Shown: positions 1-62,879, counted from the first letter of the whole stretch. The stretch: 62,879 nt of DNA, filler included, from 6 parts of 6 records of this genome joined end to end with filler, not necessarily neighbours in it, one strand, 5' to 3'. Notes: generated from the sequence alone by a model not told the origin. A program made the numbers and translations.

Positions 1-1446
1 ATGATCGCCGTAAACGGTGCGCATCTGGCCTGGCCATGAATCAATAATACAAAGGTTGCCGTCGGTTGTACCCTCAAGCACCTTGCCCTCATTATCCACC
101 AATTGCGGTTGAACACCGAAGAATGGACGGGTTGCGGAGCCAGGTTTTAGATCTGTCGCGCCGGGCAGCGGCGTGATCATAATACCGCCGGTTTCAGTCT
201 GCCACCATGTATCCACGATCGGCGATTTCATATCGCCAACCACATGGTAATACCATTCCCACGCTTCAGGATTAATTGGCTCACCAACTGAACCAAGCGT
301 GCGCAATGATTTAAGTGAAGCGCCTTCGACATATTCATTGCCAGCGCCCATAAGTGCGCGAATGGCTGTTGGTGCTGTGTAGAAAATATTGACTTGGTGC
401 TTATCGCACACATCCCAAAAACGCGACGGTGTCGGATAAGTTGGCACCCCTTCAAACATCAATGTTGTCGCGCCGTTCGCCAGCGGACCATAGACGATAT
501 AAGAGTGACCAGTTACCCAGCCCACATCGGCCGTACACCAATAGATATCGCCGTCATGATAATCGAACACATATTCATGGGTCATCGACGCATAAACGAG
601 ATAACCACCGGTCGTGTGCAACACGCCCTTTGGTTTGCCCGTTGAGCCGGATGTATAGAGAATAAACAGCGGATCTTCCGCGTTCATTTCTTCTGGCGGA
701 CAATCGCCTGAAACAGTTTTAATGGCCTCATGATACCAAATATCGCGTGATGCCTCCCAAGCGACTTTGCCGCCAGTGCGTTCCACGACTAATACTTTTT
801 CAACCGCTACATTATCGCGCGCTGCAATCGCAATTGCTTTATCGACATTGGCTTTAAGCGGAACAGCCTTACCGCCGCGCAAGCCTTCGTCAGCGGTGAT
901 GATGAAGGTTGATTCACAATCGACGATACGTCCAGCCAATGCGTCTGGAGAAAAACCACCGAACACAATTGAGTGCACCGCGCCAATACGCGTACAGGCC
1001 AACATCGCATAGGCGGCCTCAGGTATCATCGGCATATAGATTGTGACGCGGTCGCCTTTTTTGACGCCATTTTCTTTCATCACATTGGAAAGACGACAGA
1101 CCTGATCGTAAAGTTCTTTGTAGGTGATCTTTTTATCAACGGCCGGGTCATCACCTTCCCAGATGATAGCCACTTGATCGCCGCGTTTTTCTAAATGGCG
1201 GTCAATACAATTATAAGAGACGTTGGTCGTGCCGTCCTCAAACCACTTAATGGTCAGGTCGCCAGTAAAGCTGGTGTTTTTTACGATTGTATAGGGTTTA
1301 AACCAATCGATGCGCTTGCCGTGCTCGCCCCAAAATTCTTCAGGTGATTCCACGCTTTTCGCGTACCAATCCAAATAGGTTTCATTGTCAATTTTGGCAC
1401 GTTCTTTAGCCGCCGGTAATACCGGATGCTTCTCAATCGTAAACAT
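1..1446 (-). CDS. acs: Acetyl-CoA synthetase, 3' end runs off the window
   Basis: Absent from the ORF track because it has no stop in the window. Manual translation from ATG 1446 (RBS GAGGAG) gives MFTIEKHP..., [57 protein letters not shown], ending [10 protein letters not shown] in frame at base 1. Confidence 0.96.
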
Positions 1447-1798
1447 TAGTCACTCCTCACACAGCTCTCAACGCCGCCCCAGCAAACGCACAGCGCCGTC
1501 TCCCAAATATCGTCGGTATTGTTAGCACATATCTATTGGATTGAAACCAAAACGTATATTAGACAAAGGATTGCATTGAGCTTTTTGGGCACAAGCGCAT
1601 ATTAACTAATCTCCCCGCGCGTAACAAACTGCAACTAAACTTGAATTGATTGCCTTATTCTAATCTGTTTTGAGGTCCACCGACCATTTTTGACGGTTTG
1701 AAAACCGCAAAGTCGCGCTCGTGTGCATCAATTGCCACATGCATGTCCTTAAACGCGCCGCCCCATAAGAGCGCATAAATCACTACGGAGTTCTTTAC

Positions 1799-2335
1799 AT
1801 GCACACACCTATCGCCGTGGGTAATTCCCGCGCGCAGATTGCTGCGTTCATTTTCGTTTTAATCTCAGTTGTCGTCGCCGCGTCCGTTTCTCATGCTGGT
1901 CCATTGCCAAAACCTGAAAATCCTTGGCACGCGATTACTGATTTTCAAACCGATCCCGAGCATGGATATCTTCTGCGCTCACCTTTCGACGAAATGAGCA
2001 ATGTGCAGCTTGCTGCCCTGCCAAAAGGCAACCGCATACATTACAACGCACCATCAAAATGCGTGCCCGCACAGCTTAAAAAAGTGCTCGAAACTGTCGC
2101 GACAAAATTCGGGCCCATCACTGTAAATTCAACGGTGCGCAGCAAAACAAAAAACCGCAGAATTGGCGGCAAGAAGAAGTCTTGGCACTTGCGCTGCGCA
2201 GCTGTTGATTTCCGCGTTCACGGTACAACCAAAGGCCTGCTCTCATATTTGAGCAAAAATCCCAGCGTTGGCGGCTATAAGCGCTACCGCACTGGTTTTT
2301 ATCACATCGATAATGGCCCAAAGCGCACTTGGTAA
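1799..2335 (+). CDS. Exported peptidase M15A / YcbK(DUF882)-like D-Ala-D-Ala metallopeptidase
   Basis: N-terminal hydrophobic signal; VNSTVRS, SWHLRCAAVDF and FYHIDNGPKRTW match M15 zinc-binding motifs; GGAG RBS. Confidence 0.85.
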   Translation: MHTPIAVGNSRAQIAAFIFVLISVVVAASVSHAGPLPKPENPWHAITDFQTDPEHGYLLRSPFDEMSNVQLAALPKGNRIHYNAPSKCVPAQLKKVLETVATKFGPITVNSTVRSKTKNRRIGGKKKSWHLRCAAVDFRVHGTTKGLLSYLSKNPSVGGYKRYRTGFYHIDNGPKRTW

Positions 2336-2353
2336 AATGGATCTTTGAAAAAT

Positions 2354-2382
2354 GAAAAACCCAGCTTTGCAGCTGGGCTTTC
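2354..2382. terminator. Bidirectional intrinsic terminator
   Basis: AAAAA-CCCAGCT-ttgc-AGCTGGG-cTTT between two convergent genes. Confidence 0.65.
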
Positions 2383-2384
2383 CC

Positions 2385-3320
2385 TTAATTCAACTTTTGA
2401 TCAATTATCATTTGCCTCAATGCATCATCAAGCGGCGTGTGCGGCACGTCTATGAGGCCCGCAAGTTTACGGCCATCAAGCGAATGAGCAGTGCGCCACA
2501 GATAAGACATTTTCGCAATTGCGCCCATGATCGAGTGAAACAAGCCGATAAAACGTAGCAATAACCAAGGCACATGGCCGCGCTTTAGCTTTTTGCCCGT
2601 CACGCGCGACACGGCTTCATAAGCCTCTTGGCCTGTCATTGTGTGCCCAGCAAAATTCAAGACATTATAACCATCAAGCGGCGGTTCGATCTGCGCAACA
2701 CGCACGAATGCTTCAGCATAATCTAGTACATAGGCAAATGAATGTGGCAGATTATATGGCCCCGGCCAAGCAAACTTGCCCTTTTTCAATTCACGCAAAA
2801 TCATCGTGTCGAAATAAGTGAAAAGGCGTTTGCCACCAAAAAAGTCACCTGCGCGGATAACAATTGTGTTCACGCCGTCATTGGCCGCATCTTCAAACAT
2901 CTGCTCCAGCTCGACACGGATTTTGCCTTTATGCGTATCAGCGGCAAACGGCATGTCTTCACTCATATTCATGTGAATTGATGTGCCAAAATTATAGACA
3001 TTGCCGGCGATCATAACCCTTGCACCGCTCGCCTTGGCGGCCGCCAATACATTGCGACCCAGCGGCAAGACCGTTGTCTCCCAATCATCATAGGCTGGGT
3101 TTAGGGCGTGAATAATCACGTCAGAACCGGCACATGCTGCAATCAACGCCTCTGCATCCATCGCATTTGCCTCAACCGGCTCAACACCTTTTACTAAGGT
3201 CGATAATTTTGCGCCGCGTGCAACACCGCGCACGTTCCAACCCGCTTTTAAAAATTGCACAGCACAGGCTTCGCCAATACGGCCCGCTGCACCTAAAATC
3301 GTTACTGTTTTCATCATCAT
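2385..3320 (-). CDS. NAD-dependent epimerase/dehydratase (extended SDR)
   Basis: Rossmann motif TILGAAGRIG, GNVYNFG, IRAGDFFG. Start is likely in the MMMK run at 3320-3314. Confidence 0.85.
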   Translation of the reverse strand: MMMKTVTILGAAGRIGEACAVQFLKAGWNVRGVARGAKLSTLVKGVEPVEANAMDAEALIAACAGSDVIIHALNPAYDDWETTVLPLGRNVLAAAKASGARVMIAGNVYNFGTSIHMNMSEDMPFAADTHKGKIRVELEQMFEDAANDGVNTIVIRAGDFFGGKRLFTYFDTMILRELKKGKFAWPGPYNLPHSFAYVLDYAEAFVRVAQIEPPLDGYNVLNFAGHTMTGQEAYEAVSRVTGKKLKRGHVPWLLLRFIGLFHSIMGAIAKMSYLWRTAHSLDGRKLAGLIDVPHTPLDDALRQMIIDQKLN

Positions 3321-3409
3321 TTCCAATTCAATGTTTCGATGATGAAGATTTAATACATCCACAAATGGATATATATGTTGAATTTTGTATCTTAATCATT
3401 CAAAATTGA

Positions 3410-4300
3410 ATGATGCGCGATTTTGATTGGAACCACATAAAATCTTTTTTGGCCGTCATCGATCATCAAACATTGATGAGCGCGGCAAAAGCGCTCGCCA
3501 TATCTCAGCCAACGCTCGGGCGACATATTACCGATCTCGAACAGACAACTGGCCTAACGCTGTTTGACCGTGGGCGAAATGGAATGCGCCCAACACAGGC
3601 TGCGCTGGTTCTTGCCGCACAAGCCCGCGACATGCAGCGCGAGGCGAATGCATTTGCCCTTGCCGCCAGCGCGCGTGATGAGCAATTAACAGGCACTGTG
3701 CGGATAACGGCTAGCCGCGTTGTCGCAACTTTTATCTTGCCAGACATCATCGCCAAATTTTCAAGGCTAGAGCCGGGCATTCAAATTGAGCTTGTGCCTT
3801 CCGACACGGTGGAAAATCTTCTAGCGCGCGATGCCGATATAGCGCTGCGTATGACGCAGCCAAAGCAAAACGATACGATCATGCGTAAAGCCAACGACAT
3901 GGGTTTGGGCAGCTATGCACATAAAGATTACTTGAAAAACGCACCACCTTTGGAAACGCCTGCCGATTTAAAGAACCACAAAATCATCGGCTTTGATCGC
4001 GACAATCTCATCATTCAAAGCATGGCTGCAGGCGGCGTTGATATGACACGGGAAGATTTTGCCGTGCGCACCGATGATCAGATCACCTATTTGCATCTCC
4101 TGTTTGCTGGCATCGGCATTGGATTTGCTGCCAATATTATTGCAAGTAAAAGCGAAGGGCTTATCCGTGTATTGGAACAGTTCACAATACCGCCATTGCC
4201 CATTTGGCTGGTTTCCCATCACGAGTTAAATACCAATCCGCGCATAAGGCGCACAATGGACTTTCTGTATGAAGAGATAAAAGCGCTCGATTTTACTTGA
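3410..4300 (+). CDS. LysR-family transcriptional regulator
   Basis: HTH AAKALAISQPTLGRHITDLE, GTVRITAS, 296 aa; divergent from the epimerase. Confidence 0.95.
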   Translation: MMRDFDWNHIKSFLAVIDHQTLMSAAKALAISQPTLGRHITDLEQTTGLTLFDRGRNGMRPTQAALVLAAQARDMQREANAFALAASARDEQLTGTVRITASRVVATFILPDIIAKFSRLEPGIQIELVPSDTVENLLARDADIALRMTQPKQNDTIMRKANDMGLGSYAHKDYLKNAPPLETPADLKNHKIIGFDRDNLIIQSMAAGGVDMTREDFAVRTDDQITYLHLLFAGIGIGFAANIIASKSEGLIRVLEQFTIPPLPIWLVSHHELNTNPRIRRTMDFLYEEIKALDFT

Positions 4301-5492
4301 GCTTTTTCTCACTGAGATTGGGTAAGAAAAAGCCACTGATAGCCACCAGCGTGACAATAATTGCCCAAACAATATAGATAATGCGAATGGAATAAATTTC
4401 TGCAAAAAAGCCCGCAAGCGCAGGCAGGAACAAAAGCCCGCCATAGCCGCAAGCCGTAATGATTGCGATGCCGATGGACGGGCGCACACCTGGAAAACGA
4501 CCAGCGGTTGAAAACAAAATTGGCACCACATTGGCCATGCCAAGACCAGCGATCAAAAAGCCAATACAGGCGGTGTAAAAATCACCTGCGACGCCCGCGA
4601 TCAACAGACCAACACCTGAAACTGCCGTGCTCACAATAAAAGTATGCCGATCACCGAAACGCACACGAACACCATCGCCAAAAAAGCGCATGAAAGCCAT
4701 GGTGGAAGAAAAAGCAGCGACCGCATAGCCACTCACAAGCAGTGGCGATTCCAGTTCGTTTCGTAAATAGAGGCCGCTCCAATCAATGATCGTACCTTCT
4801 GGGGCAAACGAAAGCATGGTCAAAATACCAAACAGATAAATGCCCCACTGGCGCGGCAATTTAAACGCTTTGGGCGCGCCGACCACTGGGGGCTGTGACG
4901 CATGAAACGCGGCATCCATGTGCTTATCAGAAACATAGCCAGGCCAAGCCCAGCCAATCAAGATGAGCACGAGAACCATCACAATCAGCGAATGACCAAG
5001 TTCGCCAAACCACGCGATCATCGCGCCGCCGGTGAGGCCGCCGATAACACCGCCAAGACTCCAAAACCCGTGATAAGACGACATAACGGGCCGATTAAGC
5101 GCAACTTCAACCGCCGCGCCATTGGCGTTCATTGCATTGTCCATCGCACCCATAAACATGCCAAGCCACAACATTGAAATTGTCGCGGTCATGACAGTTG
5201 GGCTAAGGCTCAGCAGCACCAAAGCGGGCGCAAGCAAAAGCGATGTCCAGCGCATAATATTTTCAGAGCCAAACAGATTAACAAGCCAAGCGCCAATAAT
5301 CAGCGCGATAATCGCGCCAACACCAAACAAGATAATCATATAGCCAAGCGTTGCTTCCGAAATACCAAGACGCGTAACCATCATCGGAATTTTAGGCGCC
5401 CAATGGCCCACGACCAATCCATTGGCCAAAAAAGCCGCATAAACTGAATATTGCGCGCGTTTGAGCGCGGCTGGCGAAATGTCATTGGTCAC
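4293..5492 (-). CDS. MFS transporter (YbjJ-like)
   Basis: About 12 hydrophobic segments; MSSYHGFWSLGG, EGTIIDWSGLYL, MRFFGD. Confidence 0.88.
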   Translation of the reverse strand: MTNDISPAALKRAQYSVYAAFLANGLVVGHWAPKIPMMVTRLGISEATLGYMIILFGVGAIIALIIGAWLVNLFGSENIMRWTSLLLAPALVLLSLSPTVMTATISMLWLGMFMGAMDNAMNANGAAVEVALNRPVMSSYHGFWSLGGVIGGLTGGAMIAWFGELGHSLIVMVLVLILIGWAWPGYVSDKHMDAAFHASQPPVVGAPKAFKLPRQWGIYLFGILTMLSFAPEGTIIDWSGLYLRNELESPLLVSGYAVAAFSSTMAFMRFFGDGVRVRFGDRHTFIVSTAVSGVGLLIAGVAGDFYTACIGFLIAGLGMANVVPILFSTAGRFPGVRPSIGIAIITACGYGGLLFLPALAGFFAEIYSIRIIYIVWAIIVTLVAISGFFLPNLSEKKLK

Positions 5493-5552
5493 AGTGAAAA
5501 GCCAAACAAAAAAGAAACAAAATACACCTGATTGCTCAGGACGAGGCAGCTA

Positions 5553-5564
5553 TAAATCGATTTA
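5553..5564. promoter_or_regulatory. Putative LacI-family operator
   Basis: Perfect palindrome TAAATCGATTTA with central CG, about 60 bp upstream of the MFS start. Confidence 0.5.
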
Positions 5565-5637
5565 AAATGACATACAAATGAAAATCATATGACGCTTCAG
5601 TCTCCTGACGCCGTCAAATTTAACGATCAATAAAACC

Positions 5638-6120
5638 TCATTCAAAAGCGGAAAGCCATTTGGCAAGCAACCCATCAAGCGCTGCCTGTTCATCCTTAGT
5701 CAGTGGTTCAACAAGCCGCTCTTGGTTTTCCACATGCGCGGTAACAGCCTCTTCGATCACAGCCATGCCCTTATCAGTGAGTGCAATAACAAAACCGCGA
5801 CCATCATCCGCGTTTCGTTCGCGCGACACAAAGCCTTCTGCGACAAGCCGGTCAATGCGGTTAGTCATCGTGCCAGAGGACACCATTGTCCAGTCCATCA
5901 AATCGGTGGGGCTTAGTGCAAAGGGCGCGCCCGAACGGCGCAACGTTGCCAGCACATCAAAGCTCGCAGCGTTAAGGCCATGTACCGCAAACACCGCGGC
6001 GACTTGTTTCGATAATTGAACTTCTAACCGTTTGAGGCGGCCCATAACGCCCATTGGCCCGACATTTAAGTCCGGCCGTTCTACCCGCCATTGTTCAAGA
6101 ATACGCTCTACTGGATCCAT
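5638..6120 (-). CDS. pecS: MarR-family regulator, PecS/urate-responsive (UrtR) type
   Basis: N-terminal helix ILEQWRVERPD, FDVLATLRRSG, MTNRIDRL; divergent from an EamA exporter. Confidence 0.8.
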   Translation of the reverse strand: MDPVERILEQWRVERPDLNVGPMGVMGRLKRLEVQLSKQVAAVFAVHGLNAASFDVLATLRRSGAPFALSPTDLMDWTMVSSGTMTNRIDRLVAEGFVSRERNADDGRGFVIALTDKGMAVIEEAVTAHVENQERLVEPLTKDEQAALDGLLAKWLSAFE

Positions 6121-6141
6121 GATTGCAAAATATCAAATTTT

Positions 6142-6184
6142 ATCTTGACGTCAAGATTTGTCAAACTATCTTGATATCAAGATA
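6142..6184. promoter_or_regulatory. Two palindromic PecS-type operators
   Basis: ATCTTGACGTCAAGAT (6142-6157) and TATCTTGATATCAAGATA (6167-6184), both perfect inverted repeats in the pecS-pecM intergenic region. Confidence 0.8.
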
Positions 6185-6214
6185 AACTGAACCAACCGTT
6201 CGACGGATACAGCC

Positions 6215-7099
6215 ATGCCAAAGACAACTGATGTGATAATCACCGCGCTCGCCCCCATGATTTGGGGCAGCACCTATATTGTGACAACTGAAATGTTGCC
6301 GCAGGGATTTCCACTGACGGTGAGCCTACTGCGCGCTTTACCCGCCGGTCTCATTTTGTTGCTTGTTGTCCGACAATTTCCGCCGAAAGCGTGGGTGGTG
6401 CGCCTCTTCATTTTAGGCTTTTTAAACTTCACACTGTTTTGGAGCATGTTATTTATTGCCGCCTATAAATTGCCGGGCGGTGTGGCCGCAACGCTTGGTG
6501 CTACGCAGCCGCTCATCGTGCTGTTCCTCGCCCGCTTTGCTTTGGGTTCAACCATTAATTCCGTCGGTATTATGGCTGCGCTGGGCGGCCTTCTCGGCGT
6601 CGCTTTTTTGGTGCTGTCGCCGCAAGCAGCGCTTGATCCCATCGGCATTGCCGCAGCCTTTGGCGGTGCAGTTTCCATGGCCTTTGGCACAGTGCTCACG
6701 CGCAAATGGCAACCGCCGGTGTCGCCGCTCACCTTTACCGCATGGCAATTGACCGCTGGCGGCCTATTGCTGCTTCCGCTCGCGCTGGTATTGGAGCCCG
6801 GTTTCCCCATGCCAACGATGATGAACCTTGCTGGCTTTGTTTGGCTGGGATTAATTGGCGCAGCGCTGACCTATTACTTCTGGTTTCGCGGCATCGCGCT
6901 TATTGGACCATCTAATGCAGCGCCGCTCGGTTTTCTAAGCCCATTGAGCGCCGTTTTGCTCGGCTGGATAATTCTGGGCCAAGCACTGTCAGCACTACAG
7001 ATTTGCGGCGCACTGCTCGTTCTTATCAGCCTTTGGTTCGGCCAGCGGGCTTCGCGCACGCCGCCCATAGTAGCAAAAGAAAAAGCCCCGATCACATGA
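6215..7099 (+). CDS. pecM: EamA/DMT-family exporter (PecM-like)
   Basis: TALAPMIWGSTYIVTTEMLP, AAYKLPGGVAATLGATQP, about 10 TM segments. Confidence 0.8.
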   Translation: MPKTTDVIITALAPMIWGSTYIVTTEMLPQGFPLTVSLLRALPAGLILLLVVRQFPPKAWVVRLFILGFLNFTLFWSMLFIAAYKLPGGVAATLGATQPLIVLFLARFALGSTINSVGIMAALGGLLGVAFLVLSPQAALDPIGIAAAFGGAVSMAFGTVLTRKWQPPVSPLTFTAWQLTAGGLLLLPLALVLEPGFPMPTMMNLAGFVWLGLIGAALTYYFWFRGIALIGPSNAAPLGFLSPLSAVLLGWIILGQALSALQICGALLVLISLWFGQRASRTPPIVAKEKAPIT

Positions 7100-7108
7100 T
7101 CGGGGCTT
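7081..7108. terminator. Bidirectional terminator between pecM and pyc
   Basis: AAGCCCCGATCA-ca-TGATCGGGGCTT hairpin with an A-tract on the left (U-tract for pyc). Confidence 0.75.
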
Positions 7109-7126
7109 AACTTTAAAAGCAGCTGT

Positions 7127-10100
7127 TTATTCTTCGTAGACGACCAACAAATCCTTGGCGTCAATCTGATCGCCAGCCTTGATGAGCACTTCTTTGATCG
7201 TGCCATCGCGGTCAGCGTGGATAGCCGTTTCCATTTTCATGGCCTCAATAGAACACAGCACATCGCCGGAAAGCACTTCTTGGCCAACTTTGATAGCAAG
7301 CGTTGAAATAACGCCCGGCATCGGTGCGCTGACATGAGTAGCATTGCCCTCTTCAGCTTTGCGGCGTGACATAGAGCCTTCTGCGCCATGGGCACGGTCC
7401 GGCACTTTAATGCGGCGCGGCTGACCGTTCAGCTCAAAGAACACAGTCTTCATGCCTTTTTCGTCGGTCTCGCTGATGGCAAGGCAGTTCACAACAAGCG
7501 TTTTACCCTGCTCGATTTCAATCAGCACTTCGTCTTCTGGCGTCAAACCATAGAAGTAAACCGGCGTTGGCAACTTCGACACAGGACCATATTTTTCCTG
7601 CGCCATGGCAAAGTCCGTGTAGACCTTTGGGTACATGAGATAAGAAGCAAAATGCAGCTCATCGATTTCATGTTCGAGCTTGTCTTCAATCTCTTTGCGC
7701 AAGGCCGCCATATCGGCTTCTTTAAGCAAGGAACCTGGACGCACCGTGTAACCGGCATCGCCTTTAAGCACTTTTTTCTTCAGACCTTCAGGCCAACCAG
7801 AAGGTGGCTGTCCCAAATCACCGCGCATCATTGAAACAACAGAATCAGGGAAAGAAATATCTTTCGAAGGATTTTCAACTTCTGCGACGGTCAAATCTTG
7901 ACTCACCATCATCAAAGCCATATCGCCAACCACTTTGGATGACGGTGTCACTTTTACGATATCACCAAACATGTTGTTGGCATCGTGATAGGCACGCGCC
8001 ACTTCATGCCAACGCGATTCAAGGCCAAGCGAACGCGCCTGTTCTTTCAAATTGGTGAACTGGCCACCTGGCATTTCATGCAAATAAACCTCAGACGCAG
8101 GGCCTTTGAGATCGCTTTCAAAAGCCACATATTGGTTGCGCACGGCTTCCCAATAGAAAGAAATACGGCGTATCCATTCTGCATCCAAGCCAGAATCGCG
8201 TTCTGTGCCGCGCAGCGCTTCAACGATAGAACCAAGACATGGCTGCGATGTATTGCCAGAGAAAGAATCCATCGCGGCATCGACAACATCAGCGCCTGCA
8301 TCCACAGCGGCGAGAACCGTCGCGGCAGAAATGCCTGATGTATCATGCGTATGGAAATGCAGCGGTAAATCGGTTTCTTCACGCAGCGCTTTAAACAGCT
8401 GCGTTGCAGCTGCCGGTTTCAGCAAGCCAGCCATATCTTTAACCGCGAGCATATGAGCGCCAGCAGCTTCTAGCTCTTTGGCCAGCGCCACATAATATTT
8501 CAGATCATATTTTGGACGCGCAGAATTGAGAATATCGCCTGTATAGCAAATAGTTGCTTCGCAAATCTTATTCTCTTCGCCCACCGCATCCATCGAGACG
8601 CGCATATTTTCCACCCAGTTAAGGCAGTCAAATACGCGGAACACATCAATGCCGCCAGCTGATGCTTGGCGCACAAAATGTTTGACCACATTGTCAGGAT
8701 AGTTCGTGTAGCCAACGCCGTTTGCGCCGCGCAGCAACATTTGCAGCAAGATATTTGGCGCTTGTTCGCGCACATTGGCCAAGCGCTCCCATGGGTCTTC
8801 GGTCAAGAAGCGCATCGCCACATCAAATGTCGCGCCGCCCCAACATTCAAGCGAAAACAGTGTCGGCAAAGCCCGCGCATAAGTGCCTGCAATCGAGGCA
8901 ATATCATGTGTGCGCATACGTGTTGCCAGCAAGCTCTGGTGACCGTCACGCATCGTCGTGTCAGTGATCAAAATTTGCTTTTGAGCACGCACCCATTTTG
9001 CAAATTCTACCGGCCCTACTTCGTCCAACAAGCGTTTTGTGCCGCCAGTCGCTGGCAACTTGCCTTCAACCCAAGGCACCTGCGGGCGCATGATATCCGA
9101 TTTTGGCTCAGGGCGACCCTTGGTTTCAGGATGACCGTTTACCGTCACATCGGCAATATAAGTCAGAAGCTTCGTCGCGCGGTCTTGGCGGCGCACTTGC
9201 TCAAACAATGCCGGCGTATTGTCTATAAATTTCGTTGTGTACTCATTCGACTTGAAAAGTGGATGTGAAATAATCGCTTCAAGGAATGTCAAATTCGTCG
9301 CCACGCCGCGAATACGGAATTCGCGCAAAGCGCGGTCCATACGGGCAATCACTTCATCAGAAGTTGGCGCCCATGCTGTGACTTTCTCCAGCAGCGGATC
9401 ATAGAAGCGCGTAATCACCGCGCCAGAATAGGCTGTACCGCCATCGAGGCGAATACCAAAACCGGTCGCGCCGCGATAAGCGGTAATACGACCATAATCG
9501 GGAATGAAATTGTGCTCTGGATCTTCGGTCGTAATACGGCACTGCAACGCATGGCCGTTAAGGCGAATGTCTTCCTGCTTTGGAACGCCTGATTCAGGTG
9601 TGCCAATCGCGTGGCCTTCAAGAATATGAATTTGCGCTTTGATAATGTCGATGCCGGTTACTTCTTCGGTGACCGTATGCTCCACTTGCACGCGCGGATT
9701 CACTTCAATGAAGTAGAACTTGCCCGTGTCAGAATCCATCAAGAACTCAACTGTGCCTGCGCCAATATAGTTCGTGGCATGGGCAATTTTCAGTGCGTAA
9801 TCTGAAAGCTCTTTGCGCTGCTCCCAATTAAGATAAGGCGCAGGCGCGCGTTCAACCACTTTTTGGTTGCGGCGCTGAATGGAACAATCGCGCTCCCACA
9901 AATGCACAGCGTTGCCATGCGTATCGCCAAGAATTTGCACTTCAACATGGCGCGCGCGCTCAACGAGTTTTTCAAAATAAACTTCGTCCTTACCAAAGGC
10001 AGCTTTCGCTTCGCGCTTGCCTTCAATCACTTCATTTACAACTTCTTTCTCGCTGAAAATCGCGCGCATACCGCGCCCGCCGCCGCCCCATGAAGCTTTG

Positions 10101-10594
10101 AGCATCACCGGATAGCCAATTTCAGCGGCGATCCGTTTAACTTCAGACATATCATCAGGCAGTGGCTCCGTTGCCGGAACAACAGGCACACCGGCAGATA
10201 TAGCCAGATTACGCGCCGCGACTTTATTGCCAAGCGAACGCATGGTTTCAGGCTTTGGCCCAATGAAAATAATGCCAGCTTCTTGGCAAGCATCAACAAA
10301 TTCTGGGCTTTCAGATAAAAGGCCATAACCTGGATGGATCGCATCAGCGCCGGATATGCGCGCAACGCGCAAAATTTCTTCGATAGAAAGATAGCTTTCG
10401 ATCGGGCCCATATCTTTATCAAGATGCGGACCACGACCCACTTGATAGGATTCGTCCGCTTTAAACCGGTGCAAAGCGAGCTTGTCTTCTTCAGCCCAGA
10501 TCGCGACAGTTTTAATATCCAGTTCGTTTGCTGCGCGGAAAACGCGAATAGCAATTTCAGACCGGTTGGCGACAAGAATCTTTTTAATAGACAC
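7127..10594 (-). CDS. pyc: Pyruvate carboxylase
   Basis: ANRSEIAIR and GGGGRGMR biotin-carboxylase motifs, RDGHQSLLATR carboxyltransferase motif, EAMKM biotinylation site; 1155 aa. Confidence 0.98.
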   Translation of the reverse strand: MSIKKILVANRSEIAIRVFRAANELDIKTVAIWAEEDKLALHRFKADESYQVGRGPHLDKDMGPIESYLSIEEILRVARISGADAIHPGYGLLSESPEFVDACQEAGIIFIGPKPETMRSLGNKVAARNLAISAGVPVVPATEPLPDDMSEVKRIAAEIGYPVMLKASWGGGGRGMRAIFSEKEVVNEVIEGKREAKAAFGKDEVYFEKLVERARHVEVQILGDTHGNAVHLWERDCSIQRRNQKVVERAPAPYLNWEQRKELSDYALKIAHATNYIGAGTVEFLMDSDTGKFYFIEVNPRVQVEHTVTEEVTGIDIIKAQIHILEGHAIGTPESGVPKQEDIRLNGHALQCRITTEDPEHNFIPDYGRITAYRGATGFGIRLDGGTAYSGAVITRFYDPLLEKVTAWAPTSDEVIARMDRALREFRIRGVATNLTFLEAIISHPLFKSNEYTTKFIDNTPALFEQVRRQDRATKLLTYIADVTVNGHPETKGRPEPKSDIMRPQVPWVEGKLPATGGTKRLLDEVGPVEFAKWVRAQKQILITDTTMRDGHQSLLATRMRTHDIASIAGTYARALPTLFSLECWGGATFDVAMRFLTEDPWERLANVREQAPNILLQMLLRGANGVGYTNYPDNVVKHFVRQASAGGIDVFRVFDCLNWVENMRVSMDAVGEENKICEATICYTGDILNSARPKYDLKYYVALAKELEAAGAHMLAVKDMAGLLKPAAATQLFKALREETDLPLHFHTHDTSGISAATVLAAVDAGADVVDAAMDSFSGNTSQPCLGSIVEALRGTERDSGLDAEWIRRISFYWEAVRNQYVAFESDLKGPASEVYLHEMPGGQFTNLKEQARSLGLESRWHEVARAYHDANNMFGDIVKVTPSSKVVGDMALMMVSQDLTVAEVENPSKDISFPDSVVSMMRGDLGQPPSGWPEGLKKKVLKGDAGYTVRPGSLLKEADMAALRKEIEDKLEHEIDELHFASYLMYPKVYTDFAMAQEKYGPVSKLPTPVYFYGLTPEDEVLIEIEQGKTLVVNCLAISETDEKGMKTVFFELNGQPRRIKVPDRAHGAEGSMSRRKAEEGNATHVSAPMPGVISTLAIKVGQEVLSGDVLCSIEAMKMETAIHADRDGTIKEVLIKAGDQIDAKDLLVVYEE

Positions 10595-10795
10595 TATAAT
10601 ATCCTGTGTTTGAGCACTGCGTTAGCACTTCTATAAGCGATAATTTAGTCTGAGCAAATCACTCACTAAGTCAACTGATAAGCGTTTTAGTTTCTAAACT
10701 GAGTTTGATTCATATAACTTATATAAGTTTACAATGTTAGGCAACACATTCAAGCCAAATGCAAAAACAGTTTGATCTTAATAACAAGCCTGAAT

Positions 10796-11344
10796 ATGCC
10801 AGAACCGATGATGAAATCACCGACGAGCGCGATCACGAACCAAGAACTACAAGCCGATTGCACTCAGTGCGCTGCAATGTGCTGCGTTGCCTTTGCCTTT
10901 GATGACGATCAGGGCTTTGAATATAATAAGCCTGCGGGAAAGCGCTGCAAATATCTAGCAAACAATAGCTTATGTTCCATTCATGAAAACCTTGCGTCCC
11001 ATAATATGGTCAGCTGCACACGCTACACCTGCTACGGCGCCGGCCAATATATCACCCAACATCTGTTTGATGGCACAAGCTGGCTTGATGATCCAAGCCT
11101 ACTAGAGCCGATGAGCAAAGCCTTTATCGAAATGACCCGCATTCAAGACCAGCTCGTGCTGATCGTCGAAGCCGAAAAGCTAAACTTGAGCGATGAATTG
11201 CGCGCCGAAATCGCCACCATCAAGGCAAATTTAATTCCAAAAGACGGCTGGTCAAAGGCCGATCTTGACGGGTTTCCAAGCTTAGCGCTCACCCGTCAAG
11301 TCAAAGCCTTTATCCAAAAGCTAAGTCCCTCAAACCTCCTCTGA
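10796..11344 (+). CDS. Cys-rich hypothetical protein (CxxCxxxCC domain)
   Basis: LQADCTQCAAMCCVAFAF...KPAGKRCKYL...CSIH...CTRYTCYGAGQ. Start uncertain between 10772 and 10811. Confidence 0.7.
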   Translation: MPEPMMKSPTSAITNQELQADCTQCAAMCCVAFAFDDDQGFEYNKPAGKRCKYLANNSLCSIHENLASHNMVSCTRYTCYGAGQYITQHLFDGTSWLDDPSLLEPMSKAFIEMTRIQDQLVLIVEAEKLNLSDELRAEIATIKANLIPKDGWSKADLDGFPSLALTRQVKAFIQKLSPSNLL

Positions 11345-12361
11345 GGAGGCTGCCCAGATATTGATATCGGCCTCATTGGCATAGCTATCAATTTGCGCCA
11401 ATTCATCAGCAGAAAATTCAAGATTTGCTACCGCACCGGCACAATCGATCACTTGCGATGCTTTTGATGCGCCGATGAGCGCCGTTGTCACACGCCCTTC
11501 GCGCAGCACCCATGCAAGCGCCATCTGCGCCAATGTCTGTCCGCGCGAACCAGCAATTTCATTCAGTGACTTAATATTCGCCAGCGCCTGATCAGAAAGC
11601 ATGTTCTCAGACAATGATTTGCCCTGCGAAGCACGGCTGCCAGAAGGCACGCCGTTTAAATATTTAGTCGTCAACATACCCTGCGCCAAAGGCGTAAAGG
11701 CAATCGAGCCGACGCCAAGATCATCCAGCGTATCAAGCAAACCATCGCGCTCCACCCAGCGGTTGAGCATATTATAGCTTGGCTGATGGATAAGGCATGG
11801 CGTACCAAGATCTTTCAAAATGGCGACCGCTTGTTTTGTACGCTCAGAATTATAAGAGGAAATCCCCGCATACAGCGCTTTGCCAGAGCGAACGATCTGG
11901 TCAAGCGCGCCCATTGTTTCTTCTAGCGGCGTATTGGGGTCAAAACGGTGCGAATAGAAAATATCGACATAATCAAGGCCCATGCGCTTTAAGCTCTGGT
12001 CGCATGATGAAATCAAATATTTGCGGCTACCCCATTCACCATAGGGGCCAGGCCACATGAGATAACCAGCCTTCGATGAAATAACCAATTCATCGCGGTA
12101 TCCGGCAAAGTCCGTGCGCAAAATTTCACCAAAGGCTGTTTCTGCTGCACCGGGCCGTGGGCCATAATTATTGGCCAGGTCAAAATGCGTGATGCCATGG
12201 TCAAATGCGGCGTGACAAATCTCACGCTTGGTTTGATGCGGTGTATCTTCACCAAAATTGTGCCAAAGCCCCAATGAAATCGCAGGCAATTGCAAACCAG
12301 AGGCGCCGCAGCGACGATAGGTCATCTTCTCATAGCGATTTTCTGCTGGTACATAAGTCAT
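11330..12361 (-). CDS. mgrA: Aldo/keto reductase, L-glyceraldehyde-3-phosphate/methylglyoxal reductase (YghZ/Gpr type)
   Basis: LPAISLGLWHNFG, HFDLANNYGP, SKAGYLMWPGPYGEWGSRKY; ATG 12361 follows RBS GGGAGAG. Confidence 0.88.
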   Translation of the reverse strand: MTYVPAENRYEKMTYRRCGASGLQLPAISLGLWHNFGEDTPHQTKREICHAAFDHGITHFDLANNYGPRPGAAETAFGEILRTDFAGYRDELVISSKAGYLMWPGPYGEWGSRKYLISSCDQSLKRMGLDYVDIFYSHRFDPNTPLEETMGALDQIVRSGKALYAGISSYNSERTKQAVAILKDLGTPCLIHQPSYNMLNRWVERDGLLDTLDDLGVGSIAFTPLAQGMLTTKYLNGVPSGSRASQGKSLSENMLSDQALANIKSLNEIAGSRGQTLAQMALAWVLREGRVTTALIGASKASQVIDCAGAVANLEFSADELAQIDSYANEADINIWAASSEEV

Positions 12362-12647
12362 GAATTCTCTCCCATGGTGAATTTGCCCAAGCGTATAACG
12401 CTGCAAACAAGACGCAAAGGGCAGTGAAGAGAAAATGCGTACGCCCGCTTAAACTTTTCAATGCCAGTCTTCTTGACTTTACGGGGTTTTGCCATCATAG
12501 AGACGCCATTGGCGCGGCATAGTTCGCGCCGCTTGCTTTCGCATGCGGCTAGACTTGGCGTCAACCATAACCGGAACGACTAATAAAAAGACGGCCTGCG
12601 TGACCTAAAATTGCGTAAGAGCTGAAATGAACACGAAAGGAAAAACG

Positions 12648-13250
12648 ATGTTCGCAGTCATAAAAACCGGCGGCAAGCAGTATCGCGTAGTCGCTGATGA
12701 CGTATTTAAAATTGAACGCCTTGAAGCCGAAGCAGGCTCTCAAATCGAATTCACGAATGTATTGATGGTCGGCAATGGCGCTGAAGTCACAATCGGCGCA
12801 CCTGAAGTTGAAGGCGCGACAGTTGTTGCTGAAGTTGTTGAACAAGGCCGCGGCCGCAAGGTCATCGCGTTCAAAAAACGCCGCCGTCAAAATTCACGCC
12901 GTAAACGCGGTCATCGCCAGTACGAAACTACAGTGCGTATCACTGAGATTCTAACAGGCGGCGCTAAAGCGTCTAAAAAAGCAGCAGCACCTAAAGCAGC
13001 AGCAAAAGAAGACACTTCAGCAGCGAAACCGCTTTTCACTGCACCTGAAGGCGATAAAGACGATCTAACAGTGATCAACGGTATCGGTCCTGTGACACAG
13101 GAACAATTTTACGAGCAGGGCCTTACAACTATCGCCCAGATCGCTAAATTGACAAAACCGCAGATCAAAAAGATCGACGATTTGCTTCCAGTAAGCACAG
13201 ATGAGCTTACCGACTGGCAGGCGCAAGCCAAAGAAATCGTTAAAAAGTAA
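12648..13250 (+). CDS. rplU: 50S ribosomal protein L21 with C-terminal extension
   Basis: [12 protein letters not shown]...[24 protein letters not shown]. Confidence 0.97.
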
Positions 13251-13370
13251 TCGGCCTTTCGTCGATAACTTAAATGAATTTGGGCACATGCCCGTAATTG
13301 TTGAAAATCTGCCCTAGAGTGCGTGTCACAATAGGGCGACCAAACCGCAAGAAGCGGCAGGAGATTAAAG

Positions 13371-13640
13371 ATGGCACATAAAAAAGCCGGTGGTTCAACG
13401 CGTAACGGTCGCGATTCAGAATCAAAACGCCTCGGCGTTAAAAAGTTCGGTGGCGAGCACGTCATTCCGGGCAACATCATTCTACGTCAACGTGGCACAC
13501 AATGGCACCCAGGTGACAATGTTGGTATTGGCAAAGACCATACCATTTTTGCAACATCTGAAGGCGCTGTTGAGTTTCGCAAGAAAGGCAATGGTCGTAC
13601 GTTCGTATCAGTCATGCCTCTACAAGCAGCCGCTGAATAA
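13371..13640 (+). CDS. rpmA: 50S ribosomal protein L27
   Basis: [24 protein letters not shown]. Confidence 0.99.
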
Positions 13641-13698
13641 TCCAGGATTTGATAAGCCTGGTGTTTAATTACCCTAGGTCATCAAGATAAAGACGTTG

Positions 13699-13730
13699 AG
13701 GGAGTTGGACACCGGTTCAACTCCCTTTTT
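13699..13730 (+). terminator. Intrinsic terminator after rpmA
   Basis: AGGGAGTTG...CAACTCCCT stem followed by TTTT. Confidence 0.75.
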
Positions 13731-13754
13731 ATTAAATAAAGTCAGAGCAGATCT

Positions 13755-14381
13755 ATGATCGCCCATATCAACATGCAGCCTAAATTGTCGGTTTTCGACC
13801 TTGAGACACCTGTTCTCGAGTCAGAAAGACTAATTCTGCGTCCGCCTCATAAGGAAGACGTCGAAGATTTGGTACTCATCGGTAACAACATTGAAATTGC
13901 CGAAATGACATCACGCATGCCGCACCCTTATTCAAAAAATGATGCGATTGCCTTCATCGAGAGTTTTGAAAAAGGGCGCTATGAAGGCTGCATTTATGCG
14001 CTGACGCTCAAAGAAAGCGGCCACTTGATCGGCATGGGTTCTGTTGAAAGCGGCAAACGCTTTTCAGGCCTTGAGATCGGCTATTGGTTGGGTAAACCTT
14101 ACTGGGGCAAAGGCTATGCGACCGAAGCGGCAAGCGCACTTGTTGATTTAGCGTTCCGCGTCACCGAAACCAATATGGTTTATGCCGCATGCCGCACTAA
14201 TAATGCAGCATCACGCCGTGTCTTGCAGAAACAAGGCTATGCGTTCCAAGGCCTAGACGAAATGGATACGCTCGCCGCTGGCCGCGTTCCAATAGAGCGC
14301 TACTGTCTTCAGCGTGAAGTCTGGTTGTCAAAGATATCTGAAAGCCAAGCAAAGCCTAAAAACGCGCCTAAAAACAACTAA
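13755..14381 (+). CDS. RimJ/RimL-type GNAT acetyltransferase
   Basis: LESERLILRP, EIGYWLGKPYWGKGYATEA, NAASRRVLQKQGY; lies between rpmA and obgE. Confidence 0.9.
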   Translation: MIAHINMQPKLSVFDLETPVLESERLILRPPHKEDVEDLVLIGNNIEIAEMTSRMPHPYSKNDAIAFIESFEKGRYEGCIYALTLKESGHLIGMGSVESGKRFSGLEIGYWLGKPYWGKGYATEAASALVDLAFRVTETNMVYAACRTNNAASRRVLQKQGYAFQGLDEMDTLAAGRVPIERYCLQREVWLSKISESQAKPKNAPKNN

Positions 14382-14474
14382 GCTCCGTTAACCCGAAGCA
14401 AGGCTACCTATCGCAATTTTGAGCGCAATAGTTTAGATACTGCGTTTGAGCAAACAAAGCACATCGTCAAAACC

Positions 14475-14585
14475 ATGAAGTTTCTAGACCAAGCCAAAGT
14501 ATTTATCCGATCCGGCGACGGCGGCGCCGGTTCGGTTTCGTTTCGCCGCGAAAAATATATCGAATTTGGCGGTCCCGATGGCGGT
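14475..14585 (+). CDS. obgE: GTPase ObgE, 5' fragment truncated at contig end
   Basis: Manual translation [37 protein letters not shown]. Confidence 0.95.
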
Positions 14586-14685
14586 NNNNNNNNNNNNNNN
14601 NNNNNNNNNNNNNNNNNNNNNNNNNNNNNTTAATTAATTAANNNNNNNNNNNNNNNNNNNNNNNNNNNNNNNNNNNNNNNNNNNN
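14586..14685. other. Artificial contig spacer
   Basis: N44-TTAATTAATTAA-N44, stops in all six frames. Confidence 0.99.
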
Positions 14686-14735
14686 TTCGGTCGGTCGTTC
14701 GTTCGTTCGTTCGTTTGTATGCTCGTTTGTTCGCT
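14686..14735 (+). repeat. (TTCG)n-like microsatellite at contig edge
   Basis: ttcggtcggtcgttcgttcgttcgttcgtttg... Confidence 0.8.
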
Positions 14736-14919
14736 GGTTTGCTCACGGCGGTGGCGTGGGTCAGAGACGCCGTGAGAGGCGGAGGGAAGCAGAGGATGGT
14801 GATACGGGGTTGATTGCACATTGAATGGATGAGACGGGCTTCGATGCAACACTCGCAATGCTGCTCCTGTGTGGAGGCTGAATTTTGTGCTACGCTCGGG
14901 GCCGTTCGTTTGCCTGTAG

Positions 14920-17055
14920 GTACACATCATACTATGCCACAGACTGCTCGGACAAAAAGACCACCGACAAGGCAACCAACGTGGAAGACATTGGCGCCAA
15001 GCGTGACGTTGTCACTGTGCGAGACCCCCGTGTTGGAGGGTCTGCCACGCGCCAGCACAAGGTCTCGGTTGATATCGAGGAAGCACGCAAGGAGCTGAAT
15101 TTAAAGCCCAAAGATGCTGCCGACACATCCTCGCCGAAGAAAATTTTGGTCGGCAACGTTTGGGAGCAGATGGCCGAAGGCACTCGGTCGCTGTCGTCCC
15201 TCATGGCAGTCGCCCAAATTACGGGCCGCGAGTTTGTCCTGCCTTACGTCCAGAATACGGATACCAAAGACCTTGGCACTTCCATTTTTAAAGGCAACCG
15301 CCACGAGCCATGGGGCGAGAATCCGCGCTTTGGAACTATTTTTGAGCCCGACGAAGTTCGCAAGTGCTATCCTGAACTTACGATACACGATGCTATGGAC
15401 GAAGTTGAGATTGGCGATGACGTCCTTGGAGTCTACTTTGTCTACCCCGGCGATCGCGATCGCGATTTTAAGAACATTGTGCCCGGAGGTGAGCGCTTTG
15501 TTTTCTAGATTGTGTTGACTGCGCTGAGGCGATGGCTCCTTGCTTTTCATGACCTTGTCATCTGCCGTGCGATGTTTTTCTTCACCTTTCTTGCGACGCG
15601 AAGTCGCAAGCGGAATTATCGACTGCTCGGAGCGCGCGCTCGATACAGGCTTGCACGTGCACCAGTACGATGCTTTCGACAACTTACCTCAAATGAAGAA
15701 AGTGATCTGCCTTGATAACGACCTGCGCCATCGTTATACCACTCGCGGACTGTTTGAGGAGCTTCTTGGGGGTTACAACACACTTTACTTCATTAATTGG
15801 CGAGGTGTGCGACTGGCGTCGCACCGCGTACGTCTGCCTGACACCGACGACAAAAACCCATGGGGTAGGTTTTCGCCTGCAACGCCGCTTTTATTTCAAT
15901 TGCGAGTTACCGACAATTGCACAATCGTGACTAAACACATTCATGTGAAATGTCCGTTTGTCTTTTCCTCTTCAGGATTCTTCCCAGCAGCACGAGAGTG
16001 CATATTTGGCGGCCACCATGTGTTTAGTCGCAACCTCAACAATCTTGTAGACTCTTATGTTGCCAACGAAATGGCTGTTCAAACTGGAGGAGACTTCATG
16101 CTTGTGCATTTGCGCCTCGAAAAAGTGCAGGTTCATATTCACTGTAATTGGCAGTGCACCGCGGAAACATTTTTTTTTCGTCCTCGTTTACTTGTGCATT
16201 GGGCCATGCGTGCACAACGTGTGCTTTCCTGTCAATATCTGAAAAGGTTGCCCCTGGAATGAAGGACGGTACACTCATTGGACGATTCATCAAGTCCGTT
16301 CAAAACATTCAAAAACAAATGAGCATCACTGCTGGGTTACCTGAGGGCCAATTGGTTCCAATCTACCTGGCCTCGGATACTCTAAAGAGCCGTAGCTTTC
16401 GGCGTGGGAAGATGGACATGTTTCACGGATTTTCGACACAGTTCGCTGAGGCGATGGGTGCGTTGTTGTTTGTGTGCCTTTTTGACATTCCGAACCCATT
16501 AATATGTGCGCGAATACTGACAACAGAACCACTGTATTCCTCCTCGACTTCGTGTTTCAGGCACCTTCACTTTTGATTGCGTCGGCCACGGCCACCTCGA
16601 CAACAGCATTGCCTGCGCTGCAATTGAGTTACTCATGATGTGAGTTGACTTGACCACTGTGTCGGGGTTCAAAATGCTTCGCCGAACCATGGGATATACT
16701 GTTCACGCCTTTGTTGTTGCATGGCACAGGTCGCGTGCCAAACATGTGGTGCAGCTTGGAGCTTCCTCCTTCACGCGTTGGGGGACCGAGATGATGGTTC
16801 GTTGCCATAAATTCTCGCAATGTGTGCACCATTTCTCTCCTGCGTCTCAACACTGCTCCAACCTTGGGCATCAAACGCTGTCTTTTTTATCGATGGGTGT
16901 GTTCACACAAATATGCACAGGCCACACCATCCACGACCCGAATGGTCAACAATGGTAAGCAAGGAGTCTGTGTGTACGCCAAGAAGGAGAAGGACCTCGT
17001 AAAGTTCGGCCAGGTGTATGCAGATCTCGTGCACCCAATTGCGTTCTGCAAGTAA
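14920..17055 (+). CDS. Eukaryotic spliced gene, O-fucosyltransferase-like (GT-B) protein, probably 5'-partial
   Basis: Phase-consistent GT-AG introns at 15489-15603, 15865-15975, 16125(or 16131)-16246, 16458-16560, 16640-16729 and 16797-16920. The spliced product contains GREFVLP, FMLVHLRLEK, PIYLASD and AAIELLMMSRAKHVVQLGASSFTRW; stop TAA at 17055. Confidence 0.75.
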
Positions 17056-17542
17056 ATCAATGTTTACGAGAGCCTTTTAACCTGGGTTTTCAAGGCCCAG
17101 CATTTACTGGGCATGCGGGAAAGCCAATGACGTGAGGCATTCACACCCAGTCCAATCACTTGTTGAGTTTATTAATTTGACAACCAACACTTCAGGTTTT
17201 ACTCAAGAAAGGAACCTCGTTTGTATGCAGAAAACTCAAACGATGGCACAGCCTCGGCCAAGCTTAGCAGCTGTTCTTAATCATGTGTATCAAACGCTTC
17301 CACTTTGAGGCCGTGTCGCGGTCGGCAGCCCGAAACCACCAACTAATTGTATACACCAGTGTCAGGGGAAAAATCACATTAATCGCGCATCAAGCTGGCA
17401 TTGCAATGAAATCCAACCTTCATACCGCCACGCACCTGTTTGAGTCAATGTTTGTCACTGCAAAATCCGTTTTGTGCGGGTCTGCGCTTGCCACCGCTTC
17501 ACGCACCATCGTTGAAGAATGAAGCCAAATCAACGCGCACAC

Positions 17543-20500
17543 CTACATCACGTATTGCATGCAAAGCCCATGGGCACACACGTTCGTGAACCTTACCGGC
17601 AAGTTTGAGCATTGGTGCTCACTCCTGCAAGTTAATACACAGTTCAAGCAGAAGGCGTCGATTGTTTCAGATGAGCTTACAGTTCCGTGGGCGCTACTAC
17701 CATCATTGGAAGCGGCCGCTACCACTGGGCCAGATGTATCCTCCGGTCCGACTGGCAGTGCTTCCATCGGGGCCTCGTCGTCCTCTTCATCGTCACTACA
17801 GCCAGTTGCGATTCGCTCTTGTTTGGCGATATCGGTGTCGGTGTTTTCGACTGGTGACAGAACCCGATATTCGTGCTGCGCATCAACACCATCGTACGCA
17901 TGCTTTTGCGACTTTTGAAGCTCATCGTACGCTAAGAACTTGCTCGATAGGGAGTTATCTGTGCTGCGGACAACAATTTGTCCTTCAAAAGCAATCAGCA
18001 CCAGAAGGGCAGATTTGGTGCTTGGGCTGTCGTACCACCATAATTTCTGCTCAACAATGAAACGTGCACCACCTAAGAACACTTACCCCCACACGGCAAC
18101 CTCACAAGGGACGCTCTGAACGGAAAATATGGTCGCTCTTTGCGCGAGAAGATACTGAGAGACACAAATGCCTGAACCTGGTGTACGATTCGAAGGCCAT
18201 ATCCTCAATGCTGCGTTGTGCAGCTGCAAATGGCGAAGCAATTTTGCATGCTACAAACCAACTACAAGTACCTTGAGTTGATCTTCTAACACTGTCTTAG
18301 GCGCGGGAAAAGCGTTTTTACCAAGCCGGACAATCGAATTGATCACGCTGACCCTACAGAAATTAAGAAAAGGCACGGGCCACAACACCCAAAAAGGGTG
18401 GAGTCACACATGCAAGGCAGCCGTTCAAGTGCACAAAATTGTTGAGGAAAAACGAGCCATTCTGCGCATTGCTCGTGCGTTGGCAGATGCACCACCCAGA
18501 CGGCGCAGTTGCTCGTGTCGAAAGGGTTCGACGCCTAGTGAACACGCACACCAACACAGGCACAGAGCGTGAAAAAGGTTCTCCCAGCCTCGAGCGGTGC
18601 GAAAACATGAACTTGAGGTACGCACAACGTAGAATGACCAGTTGCGAGTTGAACGGTGGTTTGAAGTGTGCGCCGTAGCATGACGGAAAAACGCCCGACT
18701 TCGCCGTGTCAGCTTCATGTATGAGTATCTACGATTGGGTGTTGCCACCCAAACAATCGAAACACAGAATTAACTTCAAAACAAGACGGGGGTCCTGCTC
18801 GTCGTGGAAAAAGCAACAACGAAGGCCCTCAACATAAACAAGTGGACGGTGAACGCACGAGGAGTAGTCAAAGGCATTTTTTGACACCAAACTACAGCCT
18901 CGCGATGATGGGTAAACGGCTAGGCTCTGCGTTTGATGAATATGCAGCTTTGATGTTGCATTCTTGAAGGTATTGCTGAGTCCTTTAAATGCCGACGAAG
19001 TCGGTGATACAGGCGAACTGCCGCCCGCAGCAGATGCATTGCTTTCTCCGTCTTCTCGCCCAGATCGATCAACAAAGGCCACTTTTGCCATGCTGCCGTT
19101 GAGCCGGGTACATGCCTCCATAACACCATCCGCACTGATGCGAGACATTTGGAGAGCCAAAAATCAAGCACTGAGATACAGGCTAAACCAACGTCGTGCG
19201 CGCACCAAATATGAGTGCGCGCACGCACCTTAGCGATTGATCTTGGCATCGTGTTGTGCTGGCTGCAGTGGCTCGATTTCCATCTGTGTTTGCAGACGCG
19301 ACGAATTCATCTCCAGCACGAGTGAATCCTCCCTCTGGTGCAAGGTCAAACCCTCGGAACTCACAATTGGTAAGCGAGGGTTCACCAGGAAAAGCGCTGC
19401 GAAAAAACGCGCCATGGCCAACTAATGCCAATGTCTGCAGCAACCACGACAACAAGTACGTGCAGTAAAGCAATCGTTATCACTCAGTTTTCCAACATCA
19501 TGCGGCTCTGAAGCGTTTCGTTGTTGGCGTTCTTGGAGTACACCTCGACAAATGCGTACCTGGCCTGGTTGAAAATGTGTTCTGATGAAGCGCTGAAATA
19601 AATGCGCGCGGAAGTCGATTCTCCAAAAAGGCTCCGAGGGGGACCACCTGGAAATACACGCGCAACACTTGAAATTTGCGAATGAGACATCGAGCTACGT
19701 GGAAATATTCGAAAACGTACCCGTCATGAAGCTTGCGAACCGGTGCTGTACACCCAATGTCGTCCCACACCTCGGCAGGGCTGCTACTGTCGCTGTCAGC
19801 GCGGCGAGTCCCGCCTCCTCCACCACCAATACCATCACCACCACCACCACTGCTATGGGCAGCAGCTTCTTCAAATTGGATATTGGTACCGAATTCAACT
19901 GGGCCCATCACGTGGTTGAAACCACGGAGCTGAGGAAACAGCTCATTCGGGAAGTGTGCTTGAAGCAAGGCATGCGGAGAGCCAGCATTTCCAACGAGCA
20001 TGGACGTGCCATGGAACTCTCGAAGTGCTGGAATTACATGCCAAGGGCACAGTGAGCCATCCTGTCGCCCAAAAATAAACAAGCTGGGTAAGAAGTGGTG
20101 GCACCTCAAGAGTGGAAAACGAAAGCTAAGCAGGCAAATTTCAGTTCACGAACGCTGCGTTGAGTACGTCCGTGCATAACAAGGGCTGCAGTTTCCAGAG
20201 TACGGGACAGTGGCGACACGAGTACGCGGTCAAAGTTCACTGCACGCAGCGCGGCACCAGCAACCAGGGCTTGCTCCACCCCAAGGCCGGTGAGGGACGC
20301 ATCTCGGTTGGCAAAACATCCAACACTGTTTCCTGCGTTGTGATTGCCCTCGCCGTGACGAATAAACACTATTCGCCAGCCATTCTACAACAAGCGCCGG
20401 AAAATTTTCAACGGAATGACAATCACGCAAACATCAGCATGATCAATGCGGGCATGCATGCACCCGGGTTCATTCACCGTCTACGTGGCAGGTACAGACC

Positions 20501-21356
20501 TTTGGAGCTGGTGTAGCGAGCCGCGCAAGTTCTGGAAGACCGGCTCCACCATGCCCGTTCACTCCGCCATGTCCATTGATTCCGACCAGATTGTCGACGA
20601 CGGTATGGAACTTCTTGCGTCGGCCCGCAGTTTCGTTTGTGGCAAGCTGGAACCCAGTAATGGCAAACTTAGTCAAGCCCATAAACATCGAGCCAAGGAC
20701 GGATCTGCCTTTGCTTTTCTGCACGGCTCCGGACTCATCGGCAGACTGCAACTGAGCCTTGGGTGTGCGTCCATTACGATGCATTGGTTTACGATTCGTT
20801 GGGGACCCCTCGGGGCTGTCTTGGCCTTGGTTCGCGCTCAGGTCTTGATTTTTAATCGTGGTGCGGTTCGATGCGTGTTGATCACGCCCAGTGCCATGAT
20901 CTCGATCGTCGTTGGCGTACCCGAACAATTCACTGAACTCCAAATCGAAATTTTTGTGCCACATTTTCGTGTCTACAATGCGGCAATGGTGCTGCCACGC
21001 CACGTCGTGCAGAGACACCAGCGCTTTGCCATACTTCTTGAACAGCTGCACCGTCAGCTCATGGAGCCGAATGGCGCTGCCCCCGTACTTCTTGCAAATG
21101 CCAGCCACTTTCTCTGCCGAGGTCTGCATGCCTACCGCATCATACAGGGCGGCCACTTTCTCTCGAAGGACTTCAATACGCTCGGCTGGAGCAAGACCCA
21201 TCAGGTAGTCCACGGACGGGAGTGGTACAACTTCTTTGGCAACAGGAATGCTTGCAGAAGACTCGGAGCTGGCTTCCTCCTGCGACCCGCCTTGCTGTTG
21301 TTGGGCCTCGCCCACGTTATCGTCGATAGTGGTTGTTGTTGTTGTTGTTGTTGTTG
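17543..21356 (-). CDS. Eukaryotic spliced gene, multidomain protein with a histidine-phosphatase (PGM-like) domain; 5'-partial, 3' end approximate
   Basis: Introns 20499-20385 and 20153-20062 (GT-AG, phase 0) join exons giving IVFIRHGEGNHN, DASLTGLGVEQA, VSPLSRTLETA and PALREF; a later exon gives LALVGHGAFFR...LTNCE. Further exon-like ORFs continue to about 17600. Confidence 0.65.
21332..21356 (+). repeat. (GTT)n microsatellite at contig edge (poly-Thr on the coding minus strand)
   Basis: gttgttgttgttgttgttgttgttg directly before the spacer. Confidence 0.9.
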
Positions 21357-21456
21357 NNNNNNNNNNNNNNNNNNNNNNNNNNNNNNNNNNNNNNNNNNNN
21401 TTAATTAATTAANNNNNNNNNNNNNNNNNNNNNNNNNNNNNNNNNNNNNNNNNNNN
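21357..21456. other. Artificial contig spacer
   Basis: N44-TTAATTAATTAA-N44. Confidence 0.99.
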
Positions 21457-22686
21457 ATGCGCGCCCAGCAATTCGCCGGTTTTCGCGTCAAACACGGTTT
21501 TGATCATGCCCTCGGGTTCGCCCAATGCAATTGCCTTGCCGTTACCGATAAACGGGAAGCGGCCGACTTTGATCTCGAAACCCAGCTCTTTGGCCTTGGC
21601 CTCGGTATAGCCGACGGATGCAATCTGCGGGTGGCAATAGGTACAGCCCGCGATGGATTCGGGTTTCACCGGATGCGCGTGTTTGCCCGCGATCAATTCG
21701 GCAACCATGACGCCCTCGTGAGACGCCTTATGCGCCAACCACGGGGCACCGGCGATGTCACCAATCGCATAAAGACCGTCAACGCCCGTGCGGCAATATT
21801 CATCGGTCACAACATGGGTGCGGTCGACTTTGACGCCCATTTCCTCAAGGCCCAGATCTTCGACGTTGCCGACGATGCCCACGGCAGAGATCACGGTGTC
21901 AAACTCTTGCTTCTCGACCTTGCCGCCCATTTCGATATGGGCCGTAACCTTGTCAGCCGCGCGATCCAGCTGTTTGACGACAGCCTTTTGCATGATCTTC
22001 ATGCCCTGCTTTTCAAACTGCTTTTTGGCGAATTTGCTGATCTCTTCATCTTCGACGGGTAGGATGCGGTCCATCACCTCGACGACGGTCGTGTCTGCGC
22101 CCAAGGTGTTGTAAAAGCTTGCGAATTCGATGCCAATCGCGCCCGATCCAATGACCAGCAGCTTTTTCGGCATGTGGGGTGGATCCAGCGCGTCTTTGTA
22201 CATCCAGACACGTTTTCCATCTGCCTCAAGGCCCGGCAGGTTGCGCGCCCGTGCGCCGGTGGCCAGCACGATGTTTTTGGCGGTCAGGTCTTCGCTGCCC
22301 TTGTCAGTTTTCACCGAAACCTTACCCTTACCGGCAAGTTTCGCGGTGCCCATGAACACGGTAATCTTGTTCTTTTTCATCAGATGGCCGATGCCGCCCG
22401 AAAGCTGCCCCGCAACCTTGCGCGACCGTTTGACGACAGCATCCAGATCATAGCCGATATTGTCTGCTTTCAGGCCGAATTCCTTGGCCCGGTGCATCAG
22501 GTGGAACACTTCGGATGACCGCAGCAGCGCCTTGGTCGGGATGCAGCCCCAATTCAGACAGATACCCCCCAAATGCTCGCGTTCGACAATGGCCACGGAC
22601 AGCCCCAGCTGCGCACCACGGATCGCGGCGACATAGCCGCCCGGCCCGGCACCGATCACGATCAGATCAAAGGATTTTTCAGCCAT
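21457..22686 (-). CDS. lpdA: Dihydrolipoyl dehydrogenase E3, 3'-truncated
   Basis: IGAGPGGYVAAIR, GGICLNWGCIPTK disulfide motif, LAHKASHEG; start MAEKSFD at 22686. Confidence 0.96.
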
Positions 22687-22713
22687 AGGGAAACCTCGCG
22701 GCATAGAAGAGAA

Positions 22714-22741
22714 AATATAGTTTAACGGTAAACTATATCAA
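22714..22741 (-). promoter_or_regulatory. Putative sigma70 promoter of lpdA overlapped by a 24-bp palindrome
   Basis: Minus strand TTGATA-N16-TATATT; palindrome ATATAGTTTA-acgg-TAAACTATAT at 22715-22738. Confidence 0.6.
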
Positions 22742-22784
22742 TCCTCACAGCAACCGCGAGATTACCTCAAACTGCGCAGGTCTC

Positions 22785-23363
22785 TTAGGCGGCTTCAGCC
22801 TCTAATGCGCGCACGGTGCTGCCATACCCGCCATCGTCAATATAGGATTGTTCATGCGTGGTGCTGTGCCTGTCCAGCGCCTCGTTACGGTAGGGAAAGC
22901 GGCCAAAGTCACGGATCACTTTGCGGTGCGCGCGGGCATGCAGCATGTTGGTGGAACTGGCCGGCATCCGCTCGCAAATCAGACGCACACAGCGGTCTTG
23001 GTCCATCAGGTTTTCGGAATGCATCAACGGCAGATAAAAGAACTGACGCGCGGGCGGGTCAATCCGCATATCCCAACCTTTGTGGATTGCCGACTTGGCC
23101 GCTGCCAGCGAAATTGCGTCAGAGGAAAACGCACGCCCCTGCCCGCGGAACATGTTGCGGGGAAACTGATCGGTCAGGATGATATAGGCCAAGGCTCCGG
23201 TCGGATGTGTCAGCCAGAGAGAGAACTTGCCATCGCAGGCGTCTTCCCAGGTGGTTAGAAAGCGGTCCCGGATCTCCTGATCAAAAGCATCATCAACCGC
23301 GTACCACTTTTCCTCTCCGGCATCATCAAGCCAGAATTTCAGTATTTCCTCGGGGCCAATCAC
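22785..23363 (-). CDS. DUF924 family protein
   Basis: ILKFW, IILTDQFPRNMFRG, FFYLPLMHSE, FGRFPYRN. Confidence 0.92.
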   Translation of the reverse strand: MIGPEEILKFWLDDAGEEKWYAVDDAFDQEIRDRFLTTWEDACDGKFSLWLTHPTGALAYIILTDQFPRNMFRGQGRAFSSDAISLAAAKSAIHKGWDMRIDPPARQFFYLPLMHSENLMDQDRCVRLICERMPASSTNMLHARAHRKVIRDFGRFPYRNEALDRHSTTHEQSYIDDGGYGSTVRALEAEAA

Positions 23364-23463
23364 ATCATGTTCCTTTGCCTACCCAATAGATAAATATAGA
23401 TAACGTCGAATATGAAAACTTTGGAACTCAAGTTTTGCAACAAAAACGTCACAAAACCCACGA

Positions 23464-24723
23464 CTAAGCGGCGTTTTCCTCGGCCTGCTCATTTTCGACG
23501 GCGTATTCATGGGCAACTTCGACCGCCAACGCCGTTGTGGCTGGCGAAAACGGGACATACTGGCTGGTCACGTCTGTCGCAATCGACGGACGCACCGTGG
23601 CACGGTAGAACGCATAGATTGCCAAGGCAGCAAAAAGCACTGCGGTAAAGAGATAGAAGCCCCCCGGCCCAAGCGCTGTGCCCATCATCCAACCGGTAAT
23701 GATCGGGCCCATAATTGCCCCTAACCCGTTGATAAACAACATTCCACCTGATGCTGCGGCCATGTCTTCCAGTTCAAGGAAATCGTTCGTGTGGGCGATC
23801 AGCAAGGAATAAAGAGGGTTCGACATGCCCCCCACGACAAAGGCGGATACCAACAAAATAGGGAACATGTGGCCCATCATCATACCCAATATTGAACCGG
23901 CAAAACCAATCGCTGCTGTAATGACAATCAACAAGCGGCGGTCCATCCGGTCGGACATCCAGCCGATGGGATATTGCAGCAGCATGGAGCCGACAAAAAA
24001 CACCGCCACAAAGATCGAAATTTGCGCGACGGTCAGCCCTGCCTCGGCCCCGTAAACGGAGGCCATGCCAAATTGCGCCGAAAAGACGCCACCCAGCAAA
24101 AACATACCCACACAGCCCAAGGGGGACACGGTCATCAGGCTGCTCAGGCTCATGGGTTTGGTGGTGTCAAAGGCCGGTGTGGGGCTGACTGCCAACAAAA
24201 TCGGCGTGACGGCAAGGCTGACCAACACGGATGGAATGACAAACAACACAAACCCCGACGGATCAGCGGTCAGCAGCAAGGCTTGCGCGATCACGATACC
24301 GGCCGTTTGTACGATCATATACAGCGACAGCGCCTGACCGCGGTTTTCATTGGTGGCCGCGTTGTTCAGCCAGCTTTCAGCGGTAACATAGACCACCGAA
24401 AAGCAGAACCCGATCAACACCCGGCCAAGCGACCAGACCACAATATTTGGGAACGTTGGGTACAGGATCATCACAGCAGAAATCAGCGATGCAACAGCAG
24501 CAAATACACGCACATGGCCGACGCGCCGGATCATGCCGGGGGCCATGCGCGATCCGCCCAGGAAACCCGCAAAATAGGCTGACATAACGATGGACATCTG
24601 GAAGGTAGAAAAGTCTTCGATGCCGCCGCGAATACCCAACAGGGTGCCCTGCATGCCGTTGCCGATCATCAGCAAGCACATACCTAACAAAAGCGCCCAT
24701 ACGCTGGTAAAAACCTTAAACAT
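23464..24723 (-). CDS. MFS transporter (YcaD-like)
   Basis: GNGMQGTLLG, RRVGHVRVFAA, AESWLN, LQYPIGWMSDRMDRR. Confidence 0.92.
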   Translation of the reverse strand: MFKVFTSVWALLLGMCLLMIGNGMQGTLLGIRGGIEDFSTFQMSIVMSAYFAGFLGGSRMAPGMIRRVGHVRVFAAVASLISAVMILYPTFPNIVVWSLGRVLIGFCFSVVYVTAESWLNNAATNENRGQALSLYMIVQTAGIVIAQALLLTADPSGFVLFVIPSVLVSLAVTPILLAVSPTPAFDTTKPMSLSSLMTVSPLGCVGMFLLGGVFSAQFGMASVYGAEAGLTVAQISIFVAVFFVGSMLLQYPIGWMSDRMDRRLLIVITAAIGFAGSILGMMMGHMFPILLVSAFVVGGMSNPLYSLLIAHTNDFLELEDMAAASGGMLFINGLGAIMGPIITGWMMGTALGPGGFYLFTAVLFAALAIYAFYRATVRPSIATDVTSQYVPFSPATTALAVEVAHEYAVENEQAEENAA

Positions 24724-24796
24724 CCGCCGAATCCTATTGCAAGCTTCGCCCCTCCCTGACGGGGTTCAGCGCATAAGTCATCCCTTTGAACGACAC

Positions 24797-25861
24797 TCAG
24801 GCGGTTTTTTGCGCCTTAGGCAAAAGCAATGACGCATCACCGTAGGAAAAGAACCGATAATTCGATTCAATCGCATGGGTATAGAGGGTCTTTATCGCGT
24901 CTTGGCCCATCAGCGCGGCAACCAGCATCATCAGGGTTGATTTGGGCAGGTGGAAGTTCGTCATCAGCGCATCGGCGACGTTGAATTCAAAACCCGGCGT
25001 GATGAAGATATCGGTGTCGCCTTCCCACGGCTGGATTGCCCCGCTGCGTCCAGCTGTTTCAATCAGGCGCAGGGCCGTGGTGCCGACGGGAATAATGCGC
25101 CCGCCAGCGGCTTTAGTTTCAGTGATTTCGGACGCCGCTTGGGCGCTGACCTGCCCCCATTCGCTGTGCATCTTATGCTCTGATATATCGTCTACCTTGA
25201 CCGGCAGGAACGTACCCGCGCCAACGTGCAAGGTGACATGGGTGAACGCCACCCCGATCTGCGCCAATTGCGCTAGCAGCGCCTCGTCAAAGTGCAGCGA
25301 TGCTGTGGGGGCTGCAACGGCCCCTTTGTTGCGGGCGAAAACCGTCTGATAGTCAGTCATGTCTTGGGCGTCGGCGGGGCGTTTGGCGGCAATATAGGGC
25401 GGCAAGGGCATGGCACCCGCCGCATTCAACGCCCGGTCAAAATCATCCCCTGCGCAGTTAAAACGCAAATGCCCCTGACCATCTTCCACAGCCTCAAGGG
25501 TCGCACGCAGATCATCGCTGAACACGACTTCTTCGCCGATCTTAAGCTTTTTCAACGGCTTGATCAGCGCCGCCCATGTCCCGTCCGCGCGGGGTTCCAG
25601 CAATGTGACCTCGATCCGGGCCTGCACCGGCCCTTGGGCGCTGTCGCGGTGACGCTGGCCGTTTAGGCGCGCGGGAATAACGCGGGTGTCGTTCAACACC
25701 AGCCTGTCGCCTGCGCGCAGCCAGTCGGGCAGATCGCTTACCCTTTTGTCGTGCAGCACAGGGCCATCGGCCACCAGTAAACGTGCCGAGGTACGCGGCA
25801 CCGCCGGACGTGTGGCGATCAGTCGATCGGGCAGATCAAAATCAAAATCACTTAGTTTCAT
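24797..25861 (-). CDS. queA: S-adenosylmethionine:tRNA ribosyltransferase-isomerase
   Basis: [46 protein letters not shown]. Confidence 0.98.
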
Positions 25862-25870
25862 GACTGCCGC

Positions 25871-28800
25871 TTACCGCCCCTGATACGGTGTCACAACCGG
25901 TTTTTGCGGCGCGGCGGGCACGGGCGTTGCTGTCTCACCCTCAACCGGCGGCAACGCCGGGGCGGGCGCACGCAGGATATCACGAAGAAATCCAGGTGCT
26001 AGCGCGGACAGCGGATTGACGGACACATCAGGGTTTTCCGCAGTGCCGCCCAAACTGTAGTTAAAGCCGAGCAGCCCCTCGCCTTTGCGGGTCAGGAAAC
26101 TGCCAAGACCGTTCAGCAGATATACCGGAGAAATCACGCCCTGCAGCGCCATGCGGCCCGTGTCGGTGGCAAACACCCCGTCCATCGAGATGCCCAGCGA
26201 CGCGCCGGTGGCGCTTGCTTCGGTCAGGGTCACGCGGTTGGGGGTCATGCGAAAATCAGCCTCGACCGTATCGAAATAGATGCCGTCGCCGTTCAGCTCG
26301 TTCACGAGGCCAACCACCGACACGGCATTGACCAACGCAGCAATGGCCGGGGCGTCTTGGATTGTCACATCGGTTATCTGCGCGCGCCCGTCAAAGGCAC
26401 CGCCCGTTCCCACAGGCATCAACGTCAGCGTCAGATTCCCGCCACGCACTTGCTTAACCATATTCGCAGACCGCAGCACCCCGCCCGCATCCGCCGAGAT
26501 CAGCTGGATCGCGCTGCGGCCGTTTTTCGGGGCGACCCGCCCGGACACCGGCGTGCCGCCGTTCAGATTGGCCTCGAACCGGCCATCAAGACCCCACGCC
26601 ATGTCGAACTGGCCGCGCATATTGGTCAGGGAAATCTTGTCGGTGACCTGAAGCCGGTCCAGCTGCAACAACATCGGTGGGCCTTTGACGCCGCTGGGTT
26701 TTGATGTGCCAAATTCGGCGCGGCGCAGATCAAGACGGCCACCGCGCACCACAACCTGCACAGGCTTGCCCGCGCCCTGCCCCACCAGATCGACAGGGAT
26801 ATCCAGCCAGTTTCCGACGGTCAGCGTGTCAAACCGGGCACGATCTAGCCCGCCCGTATTGGCCAGTTTCACCGATCCCTTGGCCGTCAGCCCTGCGACT
26901 TTCGCCTCGATCAGATCAATCTGTGGCACAGTGCCCAGCTTGCCCGACACCTCGAGCGCCCCTTTGGTGCCAGCGGGTTTTGTCCAGCCAAGTTGCGGCA
27001 CGTTCAGACGCAGCCCTTGCAAATCAGAGGTGACCGAGAACGAAGGGGTGCGCCCCTTGGGCAGATCCAGCGCGAACCAAGCGCGCCCGCTGCCCGATAC
27101 AGTGCCGGGCGGCAGTTGGATGTTGAATTGGTCAAGGGTGTTCTGGCTCAGCACGATATCGGCCCGTACCTCGCTTGTCGCGTCAGGGCGGCCCAGCGGT
27201 TGTGACCAGCCGCCATCGAATGCCACCCCGTCAACATCGCCCTCCCCCTTGATCGTGATATTTGCGTTCGAGGCCACCAGTGACAGCTTATCCGCCGACA
27301 GCCTGTGCCCCTTGACCAGAATATCGCTTTTCAGGTCCCGCAGATCACCGCTGATGTCGAAAATAGTCAGCTTCGGGTCCGACCCTTTTTTGATAGGAAA
27401 GGATAACGTGCCCGACAGATCAGCCATCCCTTGGGCCAGCGCCACGGGCAGGTTTGCCTTGTCCATCGCGTTCAACGGCGGCAGGTTCAGCAAGGCCAGC
27501 ACCGCCTCAACCGGGGCGCTGCTGTTTAGCCTGACGATCCCCGGTGGGGTGTCTTTGATCCTGACATCGGGCATAATAAACGACGAACCACGGATCATCA
27601 CATCGCCGCCTTGGGGGGCCGTGATCCGGCCCGTATCGACCGATGCAACAAAGCGGTTTTTCAGCAGGCTGGCGTGCCCGTTTGCGTTTTTCAGATGCGG
27701 CATGCTGCGCAAAAAACGCGCCTCGGTGTCGTTGAAATCAAACGCAAGATAGACGTCCGGCGGCGCGTCCGGCCCTAGGCGAAATGCGACATCCACATCC
27801 GTAAGCGTGCCCGCATATATGTTTTCAGCCACCCATTTGCGGGTTTTAGGTTTTACGTTCTCGGGCCACAGCTCGAGCACACGTTCGGGCAAAATTTCGT
27901 TCAACCCAGCATCCAGCGCCACCTGCCAACCGTCCGGTCCGGCATCCAGCGCGCCACTGACATTCAGCGTTGTATCAGCATCATGAATATCCATCCGGCC
28001 GACCGTCACACTGAACGGGTTCAGCTTGATCTGCACATCCAGATCAGCCCCTTCGATGGTAATGGGCGCAGCGTACAGATCCGCAGGGTTCGCCACCAGT
28101 TCGCGCATCCGGATTTGCGCGGTCAGATCGCTTAGCTTGCCGTCCTCCAGCCCGCCGATTGTCGCGTCGCCCTCGATCCGGCCCGATACCCACTGGCTTG
28201 AGACCGACAGCTCGTCAAATTGCAGCAGTTGTTGATCGGGGTGATAGCTGAAATAGCTGCGGACCCCATCAAAAGGGATCGGCTTGGCCGTGGCGTTCGG
28301 CTGCACCACGCCGCTGCCGATTTGCAAAGACGCATTGAGCGGCTCAAAGCTGCCGTCGCCGTCAATGCTGCTGCGTACTGACCCCGATATCGGCGCGCGC
28401 AACACCTTTAGCCACGCAAACGCAGGGCTTTGCACCGCGATGTCGCCGGCGTCCACGCCATCAAACGTCACGCCGAACTGCGCGGCGGTGTCGCCCAAGG
28501 TGCTGGTATAGTTCGCGGCCAAGGTGGCCACGTTCGCCCCGCCGCCCAACACCGCAAGATCAGCCGAGATGCGCAGGGTGTCGCCGTCACGGTTCAAGCG
28601 CAACCGCCCGCCATCCGCCGTCCAGACGCGCGCCGACTGCAAATCGGAATAGCTCAGCGTCAGCGCACGGACATCCACCGACCGCAACCGCGACAACGCT
28701 GGCAGTTGTAGCAGTTGATCCAGTTGACCGATCAGTTGCGGCATTGTGGCGGCGCGCCGCTCGGCGGGGGCGGTTGCGGTGCTGGCGCGCAGGGCAACGC

Positions 28801-29224
28801 GGCCATCAAGGTCACGCCGCAAATCCGCAACGATCCCCGACAGTGCTAGATCGCGCAGCTTGATCTGACCTTGCAACAGACTGCGGGTTGAAAAACTGGC
28901 ACGGACCTCGCGAAAGGCCGCAAGCTCGGCCCCCTCCGAGGTCGATATCGACACGTCTTGCAACCGGATACGTGGCCGCCAGCCGTCGTCGACGATCAGC
29001 ACCATTTCGCCGAACTCGACCCGAGTGGTCGGCAAATCTTGCGCCATCCGTGCCTCGATCCGGGATTCGATCCAGTTGGGTACGACAATGGGGTTGCGGA
29101 TCAAATAAAGCGCAGCGCCAACCACCGCCGCCACGCAGAGCACGATGAACAGCAACGACCATTTGGTCGCCTGCCACAGACGTTTTGATTTTTTTACCGG
29201 GGTGCCGGCGGTTTCGTCTGACAT
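25871..29224 (-). CDS. YhdP/AsmA-like (DUF3971) envelope protein
   Basis: N-terminal TM anchor, 1117 aa beta-rich body, C-terminal VSVNPLSALAPGFLRDI. Confidence 0.85.
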   Translation of the reverse strand: MSDETAGTPVKKSKRLWQATKWSLLFIVLCVAAVVGAALYLIRNPIVVPNWIESRIEARMAQDLPTTRVEFGEMVLIVDDGWRPRIRLQDVSISTSEGAELAAFREVRASFSTRSLLQGQIKLRDLALSGIVADLRRDLDGRVALRASTATAPAERRAATMPQLIGQLDQLLQLPALSRLRSVDVRALTLSYSDLQSARVWTADGGRLRLNRDGDTLRISADLAVLGGGANVATLAANYTSTLGDTAAQFGVTFDGVDAGDIAVQSPAFAWLKVLRAPISGSVRSSIDGDGSFEPLNASLQIGSGVVQPNATAKPIPFDGVRSYFSYHPDQQLLQFDELSVSSQWVSGRIEGDATIGGLEDGKLSDLTAQIRMRELVANPADLYAAPITIEGADLDVQIKLNPFSVTVGRMDIHDADTTLNVSGALDAGPDGWQVALDAGLNEILPERVLELWPENVKPKTRKWVAENIYAGTLTDVDVAFRLGPDAPPDVYLAFDFNDTEARFLRSMPHLKNANGHASLLKNRFVASVDTGRITAPQGGDVMIRGSSFIMPDVRIKDTPPGIVRLNSSAPVEAVLALLNLPPLNAMDKANLPVALAQGMADLSGTLSFPIKKGSDPKLTIFDISGDLRDLKSDILVKGHRLSADKLSLVASNANITIKGEGDVDGVAFDGGWSQPLGRPDATSEVRADIVLSQNTLDQFNIQLPPGTVSGSGRAWFALDLPKGRTPSFSVTSDLQGLRLNVPQLGWTKPAGTKGALEVSGKLGTVPQIDLIEAKVAGLTAKGSVKLANTGGLDRARFDTLTVGNWLDIPVDLVGQGAGKPVQVVVRGGRLDLRRAEFGTSKPSGVKGPPMLLQLDRLQVTDKISLTNMRGQFDMAWGLDGRFEANLNGGTPVSGRVAPKNGRSAIQLISADAGGVLRSANMVKQVRGGNLTLTLMPVGTGGAFDGRAQITDVTIQDAPAIAALVNAVSVVGLVNELNGDGIYFDTVEADFRMTPNRVTLTEASATGASLGISMDGVFATDTGRMALQGVISPVYLLNGLGSFLTRKGEGLLGFNYSLGGTAENPDVSVNPLSALAPGFLRDILRAPAPALPPVEGETATPVPAAPQKPVVTPYQGR

Positions 29225-29321
29225 GATCGTCCGTTTTCAAGGCACAGGGGCTTTAAGTTCCGCCGTGCTGTTCTACTATGCCACTCTAAGATAAGCCTTC
29301 CAATACAATAGAAAGTGCCCC

Positions 29322-29783
29322 ATGCCAGAAATTTCCCAACCGGCCCCCGATTTTACAGCCCCCGTGACCGGCGGCGGCACCGTGAGCCTGTCAGGCCTGC
29401 GCGGCAAATCCGTTGTTTTGTATTTCTACCCCCGCGATGACACCCCCGGCTGCACAAAAGAGGCAATCGGCTTTTCCGAGCATCTGCAGACGTTCAAGGA
29501 CGCCGGTGCCCAGGTGTACGGCGTATCCCGCGATACGATGGCAAAGCACGATAAATTCACTGCCAAGCACGAATTGACTGTGCCATTGCTGGCGGATGAA
29601 GACGGCAGCCTGACCGAAAGCTATGGCGTCTGGGTTGAAAAGAACATGTACGGCAAGAAATCCATGGGCATTGAGCGCGCGACGTTTTTGATTGATGCCG
29701 AAGGGAATATCGCGCGGATCTGGCGCAAGGTCAAAGTCCCCGGCCACGTCGAAGAGGTGCTGGAAGCGGTGCAAGCGCTATGA
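29322..29783 (+). CDS. bcp: Peroxiredoxin Bcp
   Basis: VLYFYPRDDTPGCTKEA, GIERATFLID. Confidence 0.93.
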   Translation: MPEISQPAPDFTAPVTGGGTVSLSGLRGKSVVLYFYPRDDTPGCTKEAIGFSEHLQTFKDAGAQVYGVSRDTMAKHDKFTAKHELTVPLLADEDGSLTESYGVWVEKNMYGKKSMGIERATFLIDAEGNIARIWRKVKVPGHVEEVLEAVQAL

Positions 29784-30589
29784 TGCCGCTGGCGCAAATG
29801 GCCGAAGCGGTGCTGCGCACGGCTGATGGCCGCGAAAAAACCGCGCTATCGCATGGGTTTGCTGCCGAATGGCGGGCCGCCCGAGACGCAGGCGAAACGC
29901 CAGAAATCGGCACCGCCACCCCGCCGATGCAGCCCGCACGGCCCGCAAAACCCGAACTGCTGTCACCGCGTGATGTGCCGCACCGCAAGCCCGGATCGCC
30001 CGAGGGGCGCATCGCCTTGTTGCATGCTGTGGCCCATATCGAATTGAACGCCGTGGACCTGCACTGGGACATTATCGCGCGGTTCACCGACATCAAAATG
30101 CCCATCGGGTTTTATGATGACTGGGTCAAAGCCGCCGATGAAGAATCCAAACATTTCAACCTGATGTGTGATTGTCTTGAGGCATTGGGCAGCCATTACG
30201 GTGCCCTGCCCGCCCATGCCGGCATGTGGCGCGCAGCCGAGGATACGGCGGATGATTTCATGGGCCGTCTGGCGGTCGTTCCCATGGTGCTTGAGGCGCG
30301 CGGCCTGGATGTGACGCCCAACATGATCAAGATATTCAAACAGGCCAAAGCCACCCAAGCCGTTGAAGCGCTTGAGACAATCTATGCCGAGGAAGTCGCG
30401 CATGTGGCCTATGGGTCGAAATGGTTCCACTTTCTGTGCGGGCGGCACGAAATGGACCCGAAAGATGCGTTTCACGGCCTTGTGCGCAAGTATTTCCACG
30501 GGGTGCTCAAGCCGCCCTTTAACGAAGAAAAGCGCGCCGATGCCGGTATTCCGCCGGATTTCTACTGGCCATTAACCGAAACTGCGTGA
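29780..30589 (+). CDS. Ferritin-like DUF455 protein
   Basis: LLHAVAHIELNAVDL, EESKHF, VLEARGLDVTP, EEVAHV; ATGA overlap with bcp. Confidence 0.9.
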   Translation: MMPLAQMAEAVLRTADGREKTALSHGFAAEWRAARDAGETPEIGTATPPMQPARPAKPELLSPRDVPHRKPGSPEGRIALLHAVAHIELNAVDLHWDIIARFTDIKMPIGFYDDWVKAADEESKHFNLMCDCLEALGSHYGALPAHAGMWRAAEDTADDFMGRLAVVPMVLEARGLDVTPNMIKIFKQAKATQAVEALETIYAEEVAHVAYGSKWFHFLCGRHEMDPKDAFHGLVRKYFHGVLKPPFNEEKRADAGIPPDFYWPLTETA

Positions 30590-30785
30590 ATAGGATCTAA
30601 TAAGTTGTTGAATAGGCGGTTTTTTGCCAACACTTTTGGTAAACCATTCAAAAACCGCCCATCCAAGGGCAACAGGCTTGCCCGCCCCGATGCCCTTGGC
30701 TAAGCAGTTCGAATGTGAACGGCACCGTGATCGCAAGACAAGAGCGCCGACGCATAACATGGAGACGATCAAGGGATAGCGGAAC

Positions 30786-31485
30786 GTGCGTACGAGGTTG
30801 GCGATTAAGATCCATTCGGTGTTGGAACGATACTTTCCAGAACGCCGCGTTTTTTTGAAATCAGATTCCGATACGCGTTTTATCCGCCTTAGACCTGCCA
30901 CCCAACTCTTTGCTTTTGCGGGCTGTTCTGCCCTTGTGGCCTGGGCGATTATCGCGACTGCGATCTTGCTGATGGACAGCATCGGGTCTGGCAATTTCCG
31001 CGAACAAGCCAAACGTGACCAAAGCACATATCAGGCCCGCCTGTCCGATCTGTCCGCGCAGCGCAATGGCCGCGCCGAGGAAGCGGCCGCCGCGCAAGAA
31101 CGCTTTAACGCGGCGCTGAAACAAATCTCGATCATGCAATCTGAATTGCTGTCATCCGAAACACACCGCCGCGAACTGGAAACCGGGATCGAAGTGATCC
31201 AGTCGACCCTGCGCGACACCATGAAAGAACGCGAAGCCGCCCGTGTTAAGCTGGCCGCCATCGAAGGCAACGCAGCAAAAACCGGTACTGCAAATGCGCA
31301 AACGGCGGCGTCTTCTGCCCCGATCAGTATTTTGGCGGATGCCCTTGCCCGCACCGCGCAAGAACGTGATCAGGTTGTGATCGACGCCCAAGACGCGCTG
31401 CTTCAGGCCGAAGAGCTGACGCAGGAACTGGCGTTGATGCGTGATCAGAACGATGCCATTTTCCGCCAGCTCGAAGAGGCGATGA
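30786..31485 (+). CDS. N-terminal part of an M23-peptidase-type coiled-coil protein (DUF5930-like), truncated
   Basis: FPERRVFLKSDSDTRFIRLRP, then a TM segment and long coiled coil; typical position after bcp-DUF455. The catalytic domain is not visible. Confidence 0.65.
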
Positions 31486-31585
31486 NNNNNNNNNNNNNNN
31501 NNNNNNNNNNNNNNNNNNNNNNNNNNNNNTTAATTAATTAANNNNNNNNNNNNNNNNNNNNNNNNNNNNNNNNNNNNNNNNNNNN
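31486..31585. other. Artificial contig spacer
   Basis: N44-TTAATTAATTAA-N44. Confidence 0.99.
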
Positions 31586-32159
31586 GGTGTTCTATTCGAT
31601 CTCCAACTGCCAGGCCGGTTTGCGCGGTGTTTCGTTCGGCAATTCGCTGATCAAACAGGTCGTCGAGGATCTGCAGGCTGAGGTGAAATCGATCTCCACC
31701 TTCGTCACCCTGTCGCCAATTCCCGGATTTTGTCGCTGGCTGCAGCACCAGGTTGCCGACCAGCCGGAAGCCTCTGTCGCAGCGCGGGATCTCGAACTCG
31801 CTATGGAGATGGGAGACCTGGGCAAACTGAGCGAGCAATCACAGTGGCTGCGCCGTCAGGCGGCCAGTTACCTGATCGACCAGAAGGCCGCCAACGGCAT
31901 GCCGCTCGACCCCGTGGCGCGCTTCCATCTCAACAATGGCGCAATGGTTCATGATGTCCACGCCGGTGCCGACCTGTCCTCCAACGGTGTGCGGCAATCC
32001 TGTGGCCTGATGGTCAACTATCTCTATGATCTCAAGAAAATTGGTCAGTTCCACGAGAAATTCGCCGAAGACCACACGGTATTTGCATCCAAGGAAGTCA
32101 AGACGCTGGCCGATGCCGCGGCCACACACAGCAATGGCAGGAAAATGAAAAATGGCTGA
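31586..32159 (+). CDS. matA: Malonyl-CoA decarboxylase, 5'-truncated
   Basis: FYSISNCQAGLRGVSFGNSLIKQVV, FVTLSPIPGF, DPVARFHLNNGA, GLMVNYLY. Confidence 0.93.
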
Positions 32160-33699
32160 TAACTATCTCTTTGACGGACTGCTTGCCGACAAGCTGGGCA
32201 CTCCCGAAGGCCGCAATGCAGTGTTCGCGACGCTGCCCGAAGACGGTCGTCGCTACTCCTATGGTGATGTCGAGGATGTCTCTGGCCGGTTCGCCAATGT
32301 GCTCGTGGACCTGGGCGTCAAACCTGGTGATCGCGTCGCTGTGCAGGTGCCCAAATCCATCGAAGCCGTCATGCTTTATCTTGCTGTTGTCCGCGCCGGT
32401 GCTGTCTTCCTGCCGCTCAACACCGGCTACACGCCGGCAGAGATCGAGTATTTTCTCGACGATGCCACACCGCGTATTTTTGTCTGCGACCCGAAAAAAC
32501 GCGCTGATTACGAAGCCCTGACAACCAGTCTCGGCATCGGGCTTGAAACCATGGGTGTGTGGCAGAACCACGAAACCAGCGCCGGATCACTCAACGATGC
32601 AGGCCTTTCAGCCCCCACGGCGTTCGACACCGTTGCCCGCGAAGCCGGTGATCTGGCCGCCATTCTCTACACCTCGGGCACCACCGGGCGCTCGAAAGGC
32701 GCGATGCTGAGCCACGCCAATCTGCTCTCCAATGCCGAGACACTGGTCGACATCTGGCGCTTCACCAAGGACGATGTCCTGCTCCACGCACTGCCGATCT
32801 TTCACACCCACGGCCTGTTTGTTGCCACCAATGTTGCGCTGAGCGCAGGTGCGTCGCTGATCTTCCTGCCAGCCTTTAGCGCCGAGACGATCATCGCCAA
32901 TATTCCTCGCGCCACTGCGCTGATGGGTGTGCCGACTTTCTACACACGATTGCTTGATGATCCGGCCTTCACCGGTGATCTGGTCAAGCACATGCGGCTG
33001 TTCGTTTCCGGCAGCGCCCCGCTGCTGGCTGAAACCCATGTTCAGTTCGAAGAGCGCACCGGCCACCGCATTCTCGAGCGCTACGGCATGACCGAAACCA
33101 ACATGAACACCTCCAACCCCTATGACGGCGAGCGCCGCGCCGGCACCGTCGGCTTCCCGCTGCCCGGCGTCGATCTGCGCATCGTTGATGCCGAAACCGG
33201 CAAGACCCTGCCGCAGGGCGAGATCGGCATCATCGAGGTCAAGGGACCAAACGTTTTTGCCGGCTATTGGCAGATGCCGGAAAAGACCAAGGAAGAATTC
33301 CGCGATGACGGCTTCTTCATCACCGGCGATGTCGGCGTCATCGATGCTGACGGCTATGTCCAGATCGTCGGCCGTTCCAAGGATCTGATCATTTCCGGCG
33401 GCTACAACATCTATCCCAAGGAACTCGAGCTGCTGCTCGACGAAGAGGACGGCGTGCTCGAATCCGCCGTCATCGGCGTGCCCCACGCTGACTTCGGTGA
33501 AGGTGTCGTCGCCGTGCTGGTGCCCAAGCCGGGTGCAAACCTTAACGAGGCAACGATCCTCGACAGCATCAAGCCCAAGATCGCCCGCTTCAAACAGCCC
33601 AAGCGCATCGTCGTGCTGGCAGAACTGCCGCGCAACACCATGGGCAAGGTTCAGAAGAACGTACTGCGCGACGCCTACAAGACATTGCTTGAAGCCTGA
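32152..33699 (+). CDS. matB: Malonyl-CoA synthetase
   Basis: YTSGTTGRSKGAMLSH, HALPIFHTHGLFVA, ERYGMTET, PRNTMGKVQK. Confidence 0.93.
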   Translation: MADNYLFDGLLADKLGTPEGRNAVFATLPEDGRRYSYGDVEDVSGRFANVLVDLGVKPGDRVAVQVPKSIEAVMLYLAVVRAGAVFLPLNTGYTPAEIEYFLDDATPRIFVCDPKKRADYEALTTSLGIGLETMGVWQNHETSAGSLNDAGLSAPTAFDTVAREAGDLAAILYTSGTTGRSKGAMLSHANLLSNAETLVDIWRFTKDDVLLHALPIFHTHGLFVATNVALSAGASLIFLPAFSAETIIANIPRATALMGVPTFYTRLLDDPAFTGDLVKHMRLFVSGSAPLLAETHVQFEERTGHRILERYGMTETNMNTSNPYDGERRAGTVGFPLPGVDLRIVDAETGKTLPQGEIGIIEVKGPNVFAGYWQMPEKTKEEFRDDGFFITGDVGVIDADGYVQIVGRSKDLIISGGYNIYPKELELLLDEEDGVLESAVIGVPHADFGEGVVAVLVPKPGANLNEATILDSIKPKIARFKQPKRIVVLAELPRNTMGKVQKNVLRDAYKTLLEA

Positions 33700-33720
33700 A
33701 GCCTGAAGCCGGACCAAAGC

Positions 33721-33762
33721 ACTGTGCCACCGCGCATGCAGTTGGCTGCGCGGTGGCACAGT
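33721..33762 (+). terminator. Strong hairpin downstream of matB
   Basis: Perfect 16-bp stem ACTGTGCCACCGCGCA / TGCGCGGTGGCACAGT with a 10-nt loop; no U-tract. Confidence 0.5.
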
Positions 33763-33913
33763 CGTGCCTGGGCAGTAAATATTTAAGCATCAGTGCGTTA
33801 TCATGGCTCAATCGAACGATGTTGAACGCCTGGCTTGCCGCCTCCAGGCTGGCGTGGAGCTGCAGGACGATTGGTTTGCGCCAATTCAATCCGGCTCTTA
33901 ACCGGAAGAACGG

Positions 33914-34294
33914 ATGATGCTCAGGAGACTTTCTCTTTTTGCCAGCGGCTCCGTCATCGGCGCGGTCATCGATTATGTCATGACACTTGGTTTGAGCCAG
34001 GGGATGAACCTCGACCCGGCAATCGCGCTGGCTCTGGCGATGATCATCAGCGCCTCTGTGGTGTTTCGCTTCCACAGCCGCATCACCTTCCATGAAGCCA
34101 ATGACGACCTGCTTCGGCGATATATCCTGTTCATGGGCTGGAGCGCCCTGATCTTTGGTCTGCGTGCCCTGCTTCTCAAAGCGTTTCTTTACGCCGGCCT
34201 GCCGCTGGCGGCAGCACTTCTTGTCGCGATCGGGCTTGTCGCAATCATCAACTATGCAATGTCGTCAGCAGTCATTTTTGCAAAGAAATCATGA
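33914..34294 (+). CDS. GtrA-family membrane protein
   Basis: 126 aa, four TM segments, FASGSVIGAVIDY, FRFHSRITF, INYAMSSAVIF. Confidence 0.7.
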   Translation: MMLRRLSLFASGSVIGAVIDYVMTLGLSQGMNLDPAIALALAMIISASVVFRFHSRITFHEANDDLLRRYILFMGWSALIFGLRALLLKAFLYAGLPLAAALLVAIGLVAIINYAMSSAVIFAKKS

Positions 34295-34392
34295 TGACCA
34301 GTCGCAAAGTCTCCTTCAACGGACATGCAATGGATTTGCAAACAATCCGTTGATCCGTTTTCCAAATCGCTACCCTTCAGGGGATCGCGCCA

Positions 34393-34842
34393 CTAGTCCG
34401 GCGGGATGACGCCCTTGCGCAGCATGAAGCACCCGTAAAACCGCCGTTCCCCGGTCTGGATCACCGCATAGGCCTGTTTGGCCATGTCATAAAATGCGAA
34501 GCGTTCAATGCCGACCATCTCTCTCGGCTTGCCTTCCGCTGCATCGATCACCGACTGCACTTCCGCCTGCACCGGCGCAATCTCCTCCGGATTGCCGACA
34601 ATTTCCATGCGGCCGGCGAAGTCATCAACGAAGGTGTCGAGCGGCAGCACAGACAGAACCGCTTCGGCTGCTTCGGCGGCCGTCAGGTTGTCCATCCGCA
34701 ACAGCTCGCCGAACACGGTTTGCCGGGCGATGGTGTCTGATGGAAAATTGGTGTCTGCGATGATCAGCGTATCGCCGTGCCCCATGGCGCGAAGCGCGTA
34801 AAGCACTTCGGCATTCAGCCGTGGATCCAGTCCCTTGAGCAT
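34393..34842 (-). CDS. RbsD/FucU-family sugar mutarotase
   Basis: LRAMGHGDTLIIADTNFP, ERFAFYDMAK, TGERRFYGC. Confidence 0.92.
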   Translation of the reverse strand: MLKGLDPRLNAEVLYALRAMGHGDTLIIADTNFPSDTIARQTVFGELLRMDNLTAAEAAEAVLSVLPLDTFVDDFAGRMEIVGNPEEIAPVQAEVQSVIDAAEGKPREMVGIERFAFYDMAKQAYAVIQTGERRFYGCFMLRKGVIPPD

Positions 34843-35038
34843 TCAATTTTCCTCCTGATGCCTTTGCTTGCCCATTGCCGGGCCGCGTCCGGCTGATCCT
34901 GCAACCGGTGGCACCGGCATTCAAGCCTTATTCTCGACGGCTTGGATATGCCCGCTGCAAAAGCGGGAAAGTTGGCGCGCGAAGGGATGCGACGGCGAAA
35001 AAGATAGGCTAGGTTGCCGACCGGATATGGAGGGCGAC

Positions 35039-36073
35039 ATGCAGTTGAAGACACGGCACTGGGACAGGATTGGCAATGGCGGGCTGACATTTACAGAGCT
35101 CGGCTTCGGCACGGCGCCTTTGGGCAACCTTTATCGCGCCATCTCGGATGACGAGGCCCATGCGGTTCTTACCCGTGCCTGGGATCTTGGTGTCCGCTAT
35201 TTCGACACTGCTCCGCTCTACGGGCTTGGACTTGCCGAAACCCGGCTCAACCGGTTTCTGCGCGGCAAGCCGCGCGGCGACTACGTGCTCTCGACCAAGA
35301 TCGGTCGGTTGCTGCGGCGCTGCAAGCCCGGCGAGGAGCGCACCGGCGAGGGCAAGTTCTTCGATGTGCCCGCGCGAGTCGAGGTTTACGACTACAGCTA
35401 TGATGGCGTCATGCGCTCTCTGGAATTTTCGCTTGAACGGCTCGGCGTCGACAGCATCGACATCCTCTATGCTCACGATCTTGATGTCTTCACCCACGGC
35501 AGCAAGGCCGCGCGGGATGCAAAGCTCGATGAGTTGATGACCGGCGGTTACAAGGCGCTCGTATCGCTGCGCGATCAGGGCATGATCAAGGCATTCGGCG
35601 CTGGCGTCAACGAATGGCAGGCCTGCCAGTGGCTCACCGAGCGCGGCGATTTCGATCTGTTCCTGCTGGCCGGGCGCTACACGTTGCTGGAGCAGGAGGC
35701 GCTCGAAACATTCCTGCCGCTGGCTCAGCAGCGCGGCATCGGCATCATCATCGGCGGACCTTACAATTCCGGCATTCTGGCCACCGGACCGAAGCCCGGC
35801 GCGTTTTACAATTATGACCCGGCGCCGCAGCACATTCTCGACCAGGTGGGCCGCATCGAAGCTGTCTGCAAGAACCATACTGTGCGTATGGTCGATGCTG
35901 CCTTTCAGTTTCCGCTGCGCCATCCGGCGATTGTCTCGGTGATTCCGGGCGGGCAGGGGGTGGCTGAAATGGAAGCCAATGGCGTTGCCGCCACGGCGGA
36001 AATACCGGCTGCGCTCTGGGCTGACTTGAAAGCCGAAGGCTTGATGCGCCAGGATGCACCGGTGCAGGCATGA
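35039..36073 (+). CDS. Aldo/keto reductase, L-fucose/D-threo-aldose dehydrogenase-like
   Basis: GFGTAPLGNL, YFDTAPLYGLGLAE, STKIGRLL, LLAGRYTLLEQ; ATG 35039 follows GGAGGG. Confidence 0.85.
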   Translation: MQLKTRHWDRIGNGGLTFTELGFGTAPLGNLYRAISDDEAHAVLTRAWDLGVRYFDTAPLYGLGLAETRLNRFLRGKPRGDYVLSTKIGRLLRRCKPGEERTGEGKFFDVPARVEVYDYSYDGVMRSLEFSLERLGVDSIDILYAHDLDVFTHGSKAARDAKLDELMTGGYKALVSLRDQGMIKAFGAGVNEWQACQWLTERGDFDLFLLAGRYTLLEQEALETFLPLAQQRGIGIIIGGPYNSGILATGPKPGAFYNYDPAPQHILDQVGRIEAVCKNHTVRMVDAAFQFPLRHPAIVSVIPGGQGVAEMEANGVAATAEIPAALWADLKAEGLMRQDAPVQA

Positions 36074-36104
36074 CGGTTTGCCATACACACCTCGCGTATG
36101 GAGC

Positions 36105-36839
36105 CTATGAGTTGGTGAACAATTCCGGGTGCTCGATGAGCAACGGCTCGAGCGACAGGATCAGCTGCCTAAGGTGATGCCGGGTGGCGTCGCGTGCGGC
36201 TCGCGGGTCACGCCCTTCAAGTGCTGAAATGATCGCCTTGTGCTCGGCAAACGCTGTCTGCATCCGCCCGGGCATCGGCAGATTGAGCTGTCGCGCTCGG
36301 TTGACGTGGATCCATGAGGTTTCAGCGAGTGCTGCTAGCCTGCGGTAGCCGGTAAACGACAGGATCAGCTCGTGCATCTGGGCGTCCATCTGGTGGAAGC
36401 CTGCCGTGTCGCCATCTTCCATCAGCGCTTGCTGAATGCGTAGATTGCGCTTGAGCAGCAGCAATTGCTCATCAGTGATCGTCGCAGCCACCGATTCCAC
36501 CGCAGCCAGTTCCAGCGCCTCGCGCAAAAAGGCACCCTCGCGAATTTCCGCCATCGAGAACCGGGTGACATAGGTGCCCGCCTGCGGCACGATCTCGACC
36601 AGCCCTTCGCCCGCCAGCCGTGTCATCGCTTCGCTGACAGGTGACCGCGAGACGCCGAGTTGTGTGCAGATCTCGGGTTTCTGCATCAGCTCGCCCGGAC
36701 TGTACACCAGCGACAGGATCGCCTGCTTCAGTGACGCATAGACTTTCTGGGAGAGCGATCCGCTGAAATCATCAAGCGGCTGAAGCGGGGCCCGTGACTT
36801 TTTGGCGTCTGGCAGTGGACTATCCTCAATGACTGGCAT
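36105..36839 (-). CDS. GntR/FCD-family regulator
   Basis: LGVSRSPVSEAM, PQAGTYV, FLREALE, EHKAIISAL. Confidence 0.92.
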   Translation of the reverse strand: MPVIEDSPLPDAKKSRAPLQPLDDFSGSLSQKVYASLKQAILSLVYSPGELMQKPEICTQLGVSRSPVSEAMTRLAGEGLVEIVPQAGTYVTRFSMAEIREGAFLREALELAAVESVAATITDEQLLLLKRNLRIQQALMEDGDTAGFHQMDAQMHELILSFTGYRRLAALAETSWIHVNRARQLNLPMPGRMQTAFAEHKAIISALEGRDPRAARDATRHHLRQLILSLEPLLIEHPELFTNS

Positions 36840-36852
36840 ACTAACATGTTAG
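36831..36852. promoter_or_regulatory. Putative GntR operator
   Basis: GACTGGCATA followed by the perfect palindrome CTAACATGTTAG (36841-36852), between divergent gntR and uxaA. Confidence 0.5.
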
Positions 36853-36918
36853 GCAAAGCTCTCCGCCTGTCAAGCCACAGCCCGGTCTTCCACCCATACC
36901 TGTCCCAGGACCCAGCCA

Positions 36919-38445
36919 ATGACAAAAGATCTTCCCCAGACAATCCGCCTCAACGAGAGCGACAATGTCATCATTGCGCTCAAGGACCTGGCCAGCGGCA
37001 CCGTTGTTCCGGGCCTGGATGTCTCGCTCGCAGACGCGGTGGCGCGGGGGCACAAGATCGCAACACGGCCGATTGCCGAGGGTGAGAAAGTCATTCGCTA
37101 TGGCCAGACCATTGGCATCGCGACCAGCGCCATTGCCCCCGGAGAACATGTTCATGTCCACAATCTCGGCATGGGCGGCCATGCCGAGGCGCAGGAGTTT
37201 TCGACCGAAGTCCGGCCGCTTGCCGCGCCCACTGAAAAGCGCCATTTCATGGGCTACCACCGCGCCGATGGCAGCGTCGGAACCCGCAACTATCTCGGTA
37301 TTCTGACATCGGTGAACTGCTCCGGCTCGGTGGCCCGTTTCATCGCCGAAGCATCCGAAAAGCAGGGCTGGCTTGATCAGTTCGAAAACGTCGATGGTAT
37401 CGTGCCGATTGTCCACGGTACCGGCTGCGGCATGTCGGGCAATGACGAGGGCTACGATACGCTGTTCCGCACTTTGCAGGGCTATGCCCGCAACCCCAAT
37501 TTCGGCGGCATCCTGTTGTTGGGGCTGGGCTGCGAGGTCATGCAGGTGCCCGATCTGGTCGGACGCGGGCGGATGCGCGCCGATGGCAATATTCGCTACA
37601 TGACCATCCAGCAATCGGGTGGCACCCGCAGGACGATTGAGCGCGGCATCGAGCAGCTCAAGGAAATGGCCGAGGCCGCCAACAAGATCACCCGCGCGCC
37701 CGCAGGGCTCGAGCATCTGATGATCGGCATGCAATGCGGCGGCTCCGACGGCTATTCGGGCATCACCGCCAATCCGGCGCTGGGTGCGGCGTCGGATCTG
37801 CTGGTTGCCCATGGCGGCACCACCATCCTGTCGGAAACCTCGGAAATCTACGGCGCCGAACATCTGTTGACCCGCCGCGCGGTGACGCCCGAAGTCGGCG
37901 CCAAGATTGTCGAACGCATCCACTGGTGGGAAGATTACGCCGAGCGCAATGGTGGCGAGATGGACAACAATCCATCGCCCGGCAACAAGAAGGGTGGCCT
38001 CACCACCATCCTCGAGAAATCACTCGGTGCTGTGGCCAAGGGCGGCACCGCGCCGCTGACGCAGGTCTACAAGTTTGCCGAACAGGTGACCGAGCGCGGC
38101 TTCGTGTTCATGGACAGCCCCGGTTACGACCCCTGTTCGGTGACCGGGCAGATTGCCTCCGGCGCCAATCTGATCGCCTTCACCACCGGCCGCGGCTCGG
38201 TGTCGGGCTACAAGCCGACGCCCTGCATCAAGCTCGCCACCAATTCGGAGATGTATGGCCGGATGTCCGAGGACATGGACATCAACTGCGGCGACATCAT
38301 CACCGAAGCCGTCAGCCTCGAAGCCAAGGGCCGAGAGATTTTCGAATTGTTCCTGCGCGTCGCTTCCGGTGAGGAAACCAAAAGCGAGCAACTGGGCTTC
38401 GGCGGCGCCGAATTCGTGCCCTGGCAGATGGGCGCGGTGATGTGA
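36919..38445 (+). CDS. uxaA: UxaA-family (altronate/galactarate) dehydratase
   Basis: SAF domain GHKIA...YGQTIG...HVHVHN, GTRNY, QCGGSDGYSGITANP, NPSPGNKKGGLTTILEKSLG. Confidence 0.88.
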   Translation: MTKDLPQTIRLNESDNVIIALKDLASGTVVPGLDVSLADAVARGHKIATRPIAEGEKVIRYGQTIGIATSAIAPGEHVHVHNLGMGGHAEAQEFSTEVRPLAAPTEKRHFMGYHRADGSVGTRNYLGILTSVNCSGSVARFIAEASEKQGWLDQFENVDGIVPIVHGTGCGMSGNDEGYDTLFRTLQGYARNPNFGGILLLGLGCEVMQVPDLVGRGRMRADGNIRYMTIQQSGGTRRTIERGIEQLKEMAEAANKITRAPAGLEHLMIGMQCGGSDGYSGITANPALGAASDLLVAHGGTTILSETSEIYGAEHLLTRRAVTPEVGAKIVERIHWWEDYAERNGGEMDNNPSPGNKKGGLTTILEKSLGAVAKGGTAPLTQVYKFAEQVTERGFVFMDSPGYDPCSVTGQIASGANLIAFTTGRGSVSGYKPTPCIKLATNSEMYGRMSEDMDINCGDIITEAVSLEAKGREIFELFLRVASGEETKSEQLGFGGAEFVPWQMGAVM

Positions 38446-38487
38446 TCAGCGGACCATCTTAATCGGCTGCTACTCCAGCACAGACGA

Positions 38488-38513
38488 AAACGGCGCCTCG
38501 AAAGGCGCCGTTT
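38488..38513. terminator. Bidirectional terminator
   Basis: AAACGGCGCCT-cgaa-AGGCGCCGTTT between convergent uxaA and GMC genes. Confidence 0.8.
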
Positions 38514-38537
38514 GTCATGTTTGCAGTTCGACAAACG

Positions 38538-40109
38538 CTAGATGTTTCCAGCACTCATTTCCCGGGCGATATGGTCCGCCTGGCGAATAGCCAGTGCGAC
38601 GATTGTCAGGGTCGGGTTTTCCGCAGCACTGGTGGTGAACTGGCTGCCGTCAGACACGAACAGATTGGCGATGTCGTGGCTTTGCCCGTGCTTGTTGACC
38701 ACACCGTCCCGCGCCTTCTCCGACATCCGGTTGGTCCCCAGATTGTGGGTGGACGGATAGGGCGGAGTCGGGAATGAGCGCGTCGCCCCGACGGCATCGT
38801 AAATGGCCATACCCTGAGCATAGGCATGATTGCGCATGGCGATGTCGTTTGGATGGTCATCGAAATGCACGTCCGGTGCCGGCAGACCATGCGCGTCCTT
38901 GACTGCATGGTTGAGGGTAACGCGATTGGTTTCCTGTGGCATGTCTTCGCCCACAATCCACATGCCTGCCATGTTCTCATAGCTGTCGAGTGCGGTCGCA
39001 AACTCCCGGCCCCAGCCGCCTGGGTCGAGGAAGGCTGCCATGAACGGCAGGCCCAGTGACAGGGTCTCAAGCTCATATCCGCCGGCGAAACCACGCGACG
39101 GATCATGCCCCGCCTCATCCTGGATGATGCCGGCCATGGTCGTGCCGCGCCACATTTTCACCGGCTTGTCGAACACGGCATAGACCGAACCGGTCGTGTG
39201 TCGCATGTAGTTGCGCCCGACCTGGCCGGAGCTGTTCGCCAATCCGTCCGGGAACATGGCGGAGGCGGAGTTGAGCAACAGCCGCGGGCTTTCGATCGAG
39301 TTGCCGGCAACACAGACAATCCGTGCCTTCTGCAGGTGCTGGTCGCCATTCTCATCGGCATACACGACGCCAGTGACTTTTCCGCTGTCGTCATGCTCGA
39401 TCTTTATGGCATGGCATTTGGAACGGACCTCGAGATTGCCGGTGGCCTCGCCGCGCGGAATGTCAGTGTAGGCGGCTGACCATTTGGCGCCCCATTTGCA
39501 GCCCTGGAAGCAAAATCCGGTTTGCTGGCAGGCCATGCGGCCATCATATTCAGCGCTGTTGATGGCCATCCGTCCTGTATGGACTTCATTGTACCCCAGC
39601 GCCTTGGCCCCGGCTTCAAAGACCTTGTAGTTGTTGTTTCCCGGCAATCCTGCCCGGTCACCGGTGCGGGTGACGCCCAGTTTGGCTTCGGCCTTTTCGT
39701 ACCACGGCGCCATTTCGGCAAGATCTATTGGCCAGTCGAGCAGGTTCGCCCCCTGGACATCGCCGTAGGTGGTGTGTGCCTTGAATTCATGTTCCTGAAA
39801 ACGCAATGACGCGCCGGCCCAATGGATCGAGGTGCCGCCAACGGCTTTCACGATCCAGGTCGGAAGGCCGGGAAAGTCCCGCGCCACGCGCCAGTCACCG
39901 GACGTGGTGCGGGCGTCGGTCCAGGCAAGCTGGCCGAAACTGTCCCATTCGTCGTTGATATAGTCGTCCGGCAGATACCGTGCGCCCGCTTCAAGGGCTA
40001 CGACGCTGACGCCTTTCTGGGCCAGTTCGTTTGCCAGAACACCGCCGCCCGAGCCGGTTCCGATGATAACGACAACACTGTCGTCGGTGAGGTCAAAAGG
40101 TGCAGTCAT
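38538..40109 (-). CDS. GMC-family FAD oxidoreductase (flavo-subunit)
   Basis: IGTGSGGG, VGGTSIHWAG, CQQTGFCFQGC (CX5CX3C), HNLGTNRM, ENPTLT. Confidence 0.92.
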   Translation of the reverse strand: MTAPFDLTDDSVVVIIGTGSGGGVLANELAQKGVSVVALEAGARYLPDDYINDEWDSFGQLAWTDARTTSGDWRVARDFPGLPTWIVKAVGGTSIHWAGASLRFQEHEFKAHTTYGDVQGANLLDWPIDLAEMAPWYEKAEAKLGVTRTGDRAGLPGNNNYKVFEAGAKALGYNEVHTGRMAINSAEYDGRMACQQTGFCFQGCKWGAKWSAAYTDIPRGEATGNLEVRSKCHAIKIEHDDSGKVTGVVYADENGDQHLQKARIVCVAGNSIESPRLLLNSASAMFPDGLANSSGQVGRNYMRHTTGSVYAVFDKPVKMWRGTTMAGIIQDEAGHDPSRGFAGGYELETLSLGLPFMAAFLDPGGWGREFATALDSYENMAGMWIVGEDMPQETNRVTLNHAVKDAHGLPAPDVHFDDHPNDIAMRNHAYAQGMAIYDAVGATRSFPTPPYPSTHNLGTNRMSEKARDGVVNKHGQSHDIANLFVSDGSQFTTSAAENPTLTIVALAIRQADHIAREMSAGNI

Positions 40110-40124
40110 GATGTGGTCCTCCCC

Positions 40125-40649
40125 TCAGAGCCAATTGATGTCGTCAAAGCCACGGTCGATGTATCCGCCCTGGCTGTAGCTCTCGCCCTCATAGCCAAAC
40201 AGTGGCCAGACGGCTTTCTGGTTGTACAGGCCCGTGACAAGGCCGCCGCGGATGCGCTGGAAGAAGTCGCTATCTTCTATCCCGCGCAGGATATCGACAC
40301 GGTCGCGTTCCCAGCCGGTATCGAGATAGGAGGCATTGCCCTTGCCGCGAGCCGCAGCATCTAGAGCCGCGATGCCGGCTTCAATCTCCGGCGCAGCGTC
40401 AGCCGTATCGTAGCCCTTGACCGCGATGGCATAGAATTCGTCGGCGACATGGTCATGCGGATAGATGTCGCGCGCCATCTGGATCAGCGTCGCCATAGAG
40501 GCTGGCTTGAGTGCGGTGGTCTCCATCGCCCAAGCCGCATCCTGCCCGGCGATAAAGCCCGGTCCGATGATGAATGCGGTGCCAGCCGCTATGGATCGCG
40601 AAAGCAATTGGCGGCGGGTCATGCCTTGCCGCTCGGCTTGGATTGTCAT
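40125..40649 (-). CDS. Tat-exported small subunit (gluconate 2-dehydrogenase subunit 3-like)
   Basis: TRRQLL twin-arginine motif, AWA cleavage site, C-terminal VWPLFGYEG. Confidence 0.85.
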   Translation of the reverse strand: MTIQAERQGMTRRQLLSRSIAAGTAFIIGPGFIAGQDAAWAMETTALKPASMATLIQMARDIYPHDHVADEFYAIAVKGYDTADAAPEIEAGIAALDAAARGKGNASYLDTGWERDRVDILRGIEDSDFFQRIRGGLVTGLYNQKAVWPLFGYEGESYSQGGYIDRGFDDINWL

Positions 40650-40723
40650 GGTAGTCCTCCCTTGGTTGTGTCTGTCCTGCCGTGCTTGCCGGAACCTCCT
40701 CCCGGCTGGCTTGCTGTCTCTGG

Positions 40724-41119
40724 CTAGAGATAGCGTCCGGCGCGTTTAAGCACTTCGATCTGGTATCCGTCTGGGTCTGCGATGAAGAAGAAACGGGCAA
40801 TCACGTCGCCGTCAGGGGCGAAGTCGACAAGTTTGCGAGGAGCCAGGCCAAGTTCGGTCAGCCGTGCATGCTCGCTGTCGACATCAGGGACTGAAAACGC
40901 CAGATGGCCGTAGCCGTCGCCCAGATCATAGGGCTCTGTCCTGCCCTTGTTGACAGTCAATTCGAGCTCGAACCCGGTTTCGGAATTGCTCAGATAGACG
41001 AGGGTGAAGCCCTCGAAGTCGAGCCGGTCGGCAACTTCCAGACCGAATGCGGTTTTGTAGAATTCAACAGAGCGTGCTTCTTCGAGCACACGGATCATGC
41101 TGTGAATGGCCTTGGCCAT
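40724..41119 (-). CDS. VOC-family protein, glyoxalase I-like
   Basis: HSMIRV, ELELTVN, YDLGDGYGHLAF, FFIADPDGYQIEV. Confidence 0.9.
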   Translation of the reverse strand: MAKAIHSMIRVLEEARSVEFYKTAFGLEVADRLDFEGFTLVYLSNSETGFELELTVNKGRTEPYDLGDGYGHLAFSVPDVDSEHARLTELGLAPRKLVDFAPDGDVIARFFFIADPDGYQIEVLKRAGRYL

Positions 41120-41179
41120 GGTCGCTCCCGTATGGTTTCAAACTTGGTGGCAAGTCTGGAACCGATCGCGGCAACCCGG

Positions 41180-41197
41180 GTAGTAGTTGTATACTAC
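41180..41197. promoter_or_regulatory. Palindrome GTAGTA-N6-TACTAC upstream of the VOC-Tat-GMC operon
   Basis: GTAGTAgttgtaTACTAC, 61-78 bp upstream of the VOC start. Confidence 0.55.
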
Positions 41198-41207
41198 GGC
41201 TGTTTTT

Positions 41208-41501
41208 TCATTCGGCGGCCATCAGGTGGTCGCCGCTCATGCCGTTGTTCTCGAGGTAAACCAGACAACAGCAGCGCAGCAGTGACGCGAAATTTTTCGG
41301 TTCGCCATGCAATTCCAGCACCTCGGAATGCAGCTTTGACATGAACACCGGGGTTGTCATGCCTTGGGATTCCGCGAGTTCGTCCATGATGCCCCAGAAG
41401 GTTCGTTCAAGACGGATTGACGTGCTTTGGCCATTTAATCGGAGCCGGCGGGTGACCTGTTCGTAACGGGTCGGGTCCTGGCCTGCGAACATCTTGCACA
41501 T
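41208..41501 (-). CDS. Ribbon-helix-helix (RHH_4-type) DNA-binding protein
   Basis: ATG 41501 follows GGAGGAGGAG; RRLRLNGQSTSIRLERTFWGIMDELA...NFASLLRCCCL; 97 aa. Confidence 0.82.
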   Translation of the reverse strand: MCKMFAGQDPTRYEQVTRRLRLNGQSTSIRLERTFWGIMDELAESQGMTTPVFMSKLHSEVLELHGEPKNFASLLRCCCLVYLENNGMSGDHLMAAE

Positions 41502-41660
41502 GATTTGCTCCTCCTCCGTGGCGCGGTCACTGAAACATTGCCCGCACCGAATGTTAACTGTGCAGCAATTGGTGCGCATTTGCCAAGTGCCGTTGGCTGA
41601 AAGTGATGACCTCGACACCAATCAGTCGATTGACTCTTGCTTCGAGTCCGGTGTTAATTA

Positions 41661-41675
41661 GAACATAACAAGAAC
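41661..41675 (+). promoter_or_regulatory. Alphaproteobacterial LexA (SOS) box
   Basis: GAAC-ataacaa-GAAC (GAAC-N7-GAAC), 14 bp before the imuA start. Confidence 0.85.
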
Positions 41676-41689
41676 GCAATGGATCAAGC

Positions 41690-42589
41690 ATGAGTCTCTC
41701 GAGGCTGCAGACCGCAACCGACATTCTGAAGGAGCGCACCCGCGCGTATGAGGCCCAGGCGTATCAGGCGCACCGGGGGATGGCGCTTGGTGACGGCAAC
41801 GAGGCTCCGCCATTGTCGCTTGGGGCCAGCGCGGTCGACCACTGTCTCGAAGGCGGGCTTGCCTGCGGCGGATTGCACGAGGTGCGCAGTCCGTTGGCGC
41901 GCGACATCGGGGCGGCGACAGGCTTCGCGCTGGGGCTCGCGGCCCGGGCCATGCAGGCAGAGCGTGGGCTGCGCGGTGGAATTATCTGGGTTACCGATCC
42001 GGCCACGCGCGTCGATGGCGGCGGGCTGTTTCCGGCCGGTCTCGCCCAGTACGGGCTTGATCCGTCGTCCATGACGATGGTCGAACCGGGAGATCTGAAA
42101 GGCGCCATGTGGGCGGCTGACGAGGCGTCGGGCTGCAACGGGCTGGCGGCGCTGATCTTTCAGATCAAGGGCAACCCGGGGCGCTTTGACATCACAGCGA
42201 CCCGGCGGCTGATGGTGCGGGCGCGCGACAGTGGGGTGTTGGCGCTGATCCTGCGGCAGAGCGGCGAGGAGGAGGCGAGCGCGGTAGCAACGCGCTGGCG
42301 GGTGAACACTGAAATGTCCGGGGCGGATGACATGCTTGAACGGGGCGTGGGGGCAATGCGGCTGTCCCTGACGCTTGAACGCAACCGCGCCGGACGCACC
42401 GGCCAATGGCTTTTAGCCTGGAACCCCAAAGACAGAAGTTTTGATCATGCCGCTCCAAACCCACACGCCCGCACCAACTCGCCAACGCATTCTCTCGATC
42501 GCCTTCCCGTATCTGCCAACCGACAGGATCCATCGGGCCAGATGGGGCAAGTCCTGGATCGCCGACAGGATTTTGGACGCACATCCTGA
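41690..42589 (+). CDS. imuA: ImuA, RecA-like mutasome accessory protein
   Basis: LEGGLACGGLHEV, WAADEA, ATRRL, ATRWRV; first gene of the cassette, LexA box upstream. Confidence 0.88.
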   Translation: MSLSRLQTATDILKERTRAYEAQAYQAHRGMALGDGNEAPPLSLGASAVDHCLEGGLACGGLHEVRSPLARDIGAATGFALGLAARAMQAERGLRGGIIWVTDPATRVDGGGLFPAGLAQYGLDPSSMTMVEPGDLKGAMWAADEASGCNGLAALIFQIKGNPGRFDITATRRLMVRARDSGVLALILRQSGEEEASAVATRWRVNTEMSGADDMLERGVGAMRLSLTLERNRAGRTGQWLLAWNPKDRSFDHAAPNPHARTNSPTHSLDRLPVSANRQDPSGQMGQVLDRRQDFGRTS

Positions 42590-44105
42590 CACGCCGCCTG
42601 CTGTCGTTACCGATACTCTCAAGAATGCCATCCGCATCGTAGCACTTGATCAGCGTGCCCGCGCCCGTGGTGTGCGGCTGAACCAGAGCTTGAGCGATGC
42701 GCGTGCGCTGGTGCCCGATCTCGATTGCCACCCCGCCGATGACGATCAGAGCCGAGCATTGTTGTTGAAAATCGCCAGCTGGTGTGAACGCTACACACCC
42801 CTCGTTGCTCTGGATTCAGCCCCCGAGGCTGAGCGCGATCACGGCCTGTTCATGGACATCACCGGCTGCGCCCATCTGCTGGGCGGCGAGGCGGCTCTGA
42901 TCGACGATCTTGAATCCCGGCTCCGCGCCCAGGGCTTTCACGTCCGGCTCTGCCTCGCCGATACGCCGGGCGCTGCCTGGGCCATGGCGCGCTATGGTCA
43001 GGGGCAGAACATTGCCGAGGGCGCTCACACCGAGGCAATCCTGCCTCTGAGCCTGAGCGGCCTGCGTCTGCCGCCGGCCATGGTGGCCTCGCTCGGCCGC
43101 GTTGGCCTCAAGACTGTCGGTTGCATTGCCGGCATGCCGCGCGCGCCATTGGCTGCCCGTTTTGGCGCACGGCTGATGCAGCGGCTTGATCAGGCGCTCG
43201 GCCGCGAGGCGGAAGCTATCTCGCCGATCATGCCGGTGGCGGAACTCTCCACCGAGCGCCGCTTTGCCGAGCCCGTGACCCATCACGACGAAATCAGCCA
43301 CGTGACGGCAGCACTCGCCGCTGGCATCATCGAACCGCTGGAACGGCGCGGCCTGGGGCTTCGGCATTGCCGGCTGAAACTGTTCCGAGTGGATGGCCAT
43401 GTCAGCCAGCTTGATGTGCAGACCGCCCGACCGCTGCGCGACGCCCGCTTGATCCTCCGCCTGTTCGCCGAACGCATCGCAGGCCTGCATGATGATCTTG
43501 ATGCGGGCTTCGGCTTCGATCTGATCCGGCTTGATGTCGTCCGTGCCGATCCGTTCGAGGCCGGGCAGACCGAGATGATGGCGCATCACGCAGTCGAACA
43601 GGGCCATGACGCTCTGGTTGACAGGCTCGGCGCGCGGCTTGGGCTGGACCGGGTCCAGCGGTTTGTGCTGGCCGACACCCACATTCCCGAACGCAGTTTT
43701 GGCCGCCAGCCAGTGGCTCATCTTGGCGCGCCCGGTCCAGCTCCCCGAAGATCGGCCACAGGCAATACCGCGCTTGCCCTCTCGTCCGAATGGGAAGCCT
43801 CCGGCGATGTCATCACCCGCCCGCTGATCCTGTTCGACCGACCTGAACTGATGCAGACCATCGCCGAGGTGCCCGATGGTTCGCCGCTCAGGTTTCGCTG
43901 GCGCGGCGTCTCCTACGAGGTCTCCCGCTCGGAGGGGCCCGAGCGTATAGCCTGCGAATGGTGGCGCGACGGGCGAGGCGCCCGGACCCGCGATTATTTC
44001 CGCGTCGAAGACCGTCAGGGCTACCGCTTCTGGATGTTCCGCCACGGACTTTACGGGCGGGAGACAAATGATCCGTCCTGGTACATGCACGGGCTCTTCG
44101 CATGA
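42447..44105 (+). CDS. imuB: ImuB, inactive Y-family polymerase
   Basis: ERYTPLVALD, DITGCAHLLGGE, GPERIACEWW, RDYFRVED...FWMFR. Confidence 0.93.
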   Translation: MPLQTHTPAPTRQRILSIAFPYLPTDRIHRARWGKSWIADRILDAHPDTPPAVVTDTLKNAIRIVALDQRARARGVRLNQSLSDARALVPDLDCHPADDDQSRALLLKIASWCERYTPLVALDSAPEAERDHGLFMDITGCAHLLGGEAALIDDLESRLRAQGFHVRLCLADTPGAAWAMARYGQGQNIAEGAHTEAILPLSLSGLRLPPAMVASLGRVGLKTVGCIAGMPRAPLAARFGARLMQRLDQALGREAEAISPIMPVAELSTERRFAEPVTHHDEISHVTAALAAGIIEPLERRGLGLRHCRLKLFRVDGHVSQLDVQTARPLRDARLILRLFAERIAGLHDDLDAGFGFDLIRLDVVRADPFEAGQTEMMAHHAVEQGHDALVDRLGARLGLDRVQRFVLADTHIPERSFGRQPVAHLGAPGPAPRRSATGNTALALSSEWEASGDVITRPLILFDRPELMQTIAEVPDGSPLRFRWRGVSYEVSRSEGPERIACEWWRDGRGARTRDYFRVEDRQGYRFWMFRHGLYGRETNDPSWYMHGLFA

Positions 44106-45907
44106 ACGCGATGTCTGCATCAAATGTGGGCTCGCCACACATCGGGCTGGCCTATGTCGAGCTTGCCGCCGCCAGCAATTTCTCCTTCCTGCGCGGCGCG
44201 TCGCACGCCGAGGAACTGGTGGTGCAGGCCTCAAGGCTTGGCCTTGGCGGCATCGCCATCACGGATCGCAATTCATTGGCCGGCGTTGTCCGTGCTCACA
44301 TGGCGGCGAAAGAAGCAGGGCTGGCTTTCGCGCCTGGCTGCCGGCTGGTGTTCATGGACGCCACGCCTGACATTCTTGTCTGGCCTGAAGATCGCTCCGC
44401 TTACGCCCATCTGTGCGAATTGCTGACCACCGGCAAACGCCGCGCACCGAAGGGCGAATGCCATCTGACGCTTGATGATCTGCTCACCCACGGCGAAGGC
44501 CTGTTGATGGCCGTCGTCGCGCCTGCCGGAGCGTCCGGGCCGAGGCTGAACTCCGCATTGGAGCGGCTGCGTGAAGCCTTCCCCGATTATCTCCATCTTG
44601 CACTGTCACGGGCCCATGGCAGCGCCGATCAGCGCCACATGGCGGTGCTCGCCCGGCTGGCGCGCAAGCACCGCCTGCCGCTGGTGGCAATCGGTGATGT
44701 GCTCTATCACACGCCCGAGCGCCGCCCGCTGCAGGACGTGCTGACCTGCATCCGCGAGGGCAAGACCTTGGCCACGGTCGGCACAAGGCTGCAGGCCAAT
44801 GCCGAACGGCATTTGCGCTCGCACACCGACATGCTGCATCTGTTCAGGGGCTTCGAGGCAGCCGTTGCGCAAGCCGCCACGCTGTTCCGGCGCATCGGCT
44901 TTTCGCTGGATGAATTGCGCTATCAATATCCCGATGCACCGATGTTCGAGGAACTCGGCCCCGAGCCGCTGCCCGCGCAGGAGGCACTGGAAAAGCTCAC
45001 TGTTCTGGGACTGAAAAAACGTTATCCCGATGGCGCGCCGGAAAAGGTGCTCAAGGCCATCGCCCATGAAACCCGGCTGATCAGGAAGCTCGATTACGCG
45101 CCGTATTTCCTGACCGTCTACGATATCGTCCGCTTCGCCCGCTCGCAGAATATCCTGTGTCAGGGGCGTGGCTCGGCGGCCAATTCCGCCGTCTGCTATT
45201 GCCTCGAGATCACCGAGGTGGATCCGGGCAAGGTCGACCTTCTGTTCGAGCGTTTCATCTCGGAGGAGCGCAACGAGCCGCCCGACATCGATGTTGATTT
45301 CGAGCATGAGCGGCGCGAGGAGGTCATCCAGTATATATACGCGAAGTATGGGCGCGAGCGGGCAGGGTTGGCCGCCACCGTCATCACCTATCGTGCCCGC
45401 TCCGCCATTCGCGAGGTCGGCAAGGTGTTCGGCCTCTCCGATGATGCGATCAGCGCGATATCAGGCACCAAATGGGGCGGCTGGTCGCGCGAGGTTGATG
45501 CCGAGGATGCCCGCCGTGTCGGTCTTGATCCAACCGACAAGCACCTGGCCCAGATGCTCGATCTGGCCTCGCAGATCACCGGTTTCCCGCGCCATCTCTC
45601 CCAGCATGTCGGAGGGTTCGTCATTACCCGTGACAAGCTGTCTTCGCTGATCCCGATCGAGAACGCGGCGATGGAGGATCGCACCATCGTCGAGTGGGAC
45701 AAGGACGATCTCGAAAGCCTCGGCATGCTCAAGATTGATGTGCTGGCGCTCGGCATGCTGACCTGCATCCGCAAGGCCTTCACCTTGCTCGACAGCCATT
45801 ATGGCCGCCGCGAAACCCTGGCCTCGCTGCCCGATGAGGATACCGCCACCTATGACATGATCTGCCGCGCCGACACCATCGGCGTGTTCCAGATCGAGAG
45901 CCGGGCG
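44102..45907 (+). CDS. dnaE2: Error-prone DNA polymerase DnaE2 (ImuC), 3'-truncated
   Basis: SNFSFLRGASHAEEL, QGRGSAANS, PPDIDVDFEH, PRHLSQHVGG, GVFQIESRA. Confidence 0.96.
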
Positions 45908-46007
45908 NNNNNNNNNNNNNNNNNNNNNNNNNNNNNNNNNNNNNNNNNNNNTTAATTAATTAANNNNNNNNNNNNNNNNNNNNNNNNNNNNNNNNNNNNN
46001 NNNNNNN
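45908..46007. other. Artificial contig spacer
   Basis: N44-TTAATTAATTAA-N44. Confidence 0.99.
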
Positions 46008-46585
46008 GCCGCGTTCAGTGCCAGCAGGTTGGTCTGATCGGCAATCTGTCGGACCGAGAGACTCATGGCCTGGAGTTCGCCGGTGTAGCTCTGTAGCCCC
46101 TGAATCGTATCTATCAGCCCGGCTTTTTCACGATGGCTGTGGTCAAACTCATCTACCACACCCTGTAGCTGCGCCCGTGTTTCTGCCAGCAGGGCGGAGA
46201 CAGAGCCATGCTCATCCTGATTCGCGACCTCGAGACTGCTGTCCAGCAGATAGATCAGGCCGTCAAACTGACCGACCAGGCTGCCGATGTTCTGGTCTGC
46301 GAGGCCCCGCACCTGGTTGATGCTGTTGGTCCAGGCCGGAATCATGGCGTGCAGCAGCTCGGCCACGGCATCGTCTTCTTGCGTGCGGGTCTCGACGGAT
46401 CCGGTATCAGGATTGTCGCTTTCGCTCTGCTCAGAGTGCCCCTGCCGGGAAAATGACCAGAGCAATGCGCTCGCCAGGACTACGCCCGAGATCATCAGAG
46501 CCACCCCCAGCCAGACGAGGCTGAAAAGCCAGGCCGTTGTGGCCGCAAGCTGGACCAAAATGAGTAAGCCAATGATCTTTTTCAT
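46008..46585 (-). CDS. Methyl-accepting chemotaxis protein, 3'-truncated
   Basis: Two adjacent N-terminal TM helices; signalling-domain motif IADQTNLLALNA at the contig edge. Confidence 0.9.
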
Positions 46586-46667
46586 CGAAGTGATCTTCCG
46601 TCTACAGATGTATTCGGCAGTTTAGAAAAATCTGTGTTACTCGCCATGGGTCATTTCCCTATGGCTA

Positions 46668-48512
46668 CTAAGGTGTATCCTGATAGCGGTTTTGCAGCAT
46701 GCTCACGGGCAAGAAATCCTGTTCAAACTCTGATGCGGGCGCAGGTTTCGAAAACAGAAATCCTTGCAGCGCGTCACAGCCCGCCCGGCTCAGGCAGTCG
46801 GCCTGGGCGCGAGTCTCAATCCCCTCGGCCACCACGGTCATGTTCAGCGTCCGGCCCAGTTGAATCATGCTTTCAACGATGCCCAGCGCGGTTTCGTCGG
46901 TGTCGCAGTCAATGGTGAACGAGCGGTCGATTTTCAGTGTGTCCGGGTGGAACCGGCGCAGGTAGTTCATGCTTGAGTACCCGGTTCCAAAATCGTCTAT
47001 AGCGAGGCGTAATCCGGCGGCCCGGAGCTCGGAAAAGACGGCCTCCGCCCGGGCCGGGTCGGCCAGCATGGCGCTTTCCGTCAGCTCAAGTTCAATGGCC
47101 TGCGGAGGTAGATGATGCTCGTTGAGGATGGCCATCACCCGTGCCGGAAAATCCCTGGAAAGCAGTTGTGCTGCTGAGACATTAACGGCCAGGGAAAAGC
47201 CGCGGGGCAGTCTGTCGTTTTCATGCCATTGGGCCAGCTGGCGACAGGCATCCTGCAGAATCCAGTCGCCGACATCGATGATGTCTCCGGAGTCTTCGAG
47301 TTGCGGAATGAAATCATTCGGGGATACCAGACCATGGACCGGATGCCGCCACCGGAGCAACACCTCGGCTCCGGACAACTCCCGACGGCTGCAGCAATAC
47401 TTGGCCTGGTAATAGAGTTCGAACTGCTGGTTCTTGAGTGCCTTGCGAAGATCCATATCCCGCCGCAGGCGTTCCCGGGTTGCCTGGCAGGTGAGCTCTT
47501 CCTCGTAAAAAGTCATGGAACCCCGGCACCGGGTCTTGCTGCGGACCATGGCCAGTTCCGCCGCTTTCATCAACGAGCCCGGATCATCGCCGTCGGTGGG
47601 GTAGCGGGCTACTCCGAAAGACGCCGTTGTCACGATCTGCTCGCCGTCGACACTGATCGGCTGAGTCAGAGCTTGCTGGAGACCAATCAGGCGGTTGTGG
47701 GCCGAAGAGGATTCATGGCAGTCGGTTAGAATCAGCGCGAACTCATCACCGCCGACCCGCGCCACATAGCCACGAGTGCCAATGAACTCCTTGATACGGT
47801 GAGCGATTTTGCGCAGGTATTCGTCACCTACGCTGTGACCCAGCGTGTCATTGATTCGTCCGAAACGGTCGATATCAATAAAAACCGCGCACAGGTCGGT
47901 ACACGCAGAGTCGCTCTGAATGGAAAGCATCGCCGCCAGGGTATCCGAGTAGGCCGAGCGGTTGGCCAGGCCGGTGATGTGGTCCAGTTGCGAGTTTTCG
48001 TAGGCTTTGAGCTCAGCCAGCTTGCGCTCGGTAACATCGGAAGCAAAACCAATACGATGTGCGCCTACGCTGGAGGCATGGGGCTGGTTGATAAAGCGGG
48101 CATGAATGTAGCGCAGTTCGCCGCGGGTATTGCGAATGCGGTATTCGAATTCCTGAACCTTGCCCATCTCCAGATTGTGGAGGAACCGCCGCTCGACGAA
48201 CTCGCGGTCCTCCGGAACGACCATGTCGTACCAGGCTTTGGGGTTTTCATGCAGGGCTTCTCTGGGCAGGCCCCAGATGTCCTCGAATGATTTGCTGACA
48301 AACAGGCAGCGATCCTGCTGGTCAATGGAATGGCAAAAAAACACGGCAGGGATGAATTCAATCAGTTCTTTCAGGAAGATGGCGCCATCAATGTCGTGCA
48401 GACGATATCCGGTAAGGCTGGCGACCTGGCTGACCAGCTTCAGTTCGGCTTGCGAGCTCAAACCGGAGGGCTCTTCCTGAGTCAGTGTTCGTGCTTTCGA
48501 TGAATCCAACAT
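46668..48512 (-). CDS. PAS-GGDEF-EAL c-di-GMP enzyme
   Basis: PAS/PAC (VSKSFEDIWG...EYRI), DHITGLANR, RVGGDEF, AEVLLRW, DDFGTGYSS; likely start MLDSS at 48512. Confidence 0.93.
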   Translation of the reverse strand: MLDSSKARTLTQEEPSGLSSQAELKLVSQVASLTGYRLHDIDGAIFLKELIEFIPAVFFCHSIDQQDRCLFVSKSFEDIWGLPREALHENPKAWYDMVVPEDREFVERRFLHNLEMGKVQEFEYRIRNTRGELRYIHARFINQPHASSVGAHRIGFASDVTERKLAELKAYENSQLDHITGLANRSAYSDTLAAMLSIQSDSACTDLCAVFIDIDRFGRINDTLGHSVGDEYLRKIAHRIKEFIGTRGYVARVGGDEFALILTDCHESSSAHNRLIGLQQALTQPISVDGEQIVTTASFGVARYPTDGDDPGSLMKAAELAMVRSKTRCRGSMTFYEEELTCQATRERLRRDMDLRKALKNQQFELYYQAKYCCSRRELSGAEVLLRWRHPVHGLVSPNDFIPQLEDSGDIIDVGDWILQDACRQLAQWHENDRLPRGFSLAVNVSAAQLLSRDFPARVMAILNEHHLPPQAIELELTESAMLADPARAEAVFSELRAAGLRLAIDDFGTGYSSMNYLRRFHPDTLKIDRSFTIDCDTDETALGIVESMIQLGRTLNMTVVAEGIETRAQADCLSRAGCDALQGFLFSKPAPASEFEQDFLPVSMLQNRYQDTP

Positions 48513-48645
48513 GACCGGCTTCTCCGCTCGGTGACAATGATCGACACTGTCAGTCTGGCGGAGACCGGACAACAAAAAAATCGGGTAAATTCTGAACAGA
48601 CAGGAGGGGGTTCCCCAGATTTCTGTTTGGAAACCCTTAAGTAAT

Positions 48646-49293
48646 TCAGGTGGCGAGGTGAGTGCTGACCGCGAACCGGACCAGTTCGGTACTGTTGCTC
48701 AAGCCAAGCCGGTGCATCATCTGGCTGCGGTGGGACTCTACGGTTTTAATACTGACGCCGAGCTTCTCCGCAATGTCCCGGGTAGACAGTCCCTCGGCGA
48801 TGCCGGCCAGCACTTCTTTCTGGCGGCCGGTGAGTTGTTCTGACGGCGATACCTCACTGAGGGAACGAACCGCGAGGTCGATCAGATGTTTCGCCACGCC
48901 GGGGCTGAGAAACGGTTTTTTCTGGCAGGCATAGTCCAGCGCCAGCTTCAGCTCATGCTCGGCGGCGTCTTTCAGGATGTAGCCATCGGCACCATTACGC
49001 AGAGCGTTGATGACAAATTCGGGCGAGTCGTACATTGAGAGCATCAGCACGGGAAGCTGTTTGTTTTGTTCGCGGATTTTCTTGACTGCCTTCAGGCCAC
49101 AGAGTCCCGGCATGGAAACATCCATGACGATGGCGTCCGGCTGGCCGGAGCGCGCCAGCTCTACGGCGTCTGCACCACTTTCACCTTCACAGGCAACGTG
49201 GTAGCCGTCCAGGCTGTCAATCAATCCTTTGATTCCCGCTCTTACGAGTCTGTGGTCGTCGATCAGTGCGATTTTCTTCTGGTGGGACATCAA
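48646..49293 (-). CDS. NarL/LuxR-family response regulator 1
   Basis: IDDH, MDVSMP, LSMY, YILK, LTGRQKEVL...SIKTVESHR. Confidence 0.95.
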   Translation of the reverse strand: MMSHQKKIALIDDHRLVRAGIKGLIDSLDGYHVACEGESGADAVELARSGQPDAIVMDVSMPGLCGLKAVKKIREQNKQLPVLMLSMYDSPEFVINALRNGADGYILKDAAEHELKLALDYACQKKPFLSPGVAKHLIDLAVRSLSEVSPSEQLTGRQKEVLAGIAEGLSTRDIAEKLGVSIKTVESHRSQMMHRLGLSNSTELVRFAVSTHLAT

Positions 49294-49430
49294 AGGGTGC
49301 TTTCTCAGTCAGGGCAACGGTACTAAACAGCAGTACTCCGCTGTCGGAACTGGAATAAAGATATGGTTTCAGGCGCGACGATGCTATCGGGAAAACCCTG
49401 CGGGCGGTCTAGGGTATTGTCTTAGGGTGT

Positions 49431-50081
49431 TTACAGCTCGGTCAGGCCGTGCCGGATGGCGTAGCGGATGAGCCCGGCGATGTCCCGGATTTGCAGTCGC
49501 TCCATGATCTGTGCCCGGTGGGATTCCACGGTTTTTGCGCTCAGCCCCAGTTCCCAGGCAATCTCCTTGGTGGCTTTGCCATCGGCGATGTAACGGAGTA
49601 TCTCTTTCTGGCGTTCCGTCAGTGGAATTTCTTCGGCGGCTGGGGGCAGGCCCCCTCCGGCTAATGCAGCCCTGACCAGGTCACCCGATATCCGAGGGCT
49701 CAGGTATATCTGACCGGCCAACACTGCGCGCAGGGCCAGTTCCAGCTCCGTCTCTGCCGAGTCTTTCAGCAGGTATCCGTCGGCACCGGAGCGCAGGGCC
49801 TTGTTGACGTATTCCGAAGTGTCATGCATTGACAGAATGATAACCTTGGTGTCGCAGCCTCTGGATCGCATTTCACCGAGCGCATCAATACCTGACATGT
49901 CGGGCATGGAAATGTCGAGAACGCAGATATCCGGTTGCTGCTCGTGGGCCAGGGCCAGTGCCTCGCTGCCATCGGCCCCTTCCGCCACCACATGAAATCC
50001 GTCCATATTCTCGATCAGGTTTCTCAGACCCGCCCTGACCAGACGGTGGTCATCGATCAGCAGTACCGATATCGGTTCCAT
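49431..50081 (-). CDS. NarL/LuxR-family response regulator 2
   Basis: IDDH, LDISMP, LSMH, YLLK, LTERQKEIL...SAKTVESHR. Confidence 0.95.
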   Translation of the reverse strand: MEPISVLLIDDHRLVRAGLRNLIENMDGFHVVAEGADGSEALALAHEQQPDICVLDISMPDMSGIDALGEMRSRGCDTKVIILSMHDTSEYVNKALRSGADGYLLKDSAETELELALRAVLAGQIYLSPRISGDLVRAALAGGGLPPAAEEIPLTERQKEILRYIADGKATKEIAWELGLSAKTVESHRAQIMERLQIRDIAGLIRYAIRHGLTEL

Positions 50082-50096
50082 AAACAGACCTCATCC

Positions 50097-52154
50097 TTAG
50101 GCTGGTGACGTTACCCGGTGACCTCTCAGTGGCAGCACAGCCTCCACGCGAGTGCCATTGCCAGGACTGGAGCTTACTGTAACCATTCCGGCAACCAGGC
50201 TCGCCCGTTCGGTCATATTCGCGAGACCGAGACCGCCCCTGTTTTCTTCCGGGTCGAAACCTTTGCCATCATCAACAATGGTGATTCTGAGTTGCTCCGA
50301 GTTAGCTTCCAGGGTCACTGCAAGGTGATTCGGCTCGCCATGCCGTATGGCATTGGTCATGGCTTCCTGGAAGATCCGGAACGCGGTGAGACTTGGCTCA
50401 TCCGGAAGCTTGTCGATATCCACCCTATCATGGAATTCTCTCTGAATCCCGGTGGGGCCAATCATCCGGCGCATCTCCCAGGAAATGGCATGTTTGAGGC
50501 CAAGTTCATCCAGCTGTGGTGGGCGCAGCATCAGTGATCGATCCCGGACCTTGGCGACCAGCTCCTCAAGGACACCGGAAATCAGATCCGCCTCCGGGGG
50601 TTTGTCGAGATCGGCTGGCCATTTGTTATAAAGGGATCGCAGGTTTGTTTTGACCGCAATGAGCAATTGACCGATGTCGTCATGGAGTTCTCTCGATATC
50701 AGGGCCCTTTCCTGCTCCAGTACCCTCAGTGTCTTGCTGTTGAGCATCGACAGTTTCTGGTTGGCCTGGCGGAGCTGCTCGCGAAGCACGATCTCTTCGT
50801 CGATATCATGGATAACCAGTTGCGCATACTGGCGCTCGGCCAACTGCAGATGCGTGGAATTGATGTGTACCCGGAAAATGGAATGGTCCTGTCGTTTCAG
50901 CAGCACTTCCTGTTTGCGCTGATGATTCCCTTGTTCGCTAATGGTGTCCAACAGATCGGCCAGGCGCTGACGGTTCTCGGCGTCTGCGGCAATCGCGGCC
51001 AGTTTCTCGATGCGGTTTTCCTGTCCGGCCGGAACGCCGAGCATGCAGTAGAACGCCGGGTTGGCGAGATGGAGTTTGCCGCCCGGGCCGATGTCGTGCA
51101 GGACGACCGGCGCGGGCAGATTGATGAGGATCTTGCGTAGATCTGCTTCCTGTCTTTCCAGCGCACGGGTGTGTCGAATCTGGTCGGTCTCGTCGATGAC
51201 CGAGCCGGTCATCATCAGCGCTGCACCATTGCCACTCTGGGCGTGGAGGATCTCCCGATAATGCCGGACTTCTCCGTTTGGCAACTGGGCCCGAAAGCGT
51301 ATTTCCGCCTGGCCGGTTCGCAGACAGGTTTCTGCGGCTGCCCGGGCGTGAGGCCGGTCTTCGGGAACAATACGCTGGAAAGCGCTGTCCAGGGATTCTG
51401 TTTGTTGTTCCGGCGGAATCCCGAACAGGCGTGCCAGCCCGCGGGAGATCCGCATGTAGGTATCTCCGGCATGCCATTCCCAGGCGCCAAAACGACCGAG
51501 TTGTTCAGCATCCTCCAGGTGTTTCAGGGTTTTCTTCGCTTTACGAACCGCTTCCACCTGGGTGGTAATGTCGACACTGGTGACCAGGAGCATGGGGGTG
51601 TTATCGAAATCGACCGGGTGGGTCGTGATTTCGACCCAGAAGGGATTGCCGTCCCGGTCTTTATGGCACTTGGTGGCACTTTTGGGGCCGGGCGTGGGAT
51701 CAAGAAAGACCGAGAAGTGGTGGTCCAGACTGCCAGTGGCTTCGGAGTACTGCACGTCATCCACCCGCATGGAGAGAAACTCTTCGCGGGACCAGCCATA
51801 TCGTGCGACGGCCGCCTGGTTAACATCGAAAAAACGGCGGCTGGAAGGATCGATCAGGCACATGGGTTGAGGGTGTGCGCGAAAAAGCTGCTGGTATGCC
51901 TGCTGGGTGTGGGCATGGCGCATGCGCTCGCGATGGTGTTCAGACAGTAACGCACGCAGAAGCAGATACAGGGCGACGGTTGTAATGGAAATCAGAACGG
52001 CCTTGTCCAGCAAATGCAGCCCGTCCAATTGCGGCCCGGGCTCCAGTGCCAGCAGGACTTCGATCCATTCAAGCGCAATTCCGAGCAGGGCTGCCAGAAT
52101 GATGTAAAACAGGGCAAGGTGAAATGGGCCAAACCGACGAAGAAAGTTATACAT
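50097..52154 (-). CDS. Multi-PAS sensor histidine kinase (HisKA_3 class)
   Basis: Two N-terminal TM segments, PAS-like repeats, SRELHDDIGQ H-box, QEAMTNAIRH, DDGKGF, GLGLANM. Confidence 0.94.
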   Translation of the reverse strand: MYNFLRRFGPFHLALFYIILAALLGIALEWIEVLLALEPGPQLDGLHLLDKAVLISITTVALYLLLRALLSEHHRERMRHAHTQQAYQQLFRAHPQPMCLIDPSSRRFFDVNQAAVARYGWSREEFLSMRVDDVQYSEATGSLDHHFSVFLDPTPGPKSATKCHKDRDGNPFWVEITTHPVDFDNTPMLLVTSVDITTQVEAVRKAKKTLKHLEDAEQLGRFGAWEWHAGDTYMRISRGLARLFGIPPEQQTESLDSAFQRIVPEDRPHARAAAETCLRTGQAEIRFRAQLPNGEVRHYREILHAQSGNGAALMMTGSVIDETDQIRHTRALERQEADLRKILINLPAPVVLHDIGPGGKLHLANPAFYCMLGVPAGQENRIEKLAAIAADAENRQRLADLLDTISEQGNHQRKQEVLLKRQDHSIFRVHINSTHLQLAERQYAQLVIHDIDEEIVLREQLRQANQKLSMLNSKTLRVLEQERALISRELHDDIGQLLIAVKTNLRSLYNKWPADLDKPPEADLISGVLEELVAKVRDRSLMLRPPQLDELGLKHAISWEMRRMIGPTGIQREFHDRVDIDKLPDEPSLTAFRIFQEAMTNAIRHGEPNHLAVTLEANSEQLRITIVDDGKGFDPEENRGGLGLANMTERASLVAGMVTVSSSPGNGTRVEAVLPLRGHRVTSPA

Positions 52155-52348
52155 GAGCCTCTCTGTGATACTGAAACGTACCTAAGTGTAGATCATGTAG
52201 GCATATTTGTGTGTTCCTAATCGAAGTCAGAGCCGAGACAGGATGGCTGACGTAATCAACCATAGTTCAAACCCGATAAACCGGCGAATGTAACGATTTC
52301 GATTTTCCCGTGTCTGGGTGAGAAAGCGGCTACAAATTGGAGAAGAAT

Positions 52349-54559
52349 ATGGGTGCCGGAAAAATACTATTGGTCGCGCTGATTGTTGTAGCGATGGCTG
52401 TCTTCTGGTTGGCCGGTGGCGCAGAGTGGCTGACGCTCGACAACCTCAAGCAGAACCGGGACGTGCTCGACCAATGGATTGACGCGAATTGGGCATCGGC
52501 AATCGGGGGTTACGCGCTGAGCTATGTCATCGTGACCGCACTCTCGCTGCCCGGAGCCGCGGTCATGACCCTGGCCGGAGGCGCGTTCTTCGGCAACCTC
52601 TACGGTCTGCTTGCGGTGTCCCTGGCCTCGACCGCGGGGGCGTCTGTGGCCTTTCTCATGGCGCGTTACCTGTTTCGGGATACGCTCAGAGCAAAATATC
52701 GAGAGACCGTTGGCCGAATCGACCGAGGCATTGAAAAGGATGGGGCGTTCTATCTGGCGACGCTGCGTCTGGTTCCGGTGTTTCCCTTTTTTCTGATCAA
52801 TCTGGTTATGGGCCTCACGGCCATGAAGCTTCGCACCTATGCGCTGGTAAGCTGGATCGCCATGCTGCCTGGCACGTTTGTGTACGTAAACGCAGGCACT
52901 CAATTGGGTCAGATCGAGTCCACCGGTGACATTGTCTCGGTTGACCTGCTGCTGTCCTTTGCATTGTTGGGTCTCTTTCCCTTGATTGCCAAGTTTGTGG
53001 TGGGCTTTATCCGCCGCCGCAAAGTGTATGCCGGCTGGCAGAAACCCGCACATTTCGACTACAACCTGCTGGTCATTGGCGGAGGCTCTGCTGGTCTCGT
53101 CTCCGCTTACATTGCCGCTGCAGTGAAAGCTAAAGTGGCGCTGATTGAAAAAAACAAGATGGGCGGCGATTGCCTCAATACCGGCTGCGTGCCCTCCAAA
53201 GCCTTGATTCGCAGCGCCAGGGCCGCGGATACGCTGCGCCATGCCAATCGGTACGGGCTGGAATCGGTGCCGGTCAAAGGCTCGTTCAAAAACATCATGA
53301 ACCGCGTCAGGGAGGTGATTGCGAAAGTTGAACCCCACGATTCTCCCGAGCGTTACCGAAAACTGGGTGTGGACTGCATTGCTGGTGAAGCCAGCTTTGT
53401 GTCGCCCTGGGAACTGGAAGTAAGGCACAACGATGGCCGCACCGAGCGCCTCACCGCCCGCAGCATCGTCGTGGCCACTGGTGGCAAGCCGGCGGTACCT
53501 TCAATTCCTGGTCTGGAAGACATGGAGCCGCTGACCTCGGACAACCTGTGGCAACTGGAAGAACAGCCTGACCGTCTGCTGGTGCTCGGCGGTGGCCCGA
53601 TTGGCTCGGAACTGGCTCATGCGTTTGCGCGGCTGGGTAGTCAGGTGACGCAGGTGGAAATGGGTGAGCGCCTGCTGGCGAAAGAGGATGCCGATGTCTC
53701 TGAACTGGTGTTGAAACAGTTTCGGGCAGACGGCGTGGACGTTCGGTTGAAACATTCTGCCGCCGAGTTTCGTATAGAGGAAGGGGAGAAGGTTGCCTAC
53801 TGTAAGCATGAAGCTGAGCGGGTACGCATTCCTTTCGATCAGGTTCTCGTGGCGGTTGGCCGCGCAGCCAACACCGCCGGCCTGAATCTGGAGCGTATTG
53901 GTGTGGAAACCCTGCCAAACGGAACGGTACCGGTGGAAGAGGACATGAGCCTGAGGTACCCGAATGTGTTTGCCTGTGGCGATGTGGCCGGCCCGTACCA
54001 GTTCACTCACGCTGCGGCCCACCAGGCCTGGTACGCGGCCGTTAACGGACTGTTCGGGCAGTTCAGGCGCTTCAAGGTGGATTATCGGGTAATGCCCTGG
54101 GTCACCTTTACCTCGCCGGAAGTGGCCAGGGTTGGGTTGAGTGAGATTGAGGCTAAGGAAAAGGGTGTGGCCTACGAGGTCACTCGTTACGGCCTGGATG
54201 ACCTGGACCGGGCCATTGCCGAAAGCGAGGACAATGGCTTTATCAAGGTGCTGACAGCGCCGGGCAAAGACAAGATTCTTGGCGCTGTGGTGGTGGGCAC
54301 GCACGCCGGGGAAATCCTGGCCGAGTTCACCCTGGCCATGAAACACGGTCTGGGCCTGAACAAGATCCTGGGCACCATTCACCCCTACCCGACCTGGAAC
54401 GAGTCGGCCAAGTACGCGGCCGGTGAATGGAAGCGCTCTCATGCCCCTGAAGGCATTCTGAAGCTGCTGGAGAAGCTCCATGGCTGGCGCCGTGGGAAAA
54501 AGACGAATACACCAAGGAGCCACTATGCCCCTGACCAAAACCCGACCGGCCCGCGCTAA
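52349..54559 (+). CDS. VTT (TVP38/DedA) membrane domain fused to an FAD-dependent pyridine nucleotide-disulfide oxidoreductase
   Basis: ALSLPGAAVMTLAGG and LRLVPVFPFFLIN (VTT); IGGGSAG, GGDCLNTGCVPSK, GGGPIGSE, IHPYPTWNE; ATG 52349 follows GGAG. Confidence 0.9.
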   Translation: MGAGKILLVALIVVAMAVFWLAGGAEWLTLDNLKQNRDVLDQWIDANWASAIGGYALSYVIVTALSLPGAAVMTLAGGAFFGNLYGLLAVSLASTAGASVAFLMARYLFRDTLRAKYRETVGRIDRGIEKDGAFYLATLRLVPVFPFFLINLVMGLTAMKLRTYALVSWIAMLPGTFVYVNAGTQLGQIESTGDIVSVDLLLSFALLGLFPLIAKFVVGFIRRRKVYAGWQKPAHFDYNLLVIGGGSAGLVSAYIAAAVKAKVALIEKNKMGGDCLNTGCVPSKALIRSARAADTLRHANRYGLESVPVKGSFKNIMNRVREVIAKVEPHDSPERYRKLGVDCIAGEASFVSPWELEVRHNDGRTERLTARSIVVATGGKPAVPSIPGLEDMEPLTSDNLWQLEEQPDRLLVLGGGPIGSELAHAFARLGSQVTQVEMGERLLAKEDADVSELVLKQFRADGVDVRLKHSAAEFRIEEGEKVAYCKHEAERVRIPFDQVLVAVGRAANTAGLNLERIGVETLPNGTVPVEEDMSLRYPNVFACGDVAGPYQFTHAAAHQAWYAAVNGLFGQFRRFKVDYRVMPWVTFTSPEVARVGLSEIEAKEKGVAYEVTRYGLDDLDRAIAESEDNGFIKVLTAPGKDKILGAVVVGTHAGEILAEFTLAMKHGLGLNKILGTIHPYPTWNESAKYAAGEWKRSHAPEGILKLLEKLHGWRRGKKTNTPRSHYAPDQNPTGPR

Positions 54560-55496
54560 ACGCATTCCGGCCGTGGAAGTTCTGGAACTCCGGGCCCGTG
54601 ATAGCTGGACCCACACCCGCAACGGTGATCCCCGGGGATACATTGATGCCAACAGGCTAAAAGAGCTGTGGATACACACCGGTACCGCCTGCAACCTGGC
54701 CTGCCCTTTTTGCCTGGAGGGTTCCCATCCCGGTGATGGCCGCATCCCGGGCATGAAGCTCATTGACGTGAAACCGTTTATCCACGAAGCCATTGACATG
54801 GGCGTGGAGCAGTTTTCCTTCACCGGTGGTGAGCCCTTCGTGATCCGGGATTTCGTCAATATCCTGGACTACGCGAGCCAGTACCGCCCCTGCTTTGTGC
54901 TCACCAACGCCACTGAGCCGCTGCACAAGCGCCAGCACCAGGTGCTGCCCTTATTGGATAACCCCTATCCGATCCACTTCCGGGTGAGCCTGGATTTTCC
55001 CGACCGCGCCCGGCATGACAAGGACCGCGGCGAGGGCAGCTTTGATGAGGCCTTGCAGGGCATCCGCTGGCTGATCGAACAGGGTTTCAAGGTATCCATT
55101 GCCCGTCAGACCGATCCGAAGGAAATTCCGGCTGATATCGAAGCCGCGTTCCGTGGAATCTTCCGGGAATGGGGCATTCCGGAGGGCCTGGCGTTCACCG
55201 CGTTTCCGGACCTGGGCACGCCTGGTTCGGAAGATGGCAGCCCGGAGATTACCGAGACCTGCATGGAGAAGTATCCGACGAAGGAATCCCGGTCGCACTT
55301 TATGTGCACCTATACGCGGATGCTGGTGAAGAAGGGCGAACAGGTGCGGGTGTATGCCTGCACGCTGGTGGACGATGATCCGCAGTATGACCTTGGCGGC
55401 ACGCTGGCGGAGAGTATGGACGAGCGGATCATGCTGCGGCATCACCGGTGTTTCTCGTGCTACCGCTTTGGGGCGAGTTGTTCGGCGCCTGCGTAG
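54525..55496 (+). CDS. Radical SAM protein with Cys-rich C-terminus (ArsS-like)
   Basis: TACNLACPFC (CX3CX2C), FTGGEP, LTNA, FMC...VYAC, HHRCFSCYRFGASC; ATG 54525 follows AAGGAG. Confidence 0.88.
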   Translation: MPLTKTRPARAKRIPAVEVLELRARDSWTHTRNGDPRGYIDANRLKELWIHTGTACNLACPFCLEGSHPGDGRIPGMKLIDVKPFIHEAIDMGVEQFSFTGGEPFVIRDFVNILDYASQYRPCFVLTNATEPLHKRQHQVLPLLDNPYPIHFRVSLDFPDRARHDKDRGEGSFDEALQGIRWLIEQGFKVSIARQTDPKEIPADIEAAFRGIFREWGIPEGLAFTAFPDLGTPGSEDGSPEITETCMEKYPTKESRSHFMCTYTRMLVKKGEQVRVYACTLVDDDPQYDLGGTLAESMDERIMLRHHRCFSCYRFGASCSAPA

Positions 55497-55527
55497 ATCC
55501 GTTAAACCGTAAACCAGGAACAAGACA

Positions 55528-56931
55528 ATGAATTTTACCGAAGCATCCCTGTTCTGGGGATTCCTGCTGGTCTACGGCGTGGTTATGTATGCGCTGTCGC
55601 CCAAGAGCAAGAACGCAAACTCTTTTTATAAGGGCGCCGATGATCAGGGCAACCCGGTGGGTCAGTGGTCGCTGACGGCGAGTATTTTTATCAGCTGGAT
55701 CTTTGCCAAGTCGGTGACTAATGCGGCGAATCTGGGGGCGGCTTATGGTGTGGTGGGCGGTCTGGCTTATGCCAGTTACTGGCTGTCCATCCCGGTGGCA
55801 GGCTATGTGATTTACCTGATCCGGACCCAGACCGGGGCCCGGAGTCTGCAGGATTTTCTGACCTCGCGTTTCGGGCGGCTGGCCAGTCTGGCGTTTGCCG
55901 CGGCGGTTCTTATCCGGCTCTATAACGAGGTCTGGAGTAACACCGCGGTGGTGGGCGGTTACTTCGGGTTGCCCGGTGAGTGGGAGTATTACGCGGCGGC
56001 GATGCTGTTTACGGTGTTTACCCTGGCATACAGTCTGAAGGGCGGTCTCTGGTCCTCGATCTTCACCGATGTGATTCAGGCCTTCGTGTTTGTGTTCTTT
56101 GTGGGGGCGGTATTGTTCCTGATCATCCCTGCCAACGACACCAGCGCCCTGTTGACTAATGGTGAGTTCCGGCTCAATGCTGGTTTCGACTTGCTGTTGG
56201 TGGCTCTGTTGCAACTGTTCAGTTATCCATTCCACGATCCGGTGCTGACTGACCGGGGCTTTGTGAACAAGGAAAAGACCATGCTCAAGAGCTTTGTGGT
56301 CGCCGGATTGTTGGGCTTTGTGGCGGTGTTTATTTTCAGTCTGGTGGGCGTTCACGCCCGGCTTAACGGCATTGAGGCCATGGGTAACGCGCCCGCAGCA
56401 GTGGGCCAGTCCCTGGGGCTGGCGGCGTTGTTCTTCATGAGCGTGGTGATGATGACCTCAGCCGGTTCCACTCTCGACTCCACCTTTACCTCACTGGCCA
56501 AGTCCCTTGCTGTGGATCTGCCTCGCCTGGCGCGGCGTGCGTCGGACAAGCTGCCGAGCATGAGAGTGGGGGCCGTGGTGATGGTGATTTTTGCCTTCCT
56601 GGGTAACCTGCCCATGTTCGCCGGTACTGACATCCTCAAGGCGACGACCATCTCGGGCACTATGGTCATGGGGCTGGCGCCGGTTTTCCTGTTCTATGGT
56701 TTTACCCAGTGGTCGCCCTGGAGCTTCCATCTCAGCTTCTGGACCGGGCTTGGTCTTGGTGTTCTGTTGGCGGTGGGCCTCATCCCATCAAGCTGGGCGA
56801 TTGGTGACGGTGCCTATGCGATGTTGCTGGGCGTGAATGCTTACGGTTTCCTGATCTGTACGGTGTGTTTCTTCCTGCCCTTGATGTTAAAGCGTCTGGC
56901 TGGAAAGCCGGTGGCCGCCGAAGGTGCCTGA
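55528..56931 (+). CDS. Sodium:solute symporter (SSS) family transporter
   Basis: About 13 TM segments; SWIFAKSVTNAA, YSLKGGLWSSIFTDVIQ, MMTSAGSTLDS. Confidence 0.88.
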   Translation: MNFTEASLFWGFLLVYGVVMYALSPKSKNANSFYKGADDQGNPVGQWSLTASIFISWIFAKSVTNAANLGAAYGVVGGLAYASYWLSIPVAGYVIYLIRTQTGARSLQDFLTSRFGRLASLAFAAAVLIRLYNEVWSNTAVVGGYFGLPGEWEYYAAAMLFTVFTLAYSLKGGLWSSIFTDVIQAFVFVFFVGAVLFLIIPANDTSALLTNGEFRLNAGFDLLLVALLQLFSYPFHDPVLTDRGFVNKEKTMLKSFVVAGLLGFVAVFIFSLVGVHARLNGIEAMGNAPAAVGQSLGLAALFFMSVVMMTSAGSTLDSTFTSLAKSLAVDLPRLARRASDKLPSMRVGAVVMVIFAFLGNLPMFAGTDILKATTISGTMVMGLAPVFLFYGFTQWSPWSFHLSFWTGLGLGVLLAVGLIPSSWAIGDGAYAMLLGVNAYGFLICTVCFFLPLMLKRLAGKPVAAEGA

Positions 56932-56952
56932 CCAGAACGGAGGGGCCAGATC

Positions 56953-57438
56953 ATGGCTGATACAGAAGGGCGCAGCTGCCCGCTGACATACCGCTACACG
57001 CCAGAGTCTCTTTGCAGAGAGCCGGCGCAGGTTTCTGAGGACGTGCTGTACATCGTCGGTGGTCTTTACGGCAATGCCTTCGCCCTTGATGAAATCGAGG
57101 TCATGGTGCGCGCAGAGGAGCGCCATGGCCACCGGGTGAAGCTGGTCTTCAATGGCGATTTCAACTGGTTTAACGCTGACGACGCTTTGTTCCGGGAGAT
57201 CAACAGCCGGATCCTGGACCACACAGCAATTCTCGGCAACGTGGATTATGAGCTCTCGGTCCCCAATGCCGGCGCTGGCTGTGGCTGCGCTTACCCGGAG
57301 TATGTGGATCAGGGAGTGGTGGAGCGGTCCAATCAGATGATGGGGCGGCTGCAGGTGGTGGCGGACCGACACCCCGATATTCAAAAGAAACTCTCATTAT
57401 TGCCACGATACCGTTGCCTGATATTTGGAGGCCTAAAG
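56953..57438 (+). CDS. Atypical calcineurin-like metallophosphoesterase-fold protein, 3'-truncated
   Basis: YIVGGLYGN, VFNGDF and ILGNVD occupy the positions of the DxH, GD and GNH motifs; GCGCAYP; GGAGGG RBS. Confidence 0.6.
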
Positions 57439-57538
57439 NNNNNNNNNNNNNNNNNNNNNNNNNNNNNNNNNNNNNNNNNNNNTTAATTAATTAANNNNNN
57501 NNNNNNNNNNNNNNNNNNNNNNNNNNNNNNNNNNNNNN
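57439..57538. other. Artificial contig spacer
   Basis: N44-TTAATTAATTAA-N44. Confidence 0.99.
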
Positions 57539-57734
57539 GGGCCTTGGTGGTCGACTTGATGTGCCAGGGAATCAGAGTCATTCCCAGCGCCGCGGCCATT
57601 TCCTCCGCCAGCAGGGTTTTACCGGTGCCGGGTTCACCCTTGATCAACAACGGACGCTGCAGCGCGATCGCTGCATTGACTGCCATTTGCAGGTCATCGG
57701 TGGCTACGTATTTATCGGTGCCGGTAAACTTCAT
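57539..57734 (-). CDS. MoxR-family AAA ATPase, 5' fragment
   Basis: MKFTGTDKYVAT...RPLLIKGEPGTGKT...WHIKSTTKA. Confidence 0.9.
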
Positions 57735-57752
57735 GTGTCTGATTCCTGTTGG

Positions 57753-59888
57753 TTACTTTTTCGGATTCTCTTTCTTGTCCGCCGGTTTGGATTTTTCGTC
57801 CTCCGGAGACTCTTCATCATAATCGGGCAAATCGTCGAATTCGGAGAGGTCGAAGTCTTCCAGACCAAACTCGTCCTCATCAATGTCGAACTCCGACTCG
57901 CTGATCTCATCAGCTTCAGAAGGATCTGGCTCCGCCTCGGCGCCAACCGTATCGTCTGCCAAGGGGATGTCATCCTCTTCCGGTTCCAGTTCAGCCGATG
58001 GCAGCTCTTCCGTTACTTCGGGTACGGCCTCATCCGGAATCTCGTCCGGTTCGCTGTCAGCTTGCGAGAGTTCCGGAATGTCTTCAGGTTCCGGCTCTTC
58101 GGCAGACGCCAGCTCTGGCTCTTTTTCCGGGACAGGTTCAGGTTCAGCCTCCGCTTCCACCGACTCTGACGCTGCCGGAGGCTCCGGCTCAACCACTGGT
58201 GGCTCCTCAGATTCTTCAGCCAGGTCTTCCAGGGTTTCACGCTCAGCCGCTGCCGCCTGCTCCTGTTCTGCCCTCGCTTTTTTCTGACGCCATGCAAACA
58301 AACCAAGGCCCACGATAGCAACCAGCAAGGCTGCGCCAGCACCCCAGGCCCAAACCGGGATACCCAGAAGGGTACCCTTCTCCGGCTCCGTGTCAGCGAT
58401 CGGCTGTTCGACCGGCGCTTCGGGCTCCGGCTCAACGACCGATGCTGGCTCTGGCTCTGGTTCCGGCTCAGATTCCTGAACCGGGGCTTCGACCGGAGGC
58501 TCAGCTTCCACTGGCGGCTCCGGTTCTGAAGAGTTGGCTCCGCCATCAAAATCCGGCAGCGGTTCCGCCTGTTCAGACAGGTCTGGCACCATGGGTTCGG
58601 TCACCACCTCCAGAGGTGGCTCTTCCCCTGGCACGGTAAACGTCGTCATGGCGCTGAATTTGCGGGAGAAAGTTCCGCCATCCGCCACCACATCAACCTG
58701 ATAGCGGCCAGGTGCAGGCAATCTGGGTACGGTGTCCCGATATACGCCGTCTTCCGGCGGGGTATCGGGAGACAAAACCTTGGTACCTTGCCGACCATCA
58801 CTCGCGGTTATCGACAGGCTAACGTCCATGACCGAGAGAAAGTCTGAATCGGTAATCTTTTCGGCTTCCTCAAAAAAAGCCACTTCAATGGCCAGAGGCT
58901 GCTCTTCGGTAAACTCAGCGGGAATCGGATTCACGGCCATGCGCAGATCACTGACCACCGTCACGCGGCTCCCCTGGCCAAGATCGCCAACGATACGCCA
59001 GCGGCCCGAGACCGGTTCAGTAACGGTGATCAGATCATAGCCCGGCTCAGATGCCCAACGGACATTATCCGGAGCGCTCTCCCGGGTGAACGGCTCACCA
59101 CCAGGCTGTGCAAGTGCCAACGGCTCTTCGCCAGAAGCATCCTGTCCTGAGAAGATCAGTGCCGTAAACTCGCTGATGCCATCATCAACGGCAAAGCCAT
59201 CGCCCTCAATGGGAACCTGTTCCTGCGGCACTGCGGTATTCAGCGCATTGGCAAACGCCAGATTCAACGCCTCGGCAGATTGCGCCAGCTGGAAACTGCC
59301 ACCGGTTTCCCGGGCCAGGTTACGAAGAAACCGGATGTCCGCTTTCTCAGACAGACCAACCGTATGAATCGTGGCGCCCTTGTCTTTCAGCGCTGGCAAC
59401 AAGGAATCGACTATGCGTTTTTCCTCAGCCTGACTTGCGTCGTCACCGCCTGGCACGTCGACCTTGCCATCGCTGAGGACAATAAGATGGGTGTTCTCGA
59501 GGGTACCGCCAGACAACCAGTCGTTGGCGGCTTTCTCCATCGCCAAACCGAGGTTCGTATGCAGAGCTACCGAATTGATCTGCTCGGAACGCTCAATAGC
59601 AGTGTCGCGCCAGGACTGGTCAACCACACCGTAGGGCACCAGCATGTTAACGTACTGCCCGAAAGTCCAGAGACCGGCACTGGCACCTTCCGGCAATGTC
59701 CGGGCCAGCAGACGAACCGCTGGGCGGCGGAGATTCTGTGGATCGGTTTCCTTCATGGAGCCGGAAATATCCACCACAATGCGCACATCTGCATTGCCGG
59801 GCAGAGACAGTGCCGGGTCCTGCGCACATACTTGCCAAGAAATCAGCAGCAAAGCTGCAGCCACCCAAATGCGTTTGAACCCGTTCAT
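57753..59888 (-). CDS. Exported, membrane-anchored VWA-domain protein with acidic tail
   Basis: Signal peptide, MIDAS motif DISGSM, IVLSDGKVD, Glu/Pro-rich linker, TM segment (WAWGAGAALLVAIVGLGLFAW), Asp/Glu-rich C-terminus. Confidence 0.85.
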   Translation of the reverse strand: MNGFKRIWVAAALLLISWQVCAQDPALSLPGNADVRIVVDISGSMKETDPQNLRRPAVRLLARTLPEGASAGLWTFGQYVNMLVPYGVVDQSWRDTAIERSEQINSVALHTNLGLAMEKAANDWLSGGTLENTHLIVLSDGKVDVPGGDDASQAEEKRIVDSLLPALKDKGATIHTVGLSEKADIRFLRNLARETGGSFQLAQSAEALNLAFANALNTAVPQEQVPIEGDGFAVDDGISEFTALIFSGQDASGEEPLALAQPGGEPFTRESAPDNVRWASEPGYDLITVTEPVSGRWRIVGDLGQGSRVTVVSDLRMAVNPIPAEFTEEQPLAIEVAFFEEAEKITDSDFLSVMDVSLSITASDGRQGTKVLSPDTPPEDGVYRDTVPRLPAPGRYQVDVVADGGTFSRKFSAMTTFTVPGEEPPLEVVTEPMVPDLSEQAEPLPDFDGGANSSEPEPPVEAEPPVEAPVQESEPEPEPEPASVVEPEPEAPVEQPIADTEPEKGTLLGIPVWAWGAGAALLVAIVGLGLFAWRQKKARAEQEQAAAAERETLEDLAEESEEPPVVEPEPPAASESVEAEAEPEPVPEKEPELASAEEPEPEDIPELSQADSEPDEIPDEAVPEVTEELPSAELEPEEDDIPLADDTVGAEAEPDPSEADEISESEFDIDEDEFGLEDFDLSEFDDLPDYDEESPEDEKSKPADKKENPKK

Positions 59889-59927
59889 TGAACTGCGCCC
59901 TTATCTTTTGTAGTTCTCAGAAATCGT

Positions 59928-60272
59928 CTATTTGCGAACCAGTCGGTACCGAACCAGATCAAGTATCCATACCAGTAGCATAACAATCGCGGCGATGCTG
60001 AAATTGAACAGCGCGCGACCGGCGGCATCGGTATCGCCAAGAATCAGCTCATAGCCCGCAAACAGCCAAGCCGGTATCCACCAGCCGGCCACGTCTGGCG
60101 ATTCCACGGGGGTCAGCACCAGCACCACAAGCGCAGACAAAAGCAGTGTCCGCAGACCGTAAAAGGGCAATACCCGGAACAGTGATTTCATCATGTAGAA
60201 AAACACAACGAAAGCGACTGCATAGGACGCCCAGAAAACTCCATAAGCGAGTGAAGCGTCTGTATCCATCAT
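59928..60272 (-). CDS. Small membrane hypothetical protein
   Basis: Three to four hydrophobic segments; start ATG overlaps the ycgN stop (TAATG). Confidence 0.7.
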   Translation of the reverse strand: MMDTDASLAYGVFWASYAVAFVVFFYMMKSLFRVLPFYGLRTLLLSALVVLVLTPVESPDVAGWWIPAWLFAGYELILGDTDAAGRALFNFSIAAIVMLLVWILDLVRYRLVRK

Positions 60273-60718
60273 TACAGAATCCAGTGAATAATGTGTTCTT
60301 CCCAATCCTCTTCCGGCACAGAATCTTCCGACACCACGTTTCCCCGCACCGAAACACGGGCTTGATGAACGGTATCAGGATCTCCGCTGCGAAGCGGGTG
60401 CCAGTCCGGCAGAGGCCTTCCCTCGGCGAGGGTCCGGTACGCACAGGTGTATGGTAACCAGTGGTAGCTGAGAACCGTATCGGCGTTCAGTACCGTACAC
60501 CCCGGTACCTTTTTCAATCGTTGCTCATAGACCGTACAGCCACAGGTATCCAGGTCCATGTAACGGCATACAAGATCGGTGTGATACACCTCCCCCGTAT
60601 CCTCATCCTCCAGCTTTTGTAAGCAGCACTTACCGCAGCCATCACACAGGGACTCCCATTCCGGCTGCGTCATATCCGCCAGTCGTTTGCGCTGCCAGAA
60701 AGGAATCTGCGCAATCAT
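60272..60718 (-). CDS. ycgN: YcgN-family cysteine-cluster protein
   Basis: EWESLCDGCGKCCLQKLEDED, WLPYTCAYR, WHPL. Confidence 0.92.
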   Translation of the reverse strand: MIAQIPFWQRKRLADMTQPEWESLCDGCGKCCLQKLEDEDTGEVYHTDLVCRYMDLDTCGCTVYEQRLKKVPGCTVLNADTVLSYHWLPYTCAYRTLAEGRPLPDWHPLRSGDPDTVHQARVSVRGNVVSEDSVPEEDWEEHIIHWIL

Positions 60719-61008
60719 TTCCGGTGTTGCTCAATCTTGCGCTTGAAGTCGACTATGTAGGTGTCCTGCTCTTCCGGCATCTGCAGGAAAAAGTCCTTTT
60801 CCTCAATTGCCGCCAACACTTCCTTTCCGGTTGCGCGCGCGAGCTTCTTGTCTGGCGTCAGCAGCAGATCCATCGAGTGGATGGGCGAACCAAAGATACC
60901 TCTCAGCGCCTCCGGTAAATCGTCCCACTTTTGCCCTCGGCGGACAAAGAGATAGGTGTCGCCTTTCTTGCTACTGCGAAACACCGATACAAATTCGCGT
61001 TCAGTCAT
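60715..61008 (-). CDS. ycgL: YcgL-domain protein
   Basis: VFRSSKKGDTYLFV, LPEAL, KKLARA, FFLQMP. Confidence 0.9.
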   Translation of the reverse strand: MTEREFVSVFRSSKKGDTYLFVRRGQKWDDLPEALRGIFGSPIHSMDLLLTPDKKLARATGKEVLAAIEEKDFFLQMPEEQDTYIVDFKRKIEQHRK

Positions 61009-62156
61009 TGGTTGAGCAGTTCCTCAATATCTTGCTTTACCGGCGCGATAATATCCTCGCGCCATCCCTCAAAAAACGTCTGGCCCGCCAGGGTGCCATC
61101 CTGGATCAGTTTCTCAATACGTTTACGTGGCGCCAATATTTCCATTGGAATATCAAAGCGTTCGGCTGCATTGCTAAAGTAACGCTTAACCTTCTTGTAA
61201 AGCGCTTGCTGATCCCGGCTCAGCGGTCTGGGGATGAGCTCAAGCCCGGAATTATCGGTAGCACGGGCGGCCTGCACAAGTTCAACCAACTGCTCGCCAT
61301 AGCGTTTAACGAACCCTCCGGGTACGCCCTGAACATCCCTGATCACCGCAGCAGATGACGGCAAACGCTCAGCAATGGCAATCAGCAAGCCATCGTTCAG
61401 GATCCTGTTGCGTGGCCGGTCCTGGCGTCGGCACTCCTGCTCGCGCCAGGCGACCAGTGCCCGGAGAACCGCTTGCTGTTCCCGGTTCAGGGTCCAGCCG
61501 CCCCGGAGTTTCAGGTAATGCTGCTCCGGGTCTTCCTGGGTAGCGGCCTCGTTGGCAAATCGCCGGGACTCATCCGCCAGGGCATGTTCCAGGTTACGCT
61601 GCCTGAGGTTAGCCAACACCCATCCGTAAAGTGGCTCAAGAAAACGGATGTCGTCCAGAGCGTAGCGTTCCTGGGCCGGCGTCAGTGGCCGTGACACCCA
61701 GTCCGAACGGGTGGCGGATTTATCGAGCGCCTCTCCGAACAGGGTCTCAACCAGGCGGGCATAACCAACGGAAAATCCGGCACCGGCCAGTGCGGCACCG
61801 ATCTGCAAATCCAGCACACCCGCTGGCTCCACATTCAGCCAATGGCGAAATAACTCCAGATCCTCGCTCATGGCATACAGCAGTTTTGGCCGGCTTTCAT
61901 CGGCCAGCATGGCCCGGAACGACCCAGCGGCCTCGGCTACCTCCGGATCCACCAGCCAGAGCTGTCCGTCAGCGCCTAACTGCACGAGGCCTGGAATCGG
62001 GTAGAAGGTGGAAACCCGTTCAAACTCGGTATCAAGTGCAACCGGAATGCCGGGGTCAAGACAGCCGAGCCACTGATCCAGTTGCTCGGGTGTCTCCAGC
62101 CAGCGAACGGTATCCGGGGCCGCTGGAATGGTTACGGCCGGGTCGGTATGGGTCAT
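61005..62156 (-). CDS. rnd: Ribonuclease D
   Basis: ALDTEFERVSTFYP, SDWVSRPLT...YALDD, HRDC region WREQECRRQDRPRNRIL. Confidence 0.93.
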   Translation of the reverse strand: MTHTDPAVTIPAAPDTVRWLETPEQLDQWLGCLDPGIPVALDTEFERVSTFYPIPGLVQLGADGQLWLVDPEVAEAAGSFRAMLADESRPKLLYAMSEDLELFRHWLNVEPAGVLDLQIGAALAGAGFSVGYARLVETLFGEALDKSATRSDWVSRPLTPAQERYALDDIRFLEPLYGWVLANLRQRNLEHALADESRRFANEAATQEDPEQHYLKLRGGWTLNREQQAVLRALVAWREQECRRQDRPRNRILNDGLLIAIAERLPSSAAVIRDVQGVPGGFVKRYGEQLVELVQAARATDNSGLELIPRPLSRDQQALYKKVKRYFSNAAERFDIPMEILAPRKRIEKLIQDGTLAGQTFFEGWREDIIAPVKQDIEELLNQ

Positions 62157-62173
62157 AGACAGAACCTGAGGAC

Positions 62174-62776
62174 TTATTCAGACAGGGGTTTGCGACCCCG
62201 GAATGCATGGGTGAGTGTAAAGCCGTCAACATAGCCCAGCTCACCGCCAACGGGAATGCCATGGGCCAGGCGTGTGATCAGGATATTCTGGCCATCAAGG
62301 CGGTCAGCAATGTAGTGGGCGGTAGCCTCACCTTCCACCGTGGGGTTGGTGGCCAGGATCAATTCGGTTACGCCTTCACGGCGCACTCTATCAAGCAGAC
62401 GCTCGATCCCGATCTCCTCCGGGCCCACGCCATCGATGGGAGACAGGTGCCCCATCAACACGAAGTAACTGCCTTTGTAATCGCCGGCCTGCTCAATGGC
62501 AAGCAGGTCTGAAGGGCTTTCAACAACACACAGGGTGCCATTGCGGCGCTCGGGTTTTTCGCAGATCTGGCAGATTTCGGTATCCGAAAAATTCTGGCAG
62601 CTGTCGCAACGGCGCACGCCGTCCATCGCATGATTCAACGCCGCTGCCAGCCGGGTTCCGCCAGAGCGGCCCCGCTCCAGCAGATGAAAGGCCATGCGCT
62701 GGGCCGTTTTCTGGCCAACACCCGGCAGGCATCTCAGGGATTCCACCAATTCATCAACCAGGGGGCTGAATGCCAT
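62174..62776 (-). CDS. recR: Recombination mediator RecR
   Basis: [12 protein letters not shown]4 zinc finger, [22 protein letters not shown]. Confidence 0.98.
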
Positions 62777-62809
62777 GACTACTCCTCAAAAAATCGATGG
62801 CAGGCCGGC

Positions 62810-62879
62810 TCAGAACGGCATCTTGAAACCGGGCGGCATCCCCATGCCTGACATCATGCCGGACATTTTGTCTTTCTGG
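62810..62879 (-). CDS. ybaB: YbaB/EbfC nucleoid-associated protein, 3' fragment
   Basis: Manual translation ...QKDKMSGMMSGMGMPPGFKMPF*, directly upstream of recR. Confidence 0.9.
   Translation of the reverse strand, partial: QKDKMSGMMSGMGMPPGFKMPF

Follow-up and report, generated by a model that had tools for sequence, protein, structure and literature searches.

The four-gene operon described here, which lies on a Marinobacter-type contig, probably handles organic arsenic in a manner so far undescribed, because relatives of its radical SAM enzyme sit in clusters of the arsenic-methylation or arsenosugar type. More tentatively, with a probability of about 0.4, we suggest that it is a Marinobacter-lineage derivative of a widespread arsenosugar-type cluster, and that it would take up a preformed methylated arsenical, reduce it and adenosylate it in an ArsS-like manner.

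Layout of the operon and its contig

The window, i.e., the whole stretch of DNA analysed (62,879 nt), consists of six contigs separated by spacers of the form N44-TTAATTAATTAA-N44. ORF calling placed four co-directional genes, termed G1 to G4, at positions 52349-57438:

52155..52348, no strand: intergenic region upstream of G1, presumed to hold its promoter and ribosome-binding site (RBS)
52349-54559, + strand: G1, VTT-reductase fusion, 736 aa counted from the ATG
52559-52900, + strand: Pfam match (residues 71-184) within the N-terminal VTT/DedA-type membrane domain of G1 (residues ~1-230)
53060-54418, + strand: class I FAD/NAD(P)H disulfide reductase part of G1 (residues 238-690, from Pfam)
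54525-55496, + strand: G2, radical SAM enzyme, 323 aa
55528-56931, + strand: G3, predicted SSF-type transporter, 467 aa
56953-57438, + strand: G4, 5' 162 codons (162 aa), reading frame open at the contig end
57439..57538, no strand: artificial contig spacer N44-TTAATTAATTAA-N44, with another contig beyond

G1 and G2 share 35 nt, and gaps of 31 and 21 nt separate G2 from G3 and G3 from G4. This packing and the cut at the contig end reproduce what an earlier note, made from the DNA alone, had read. As the spacer begins at 57439, the truncation of G4 is a genuine contig end. The 'Marinobacter-like' host named in that note agrees with a nucleotide identity of 96.5% to Marinobacter nauticus DSM 50418 across 52523-57438. 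Shine-Dalgarno-like GGAG or AGGA sequences precede all four start codons by 6-10 nt; for G1 this is a GGAG 7-10 nt 5' of its ATG (52349), a TTG being present at 52337, and the G2 start at 54525 is backed by homologue N-termini and AGGAG. Within 52155..52348, promoter-like sites did not exceed shuffle expectation, an Rfam search matched no family, and blastn against the M. nauticus locus (L001) returned no match. The window holds no ArsM, ArsC, TIGR04282/3 or MTAP gene, and the operon holds no glycosidase, nucleosidase or C-As lyase gene.

Domains and conserved cysteines of the four proteins

Profile searches of the four proteins recovered the VTT, Radical_SAM and SSF domains named in the earlier note, but not TIGR04167, DUF3641 or Metallophos. 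The Cys motifs it had pointed out in three enzymes are all present, namely CLNTGC in G1, CX3CX2C plus six C-terminal cysteines in G2, and CGC in G4.

G1 is a VTT/DedA-type protein by its match to VTT_dom (PF09335; residues 71-184, 92.4 bits against a gathering cut-off of 33.9), and about five hydrophobic segments fall within residues 1-222. The remainder is a class I pyridine nucleotide-disulfide oxidoreductase, as judged by Pyr_redox_2 (206.5 bits), Pyr_redox_dim (100.7 bits) and the redox-active pair C275/C280 in CLNTGC. The best PDB match is MerA (5x1y, 256 bits), in which GGTCVNIGCVPSK aligns with GGDCLNTGCVPSK of G1 (CVNIGC vs CLNTGC). Residues 238-690 have in common with MerA, LpdA and glutathione reductase the redox CxxxxC and a complete Pyr_redox_2/dimerisation architecture, but G1 differs from class I reductases by its fusion to a VTT/DedA membrane domain and stays under every NCBIfam cut-off (NF004991, 497 against 620; LpdA, 390 against 409). 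An assignment as MerA was rejected (TIGR02053, 377.2 bits against 454.45). G1 also differs from MerA in lacking the NmerA domain and, since its last cysteine is residue 543 of 736 with none beyond, the C-terminal Cys pair that passes Hg(II) to the MerA active site.

G2 belongs to the radical SAM superfamily (PF04055, 63.7 bits against 29.5), solved members of which also match its AF2 model. It carries CX3CX2C (C56/60/63), the SAM motif GGEP and six conserved C-terminal cysteines ending in G-A-S-C. These nine cysteines are kept in 75-78 of 78 family members: CNLACPFC is invariant (78/78), and the cysteine of G-A-S-C is present in 75, the other three having gaps. The earlier note had regarded G2 as 'ArsS-like', a divergent paralogue, and an assignment to TIGR04167/DUF3641 did not survive. 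TIGR04167 reaches 40.2 bits against a cut-off of 300, stands eighth among the NCBIfam matches listed for G2 and covers only the N-terminal core (model positions 3-149 of 303). DUF3641, which forms the C-terminus in the Pfam architecture of ArsS, was not found in G2 by a Pfam scan (Radical_SAM only), and none of 26 distant full-length relatives matched TIGR04167 at E<=1e-25. The top NCBIfam match is NF049973 (Rv1681 family; 98 against a cut-off of 380), and all 30 Atlas neighbours of G2 carry only PF04055, with or without Fer4_12. The G2 family is large and has no curated model; its position outside the characterised ArsS family counts against the reading we prefer.

According to the available text of PMC13598754, ArsS adenosylates DMAs(III) to 5'-deoxy-5'-dimethylarsinoyladenosine; Synechocystis arsS is co-transcribed with arsM in the accessible part of 10.1101/2022.09.23.509062, and a table of PMC13188914 gives the Sec/Cys motif of TIGR04167 as GxxU. 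As far as these excerpts go, G2 may resemble the ArsS of Synechocystis in its CX3CX2C motif and its Cys-rich C-terminus ending in GxxC. The relatives of G2 adjoin ArsM, TIGR04282, TIGR04283, MTAP, VTT and MerA-like genes, and adenosylation of a trivalent arsenical would be its chemistry as well. It differs in belonging to another sequence family and in lacking an adjacent arsM, its own neighbours being the SSF transporter and the CGC protein.

G3 is predicted to be a divergent transporter of the sodium:solute symporter family, matching SSF (PF00474) with 41.2 bits against 22.8 over residues 43-200 only (160 of 467). TIGR00813 reaches 43.4 against a cut-off of 184, and the nearest Atlas clusters carry the name putative sodium:solute symporter. 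Members of this family usually take up a solute together with Na+.

The G4 fragment itself gave no Pfam or NCBIfam match. It is 96.9% identical to residues 1-162 of a 318-aa orthologue (L001, 10429-11385), which scores 17.6 bits against the Metallophos_2 cut-off of 27, and assignment to Metallophos (PF00149/PF12850) by HMM was rejected. The AF2 model of this full-length orthologue (pLDDT 88.1, pTM 0.89) best matches the Ap4A hydrolase SapH (3qfm; E 3.4e-12, TMt 0.73-0.76), followed by PH1004 and 3rqz, and predicts a calcineurin-like metallophosphoesterase fold for G4. The 'phosphoesterase' of the earlier note thus holds for the predicted fold, but not by HMM, and half of the metal site is degenerate. 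Metallophosphoesterases canonically carry DxH / GD / GNH[DE] / H / GH. The corresponding motifs of G4 are GGLYGN, NGDFNWF, GNVD, H167 and H207; in the Marinobacter proteins other residues stand in place of the Asp and His of DxH and the His of GNH, and fused and distant relatives show like replacements (GGPYSN, GNCE). Since DxH reads GG(L/P)Y and the His of GNH is Val or Cys, the site for one metal is absent, and so is the catalytic His. G4 therefore shares with SapH/PrpE Ap4A hydrolases the predicted fold and the GD, GN, H167 and H207 residues, but it has gained the CGC motif and further conserved cysteines and lies under the Pfam cut-off. The fragment contains C9, C21, C110-G-C112 and C155; C9, C110, C112, C155 and C209 are kept in at least 97% of 122 sequences.

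Neighbourhoods, fusions and tree of the G2 family

Gene neighbourhoods were compared in 80 loci, the best 80 of 594 relatives found, to which all counts out of 80 refer. The earlier note hinged on a co-occurrence with arsenosugar-associated genes, and at least one TIGR04283-, TIGR04282-, ArsM-, PNP- or ArsC-like gene is present in 49 of the 80, although this count, like the following ones, inflates the number of independent events because the loci are phylogenetically related. Individually, a TIGR04283-like and a DUF2064/TIGR04282-like gene occur in 34 loci each, an ArsM-like gene no more than 8 kb away in 22, a PNP/MTA phosphorylase-like gene in 16 and an LMWPc/ArsC-like gene in five. A VTT and/or MerA-like reductase gene lies upstream, downstream or convergent in 43 loci (reductase 41, VTT 36), and 16 loci have none of the partners, eight of these holding <12 kb. 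Together with the fusions described below, the counts of 43, 34 and 34 bear out, for the G2 family, the association drawn in the earlier note of VTT proteins and MerA/LpdA-like flavoproteins with Cys-rich radical SAM enzymes and with TIGR04282/TIGR04283.

Most neighbour calls are tblastn matches and not HMM matches passing a cut-off: ArsM-like examples score 171-189 against 263 (NF008823), ArsC-like ones 122-144 against 174, and several DUF2064 examples ~100 against 134. TIGR04283 passes in both examples tested (194.1 and 199.9 against 182; L023, L049), as does an MTAP example (TIGR01694, 276.6 against 274.85), and one of three TIGR04282 examples passes; the 'arsenosugar' names of TIGR04282/3 are themselves based on association. 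The ArsM-like neighbour aligns with solved ArsM structures, including the Cys-bearing stretches, at E 1e-88 to 1e-92 (best 2.7e-92). No other ORF of at least 200 aa with both CX3CX2C and GG[ED]P was found in the 80 loci, and the G2-family enzyme is therefore the sole radical SAM candidate in these clusters.

Fusion partners were surveyed in 13 long representatives of the family and comprise ArsM-like (four), Metallophos_2 (three), Pyr_redox (two), DUF2064 (one) and HD_3 (one) domains. Two representatives had no detected partner, one of which (P0248) has a G4-like domain according to a purpose-built HMM (119.7 bits). In P0153, a TIGR04282 domain (163.6 against 134) is fused to the radical SAM relative. 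For a sulfate-reducing bacterium, Yang et al. reportedly described an 'ArsSM fusion protein' in 2024 (Environ Sci Technol 58:19266). Judged from the title of that work, P0122, P0123 and P0133, which join a G2-family enzyme to an ArsM-like domain, resemble ArsSM, and several G2-related loci belong to Desulfovibrionaceae MAGs; again going by the title, ArsSM differs in concerning methylation in an anaerobe and not the Marinobacter four-gene set.

The order VTT-reductase, radical SAM, SSF and G4, whose conservation elsewhere mattered to the earlier note, recurs in eight Marinobacter-type loci, and radical SAM-SSF-G4 also in two distant lineages. In a tree of 81 sequences the clades among which the Marinobacter clade (16 rows, SH-aLRT 99) nests have arsenic-type neighbours, and so does the outgroup clade. 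Within the Marinobacter clade such neighbours are absent beside the enzyme, and the SSF symporter and the CGC protein are present. The arsM, TIGR04282/04283 and phosphorylase genes that the earlier note suggested looking for in related Marinobacter genomes were not found beside the enzyme; among the eight full loci, ArsM-like and ArsC-like genes occur only in L009, 7 kb away.

An SSF gene lies directly 3' of the radical SAM gene in 11 of the 80 loci. Putative uptake transporters adjoin the G2-family enzyme in five lineages: SSF transporters in Marinobacter, L033 and L053 (the homologues of the latter two without a Pfam match at E<=1e-5), and a phosphonate-type binding protein in place of SSF in two sister contexts, L013 and L080. 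No ArsM-like gene was found within 8 kb in 12 of 13 uptake-transporter loci.

The PNP/MTAP gene is directly 3' of the radical SAM gene in most of its 16 loci (best 80 of 594). This resembles hopanoid side-chain synthesis, in which radical SAM adenosyl transfer by HpnH is followed by adenine removal by the PNP-family enzyme HpnG. HpnH is only among the weak NCBIfam matches of G2 (33 against 225), hopanoid genes are absent, and the Marinobacter operon lacks a phosphorylase.

A possible route and its alternatives

In its full version, the arsenosugar-type cluster brings together an ArsM-type methyltransferase, an MTA phosphorylase, TIGR04282/TIGR04283 transferases and the radical SAM enzyme, often along with a MerA-like reductase and a VTT protein. 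In the Marinobacter operon the SSF symporter and the CGC protein stand beside the enzyme in place of ArsM, the phosphorylase and the transferases. G3 would then import a preformed methylated arsenical, e.g., dimethylarsinate released by phytoplankton. Using NAD(P)H and the CLNTGC disulfide, the membrane-anchored G1 may generate or maintain the trivalent state of this arsenical, either directly or by way of a thiol; we know of no class I disulfide reductase with demonstrated activity on arsenicals, which counts against this route. G2 would cleave SAM reductively and transfer the 5'-deoxyadenosyl group to the trivalent arsenical bound by its C-terminal cysteines. Finally G4, with a predicted nucleotide-hydrolase fold in which half of the metal site is gone and a CGC motif has been acquired, might bind or process the arsenical or adenosyl-arsenical.

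The same gene context would suit a detoxification, in which the highly toxic trivalent MAs(III) or DMAs(III) from neighbouring microbes become a pentavalent adenosyl-arsenical that is harmless, with G1 shielding or recycling thiols and the product being removed by G3 and G4; we consider this unlikely. It is consistent with the ArsS reaction, which the available text of PMC13598754 describes as redox-neutral with a pentavalent product. Eight Marinobacter-type loci and L030 have, upstream and in divergent orientation, an ECF sigma/anti-sigma pair of the sort common in stress regulons (ECF-like matches in 12 and anti-sigma-like matches in nine of the 80 loci), but the window lacks this pair and has a two-component system in its place. 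The uptake role typical of SSF transporters, and the phosphonate-type binding proteins of L013 and L080, which are uptake components, also argue against detoxification.

These binding proteins would suit another element handled by the same chemistry, with Se, Te or Sb species or reduced P (phosphite/phosphinate) being adenosylated and the reductase and transporter serving that element, which we regard as rather unlikely. The enzyme is partnered by two phosphohydrolase folds (G4 and HD_3), the methyltransferase matches include ArsM-related models named selenoproteins, and DedA proteins and MerA-like reductases have been linked to selenite and tellurite handling. Against this stand the match of the methyltransferase neighbour to solved ArsM structures, the ArsC-like genes in five of the 80 loci, and the TIGR04282-like and TIGR04283 examples that pass their cut-offs (1/3 and 2/2).

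The earlier note had proposed that the symporter imports algal arsenosugars or As/Se/S nucleosides, which the operon reductively remodels or salvages. Marinobacter is often associated with algae, the SSF family includes sugar transporters, and an operon without ArsM needs an external arsenical. This salvage is improbable all the same: the eight full Marinobacter loci lack a glycosidase, nucleosidase, phosphorylase or C-As lyase, radical SAM enzymes that transfer adenosyl build and do not degrade, and the phosphonate-type protein replacing SSF in the two sister contexts would be a better fit for a methylated oxyanion of small size than for a sugar.

Least probable of all is a function unrelated to metalloids, with G1 giving electrons or acting on membrane lipids by means of the VTT/DedA part, G2 modifying a peptide, lipid or cofactor, and the arsenic-type neighbours in other taxa reflecting a different, paralogous function: the nearest enzymes to G2 in sequence and fold are generic twitch/SPASM-type ones (SkfB, BlsE, SuiB and MoaA, the best PDB folds for an AF2 model with pLDDT 85.3), the upstream partner in L033 is a different, FNR-like flavin reductase resembling an electron donor, and Pseudohongiella loci within the Marinobacter-containing clade have none of the partners, but no precursor-peptide or lipid-synthesis genes were found at the loci, one family is fused to G4-like, reductase, ArsM and TIGR04282 domains, and G2 is 51-60% identical to ArsM/MTAP-linked members, with which it has all nine conserved cysteines in common.

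Layout of the operon and its surroundings

The six contigs of the window are joined by artificial N44-TTAATTAATTAA-N44 spacers at 14586, 21357, 31486, 45908 and 57439. The operon contig (46008-57438) carries the following genes:

46668-52154, minus strand: PAS/HisKA_3 histidine kinase, two LuxR-type response regulators and a PAS-GGDEF-EAL protein, divergent, upstream of the operon
52349-54559, plus strand: G1, VTT-disulfide reductase, ORF of 736 aa
54525-55496, plus strand: G2, radical SAM enzyme, ORF of 323 aa
55528-56931, plus strand: G3, SSF transporter, ORF of 467 aa
56953-57438, plus strand: G4, protein of predicted metallophosphoesterase fold, ORF of 162 codons, open at the contig end

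The ORF coordinates bear out the tight co-directional packing described in an earlier note on this DNA, with a 35-nt overlap followed by gaps of 31 and 21 nt, and a GGAG/AGGA box lies 6-10 nt 5' of each of the four starts. Promoter- and terminator-like sites did not rise above the expectation from shuffling, and no Rfam families were found on the operon contig. By blastn, 52523-57438 is 96.5% identical to the locus of Marinobacter nauticus DSM 50418 (L001), with no match to that locus 5' of 52523. A mosaic junction (52155-52720) lies inside G1, the first ~125 residues of which are closer to other Marinobacter alleles (75% against 98% identity), which suggests, as judged from the sequence, that the operon has recombined at its 5' end.

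The divergent kinase, LuxR-type regulators and GGDEF/EAL protein are not conserved in related loci and were rejected as parts of the system. Their place is taken in 8 related Marinobacter loci by an ECF sigma factor and a small anti-sigma factor (NF052368, 52.9 against a cut-off of 50); given these different upstream genes, regulation of the operon may differ in the window's strain. Downstream, L001 (11535-15008) encodes an ectA-type acetyltransferase, a class III aminotransferase and an aspartokinase with ACT domains, and ectC is absent from between these genes in Marinobacter. The ectA copy tested, that of the Marinobacter-like MAG L005 (4432-4965), scored 212 against a cut-off of 120.6 for TIGR02406. 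Because of a 150-nt gap and conservation only as local Marinobacter synteny, we judged these genes to be a separate ectoine-type unit. Between the SSF gene and ectA, L005 holds only a 77-residue remnant of G4 (4024-4257), which may be dispensable or decaying there.

Elsewhere in the window, G+C rises from 0.48-0.51 over the first ~20 kb to 0.54-0.65 beyond about 22 kb, and a Pfam scan of the ORFs at 14885-21354 gave no matches at E<=1e-12. Another class I disulfide reductase (21457-22704, minus strand), truncated by a contig end and 30% identical to the reductase domain of G1, looks like an ordinary LpdA-type paralogue.

The four proteins and their fused relatives

G1 has the two-part architecture that the earlier note had read from it: a VTT/DedA domain (PF09335, 92.4 bits, residues 71-184) within the hydrophobic N-terminal 230 residues, followed by a complete class I flavoprotein disulfide reductase (Pyr_redox_2, 206.5 bits; Pyr_redox_dim, 100.7 bits). 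Its best solved relative is MerA (5x1y, 256 bits), with whose redox-active motif the CLNTGC of G1 aligns, ahead of LpdA structures at about 225 bits. However, the C-terminal Cys pair of MerA is missing, since the last cysteine of G1 does not lie beyond residue 543, and no NCBIfam cut-off was reached (NF004991, 497<620; LpdA, 390<409; MerA, 377<454). G3 is an SSF transporter of divergent sequence (PF00474, 41.2 against 22.8, only 160 residues covered).

The G4 fragment gave no HMM hit in Pfam or NCBIfam, and its full-length orthologue in L001 (10429-11385, 318 aa) scored 17.6 bits for Metallophos_2 against a cut-off of 27. The predicted fold of this orthologue is nevertheless that of a metallophosphoesterase (pLDDT 88.1), and SapH, an Ap4A hydrolase, is the nearest structure (E 3.4e-12, TMt 0.73-0.76). 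The label phosphoesterase given to G4 earlier therefore describes its predicted fold, but not an intact metal site: DxH has become GGLYGN and GNH has become GNVD, whereas GD, H167 and H207 are retained. C9, C110-G-C112, C155 and C209 are kept in at least 97% of 122 sequences.

PF04055 (63.7 bits) places G2 among the radical SAM enzymes, with the Rv1681 family as best curated match (98 bits against a cut-off of 380). Its earlier description as a divergent ArsS paralogue did not hold: the ArsS model TIGR04167 scored 40.2 against 300, over the N-terminal core only, DUF3641 was not found, and apart from generic radical SAM features G2 showed no clear mark of TIGR04167 membership. G2 is thus not a member of the ArsS family and at most works like ArsS. 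Its AF2 model (pLDDT 85.3) matched only generic radical SAM/twitch enzymes (SkfB, BlsE, SuiB, MoaA) at a TM of about 0.55, and sequence matches in the PDB were weak (SkfB, E 6e-6). With NCBIfam scores far below cut-off and only generic fold matches, we rejected an assignment as ArsS, MoaA, HpnH or RiPP maturase. The family comprises 4735 cluster representatives at E<=0.001 and 75 at E<=1e-30, named in the sources only 'radical SAM protein', 'MoaA' or 'AslB', and none of 26 distant full-length members reached TIGR04167 at E<=1e-25. Nine cysteines, namely a CX3CX2C triad and six C-terminal cysteines ending in G-A-S-C, are kept in 75-78 of 78 members. Atlas searches with G2 and G3 returned only their own kind.

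Among 13 long representatives of this family screened for fused domains, four carry an ArsM-like domain (P0122, P0123, P0133, P0126), three Metallophos_2 (P0169, P0177, P0241), two Pyr_redox (P0175, P0213), one HD_3 (P0148) and one (P0153) a TIGR04282 domain scoring above its cut-off (163.6 against 134). The remaining two have no Pfam partner domain; the N-terminal domain of one of them, P0248, is G4-like by an HMM trained without it (119.7 bits). G4 also matched the N-terminal domain of P0177 (E 7e-5, 23% over 215 residues), with which it shares the patterns GG-Y-N, GD, GN-x-E and CGC. Pairwise BLASTP against P0169 was not significant (E 0.85), and the link of G4 to the fused domains thus rests on the P0177 match and the profiles. 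Judging from these fusions, three of the four operon proteins (the SSF transporter being the exception) are matched somewhere by a counterpart fused to the family of G2, and ArsM and TIGR04282 are also physically joined to it.

Gene neighbourhoods and the Marinobacter clade

We screened the best 80 of 594 related genomic loci over 8 kb on each side of the radical SAM gene. Most of the neighbour counts are tblastn matches rather than HMM hits passing a cut-off, and as the loci are phylogenetically related, they represent non-independent events.

Table. Neighbours of the radical SAM gene in 80 related loci (tblastn).
MerA-like reductase: 41/80
VTT: 36/80
TIGR04283-like: 34/80
DUF2064/TIGR04282-like: 34/80
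ArsM-like: 22/80
PNP/MTAP-like: 16/80
ECF sigma: 12/80
SSF: 11/80
G4: 9/80
DUF547: 9/80
ArsC-like LMWPc: 5/80

At least one neighbour of arsenic-pathway type is present in 49 of the 80 loci, in line with the co-occurrence of VTT, reductase and radical SAM genes with arsenosugar-type genes described in the earlier note, and an arsenic-type or VTT/reductase neighbour in 62. None of the partners was found in 16 loci, 8 of which span <12 kb. In spot checks, TIGR04283 (194.1 and 199.9 against 182) and MTAP (276.6 against 274.85) passed their cut-offs; ArsC-like neighbours (122-144 against 174.3) and ArsM-like proteins (171-189 against 263 for NF008823) fell below theirs. However, one of these ArsM-like proteins, that of L045, matched ArsM enzymes of solved structure (E 2.7e-92), and its stretches bearing Cys aligned with theirs. 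No other radical SAM candidates occurred in the 80 loci. The reductase gene lies upstream of, downstream of or convergent to the radical SAM gene, which argues for linkage retained through rearrangements.

An ABC ATPase was rejected as a partner: its matches in 10 loci are generic (28-34% identity, except in two related Nitrosomonas loci), and it is paired with a phosphonate-type binding protein only in L013. A DUF547 protein adjoins radical SAM, reductase or DUF2064 genes (e.g. L008 7138-7977, L045 5265-6215; the L039 example scored 76 bits).

In a quick IQ-TREE phylogeny of 81 sequences, the window and L001 fall within a 16-row clade (SH-aLRT 99) that also includes Halomonas, Haliea and Pseudohongiella loci. 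This Marinobacter clade lies nested between clades in whose loci ArsM, TIGR04282/3 and MTAP occur, as they do in the outgroup clade, whereas such neighbours are mostly gone from the Marinobacter clade itself. Exceptions are L013 and L042, which kept a transferase, and L009, with ArsM-like and ArsC-like genes 7 kb upstream. Of the relatives listed for this ArsM-like protein of L009 (120, about a quarter of them carrying names), some are from Marinobacter but none is named nauticus. A radical SAM gene 70% identical to that of the window, grouping with Pseudohongiella, lies without partner genes in L014, a record titled Klebsiella pneumoniae MAG; this contig is probably mis-binned.

The four-gene set is syntenic elsewhere, as eight loci share the full order VTT-reductase, radical SAM, SSF, G4 (L001-L004, L006, L008, L009, L011) and two distant lineages the radical SAM-SSF-G4 trio. 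These are a Cardiobacteriales MAG (L053) and a Geopsychrobacteraceae MAG (L033), where the last gene is G4-like with a profile comparison probability of 100%. The order in L033 (6720-11188) is TetR regulator, FNR-like flavin reductase (BenC-like, 91.6 bits), radical SAM, SSF and G4-like; with a reductase of another kind in this place, the reductases may serve to supply the radical SAM cluster with electrons. In Roseococcus (L080), which carries a G4-like gene too, and in Halomonas (L013), the place of the SSF transporter is taken by a phosphonate-type periplasmic binding protein (189.7 and 215.2 bits). Of the 13 loci with such uptake components, 12 have no ArsM-like gene in the 8 kb on either side; as the 13 loci stand for about five independent lineages, this pattern is suggestive only.

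A candidate route for methylated arsenicals

According to published work, ArsS adenosylates the DMAs(III) made by ArsM (PMC13598754; 10.1101/2022.09.23.509062). The family of G2 holds the position of ArsS in clusters otherwise resembling a complete arsenosugar route, which would comprise methylation, adenosylation, adenine removal and glycosyl transfer, and for this reason ArsS-like chemistry is the probable function of the family. A function unrelated to metalloids seems the least probable of the alternatives.

In the Marinobacter operon, the loss of ArsM together with the gain of uptake-type transporters points to a preformed external substrate. We favour, at roughly 40%, a chain of methylated arsenical uptake, reduction, adenosylation and handling by G4, each of these roles being putative. 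Methylarsonate and dimethylarsinate are pentavalent in oxic seawater, and the radical SAM step needs a trivalent arsenical, which would give the membrane-anchored disulfide reductase G1 a natural role in this conversion. Detoxification of trivalent methylarsenicals, which would share these arsenic-type genes, appears unlikely beside the uptake-type transporters.

Methylarsonate and dimethylarsinate also resemble methylphosphonate and phosphinates, and owing to this resemblance and to the phosphonate-type binding proteins in sister contexts, the imported substrate would be a small methylated arsenic oxyanion rather than a sugar. The same chemistry acting on Se, Te, Sb or reduced phosphorus is improbable, and the arsenosugar import and salvage proposed in the earlier note marginally more so. 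On the favoured arsenical route, G4 may bind or process an arsenical or an adenosine-5'-arsinoyl compound, the latter a mimic of a 5'-nucleotide. A nucleotide pyrophosphatase fold that was kept while half of the metal site was lost and a CGC gained fits such a role.

More tentatively, and with rather less confidence than for the chain itself, the family of G2 may be a second, independent radical SAM family forming adenosyl-arsenicals, widespread, invisible to the ArsS model, mostly annotated 'radical SAM protein' or 'MoaA', and spread over marine heterotrophs, nitrifiers, methylotrophs, sulfate reducers and planctomycetes, with the Marinobacter branch as a scavenging route. Algal dimethylarsinate would then be taken up, reduced by the membrane-anchored flavoprotein, a methylarsenate reductase new to science, and adenosylated, and the cysteine-bearing pseudo-phosphoesterase would handle the arsenical or adenosyl-arsenical. 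If so, arsenosugar-type chemistry would extend beyond cyanobacteria and algae.

Arsenic in marine food webs occurs mainly as arsenosugars and compounds derived from them. To our knowledge, the only characterised arsenosugar biosynthetic genes are arsM and arsS, both from a cyanobacterium, and we know of no genes for the later steps or for any methylated-arsenate reductase. The operon and its relatives provide candidates for several such parts, namely an ArsS-like enzyme from another family, a dedicated reductase bound to the membrane, systems for uptake and a new protein that bears cysteines on a phosphoesterase fold. Should this be confirmed, surveys of arsenic-cycling genes based on the ArsS model would miss a large share of the capacity, and algae-associated heterotrophic bacteria would gain a part in the turnover of organoarsenicals.

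Full-text literature searches returned no published description of the radical SAM family of G2 or of the four-gene set. An 'ArsSM fusion protein' of a sulfate reducer has reportedly been published and, judged by its title, may already touch the radical SAM-ArsM fusion type. Finally, one study mentions a small island in which a 'moaA' adjoins a TIGR04282 gene (PMC8801600); this 'moaA' may be another unrecognised member of the family.
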